From: Yuukianura sp. NJ FZ-2021
Lineage: Eukaryota
Direction: 5' to 3'
Assembly (NCBI GenBank): GCA_046563655.1
Contig: CM102290.1
Span: forward strand, 15,252,001 to 15,274,664
DNA: 22,664 nucleotides
Both the position numbers and the translations under genes were made by a program. Positions 1 through 22,664 of the stretch are shown here, one piece after another. A model generated the notes under the pieces. That model was not told the origin of the DNA and did not search any database. It was given only the letters and a program-made list of their open reading frames with translations. The stretch's first letter is position 1. Each line of letters opens with the position of its first letter.

Positions 1-3000
1 CGAACAAGGGGTACATCAAGAGTCCCGTGCTGGAGAACAACTCCAACCCCAAGGGGTTCAGTGTCAAGGTCGTCGTGTGGCCAGAAACCTCCAATGCAGA
101 TCCAGTCACCTTCACCTCAGACAGTAACACTTCCATAATACTTTTATTATACATAGTACATAGTACATAGTACATAATACATAATACATAATACTTTTGT
201 GGACGGAGTTTGTAATTTGTGAATGTGTTTAGTTTGTTCTGGAGCTGATTTGGTGGTGGAGCAGAGTATTTTGGAGCTAGGGATCGAGGGTTCAGCGCGT
301 GAGTACTTGCTAAGGGTCAAGGGCCTCAACGAGTACTTGGAGGGCGACATTCCACTCGCACACTACGTCTATGTCCAGCACTCCATCAAAATGGACGAAG
401 ACGTCCAGTTTATAGTCACCAAACGATCTTCCATCGCCAAGGACTCTTACGCCAGAACGGTACTTGGCATTTTAATTTACAAAATTAAAACTCGTTTTAC
501 TAAGTTAAAATTAAAACTGTTTTTACTAACTTGTATGTTTTTGTAGCAATTGGATGACACTCGAGCTGAGCATTTCAACTTGGACGAGCTTCTGCCTCCA
601 GTGCACGGAAGAACAATCACGTTTGATGAAATTACGATTCCACTCCAAATCATCGACAGTGAGGCTGAGCGGATTCGGGACAAGGTCAACGCCCACATGA
701 GTGGCGGAGTGGTGAGCTCCAAGGAAACGACAGGAGCAGGAGTCATCAGCTCTGCTCTGCTCATTCAGCCAGTCAAAGCAGTCTGCGTCCTCCTCAACGA
801 AGTCGTCACGATCGAAATAGTCAACTGCCTCAACTTCTTCGCCAACGCCTGCGACGATTGGAACGCCAACGTGAAGGTAACCTCTCCGTCCATTGGAGAC
901 AGACGCAGTTCAACTGACGTGTGTGACACGCGGAGGACGAAGATCATTGGGGATGTGGGGAGGGACTACTCCTTTGTGGAAGTGAGGCCCAGTGTGAGAG
1001 ACACTCTGCACAAACCCAACAAGGAACTCGTCTTTTGTGCCATGGAGCGCCTCATCTCCTCCGTCCTCAACTTGGTCGAAACTTACTCCAAGTCTTTCCC
1101 AGTCAGTTTCCGCATGAAAGACGCTCCACCCAAAACTAGACCCGAATCTCAAGGTACTTTTCAACTCTTGCTAAAAAGAGTAATTGAGTAAGGTTAATTG
1201 AATTTGTGAATTGTAGATATGAAACCAATGGGAGAGAGGAACGATCCGTTCCTCATCCGGATTGGAGCCATCCATCGTCTAAAGTCAGAGTGGCTCACAA
1301 TGTATGTGGACTACTTTTTAGTGGCTGAGGTTTTGCATGGATCCTGTTGGATGGGCAACTCCACAACTACTTTTGCACCCGTCACAAGAGCAGAGGGTCA
1401 CTGCTTCTTCAACACAGTCATCTTCGACTCCTGGATTCGATTTGACCATCTCCCCATTTGCATCATCCCAAGAGAAGCACGCTGTGTCTTCACTCTCTTC
1501 GGAAGGAAACCAGCAGACGACAACAACACACTGGAAATACAGGAACTGGGATGGGCCAGCATCCAGTGCATCTCTTTCAAACAGTAAGTCACTATTTACA
1601 TCCCATGTAAATACCTAATTACATCTTACATGTTACATCTTCATGTGATTAAATTGATGGAATTGAATTGTAGGCTTTTGGTCCAAGGAGACTACTTGCT
1701 TCCTTTTTGGGAAGTTGGTTTGGCTCAACAGAGAACTGGGCCTGCGCCAAATTCATCCACTGATGCAAACGCCCCTCTCATCAGTAACAAAACTTTCACT
1801 ATTTTGGAAAAAGGGTAAAGATTGTGGTTAATTTGGAACTTATTTTTTTGGAAATAGGTGTGGAGTTTATAGACTTTGGGCAAGACATGCCTTTTCCTGA
1901 AATTCCGACCAGAATGGAATTCCGTCGTGAGTTTGGAACTCTGGACACAAACACTCAAGTGCTGCTCAAAGACATCATCGCCACTGGAGTGTTGACCAAA
2001 ATCCCACCAGAAGAAAACGAAATTTTGTGGGAAAAGAGATTCTATCTCCAGGACTTCCCTGCAGCACTCCCCAAAGTCCTTTCTGCTGCTCAGTTCTGGG
2101 ATTGGACGAGTGTGGCTGACACTTATGCACTTCTGGAGAACTGGAAGGAAATGACTCCAACAGCAGCCTTCCAACTCCTTCTGCCACAGTATACTTTCTC
2201 TTTTCAAACTTTTTCAATTTGTGTCTTTTTCATATTTTGTTGTTGTTAAGGTATGCTGACATTCGGATTCGAGAACAAGCTGTTCGGTGGATTTCCAAGT
2301 TGGGAGATGAGGAGTTGATGAACCTGCTGCCGCAGTTGGTGGAAGCACTTTCTTACGAAACATTCGACATGTCGCCCCTCTCCAAGTTCCTTCTCCAGAA
2401 GTCACTCTCTTCCATCCCATTTTCACACTGTCTGTTCTGGATGGTGGCCAGTCAAGTGGGGATTGGGAAGTGGGCACAACAACAACCAGAGTCAGATCCA
2501 CTCATCGCCAGAATCAACGACCACACCCACCACAACCCCAAGCACAGACGACTCCAACTCCTCCTCAACTCACTCATGATTGTGTCTGGTCACAAGTGGA
2601 GAGCAGCTCTCATCTCACAGTACAAAATGATCCAGGTCAGGATGAACCTACACAAAAAGTAACTTTGACCTTTCTCACTTTAACTTTGATGTTCTTGGCA
2701 GAGTTTGACGGACATTGCGTACCAAGTGAAGGGAGCAGGGAAGGACTCTGCGAGAGTAGCCATTCTGAAGTCGGAACTCCAGCGTCTGAGTGCCACTGTG
2801 TTTGATGGAAGTGGGTCCATTCCACTGCCATGCTCCTCTTCCGTCCATGTCAAGTCTATCCATCCCAATCCTAACATGAGTTCCTACTTCAACTCAAATG
2901 CACTCCCTCTCAAAGTGTCCTTCCTCAGCGGACTACCGGAAGGGGGCTGTGTGTCCACCATCTTCAAGGTCACTTCTCAACTACAGAGTCTGTAATTCTC

Positions 3001-5864
3001 ACTCCATGTCAATTATTAGTTGTTGATTGGTTGTAGGCTGGAGACGACTTGCGACAAGACATGCTCACTCTCCAAACGATCCGCCTCATCGACAAATGGT
3101 GGCTCAAGGAGGGGCTGGATCTGAAGGTCCTCACCTTCGCCTGCGTCCCCACCGGACACAAACAAGGTACCACTCACGAGGGAAAGTTCCCAACCTGTTG
3201 TACAGTTTCTCAATTTAAAAAATACAATCCTTTTCTGTATATTGAAAAAAAATTAGGCAGTAGTTTCGGGTGCCAATTCCAAAAAAATCTCCCCGACCAG
3301 GTCTCGAATTCGTGGCCCCACTTCAGAAAAATACGAAAAAAAAATTTTTAGCTCGAATAGTTCGAGCAAAAAAATAAATAGTTTTTTCTGTTTTATTTTT
3401 TATTTTTTATTAAAATAATTTGAGTCGAATTTTTCAGCAGAAAACGTCAAGATTGTGCGACTTAACTTCCTAAACAATTTTTATGGTTAGGTTAATTTTG
3501 AATTGTTCATCATAAAACGTTTTAGGAAGTTTTGCCACACAATCTTGCCGTTTCTGTAGTAAAATTTGACGTAAAAAATATATCAATTAATTAAAAAAAA
3601 ATTTTTTGTTGTCTTTTTCTTCTTGGAGTGGAGACACATGGTCAAGCCAAGGTCGGCGTAAATTTTTTCTTGGCTTTGGCAACTGAAACTACTGTAGAAA
3701 ATTTTGTTTTGACATACATAATATTGCTGTATTTTTTTTAATTGAACAACTGGACGACAGGTTGGAAATGTTCCCTCGTCAGTCTAACAACTTTGAGAGT
3801 TGAATTTTCAAATGTGGAAATTTTGAAACGAATCTTGTTTTTGGTTGTAGGGATGGTGGAGATGGTTTCTAATGCAGAGACTCTGTGCAAAATCCAAGCA
3901 GAGTACGGAGTGACTGGAGTGTTTCGAGATTCAGCCATTGCTGATTGGCTGGCCAAAATGAATCCGTCCACTTTGGACTACCGTCGAGCAGTGGAGAACT
4001 TCACTTTGTCTTGTGCTGCCTACTGTGTGATCACTTATATTCTGGGCATTTGTGATCGGCACAACGACAACATCATGCTCACGAAGAAGGGCCACTTGTT
4101 CCACATTGACTTTGGGAAGTTCCTGGGAGACGCTCAAATGTTCATCAAGTTCAAGAGAGACCGCACACCCTTCGTCCTCACTGCGGACATGATGTACGTG
4201 ATCAACGACGGGGAGAAGGGGAGTCATCGCTTCCATCGCTTCGTGGAGGTTTGCTGCAGAGCCTTCTCCATCATCCGCAAAAACGGAGACGAACTGCTCA
4301 CACTGTTCCACATGATGGAGAATGCGGGCATTCCTTGTGTGGACCACCGATCAGTCGTCTACATCAGAGATGCTCTCCTGCCCGACTGCTCAAATGTGGA
4401 GGCAGCAGCCAAGTTCACTCGATTCATCGAAGAATCCTCTCAGTAAGGGCTAATCCACTTCAAAAGGGATTTGAGTTACTAATTGGTTTGTGGCTAGGAA
4501 TTGGTTCACTCCAGTCAACTTCTTCCTCCACAGTCTCGCCCAAATTCGGTTCTCTTCAGACACTCCAGACAATCCCAAAACACTCTCCTTCATTCCAACT
4601 GTCTACACGTAAATTGCACTTCCTATTTTTTGTTACATTCTCCAAATAAGAAACGAAAAACCTCAAACGTTTGTCCATTTGTTTCAAATGAGGTCTCAGT
4701 GCGGCCGTAGAAGCACTGAGGCCCACGACAAGAAATGGAGAGTAGTCCAGGTTTTTAGCTTCGTATTTAGAGAATGAGGTGTACTTTGGAAAAGTAGTAA
4801 TTGATTTGATTTTCAGGATGGAGGAAGAGGGCAGAATTGAGAAGGCTCTTGTCGTTTCCTGTCAGAAGAAGTACGACCCAGAAAAGTACTACTCTTACAC
4901 AATCAAGGTAACTCATTTTCAAAAGAAATATTGGAGAGAGATCTTTTTTTACAAGTCAAGTTTATTTATTTTCATAATTTTTCCGTTTTTTTCATGTCAA
5001 TTGAAATGTGTTTAGTTGAAACGGAAGGGTGAGAGTGAGTGGTCGTTGGTGCATCGATCGTGGAAGGAGTTTGTGGAGCTGAGATCCAAGTTGTGCATCA
5101 ACTTCCCCAAGGCAGACGGAACTGTGGCCCCCTTGGCCCGCAGAGGGGGCATCGGCAGGTCAAATGTCAAGGAAGTGGCAGACAGGAGGAGAGAGCAGCT
5201 GAACCTCTTCCTCCAGTCGCTCTTTGGGCTGGCGGATGAAATGGCTCACTCCAATCTCGTCTACACCTTCTTCCATCCCATTCTCAGAGATGAAGTGCAG
5301 GACTTGGACGAACAGAGCACAAAGTCCAATGCCAGAGGTACATCCAACACTTTTCAGTTGTCTAAATACTCAGAGTTTCTTTTGGTCTTTAGGTTCTCTG
5401 ACCAAGGACCCTTCCAGAATCTACGGCCAAATCAAGTTGAGTCTCCAGTATGGTCGAGGTGCTTTCCAGATCCTCATTCTGCATGCAGTGGACCTCTCCT
5501 GTCCCAATGGACAGCCACCCTCCACCTATGTCAAGACCTACCTCCGACCAGACACTTCACGCCTCACGAAACGCAAGACACGCGTCCTGCGCAGAAGTGA
5601 GCACCCCAGCTTCATGGAAGTGGTCAGTCCTTTTCCTCATCTTCTTTCACAATTCAAGTACAAATGAAGGTCAAAGTGAAAGTTGTGTTTTAGATTTCGT
5701 ATCGTCTGCCTCTGGAGATCATTCGAGAGAGAGTCCTTGAGATTTCCGTCTGGCACCATGACTCCTTCCAGGAAAACAGCTTCCTCGGCGGAGTGGCCAT
5801 CCCACTGGCCAATGCAACTCTGGACAGAGAAACCATCGACACATACACGCTCGGCAACCTCTGA
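1..5864 (+). CDS. PIK3C2A: Class II phosphatidylinositol 3-kinase (PI3K-C2 / Pi3K68D-like), 5'-partial, intact
   Basis: Hand-spliced GT-AG exons with consistent phases: <1-123, 233-459, 547-1153, 1217-1583, 1674-1783, 1858-2188, 2251-2635, 2702-2968, 3037-3166, 3851-4442, 4498-4608, 4817-4907, 5016-5337, 5393-5622, 5694-5864 (TGA). Domain order: Ras-binding (SVKVVV..PVTFTSD), C2, helical, kinase ([30 protein letters not shown]), PX ([19 protein letters not shown]), C-terminal C2. The PX+C2 tail is diagnostic of class II. Confidence 0.95.
150..194. repeat. 7-bp microsatellite (TACATAG/TACATAA, about 6.4 copies) in a PI3K intron
   Basis: tacatag x3, then tacataa x3, then tac, read directly. 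Confidence 0.9.
3172..3783. mobile_element. Outer MITE-like element with ~55-bp imperfect terminal inverted repeats, in PI3K intron 3167-3850
   Basis: Left arm ACTCACGAGGGAAAGTTCCCAACCTGTTGTACAGTTTCTCAATTTAAAAAATACA. Reverse complement of the right arm: ACTGACGAGGGAACATTTCCAACCTGTCGTCCAGTTGTTCAATTAAAAAAAATACA. No clean target-site duplication (TSD). Confidence 0.7.
3258..3694. mobile_element. Inner foldback/MITE-like element (CAGTAGTTTC...GAAACTACTG), palindromic over most of its length
   Basis: Perfect 10-bp termini that extend imperfectly (CAGTAGTTTCGGGTGCCAATTCCAAAAAAATCTCCCCGACC vs rc CAGTAGTTTCAGTTGCCAAAGCCAAGAAAAAATTTACGCCGACC). Internal arms ~3424-3485 and ~3511-3570 also pair. TA on the right flank only. 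Confidence 0.75.
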
Positions 5865-5945
5865 CTCACTCCAGCACTCCAACCTGGAACTCCCCAAACA
5901 TTTCCATGGAGACTGTATCTGTTGCCTTGGATTCTAAACATTCCT

Positions 5946-5951
5946 TTTATT
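5946..5951 (-). promoter_or_regulatory. Candidate polyadenylation signal AATAAA for the zinc transporter
   Basis: TTTATT on the + strand, about 115 nt past the transporter stop codon. Confidence 0.5.
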
Positions 5952-6017
5952 TGTTACGGAATTCAAATATTCAAAATATGCATGTGTAATTCCTCCAATG
6001 AAAATGGTTAATTTTAA

Positions 6018-6023
6018 ATTAAA
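6018..6023 (+). promoter_or_regulatory. Candidate polyadenylation signal ATTAAA for PI3K
   Basis: ATTAAA about 155 nt after the PI3K stop, followed by GT-rich sequence. Confidence 0.4.
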
Positions 6024-6065
6024 AAGTGGTACTTTTCCTTGGGCTGTGTTTGGGAGTGGTAGAAT

Positions 6066-7629
6066 TTAAATCATGGGTTGGAGTTCTGCAGCATGACCCA
6101 CCTCTGGCTTTGACCTCACTTTGAGGAGGGGAATGTCTCCCTTGGACCCACTTCCCTCTTGGTCATTGACTTCTGCCTCTGTGCAACACTGCATCGTCTC
6201 ACAGTCCCCCTCGCACGGAAGGAAGCACTTCGGACGGCCCACGGACCCTCCAGGGCTACTCAACTGAAACAAAGAGTAATGTTGAACACATTGTTTAATC
6301 CAACTTTTGAATCCACTCAAGTACCTCCACAAATTCTGGCTGGAGAGTGATGTGTGAAATTCCATTGGAGTGCAGAAAGTCCACCACGTTGTACTCCACT
6401 CCCAAGTAGTTGAGGGTCCTGTACACCACATGCGCAGAAGCAACGATCTTCTGCGGAGTCAACTGCCAAATGTGAAAGTCATGAATGTCCAAGATCTCCT
6501 CCTGGAACTTGTGTCTCAACTCCTGCAGCAGCAACTCCAAGTTGATTTGGTTAGGGATTGTGAGGAGCAGAATATGACCAGCATCTCGACCTGCACTTAA
6601 AAATTACAACTTAGGAAGATAGGAATGGTTAGATACAATGGTTCCTTACCAAGGTTGTATGACAAGACAGACAGAATCACAACAGCACCAATTGTGGCCC
6701 CTGGATCAATGTACCTCATCACCACAATCTCTCCCTCACTCTCCGATCTTTCACTAACGTAGTAAAGGACACCCGCCACAACAACCACCAACACAGAACC
6801 TGTAATCCCACACACAGTTAAAAACCATCTAACATTGTATCTTTGAAACACTTTTTAAGTTTTTACCAAAAATGTCTCTGAAGATGGCAGTGAGGCCTTG
6901 ACGTCGGCGACTCTTCATTCCCTCCTTGACGTAGGCCTGCACAGACGCAGAAATCACAAAGTCATCTCCAACTTGGTGCTGGTGATGGGAATCCAGGAAG
7001 CTGCTCTGATGAAACGTGTAACCTTACAAAAATCACACAAAGTAACATGAAGTTAGGCTTGAAAAGTAAGTTGGGGTTACCTCCGACCATGAAGAAGGCA
7101 ATGGAGTTGACGAGGAGCCCAGCAGCACCAACGACTCCGACGACAGCGGAGTGATGCATGGAGTCATGATGGTCCACGTGAATGATGGTCTAAAAGAGTG
7201 AAAATTGAGTTGAGTGAGTGGTAAGTTGAATGAAGGACTCAAGGTACCTGAAGAGCTTCCACGGTGACTGAGAAGGCCAAAGCGGCGAGGAAGCACGTAC
7301 TAGCGACGATTCCACAGACATGGATTCTCGTCCATCCAAAAGTATTTTGCCAACTGGGCCCCTTCTGACAGAGCTAAGAGAGTAAAAAAAGGAGTTTAGT
7401 TGCGTCTCAAATGAGTAGTTGAGTTGCTTACATTGACGGTGACTATGCAAGTGAGGAGCGAGAGGACGTTGTAGAGCATGTGGTAGGCATCAATCTGGAG
7501 GATGAGAGAGTGCGTCAAGTGAGCAGTGACGAGTTGAATCACAAAGTAAGTCAAAGTGAGGGTGAGCAGAACGTAGAAGCGGAAGAGGGAAACGTGAGTC
7601 AGAATGTCCTTGGTGCCTGAAGGCCCCAT
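6066..7629 (-). CDS. ZnT77C: CDF/SLC30 zinc transporter, ZnT1/ZnT10 clade (insect ZnT77C-like), 400 aa, intact
   Basis: Exons 7629-7432, 7373-7248, 7189-7081, 7022-6867, 6799-6650, 6590-6325, 6263-6066 total 1203 nt with matching phases. Motifs: THSLILQIDAYHML, NTFGWTRIHV, GGYTFHQSSFL, YIDP, IHDFHIWQL, HITLQPE and a Cys-rich tail (C..PC..C..CC). An in-frame TGA lies upstream of ATG 7629. The family call is firm; the ZnT77C orthology is from memory. Confidence 0.9.
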
Positions 7630-8118
7630 TCTCCACAACTTCTCAAGTTCAACTGAGTCCACAATTGAATTTGGTCAAGGGATCCTAACTAAATGAAGAG
7701 ATGAATCATGTCCGTCCACCGTTCCGTACACTTCTTACTTGGATAGAAAAGTGTTGATGTGGAAGTAAGAAAGAAGGACTTATCTCGTCCATTGTTTTCA
7801 TGTTGAGAGTCAAAAGTTAATCCTGTTCCTCAGCTAATCTGTCGCTGTGGTTGAGTGTTAAGTGGATCCACTTGAATGAACACTACACGAAACAACTTAT
7901 GTTGACACCTTATCTGGCCAAACAAAGTGAAATGGTGGAAGTAGAGTGGATTAAGGACTTGGGCTCTTCTAGACACACCAAAAACATAATCCCACACGAC
8001 AAGGAAACGTCCAATTCTTCCACTTTATCGCCTAGCAGAGACTCAATTAATCGGTTTGACTAATTAGTCGATTGAAAGGTTTGGACTGTGGGAAGGGAGA
8101 AATGAAAGAACAGCTCTT

Positions 8119-8250
8119 AGCCTAAAAAACTTACAGTTAACTATGAGTTTCTCCTTATGGGAGAAGTTAGGTTATAAAAAATTACAATTTTTTATACACT
8201 AGGTTTGGCCATTTGGAGAAAGTCATAGTTAACTATACATTCACACCTAT
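8119..8250. mobile_element. 132-bp hairpin element flanked by a 9-bp direct repeat (possible TSD)
   Basis: ACAGCTCTT at 8110-8118 and 8251-8259. Subterminal inverted repeat 8135-8154 / 8215-8234 (19/20 match). Central perfect palindrome TATAAAAAATT-ac-AATTTTTTATA at 8173-8196. Confidence 0.55.
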
Positions 8251-8263
8251 ACAGCTCTTCTGG

Positions 8264-8438
8264 ACTTCTTATTTTGTTTTGATTTTGACTTTGGTTTTTT
8301 GAAAAGAGTTGGCGCACTTTGTGTCAAGTTCAAAGTTGAGCAATGTCTAATGCTGAGATAACCATGTCAGCAGCTTCTGTTGTTTTCCGAGGATTAGCTC
8401 TTGAGACGAAAAGACAAAACCAAAAGTTGTCGGAGCAG
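8264..8438 (-). repeat. Copy 1 of a dispersed non-coding module (left arm of inverted repeat 8264-9692)
   Basis: Its reverse complement aligns with 9495-9692, e.g. ACTTCTTATTTTGTTTTGATTTTGACTTT.GTTTTTTGAAAAGAGTT..CGCACTTTGT.TCAAGT...TGTCAGCAGCTTC...CCGAGGATTAGC...GACAAAACCAAAAGTTGTC. Confidence 0.9.
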
Positions 8439-9407
8439 GACTCTTTGTGTTTTGGTTTTCTGTCCACAGAATGACTGCGCATGTTTCATCCTCGCTTGAG
8501 AATACAAAAATATTCAGGGCCGTGTGCTACTAAGTTACGGCCCATCTTCCGAATAATTATTATAATAAAGAATAATTATTATTAGTAACATCATTCACTG
8601 TTAAGAACTTTAAATTACAATTAAACAGAATGAAATAATTACTACTAGTGTATTTCATGTCCCTTAACCACAAAAAAAAAACTAATTTCAACACAACTTC
8701 CATTTTATTCGTTTCAGCTATGGTTAAAGTGGCTTTTCTAATTTAAACCAAAACTACAAAGAAAGTTTGTGAAAATAATGCAAAGACAGTAAAATTTGAA
8801 ATGATGTTTAACTTTTAATTTGTTTGAACAAGCGAAAATGGATTTCGAATAATTTTTATTTGTGGAATTGAAAAAAAAACGGAAACAGAAAAAAAGTGGA
8901 GTGAACTCCTGCACACTCTTCCTGTTCTCAGCAACTTTCTATGCTTTTCACACACAAAAAATTCACCTAACTTTTTCTGGCGAAGTGAAGTGATGACAGA
9001 AAATCATCATGAATGACTTTTTACACAAGAAAATTCTGACTACTGTCGTTTTTCTTTCTTCACAAGAAACTTTCATACAAAAAGTACAAAGAAAGTTAGA
9101 GAAATCTAAGGATGTAGGAAAAGTGAAATTGGAAAGCTTGTTGTACTTTTATTTAGATTTGAGAAGCGAAACTGCATGGAGAAAGTTTGAGTTTGGTGTA
9201 CAAAAACAAAAATAAAATTGAAGTTGAGTCAAGTCCAATAGATTCGGCCGGTCCTCCGGAACTTTCTCTGTTTTTCTCCATAAAATGTTTGATTTTTGGG
9301 GGGTTTGGAGTTGGGATGGTCCCCACATGCATTTTTTCCGTTGCCACCTCACGCCCTTCACCACCCCCAACTCCAAAAGAGTAACACTGCTACTCCTTTC
9401 GGCTTCA

Positions 9408-9415
9408 TATAAAAG
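9408..9415 (+). promoter_or_regulatory. TATA-box-like TATAAAAG upstream of PPWD1
   Basis: Consensus match about 360 bp upstream of ATG 9769. The motif alone is weak evidence. Confidence 0.25.
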
Positions 9416-9494
9416 GGAAGCTCCACAAATTCTCTACTGCTCTCAACTATTTATGTGAATCTCGTCCCGGGTGCGGACCGAGAGAGCGAACAAG

Positions 9495-9692
9495 CTGCTT
9501 TGACAACTTTTGGTTTTGTCATTTCAACCTGACTTGGATTGCGCAAGTCAGGTTGAAGGCTAATCCTCGGAGAGCAACCGAAGCTGCTGACAGCTTATCT
9601 TAGCATTAGACACTGCGGAACTTTACACTTGAGACAAAGTGCGGGAACTCTTTTCAAAAAACAAAAGTCAAAATCAAAACAAAATAAGAAGT
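9495..9692 (+). repeat. Copy 2 of the dispersed module (right arm of the inverted repeat), with an extra 14-bp-stem hairpin
   Basis: Inverted copy of 8264-8438. Ends 76 bp before the PPWD1 ATG. Contains the E2F-like GCGGGAA. Confidence 0.9.
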
Positions 9693-9768
9693 TTACTTCA
9701 ATTTAAAGTTAAGCTGATTGTTTAAAGTTAATCATTGAATAATTTCTCAATTAAGTTTCAGTTTTTAG

Positions 9769-12368
9769 ATGTCTGACAAGGAAGCGAGTAGTGAGGAGAA
9801 CCCGAAGAGACAGCGGTTAGAAGACGACCAGTCCGAAGCAACAATCACCCCAGAAAGTCAAGTGACTGATGAAAATGTGAGTAAAGGTCAAGAGTCTTCA
9901 GACGATGAGTTCATTGGACCTCAGCCAGTCACGGAACAGGATCCACACAAATCGGAGAAAGTCAAGCGGAAGAAAGGTGAGTCAAACTACGATAACATTT
10001 CAAAACAAATCCTAAGTGTCCGATTTTATTTTCAGTTCTTCCCTATGACAAGCTATACCTCGATAACCTTCCAGATGCAGACTACTACGAAAAGAGTTTT
10101 ATGCATCGAGAGCCATTGTCTCACATAGCAGTTACAAAGCAAGTCAAATACATCTCAATCCCAAGTCATTCAAGGTTCAATTTTTATTAATAATTTGTTA
10201 TTTTTTTCAGAACTGACTTCCTCATTACTGCCAGTTGTGAAGTTGTGATGGTCACATCAAGTTCTGGAAAAAACAGGAATTGGGCATACAGTTTGTCAAA
10301 CACTTTTGACCTCACTTAGGAAATATCCAAGACATTTCAGTCAACTCTACCGGGACTCAGCCTCAATTTCCAATGACAAAAGCCTCAAGGTCTTCGATGT
10401 TGTCAACTTCGGTAAGTTTCGCTTTTACAACTTAGATTTCATGAAATTACTAGCATGCTACTAATGAAAGGTTTGTTTTGTAGATACTATGATCAACACG
10501 TTCAAATTGGACTTTGTACCGCAAGCATGCGAATGGATCCATCGTTCTGGAGATGCAGTTGTGCTCTGGCAGTGTATGATTTAAAGTCATTGATTTTATT
10601 ACAAATTACCAGCTAATTCAATTAATACTAACCTAATTGATTAATTTCAAATGTTTCTAACCCTGTTCTAGGTCTCATGCTGACTCCAATCTGATTTACA
10701 TTTTTGACGGACACGGAGGGAAGGAACCTCTGCGCATTCAGGATAAAATCCATAGTCTACCAGTGACTATCATCAAGTACGCTCCAAAGTTAGACGCCGT
10801 CAACTCCGTGGATGTCCAGGGAATGGTTGAGTACTGGACATGATCCAAGACACAATTTGCATTCCCAGCCAACCTTCACTTTCGTTCCAAACTGGACACG
10901 GACTTGTTTGAATTTGTCTCCAACAAGTTGAAAGTCTGTTGCTTGGCAATTTCACCAAACGAAAAGTACTTTGCTACTCTCACTTCTGATCGAAGAGTAA
11001 GTATCTAAATCCCTATCTTAATTATCTTATCGTAGACTTATCCTAATTATCTTGTTATCTTAGACTTAACTTTGTGATTATCTCTCCAGGTCTGTCTGTT
11101 CCACCTTCTGACTGGGAAGTTAGTTCGAGTATTTGACGAAGACTTGCCGCAGATTCTTGAGCATCAAGCCAAGGCTCAGCTCATCCCGACCATGGAATTC
11201 GGAAGACGCATGGCTGTGGAACGGGATTTAGAAAACAACAACACTTTAAAAGAGACGAACATGCTGTTTGCCGACAGTTCCAACTTCCTCCTCTACCCCA
11301 CCGTCCTTGGCATCAAAGTGGTCAACATCGTCACCAACAAGTTGGAACGTCTCATTGGGAACTCAGAAAACCTTCGATTCCTGCGTCTCGCTCTCTTTCA
11401 AGGGAAACCCAAGAAGAACCTTGGAGTTCCCACACTGGAGCTAAAATCCAGCACTGGGCTCTGTTCTTCCAGACCCAACTCTTTTCTGCACAGCCTACAA
11501 GAAGAATCGCTTCTATCTCTTCTCGAGATGGAAGCATGAGTGAACAAGGATGTGTTCAACGAAAAACCAACCAAAGAAGATATCATCTCTGCCACAGACA
11601 CAGCTGGTAAGATAACATGAAGTGGACAAAGCATTTATCTCAGCTTATCCTAACTTTATCTCAGGTTTATCCTAACCTTATCTTTCTTTTTTGAAGCTAC
11701 TAAGAAGATTTTCGAGACTGCTGTGATGCACACGACGAAGGGTGACATTCATATCAAGCTGTTCGTGAAGGAGTGTCCCAAATCAGCTGAGAATTTTTGT
11801 GTGCATAGGTTAGACCTAACCTGCATGCGAAGAATGGGTACTACAATGGGAACATCTTCGATCACGTCATCAACTCTAATTCATGATCCAAACAGGAGAC
11901 CCTTCAGGTTCTAACTAAAAACTAAAACTAAAGTTACTGAAACGGAATTTGACCTGTGACCTTGAACTTTTGTTTGTCGTAGGAATTGGAACTGGTGGTG
12001 GAGAGAGTATTTGGGGAGGGAGTTCGAAGACGAGTTTCATCCAAGTTTAAGACATGATCGACCGTACACGCTGAGCATGGCCAATGCCGGTCCAAACACA
12101 AATGGATCCCAGTTCTTCATCAACCTCACACCCACCGTAAAGTTATACACATCCACTTTTTTCAATTTTTCCATATTAAACAAGCGAAGGTGACTGATTG
12201 GTTGTTTATTTTTGGCTTAGCTTTGGCTGGACAACAAGCACACTATCTTTGGCAGAGTGACACGCGGAATGGAGACTGTCCAGTCCATCTCCCTCGTAAG
12301 ACTAACTCCAAGACAGACAAGCCCTGCGAGGCGACGACGTCTCCATCATCAACATCTCTCTCAAATAA
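9769..12368 (+). pseudogene. PPWD1: Peptidylprolyl isomerase domain and WD-repeat protein 1, full-length unprocessed pseudogene
   Basis: Exons about 9769-9976, 10036-10138, 10211-10411, 10484-10573, 10672-10996, 11090-11606, 11697-11907, 11983-12136, 12221-12368. Motifs: [80 protein letters not shown]. In-frame TGA at 10307 and 10841. Frameshifts near 10241, 10358, 10560, 11445, 11530, 11807, 11877, 12018, 12297, 12331. Cyclophilin FHRVI reads FDHVI (catalytic Arg lost). Confidence 0.93.
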
Positions 12369-12587
12369 AATGTCCAGTATTTTACACAAACTTTATTTCT
12401 GAACCTCCTCATCAAAAAACGAAACACAAGAGATATGAATTAATTAATCGTTGTAGAATGGAGTGAGGTACAAAAAGTAACTAAATTAGCGTTGACGCTA
12501 AAAAGTTGATGAGTTTTGAGACACTTCCGACACCGATTTAGGAATATGAAGACTATGCGCAGTCCATTGCGCAGAATGTATAGATTA

Positions 12588-12828
12588 TTAAGCTTTAGTC
12601 ATCGCTCCTGGAAGAAAAGAGAGGTCAAGGTCAGCATTTACCAAATGAAGCTTGCAGCTAGTTGGAAATTGTTAATTAGGTTAAGTTTGACCTAACCAAG
12701 TGTGTTGGTTGTGTTAAACTTGAGCCTAAAAAGCTTACGGTGGGGGATTACTTCGTTGATACTCAGGCAGGGAGGTTGTGTAGTCCCGCTTCGGCTGGAA
12801 CAAGTCAGCTTCGTTTAGTACCATGTAT
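12588..12828 (-). other. Candidate last two exons of an unidentified gene (5' part missing)
   Basis: AG-[12828-12739]-GTAAGC, 81-bp intron, TAG-[12657-12588, TAA]. Phases match, giving YMVLNEADLFQPKRDYTTSLPEYQRSNPPPCKLHLVNADLDLSFLPGAMTKA*. Minus-strand AATAAA at 12397-12392. Product not recognised. Confidence 0.4.
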
Positions 12829-12961
12829 CTGCATTTCCAATTTCAATTAATTATTAGTGATTTTCATCACTTTTACCATAAAAAATTAAATGCCACTCTT
12901 TTCGTTGTGTAGAATCAAGTTTACTATGAAAAAATTGACTGTTTAGATTTTTCACTTCACC

Positions 12962-13419
12962 GATTTTTTCACTAAAGATATGTTCACACTCTGTCAAAAA
13001 TTTGTCATTTGAGATTTTTTTGCACTAAAGTCGTATTTACACTGTGAAACAAAAATTTGAAATTTGAGATTTTATGCACTAAAGCCGTATTTCCACTGTG
13101 AAACAAAAATTTGAAATTTGAGATTTTATGCACTAAAGCCGTATTTACACTGTGAAACAAAAATTTGAAATTTGAGATTTTTTTTCCACTAAAGGCATCT
13201 TCAAACAGTTACAAAAACAAAGTTGAGATTTTTTTTCACTAAAGGCATCGTCATACAGTTGCAAAAACAAGGTTGAGATTTTTTTCACTAAAGGCATCTT
13301 CATACAGTCACAAAAACAAAGTTGAGATTTTTTTTCACTAAAGGCATCTTCATACAGTTACAAAAACAAAGTTGAGATTTTTTCACTAAAAGCATCTACA
13401 TACAGTGACAAAAGAAGTT
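12962..13419. repeat. Minisatellite array A, about 9 units of 49-55 bp in two subtypes
   Basis: GAGAT anchor at 13011, 13066, 13120, 13174 (54-55 bp spacing), then 13225, 13275, 13324, 13374 (about 50 bp; GAGATTTTTTTTCACTAAAGGCATCTTCATACAGTTACAAAAACAAAGTT). Confidence 0.92.
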
Positions 13420-13697
13420 AGTCTTCAGGACTTGGACCACAAAATGGAGGAACTTGGCCAAAAACTTACTCACAGGCCTGGTGACTATGTGCCAATTGTA
13501 AGGTTTAACATTTATTTGGAAATACGTCGAAAACGATTGGAAATCGATACATTTTTGTTTGTTTTCAGTTTGAAGCAGCAGCAACGGAAGTTGCAGAGGA
13601 AGTCACTTATCCACCACCCTTCGGAAAAGAAATTGCCAACCCAATCCAGGTCATGCTATCGTCCTCCGCAAATTCATCCCAGTTTTGCTATGTCAAG
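13414..13697 (+). pseudogene. MCM5: Two-exon N-terminal fragment of DNA replication licensing factor MCM5
   Basis: Exons 13414-13497 and 13569-13697 (GT-AG intron; donor GTAAGA follows) give EVSLQDLDHKMEELGQKLTHRPGDYVPI/FEAAATEVAEEVTYPPPFGKEIANPIQVMLSSSANSSQFCYVK. This matches the MCM5 pattern EV..EDL...P...E.AA.EVA.EVT.PRP.GEE....IQVML. No start codon and no ATPase domain. Confidence 0.8.
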
Positions 13698-13735
13698 GTA
13701 AGAAAAATTGCAATTAGTTCAATTGCTTCCAGATT

Positions 13736-15508
13736 AACTTATGATGCCATCATACTAATGGACATTGGAATTTTTGAATTTCTTAACTTATGATGTCTTC
13801 ATACTAATGGAAATTAGAATTTTTGAATTTCTAAACTTATGATGTCTTCATACAAAATGGAAATTAGAATTTTTGAATTTCTTAACTTATGATGTCTTCA
13901 TACAAAATGGAAATTAGAATTTTTGAATTTCTTAACTTATGATGTATTCATACTAAATGGAAATTAGAATTTTTGAATTTCTTAACTTATGATGTTTTCA
14001 TACTAAATGGAAATTAGAATTTTTGAATTTCTTAACTTATGATGTCTTCATACTAAATGGAAATTAGAATTTTTGAATTTCTTAACTTATGATGTCTTCA
14101 TACACATCAAAATTGGAATTTTTGAATTTCTCAAGTTATGATGTCTTCATACAGATGAAAATTGGAATTTTTGAATTTCTCAAGTTGTGATGTCTTCATA
14201 CACATCAAAATTGGAATTTTTTAATTTCTCAACTTATGATGTCTTCATACACATCAAAATTGGAATTTTTTAATTTCTCAACTTATGATGTCTTCATACA
14301 CATCAAAATTGGAATTTTTTAATTTCTCAACTTATGATGTCTTCATACACATCAAAATTGGAATTTTTAATTTCTCAACTTATGATGTCTTCATACACAT
14401 CAAAATTGGAAATTTTTTAATTTCTCAACTTATGATGTCTTCATACACATCAAAATTGGAAATTTTTTAATTTCTCAACTTATGATGTCTTCATACACAT
14501 CAAAATTGGAATTTTTTAATTTCTCAACTTATGATGTCTTCATACACATCAAAATTGGAATTTTTTAATTTCTCAACTTATGATGTCTTCAAACAGACAT
14601 TGGAATTTTTAATTTCTCAACTTATGATGTCTTCATACAGATAGTGGAATTTTTGAATTTCTCAAGTTATGATGTCTTCATACAGATGAAAATTGGAATT
14701 TTTTAATTTCTCAACTTATGATGTCTTCATACACATCAAAATTGAAATTTTTTAATTTCTCAACTTAATGATGTCTTCATACACATCAAGATTGGAATTT
14801 TTTAATATCTCAACTTATGATGTCTTCATACACATCAAGATTGGAATTTTTTAATATCTCAACTTATGATGTCTTCATACACATCAAGATTGGAATTTTT
14901 TAATATCTCAACTTATGATGTCTTCATACATCAAAATTGGAATTTTTTAATTTATCAACTTATGATGTCTTCACAGTGATGAAAATTGGAATTTTTTAAT
15001 TTATCAACTTATGATGTCTTCACAGTGATGAAAATTGGAATTTTTTAATTTATCAACTTATGATGTCTTCACAGTGATGAAAATTGGAATTTTTTAATTT
15101 CTCAACTTATGATGTCTTCACAGTGATGAAAATTGGAATTTTTTAATTTCTCAACTTATGATGTCTTCACAGTGATGAAAATTGGAATTTTTTAATTTCT
15201 CAACTTATGATGTCTTCACAGTGATGAAAATTGGAATTTTTTAATTTCTCAACTTATGATGTCTTCACAGTGATGAAAATTGGAATTTTTTAATTTCTCA
15301 ACTTATGATGTCTTCACAGTGATGAAAATTGGAAGTTTTTTAATTTCTCAACTTATGATGTCTTCACAGTGATGAAAATTGGAATTTTTTAATTTCTCAA
15401 CTTATGATGTCTTCACAGTGATGAAAATTGGAATTTTTTAATTTCTCAACTTATGATGTCTTCACAGTGATGAAAATTGGAAGTTCTGAATTTCTCAACT
15501 TATGATGT
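13736..15508. repeat. Minisatellite array B, about 36 copies of a ~49-bp unit
   Basis: Unit AACTTATGATGTCTTCATACACATCAAAATTGGAATTTTTTAATTTCTC, head-to-tail, no unique spacers. Confidence 0.97.
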
Positions 15509-15514
15509 TAGTTG

Positions 15515-16380
15515 CGACTCCAAACCCCTCAGTTTCAACTTAAAATGGAAGTCCATATAAGCCCTTCATTTCAACTCAAAATGGAAGTCTGAATTGGACC
15601 TAAAATGGGACTTCGAAATGGAAGCGACTCCAAACCCCTCAGTTTTAATTCAAAATTTAAGTCCAAGTAAGACTTAGCCCTTCATTTCAACGTAAAATGA
15701 AAGTCAAAATGGGACTTCAAAATGGACGTCCAAAAGGGACTTCAAAATGGAAGTCGAAATGGGACTCCTAAAGGGGTTAGTTTCAACTCAAAATAGATTT
15801 CAAAATGGGACTCCAAAATGGACGTCCAATTAGGACTCCCAAAGGTGTTACTTTCAACTCAATACGGGATTCCAAAATGGAAGTCAAAATAAGACTCCAA
15901 AATGGAATTCAAAATAAGACTCCAAAATGGAACTCGAAATGGGACTCAGAAAGCTATTTCAACTCAAAATGGAAGTCCAATTGGGACTCCCAAATGGAAG
16001 TCCAAATGGGACTCCCAAATGGAAGTCCAAATGGGACTCCAAAATGGACGTCCAATTAGGACTCCCAAAGGGTTTATTTTTAACTCAAAATCGGATTCCA
16101 AAATGGAAGTCAAAATGGGACTCCAAAATGGATGTCAAAATGGGACTCCAAAATGGATGTCAAAATGGGACTCCCAAAGCACTGTCCCAATTTAAACTCC
16201 AAATGGAATCCTAAAGTCGACTCCCAATGCCCTCTCAATTTTATTCCCAAGTGGAAGTAGAAATTGGAGTCCGAAAGCACTGTCCCAATTTCAAACAAAA
16301 TGAAGTCCAAATGGGACTTCAAAACGGAAGTCCAAATGGGACTCCAAACGTCTCAGTTTCAACTTAAAATGGAGGTCGAA
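15515..16380. repeat. Degenerate array C of 10-12-bp subunits (AAATGGGACTCC / AAATGGAAGTCC) with larger duplicated blocks
   Basis: Alternating AAATGGAAGTC and AAATGGGACTC, punctuated by TTTCAACTCAAAAT. GCGACTCCAAACCCCTCAGTTT occurs at about 15515 and 15624. Confidence 0.88.
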
Positions 16381-16405
16381 ATAGGTGAAAATAAATTTTT
16401 TAATT

Positions 16406-16615
16406 TTTAAATTTTTGGAAAAAAGTTTTTCTTTTAAGGTAATTACATACTGTAATGGAAGAATTAAATTTTTGAAAAAGTTTCTCTCTTAAGGTGATTA
16501 CATACTCTGAGAATTATATTTTTGAAAAAGATTCCTTTTAAGGTGGTTACATACTGTGAGAATAAAATTTTTGAAAATGTTTCTTTCTTAAGGTGACTAC
16601 ATTCTCTGAGTATTA
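16406..16615. repeat. Minisatellite array D, 4 units of about 50 bp
   Basis: AAGGT anchor at 16436, 16491, 16540, 16590. Unit approximately TTAAGGTGATTACATACTCTGAGAATTATATTTTTGAAAAAGATTCCTTT. Confidence 0.85.
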
Positions 16616-16655
16616 AACCTACGTTGCACCTATGTCTTAAACCTATGTCTACGTT

Positions 16656-17007
16656 TCACCAGGAAGGTCGATGGACTGGACGTGCAAATTTCGACTCAGA
16701 ATACTGCGCACATCTTGAGTGAATGTCAAGGCGTCTAATACTTTAAGAAGGATGAGGAGGGTGGTAGCATCTGTGAACCAGGATTTGACCAGCATTGCAA
16801 TGGCTACAGGCACAAACCACTAGTTAGTTAAATAGTCATTTGGACTGAATCAGCTGTTGAGGTTAAGTTAGCCGGGTAAGAGCGATAAGCTCCTGGTGAG
16901 TTGTCCAGAATAAATATGGAGTTGAGACCATTGGAAATGATGGACAGATCCTTCGAGGAGGAACCCAAGTGAAGAGTGCAGTGTTGTCGCTAGTATCTCG
17001 TCTCCAG
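16656..17007 (-). pseudogene. CTDNEP1: 3' fragment of CTD nuclear envelope phosphatase 1 (dullard)
   Basis: About 17007-16872: [41 protein letters not shown]. 16803-16656: ..[30 protein letters not shown](V)[15 protein letters not shown] and DVRS.LSRNLH are CTDNEP1 hallmarks. In-frame TAG at 16992-16990, damaged splice donor, 5-bp duplication at 16672-16681. The DxDxT catalytic motif is absent. Confidence 0.87.
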
Positions 17008-19407
17008 GCTGGAGAATCTCCAGATTTAGGTTTCGAATCGGTTTCAGTGTCATTGCCTTTGCTTCCTTTTTTTACTTTCTTCACCGCCAGCATTCTCAGA
17101 CTGTTCGCTGTTCTCTCCGTTGTTAGGCCCCGTTTGTGCTGGAATCTCCACTCCCTGTAAAATGAAATGTTTCCAATCTAATTCAAATGCAAAATCCCGC
17201 TTATTTCAAAATTAACCTGAAAATAACTTGCTAAAAGCTGATCCCAATTTAGACAGGGTATCCTCTTCTGGAGCAGCAACTGTTTCCAGTGTGGCGTTCT
17301 TCTTTAAAACAGATTCTACTAGTAGAGTGAGACTGATGATTCCATTTCCGTCCAAATTGTAATGTGCTTTGACGCCTTTCACTTCAATACCATCGCCAAT
17401 ATTTTTAACACCTTTCAGATTCACTTTGGTAATGTTAGGAGTCTCGGTGGCACTAAAAACAACAAAAATGGAAATCAGCTGATACTTAAATTAACAAATT
17501 AAAAGTAAATCTTACTTGGCTTGGTGCGCTGGAACTTGCAACTCGGCGTAGCTGACGTAGAAACTGAAATCGTCTACATGCTTGTTGAATGTTCAGATCT
17601 TCTTCTGTGGATAAGGATTCATGTAAGAAAAGAAAGTTCGGCGAACAATCTTGACTGGCCGGGCGGCTCCATCTTCTCCCTCCAGTTCCCGCTCAAAATC
17701 GACCTGCAAAAGAAACATTTCATTATTTGATGACTAATTGAGCGATTTGTTTTAAAAACTTACCAAAATGGGAAAAAGAACAACCTCTTTGGTCAAAAAC
17801 TTTTTGACTTTGAATCCAGAGCAGAGATCAGCTGCTTTGTAAACGCTAAACGGCGCCCATCACTGCAGCCTCGTCCGTGTTAAGACTCTTTTCTAATTCT
17901 CGTTTCAAAACTTCAGTCAGTTTTTCCTGGACTTTTGGAATACGCGTTCCAGCTCCAACTAAAATGACTTGGTCAATGAGGTCCATTGTAACTCCAGCGG
18001 CTGTTAACGCTTGTTCAACTGGATAGTTGACACGTTCGACCAGATCTTCACATAAACTCTCAAACTCGGCACGGGTAACGGAAGTTTTGAAGTCTTGTTC
18101 ATCCAAAAGACCTTCAACCTGTAATCAAAAAGTCAGCACATTTCAAACATCTTTTTTAGAATTTAGTTCTTTCGAAGTGTTTTCATATTTTCGTGGTTGA
18201 ATCATTGACTTTAGCCTGTATGTAAAAGGAACCGAAGCGCATTCTATTACTCTTTCAGTTTGAACGGAATAACAAGTACGGAAAAAGTTGCGGTTCGAAA
18301 ATACTTCAGAAGTAGTAAAAAAAAATGAAGTAAAAACGTAGAAAAAAATTTTTGTTACCTGAGCGTAGTGATCAGCGTTAGCACTCAAAACGTTTTTGAG
18401 TCGACCGGCTTCCTTGAACAATTTGGCCAGGGCACGGTGGTTAGTAAAAACATCAGTTTCGGTCTTCTTCAGGTCATTGAAGGCCTTGCCCAGAAAATCC
18501 CTCAGCCGAAGTTGCATTTCCAGACCACCCAGTGTATGATCGTATCTGAAACCAAGTGAATCAGCTGATCATCTTATTTCTGAAAACATGATGTTCGCAG
18601 TGTAATTTCAAATTCTAGACTTACCCAACACCAAGAATTGTCAACTGTGGATTAGTTTCAACTACTCCCTTCTCCTTAGTTTTCGTCATCTGATAGCTGA
18701 TTACAGTAGCCACTGTACTGGATGCTCCCATGTCATACAAGAGAAGGTGCTGAGGAGTCTCGTTGAAGTCTTTTCAACAAAAAATACAATACTTCAAAGC
18801 ACCTAACAACATTCAAGTGTATTAAAAACGACATTCCGACGAATAAAACTATCAAAATTCAAATATTTTGTGAGAGATTACTGACCGTGGTTGCGTTTAT
18901 GAGGTGAAGAACATTGATATCCGCCAATTCGGATGCGTGCAGAACTGCTCGTCTTTCGGCTTGGTTGAAATAAGGTGGAACGGTGATGAGTGCTTCCTTG
19001 ACCGGTTGACTAGCAAACTCCTGAGCATAGTCAGACGCTTGGCTTAGAATCATTCCAACTCCAAGGAGTTCCTCAGATGAATAAAATAATAAAAAGGTTC
19101 ACTACAAACAGATAAATCAGTAATATCATCAATCAGCTGTTATCGATTTAGGTTACGGTACCTGTCATGTTGAAAAAGAACTGTCCCACGGTCAGGATCA
19201 GGAACTAAGTTGTAGTAAGGAAATCTCTTTTTGATAAAGCTCTACAATTGGATTATCAATCTTCTTTACCAAGAGATCCAAGAAGTAAACGTAAGCATTG
19301 GATGGGAAACGAACTACTACGTTCAGTGCATCGTCTCCAATGAGCCGCTCATTGTCACGGAACGATACGGTAACTGGTGTTTTCCGCTTTGACTTGGGCA
19401 CTCCAGG
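17008..19407 (-). pseudogene. HYOU1: Hypoxia up-regulated protein 1 (GRP170, ER Hsp70-family), truncated at both ends
   Basis: Exons about 19407-19162, 19101-18886, 18802-18625, 18545-18359, 18118-17764, 17703-17516, 17452-17217, 17154-17008. Motifs: [62 protein letters not shown]. Stops at 18776-18774 and 17595-17593. Frameshifts near 19230, 19085, 18886, 17846, 17632. Signal-peptide exon and C-terminal part are missing. Confidence 0.92.
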
Positions 19408-19422
19408 CTATAATAAAACGTA

Positions 19423-20726
19423 TTAAGAGTCCAGCATCCTCCTCCCCTTGTCCACTTCATCCGCAACTCCTGGTTTCAAATTCACAACTTAAATGGGATT
19501 TAGAAACTTCAATTAAGATCTCTTACCCGATTTTTGGATTGTGTTTCCTGGGATTCGTTACTGTAGTGCATTTGGGAAAGAGTTTCTTCACATTCTCTCT
19601 AGTCACATCTGCATGAATGTTCGTCACGTAGAGACAAAATGGGTCAATGTGCTCAGGGTTATTCGTCACACGCGTGTCACTGTCCAGTTTCTCCTCCACC
19701 TTAGAATAAAAACAAAGTTAGATAACTATCAACCCAAGCAAGAGAATGAATGAAGATACTTGGAGGTTTTAGAATGAACTGGAAATGTTTACTTACGGTG
19801 ATATTTGAACCAGCGAATTTGACTTTCTTCAACGCCTCCACTCCCTTCTGGACGTCTGCGTCGTGCTTGAAGATGACGAGAAACTGTCTGGGTTCGACAG
19901 ATTTAGGAAAGACTGCAGTTTCGATGCCGCCATGCCACGCCTTCACAATTTGCTCTGTGATGGGAGGGTCATGCACTTTGATCAAGTACACATGACCACC
20001 ATGACCAGCTCCTGCTCCGCCTTCATTCCTCGCTCGCAGGCTCCAGCCGGTCTTGGATTAGAACCCAATTTCTAAACACAGTCACAAGTTTACCAATTGG
20101 GAAGAAAGGTAGTGGAGAAGCGTGGATTACTTACGTTAGTCAAGCGTTGGGATCGGCTCTTCTTCTGGGCTTTCTTGTGAATGTTCTTACTCTGCGCAGA
20201 AACTTTATTCAATCCTCCCTTGGCTTGATCTTTCTTCTGGAACTTGTGCTTTGGCTGTTGCGTGGCTGGAGCTTTCGGTGGCGAAGTGCCTTTCGTCACT
20301 TCCACCTTCTTTGCACCCACTGGTGGAGGAGCCACTTTCTTGTTCAAATTCTGAGGTTGAGTCTTCTGATTGTCATGCTTCTGTTCCTGTTTCGGAGGAT
20401 CTCCACCTACAGCCAAAAAACAGTTTAGGAAAGTTGATTCCAGATATCTGAAAGCAATTAACTGGTTACCTTTGCCTTGTGGCTGCTTGGGACTTTGTTG
20501 ACAACCGAAGGACTTGTTTCCTCCGAATTTATTGGGACGCTGACCTTGAGGTCCTCCAGCTCCAGGGGATTTACCTTGTTGGTTTTTCGGAAATTTGGAT
20601 GGGTATTGTTTCCCCCAACGGACTGCAAACACAAAACACAATCTTCAAGTCATAATTAAGTCAAGACTTAAGTAAGGAAGGAAAAATAGGAAAACTTACC
20701 TTTCGTTTCTCGGCTGCCATGATCAT
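19423..20726 (-). pseudogene. RRM-domain RNA-binding protein resembling painting of fourth (POF)-like proteins; disrupted and 3'-truncated
   Basis: Exons about 20726-20700, 20622-20470, 20406-20135, 20071-19797, 19699-19527. K/Q/G-rich N-terminus, then YLIKVHDPPITEQIVKAWHGGIETAVFPKSVEPRQFLVIF..LKKVKFAGSNITVEEK..PEHIDPFCLYVTNIHADVTRENVKKLFP (two RRMs). Phases require frameshifts in exons 2 and 4. The frame collapses after 19527. The RRM call is firm; the POF similarity is from recollection of insect sequences. Confidence 0.7.
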
Positions 20727-20913
20727 GTTCCCTTCAACTATTCAGTACTTCCTACCAGGAAACAACTTGTGGATTAAGCAATGAAGAGACGGTGACCTTT
20801 AAGTTGGACGACGTCGAGGTCAACGTAATGACAACTGGATGAGCGACTACTGCTGACAAGGAGGAATTCAAAGTGGAATCTGAGAACAGGGACTTCCACT
20901 TCACAGAGGAGTA

Positions 20914-21100
20914 ACAAATAACTCCACTGGTCCTTATTTATAACTTTTTCTTTTCTGAGTGCGGACCACGCCCGTGTAACAAAAATTCCGCCATAAAGTC
21001 ACTATCGGAGGCTAATACTCGGAAAAGAGTAGAAACTGCAGATAGAGTTATCTGATTCTTAGACACTCCTATGTTTTGTCTTGAGACAAAGTGCGGGAAC
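20914..21100 (+). repeat. Copy 3 (diverged) of the dispersed module, in a divergent promoter region
   Basis: CTTGAGACAAAGTGCGGGAAC (21080-21100) is identical to 9628-9648. Colinear upstream blocks GGCTAAT.CTCGGA, TTATCT, TTAGACACT, GTGCGGACC and TATTTAT are shared with 9425-9648. Confidence 0.8.
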
Positions 21101-21222
21101 CTAATTTAAATAGTAGTTTAAGTTGTTAGATTTAACAAATCTACAATTCACAATTCGATTACAAGAAAACAATTACTAAATTAATTAGTAATCAAGAATA
21201 ATTATCTGTTGCTTTGCTTCAG

Positions 21223-21934
21223 TTTGAATAACAACTTGTGCAACTGTTGTTATTCACTTGATCTGGACCTGGAGGATTAGTGGAGGAAGACTCGTCTCCA
21301 ATCAACTAAACGGTAACAATGTAACTTAAAAGGGAATCAGTTTTTACATGTGTTTTTATATCCTTAGGTCAGTTGGTTGTTAGCGATTAGTGACTCGGAC
21401 GACACTGACTTGGAGAACTTACAACTGGCCCTCAGCAGTCTCCTCAAGAACAACTTCCCACTTCAGACGAGTGAGTGCTGTGAGTGTTTCCCTGTCCACT
21501 TAGTACTTTTCAATCATCATAGTGTTTCGTTTGTTTTGTATTAGGTCTTTTACCGTTCAACCTCCAACCTCATCTCAATTGAACCGGTGGAGAACTCCAA
21601 AAGAAGAATGAGGATGATGGACCCACAGTAGAGGAGGATGACAACGGACAGAGTGACGACAGGAGCAGTGGAAGCGAATATGCGGTTGTCGGTAATTGTC
21701 ACAACCAATGAAGCTAAAGGAACTGGACGTTGTTATAAATTTGTCGCTGACTGTTGTGTTTTTTTTGAAGAGGGACTTTCTGTTTCATGTGGTGATGTGG
21801 ACCAAGTGATTGAGGAAGTTGTTGTGTCCGATGGTGAGAACATGAACAAGTCCAGAGGAAGAAGAGGCTGAAGATGCCGCCGTCAGTTAGCCATGCTTCT
21901 TTCGACGAGATTCACTTAGGAGTGCATTAGGAGT
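21223..21934 (+). pseudogene. Disrupted 5' exons of an unidentified acidic, low-complexity protein gene
   Basis: Canonical short introns 21313-21367, 21471-21544, 21692-21770. Reconstructed ..LNGQLVVSDSDDTDLENLQLALSSLLKNNFPLQTSLLPFNLQPHLN*TGGELQKKNEDDGPTVEEDDNG.. with a 7-bp duplication (21380-21393) and TGA at 21580. Confidence 0.5.
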
Positions 21935-21940
21935 AACCTA

Positions 21941-22347
21941 ATGTCAGACCGAGAAGATTTGCTCAGTCGTCGATTCACGCTAAATGACAACACGAGTATC
22001 AACATTGACTATTCCATCCAGCATCACAGTTCTCTCCAGGTTAGCTCATAACATCATAAACTACAAATCCCGCAGTGCCAAATAAAATGTCACTTTACCA
22101 GAACGCCCACCGTGGAATCGATGACATGCTGTCGCTGGGATACCAAATACTTGGGAATTTGCGTGATCAGGAGTCCATCCTGAAGCAAACGAAGACAAGG
22201 ATTCTAAACTTTACAAACACTCTGGGACTATCTAACACCGTGATGCAGTTCATAGAACGCCGTGCATACCAAGACAAGTTTGTTCTCTACGGTGAGATGC
22301 TTCTCACACTAACCATCATGTTTTTCATTTACATGTACTTTCTCTAG
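21941..22347 (+). pseudogene. GOSR2: C-terminal half of Golgi SNAP receptor complex member 2 (membrin); N-terminal domain missing
   Basis: Exons 21941-22039 and 22102-22347: DREDLLSRRFTLNDNTSINIDYSIQHHSSLQ/NAHRGIDDML..ILGNLRDQ..LGLSNTVMQFIERRAYQDKFVLYGEMLLTLTIMFFIYMYFL*. This is a Qb-SNARE motif plus transmembrane tail. Confidence 0.85.
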
Positions 22348-22555
22348 ACCTTTCTCCCAACTTCATCTGCGATTCATGTCCCTAACTTCTAAGCTTATTA
22401 AATCATATCGTCCGTTTTCCTAAAATACGAGAGGATCTACCGGAGAGAAGAAGTGATTAGAATTAGTTGGATATTTCGTTTTAATCAAAGATACCTCGCC
22501 ATGCCATCCACTGAAGTTTAATGGAAACTAGTGTTTAATTAGTAATTGAAGTACA

Positions 22556-22664
22556 CTATGGTCCAGCGGGGGCATGAGGGGCAGAGGTTCTTATGATGTC
22601 AGAGTCACGAGGATCCGTGATGGAGAGGGTGCAGACTCGGAAGTACTTTCCACAGGCAGTCCCT
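22556..22664 (-). CDS. RPL30: 60S ribosomal protein L30, C-terminal end (partial; possibly pseudogenic)
   Basis: [35 protein letters not shown] matches the eL30 C-terminus GTACGKY.RVCTL.I.DPGDSDIIR. Runs off the window edge. Confidence 0.85.

What the first reader, a model, noticed from the sequence alone, without database searches (positions are those of the whole stretch)
9769..22664. Compacted 'graveyard' of housekeeping genes next to intact genes
Seen: in 13 kb, essentially every recognisable gene (PPWD1, MCM5, CTDNEP1, HYOU1, POF-like, GOSR2, two unidentified genes, possibly RPL30) is broken or truncated but keeps its introns, in both orientations. PI3K and ZnT next door have no lesion in 7.6 kb. 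Known: PPWD1, MCM5, HYOU1, GOSR2 and RPL30 are conserved, normally indispensable genes, so intact copies should exist elsewhere. Inference: this is a large duplicated segment decaying and shrinking by deletion. Possible origins are a segmental duplicate, a degenerating non-recombining haplotype or sex/B chromosome, or serial gene capture by a Helitron/Pack-MULE-type element.
Basis: partly seen in the sequence, partly recalled or inferred. Interest (0 to 1): 0.8.

Follow-up and report, generated by a model that had tools for sequence, protein, structure and literature searches.

The report
Repeated mosaic of broken housekeeping genes
Next to an apparently working kinase gene, this springtail-like genome carries a satellite-rich patchwork of dead, intron-bearing pieces of at least six housekeeping genes, and public DNA reads show the patchwork in several diverged versions, one part of it amplified head to tail.

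Summary
PPWD1 (9769-12365, +) is full length but has 2 in-frame stops and about 8 frameshifts. Five other genes survive only as pieces:
- HYOU1 (19429-17017, -): profile positions 54-579 of 958 plus a linker exon, with 2 stops and 2 frameshifts.
- An RRM-domain gene (20726-19526, -): cut inside its RRM, with 1 frameshift.
- CTDNEP1: last ~115 codons, with 1 stop.
- GOSR2: positions 97-213 of 213.
- MCM5: about 40 residues, lying between satellite arrays.

All keep introns. The eL30 last exon runs off the window. The "two unidentified genes" could not be confirmed. PI3K-C2 looks intact. The ZnT-like gene has no frame lesion but lacks three of four metal-site residues.

New here: contigs of 4 public DNA runs from 2 studies show this is not one decaying duplicate. 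It exists in many diverged versions (<90% to >99% identical). One version lacks almost exactly the HYOU1 piece. In the independent study, block 17415-20839 carries a head-to-tail joint at about 19 times the depth of the neighbouring relics. Copies decay independently; for example, the window's HYOU1 stop at 18776 reads CGA (Arg) in most others.

Best reading: a non-functional mosaic of duplicated gene pieces in repeat-rich DNA, reshaped by deletion and tandem amplification. Origin and chromosomal location are unresolved, and no intact parent gene was located.

The parts
1..5864 (+). PI3K class II (C2-domain) gene, cut by the window start. Apparently intact neighbour, used as a control.
   Evidence: Pfam RBD, PI3K_C2, PIK, kinase, PX and C2 in order. 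Kinase exon scores 159.6 bits, with DRH and DFG motifs present in the ORF listed. PDB 7bi4 match for 2690-2992.
6295..7629 (-). ZnT1/ZnT10-like cation-efflux gene. Open frames, but the metal-site residues are changed.
   Evidence: Pfam Cation_efflux positions 4-54 and 52-91, and ZT_dimer. PDB SLC30A1 E=1.4e-4 and SLC30A10 E=0.052; the alignments show HxxxN in TM2 and loss of the TM5 His and Asp.
8264..9692 (.). 1.4-kb element with about 175-bp imperfect terminal inverted repeats. It lies at the border between the intact genes and the relics and contains no gene fragment.
   Evidence: Inverted repeats I1, I3 and I4, 90-91% complementary; sequence read.
9769..12368 (+). PPWD1 relic. Full length with introns; 2 in-frame TGA and about 8 frameshifts.
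   Evidence: tblastn to P0122, P0124 and P0125; HMM positions 19-611 of 623 with frame changes; DNA read; Pfam WD40 and cyclophilin pieces.
12995..13413 (.). 54-bp and 50-bp satellite arrays.
   Evidence: Tandem Repeats Finder; families D8 and D9.
13569..13691 (+). MCM5 relic, about 41 residues from the N-terminal domain (MCM5 residues 99-139 of 734).
   Evidence: PDB MCM5 chains, E=1.3e-4 to 8.7e-4, 5 distinct sequences. The flanking ORF 13390-13698 has no hit.
13736..16617 (.). Satellites: 49-bp unit x36 (13736-15508), a 12/25/50-bp family (15514-16318) and a 50-bp unit (16407-16617). GC falls to 25-33%.
16652..17001 (-). CTDNEP1 relic. Last ~115 codons in two exons, with the natural stop; TAG at 16992-16990 replaces a Tyr. 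The catalytic N-terminal half is absent.
   Evidence: Pfam NIF positions 87-129 of 160; PDB 8ujl E=1.8e-9; coordinates.
17017..19429 (-). HYOU1/GRP170 relic. Profile positions 54-579 of 958 plus a linker exon, 8 introns kept; 2 TGA, 2 frameshifts, 1 in-frame loss. The N-terminal ~53 and C-terminal ~340 residues are absent.
   Evidence: A parent-like contig diverges at 17017, and other contigs skip 17003-19429.
19430..20726 (-). Relic of a lineage-restricted RRM-domain gene. ATG at 20726, profile up to position 286 of 440, ends at 19526 inside the RRM, followed by about 96 nt of retained intron. One G is missing at about 20003.
   Evidence: 18 relatives in 1.84 billion representatives. tblastn and HMM; DNA.
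17415..20839 (.). 3,425-bp block (HYOU1 and RRM relics plus 113 nt upstream of the RRM ATG) that is joined head to tail and over-represented in the independent run X3.
   Evidence: Joint 20839->17415 'goes back 3425', depth 1048, with 226 nt on the shorter side. Contigs over 17744-20839 have depth 1038-1048, against 55.8-61.6 over 21346-22664.
20840..21934 (.).
   Evidence: No Pfam hit at E up to 5. Atlas scores 0.76-0.77, below any useful level. No GOSR2 N-terminus found.
21935..22347 (+). GOSR2 (membrin) relic. C-terminal 117 residues in two exons with SNARE motif, membrane anchor and stop; the N-terminal 96 residues are absent.
   Evidence: Pfam V-SNARE_C E=4.3e-15; HMM positions 97-133 and 131-213 of 213; tblastn.
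22560..22664 (-). Last exon of ribosomal protein eL30, convergent with GOSR2, running off the window. It has one Gly-to-Arg change in a conserved motif.
   Evidence: PDB eL30, E=1.6e-11, 25 of 26 identical; Pfam L7Ae/L30e positions 71-94 of 95.

Best explanation
The stretch 9.8-22.7 kb is a non-functional mosaic of DNA-level copies of pieces of at least six ordinary housekeeping genes: PPWD1, MCM5, CTDNEP1, HYOU1, an RRM-domain gene and GOSR2, and perhaps eL30. It lies in satellite-rich DNA of a springtail-like hexapod.

Shown:
- The pieces keep their introns.
- They are disabled by stops, frameshifts and truncations.
- Neighbouring pieces abut directly, at 17002-17017 and at 19429/19430.
- The mosaic exists in several diverged and structurally different versions in public reads.
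- One version lacks the HYOU1 piece.
- In one source a 3.4-kb sub-block is joined head to tail and is about 19 times deeper than the adjoining relics.
- Different copies carry different disabling or non-conservative changes.

Inferred. Gene-bearing DNA was duplicated into, or within, a repeat-rich and probably recombination-poor region and lost function. It has since been remodelled by short-homology or end-joining deletions and insertions, by satellite expansion, and by unequal exchange or replication slippage that amplifies sub-blocks. It does nothing for the cell. It behaves like a complex repeat, a duplicon mosaic or macrosatellite. Intact working copies of these genes should lie elsewhere in the genome.
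For: Lesions and truncations are set out in the observation check.

Not a sequencing artefact:
- Two stops are CGA-to-TGA changes at conserved Arg codons.
- Several indels are 5-20 nt long.
- The PI3K gene next door shows no lesion.
- Contigs with 0 differences span the CTDNEP1|HYOU1 junction (X1 record 2, 16978-17347).
- Another spans the HYOU1|RRM junction together with the extra A at about 19225 (X2 record 12, 19191-19472).

Multiple versions. Contigs laid, by identity class 99+/95-99/90-95/<90:
- X1: 167 contigs (40/59/42/26).
- X2: 245 contigs (66/82/67/30).
- X3: 55 contigs (16/18/12/9).
- X4: 640 contigs (296/197/89/58).
Up to 9 distinct contigs cover one place (21737).

Structural variants. 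A skip of 17003-19429 occurs in 4 of 4 runs. A skip of 17936-18438 occurs in 3 of 4 runs.

Amplification. In X3, the depth bins over 17428-20861 read 942-1572, against 49-84 over 20862-22664. The head-to-tail joint has depth 1048.

Independent decay (on 35 of the 40 places that one search listed, out of 456 places in all):
- 27 places are coding: 9 synonymous and 18 non-synonymous, the latter falling in 17 codons.
- In 10 codons the other copies keep the orthologue residue and the window does not. This includes the stop at 18776.
- In 4-5 codons the reverse holds, for example Arg to Cys and Met to Arg in the 1038-deep X3 contig.
- In 2 codons (18039, 18082) neither allele matches the orthologues.

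The window's exons are about as similar to orthologues as the orthologues are to each other, which points to recent rather than ancient decay.
Against: - No intact parent copy was identified. One lower-identity contig continues HYOU1-like beyond 17017, but its sequence is not visible to me.
- The single-copy depth of the runs is unknown. Absolute copy number therefore cannot be given, and in sample S1 (X1, X2, X4) the depths could fit only a few copies, or pooled individuals.
- S1 may be the sample the window was assembled from.
- The tandem joint is seen only in X3, not in the window or in S1.
- Only 40 of 456 differing places and 12 of 105 indels were shown, so the polarity count rests on a selected subset.
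- I did not lay reads on 1-16619. Whether PPWD1, MCM5, PI3K and ZnT share the multi-copy state is unknown.
- All three minus-strand relics have the same orientation and complementary truncations (5' part, middle part, 3' part). That also fits simple deletion from one ancestral gene row.
Confidence: 0.6

Rival explanations
1. One reading: one colinear, gene-dense chromosomal segment was duplicated once. The spare copy is simply decaying and shrinking by deletions that bridge neighbouring genes. The other versions seen in reads are later deletion derivatives and alleles.
For: - RRM (5' part), HYOU1 (middle) and CTDNEP1 (3' part) all lie on the minus strand, each junction removing the 3' end of one gene and the 5' end of the next. 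That is what two deletions in a head-to-tail gene row would leave.
- GOSR2 and eL30 are convergent with about 210 nt between their stops. PI3K and ZnT are similarly close in the intact part.
- The skip of 17003-19429 is flanked by the 5-nt repeat TCCAG, a usual mark of short-homology deletion.
Against: - Both ends of the 2,427-nt skip fall within 14 nt of the two ends of the HYOU1 relic. That is unlikely for a random later deletion and suggests the piece is a module.
- Lesion density differs between relics: about 10 in 1.9 kb of PPWD1 coding sequence, against 1 in about 1.3 kb of RRM plus GOSR2. This is only marginally significant by my own rough count.
- The head-to-tail joint and the 19-fold depth step in X3 need amplification, not only loss.
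- In Allacma fusca a fused gene model puts Pus10, not the RRM gene, directly upstream of HYOU1. This is weak evidence, because that species is a distant relative.
Confidence: 0.2
2. Serial capture of gene fragments by a rolling-circle (Helitron-type) or Pack-MULE-type DNA transposon that then multiplied, carrying the same mosaic to many places.
For: - Pieces of unrelated genes with introns are juxtaposed in both orientations, and the same mosaic is present in many diverged copies.
- The HYOU1 piece is present or absent as a unit.
- Read on the minus strand, the amplified block begins with TC and ends with CTGA, which fits the recalled Helitron end rule TC...CTRR.
Against: - No Rep/helicase or transposase domain occurs in any ORF of 30 residues or more scanned in 9.2-22.7 kb. 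219 of 238 such ORFs were scanned; 19 ORFs inside the 49-bp satellite or the 12/25-bp repeat stretch were left out.
- No terminal inverted repeats flank any relic. The only long inverted pair (8264/9692) encloses no gene piece.
- I saw no GC-rich hairpin before the putative 3' end, which lies inside a HYOU1 exon.
- PPWD1 is a whole gene from ATG to stop, unusually large for such captures.
- A head-to-tail joint fits unequal exchange equally well.
Confidence: 0.1
3. Assembly or sequencing artefact: the genes are intact and the lesions are consensus errors or mis-joins.
For: Four of the frameshifts are single-base changes in homopolymer runs: about 19225, 20003, 12020 and 12300.
Against: - In-frame stops arise by substitution at conserved codons.
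- Indels of 5, 7 and 20 nt are present.
- Hundreds of codons are missing.
- Exact contigs span both junctions and the 19225 site.
- The independent study X3 carries the same relic sequences at 93-99% identity.
- No lesion was found in the PI3K gene of the same contig.
Confidence: 0.02

Closest known systems
Duplicon mosaics of pericentromeric and subtelomeric segmental duplications (best described in primates; recalled, no paper read here)
   Same: Intron-bearing fragments of unrelated genes are pasted side by side next to satellite DNA. They are present in several copies 90-99% alike, are non-functional, have junctions with short homology, and vary in copy number and structure between individuals.
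   Different: This is a compact arthropod genome, with fragments of 0.1-2.6 kb and introns of 50-230 nt. One sub-block behaves as a 3.4-kb tandem unit. The chromosomal position is unknown.
Gene-fragment amplification on B chromosomes and on degenerate sex-limited chromosomes (reviews such as PMC6211034 and PMC7919458 seen only as search listing and abstract; the rest recalled)
   Same: Pseudogenised, truncated copies of normal-chromosome genes accumulate together with satellites. Particular fragments, or chimeras of fragments, are amplified tens of times.
   Different: Nothing here shows that the region is supernumerary, sex-limited or germline-limited. An apparently intact PI3K gene lies 4 kb away on the same contig.
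Unprocessed (duplicated) pseudogenes left by segmental or whole-genome duplication (fractionation)
   Same: Introns are retained at ancestral positions, with stops, frameshifts and deletions, and the amino-acid sequence is still recognisable.
   Different: Fractionation leaves single decayed copies in a syntenic order. It does not leave a family of diverged mosaic copies with a tandemly amplified sub-block.
Helitron or Pack-MULE gene capture (recalled)
   Same: Chimeric arrays of exon-intron fragments from several genes, multiplied in the genome.
   Different: The defining ends, hairpin, terminal inverted repeats or transposase were not found here.

Membership tests
Unprocessed (DNA-level duplicated) pseudogene | Clear homology to a protein-coding gene family | tested here: met
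   HMM and tblastn hits, for example HYOU1 exon E=4e-53, PPWD1 exon E=3e-54 and GOSR2 E=1e-48; PDB and Pfam for CTDNEP1, MCM5 and eL30.
Unprocessed (DNA-level duplicated) pseudogene | Introns retained (not a retrocopy) | tested here: met
   There are 8 intron-sized gaps in HYOU1 and 9-10 in PPWD1. The PPWD1 intron after 11005 sits where read-through ORFs of relatives (P0123, P0158) show theirs.
Unprocessed (DNA-level duplicated) pseudogene | Disabling lesions in the reading frame | tested here: met
   Stops at 10307, 10841, 16992, 17595 and 18776; at least 11 frameshifts; truncations.
Unprocessed (DNA-level duplicated) pseudogene | An intact parent copy in the same genome | not testable with these tools
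   No whole genome is held. Only a hint is available: a lower-identity contig continues beyond the HYOU1 truncation point at 17017.
Tandem amplicon / macrosatellite | Head-to-tail junction between the end and the start of the unit | tested here: met
   X3 joint 20839->17415, depth 1048, 226 nt on the shorter side. It is not seen in X1, X2 or X4, nor in the window.
Tandem amplicon / macrosatellite | Unit over-represented relative to flanking sequence in the same run | tested here: met
   In X3, contigs have depth 1038-1048 inside the unit against 55.8-61.6 to the right and 41-99 over 17024-17427. In sample S1 there is no step within the 6 kb laid, so that sample is inconclusive.
Helitron-type capture | TC...CTRR ends with a 3' hairpin, and a Rep/helicase gene in autonomous members | tested here: not met
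   The end letters fit on the minus strand, but I saw no hairpin and the end lies inside a HYOU1 exon. No Rep/helicase Pfam hit was found. The ends were judged by eye on one copy only.
Pack-MULE / TIR-transposon capture | Terminal inverted repeats and a target-site duplication flanking the captured fragments | tested here: not met
   Of 13 inverted pairs, only 8264/9692 is long, and it encloses no gene piece; the rest are satellite matches.
B, sex-limited or germline-restricted chromosome DNA | Presence or depth that differs by individual, sex or tissue | not testable with these tools
   Run labels are coded, only contigs were available, and one laying call was allowed.

The most novel reading that the evidence does not exclude
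The mosaic belongs to a supernumerary, sex-limited or germline-limited chromosome, or to a comparable non-recombining block, of a springtail. There a chimeric unit has been amplified tens to about a hundred times as a 3.4-kb macrosatellite. The unit consists of the RRM gene's promoter and first 295 codons fused to HYOU1 exons. Copy number differs sharply between the two sequenced sources, as expected for a selfish or drive-associated amplicon.
Probability: 0.15. Interest if true: 0.65.

Novelty: new member of a known kind. Interest (0 to 1): 0.45.

Why it matters
The case is unusually legible. At least six housekeeping genes are caught at different stages of decay, with base-level junctions, next to satellites and an intact gene.

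It also warns annotators. Gene predictors will report fragments or chimeras here, and copy-number estimates for HYOU1, PPWD1 or GOSR2 in this species will be inflated.

If the amplified block marks a B, sex-limited or germline-limited chromosome, it would provide a ready probe for such a chromosome in springtails, where I know of none described at sequence level. That statement rests on recall plus one search listing, which showed nothing of this kind.

Tried and rejected
- Whole genome: none is held.
- Expression: no RNA holder was listed, so nothing can be said about it.
- MCM5 was first sought at 12513-12847. There were no MCM hits in PDB or Pfam. ORF 13390-13698 had none either. Only 13509-13790 gave MCM5.
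- GOSR2 N-terminus: no profile hit above 2.4 bits anywhere in the window. My by-eye candidates were dropped.
- ORFs 20777-20998 (-) and 21632-21868 (+): no Pfam hit. Atlas first hits scored 0.77 and 0.76, at chance level.
- ORF 547-1188 of PI3K: no PDB hit. It is probably a poorly conserved linker.
- Synteny via fused gene models: Allacma has Pus10+HYOU1, a weevil has HYOU1 plus an RRM/NOPS gene of another family, and others are unrelated. This was not informative.
- Transposon marks: the inverted-repeat scan and reading the block ends found nothing convincing.
- tRNA and Rfam at gathering score: nothing.
- Earlier findings of this scan: nothing for this genome, for look-alikes or for keywords.
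- Literature: two searches, listings and abstracts only. No paper on such a mosaic in springtails appeared, and no paper was read in full.
- A first HMM build with too many sequences timed out. It was repeated with 16 sequences per family.
- Joints with fewer than 30 nt on one side (18046->21260 and 20401->21260) were disregarded as unreliable.

Full report
**What the window is.** The window is eukaryotic nuclear DNA with short introns. The best named relatives of three different genes are springtails: Orchesella cincta, Allacma fusca and Orchesella dallaii, followed by other hexapods. I therefore call it springtail-like. No whole genome is held for it.

The layout, from six-frame ORFs, Pfam, PDB and orthologue comparisons, is:
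- a class II PI3K gene (+, 1-5864);
- a convergent ZnT-like gene (-, 7629-6295);
- a 1.4-kb element with about 175-bp inverted ends (8264-9692);

**Checking the observation.** I fetched orthologues for HYOU1, PPWD1, GOSR2 and the RRM-domain gene. I compared them with the window by tblastn. I also used HMMs built from 16, 16, 13 and 6 full-length orthologues, searched over every stop-to-stop frame of 8 residues or more.

PPWD1 (9769-12365) is present from ATG to stop, with intron-sized gaps in sensible places.
- It carries TGA at 10307-10309 where orthologues have Arg, and TGA at 10841-10843 where they have Gly.
- About eight frame changes have no room for an intron.
- Among these are a 20-nt palindromic insertion after 11806 and a 5-nt excess at about 12325.

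HYOU1 on the minus strand covers only profile positions 54-579 of 958, plus one exon of the acidic linker. Its lesions are:
- two TGA codons (18776-18774 at a conserved Arg; 17595-17593);
- an extra A at about 19225;
- a 7-nt insertion at about 17848;
- a 21-nt in-frame loss.

The remaining relics are these.
It has 18 relatives among 1.84 billion representatives; of 7 relatives scanned against Pfam, 6 show an RRM_1 match (one only marginally).
- The window keeps that gene's ATG (20726) and about 295 codons and stops inside the RRM. One G is missing at about 20003.
- CTDNEP1 is reduced to its last two exons, with a TAG where the solved human chain has Tyr.
- GOSR2 is reduced to positions 97-213.
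- MCM5 is reduced to about 41 residues (MCM5 residues 99-139), stranded between satellite arrays.
- The eL30 exon at the window's end is nearly perfect (25 of 26 residues) but cannot be judged, because the gene leaves the window.
- The 'two unidentified genes' have no detectable relatives.

**The neighbours.** PI3K-C2 shows all its domains in order, and the kinase motifs are intact. I found no lesion, though I had no orthologue for a full spliced alignment.

The ZnT-like gene has open exons, but its match to solved ZnT1 and ZnT10 is weak. The alignments show HxxxN instead of HxxxD in TM2 and neither the His nor the Asp in TM5.

**Is it an artefact?** Four frameshifts are one-base changes in homopolymers and could in principle be consensus errors. 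The rest cannot be explained that way:
- the in-frame stops, two of which are CGA-to-TGA changes;
- the indels of 5-20 nt;
- the missing hundreds of codons.

Contigs from public DNA runs with zero differences span both relic junctions and the 19225 site. An independent study carries the same relics at 93-99% identity.

**What the reads add.** Five DNA runs from two studies hold 0.33-0.56 of the sampled words of 16800-22664. I laid the contigs of four of them on 16620-22664 at 80% minimum likeness. I avoided the long satellite because the tool turns long repeats away. Four results matter.

1. The region exists in many versions.
   - 55-640 contigs per run were laid over 6 kb.
   - Identity ranges from above 99% to below 90%.
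   - Up to nine distinct contigs cover one place.
2. There are structural variants.
   - All four runs contain contigs that skip 17003-19429.
   - Three runs contain a skip of 17936-18438.
3. The independent run X3 shows amplification.
   - Contigs over 17744-20839 have depth 1038-1048.
   - Contigs over 21346-22664 have depth 56-62.
   - One 1452-nt contig runs from 20839 straight back to 17415.
   - That contig is a head-to-tail joint of a 3,425-bp block made of the HYOU1 and RRM relics.
4. The copies differ at coding sites in both directions. I examined 35 of the 40 listed places; 27 are coding, 18 of them non-synonymous, in 17 codons.
   - In 10 codons the other copies keep the residue found in orthologues and the window does not. 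This includes the window's stop at 18776, which is CGA in most copies.
   - In 4-5 codons the window keeps it and the other copy, including the very deep X3 contig, does not.
   - In 2 codons neither allele matches the orthologues.
   - This is what independent neutral decay of repeated copies looks like.

**Limits of the read evidence.**
- These are contigs, not reads.
- The single-copy depth is unknown, so I give ratios within a run rather than copy numbers.
- Sample S1 may be the assembly's own source and may be a pool.
- Only the best-supported 40 of 456 differing places were shown.
- I did not lay reads on the PPWD1, PI3K or ZnT part.

**How the pieces are joined.** The CTDNEP1|HYOU1 junction lies at 17002-17017. 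CTDNEP1 homology is secure from 17001 downward, and a lower-identity HYOU1-like contig diverges from the window at 17017. The HYOU1|RRM junction lies at 19429-19436; about 22 nt of a HYOU1 intron end and about 96 nt of an RRM intron are retained there.

The skipped segment 17003-19429 is bounded on both sides by TCCAG. It therefore removes almost exactly the HYOU1 piece. This can be read in two ways:
- a short-homology deletion;
- the empty state of a site into which a 2.4-kb HYOU1 fragment was pasted.

That both ends coincide with the relic's ends favours a modular, piecewise history over purely random deletion. Against that, the shared orientation and the complementary truncations of the three minus-strand relics favour deletion from an ancestral gene row. 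I cannot decide between these without the parent loci.

**Explanation and rivals.** I rank the readings as follows.
- Best reading (0.6): a non-functional mosaic of duplicated gene pieces in repeat-rich DNA. It decays neutrally and is remodelled by deletion, satellite growth and tandem amplification.
- Transposon capture (0.1): it lacks every defining mark I could test.
- Artefact (0.02).
- A B, sex-limited or germline-limited location: compatible with the best reading and untestable here. I carry it as the novel case (0.15).

**Comparison with known systems and verdict.** The closest known things are:
- primate-type duplicon mosaics near centromeres;
- gene-fragment amplification on B and degenerate sex chromosomes;
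- ordinary unprocessed pseudogenes.

The first two comparisons rest on recall and on listings or abstracts only. This is a new member of a known kind, in a group where I found no description of it in those two searches.

The finding is real and well documented at base level. Its interest is moderate unless the amplified block turns out to mark an unusual chromosome.

Noticed in passing
window 8264-9692: A 1.43-kb element with about 175-bp imperfect terminal inverted repeats (90-91% complementary). It sits 77 nt upstream of the PPWD1 ATG, exactly at the border between the intact genes and the relics. No coding hit lies inside it, and no clear target-site duplication was seen by eye.
   Followed up: partly
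window 8132-8237: A near-perfect hairpin: two 52-nt arms, 79% complementary, 2 nt apart, just left of the inverted-repeat element.
   Followed up: no
window 6295-7629 (-): The ZnT-like gene has open exons but reads HxxxN instead of HxxxD in TM2 and lacks the His and Asp of TM5 in the alignments to solved ZnT1 and ZnT10. It is either a decaying copy without frame lesions yet or a paralogue with another role.
   Followed up: partly
window 12995-15508: The 54-bp, 50-bp and 49-bp satellites share a core (…TCTTCATACA…) by eye. They look like variants of one family that has grown around the MCM5 relic.
   Followed up: no
window 15514-16318: A second satellite family is built from 12/25-nt units (CAAAATGG-type) with higher-order periods of 50, 71 and 110 nt. 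It gives long spurious ORFs in several frames.
   Followed up: no
window 11806-11826: The 20-nt insertion that breaks the PPWD1 cyclophilin exon is itself a small palindrome (AGGTTAG..CTAACCT).
   Followed up: no
window 19430-19492: Several contigs in two studies match the window on one side of 19436 or 19492 and then continue with unrelated sequence (loose ends). This short stretch therefore has more than two different partners among the copies.
   Followed up: no
P0158 (relative of PPWD1): A 279-residue read-through ORF of a PPWD1 gene piece in another organism is recorded on 46 contigs. This could mean a multi-copy PPWD1 fragment elsewhere, or simply many assemblies of one species.
   Followed up: no
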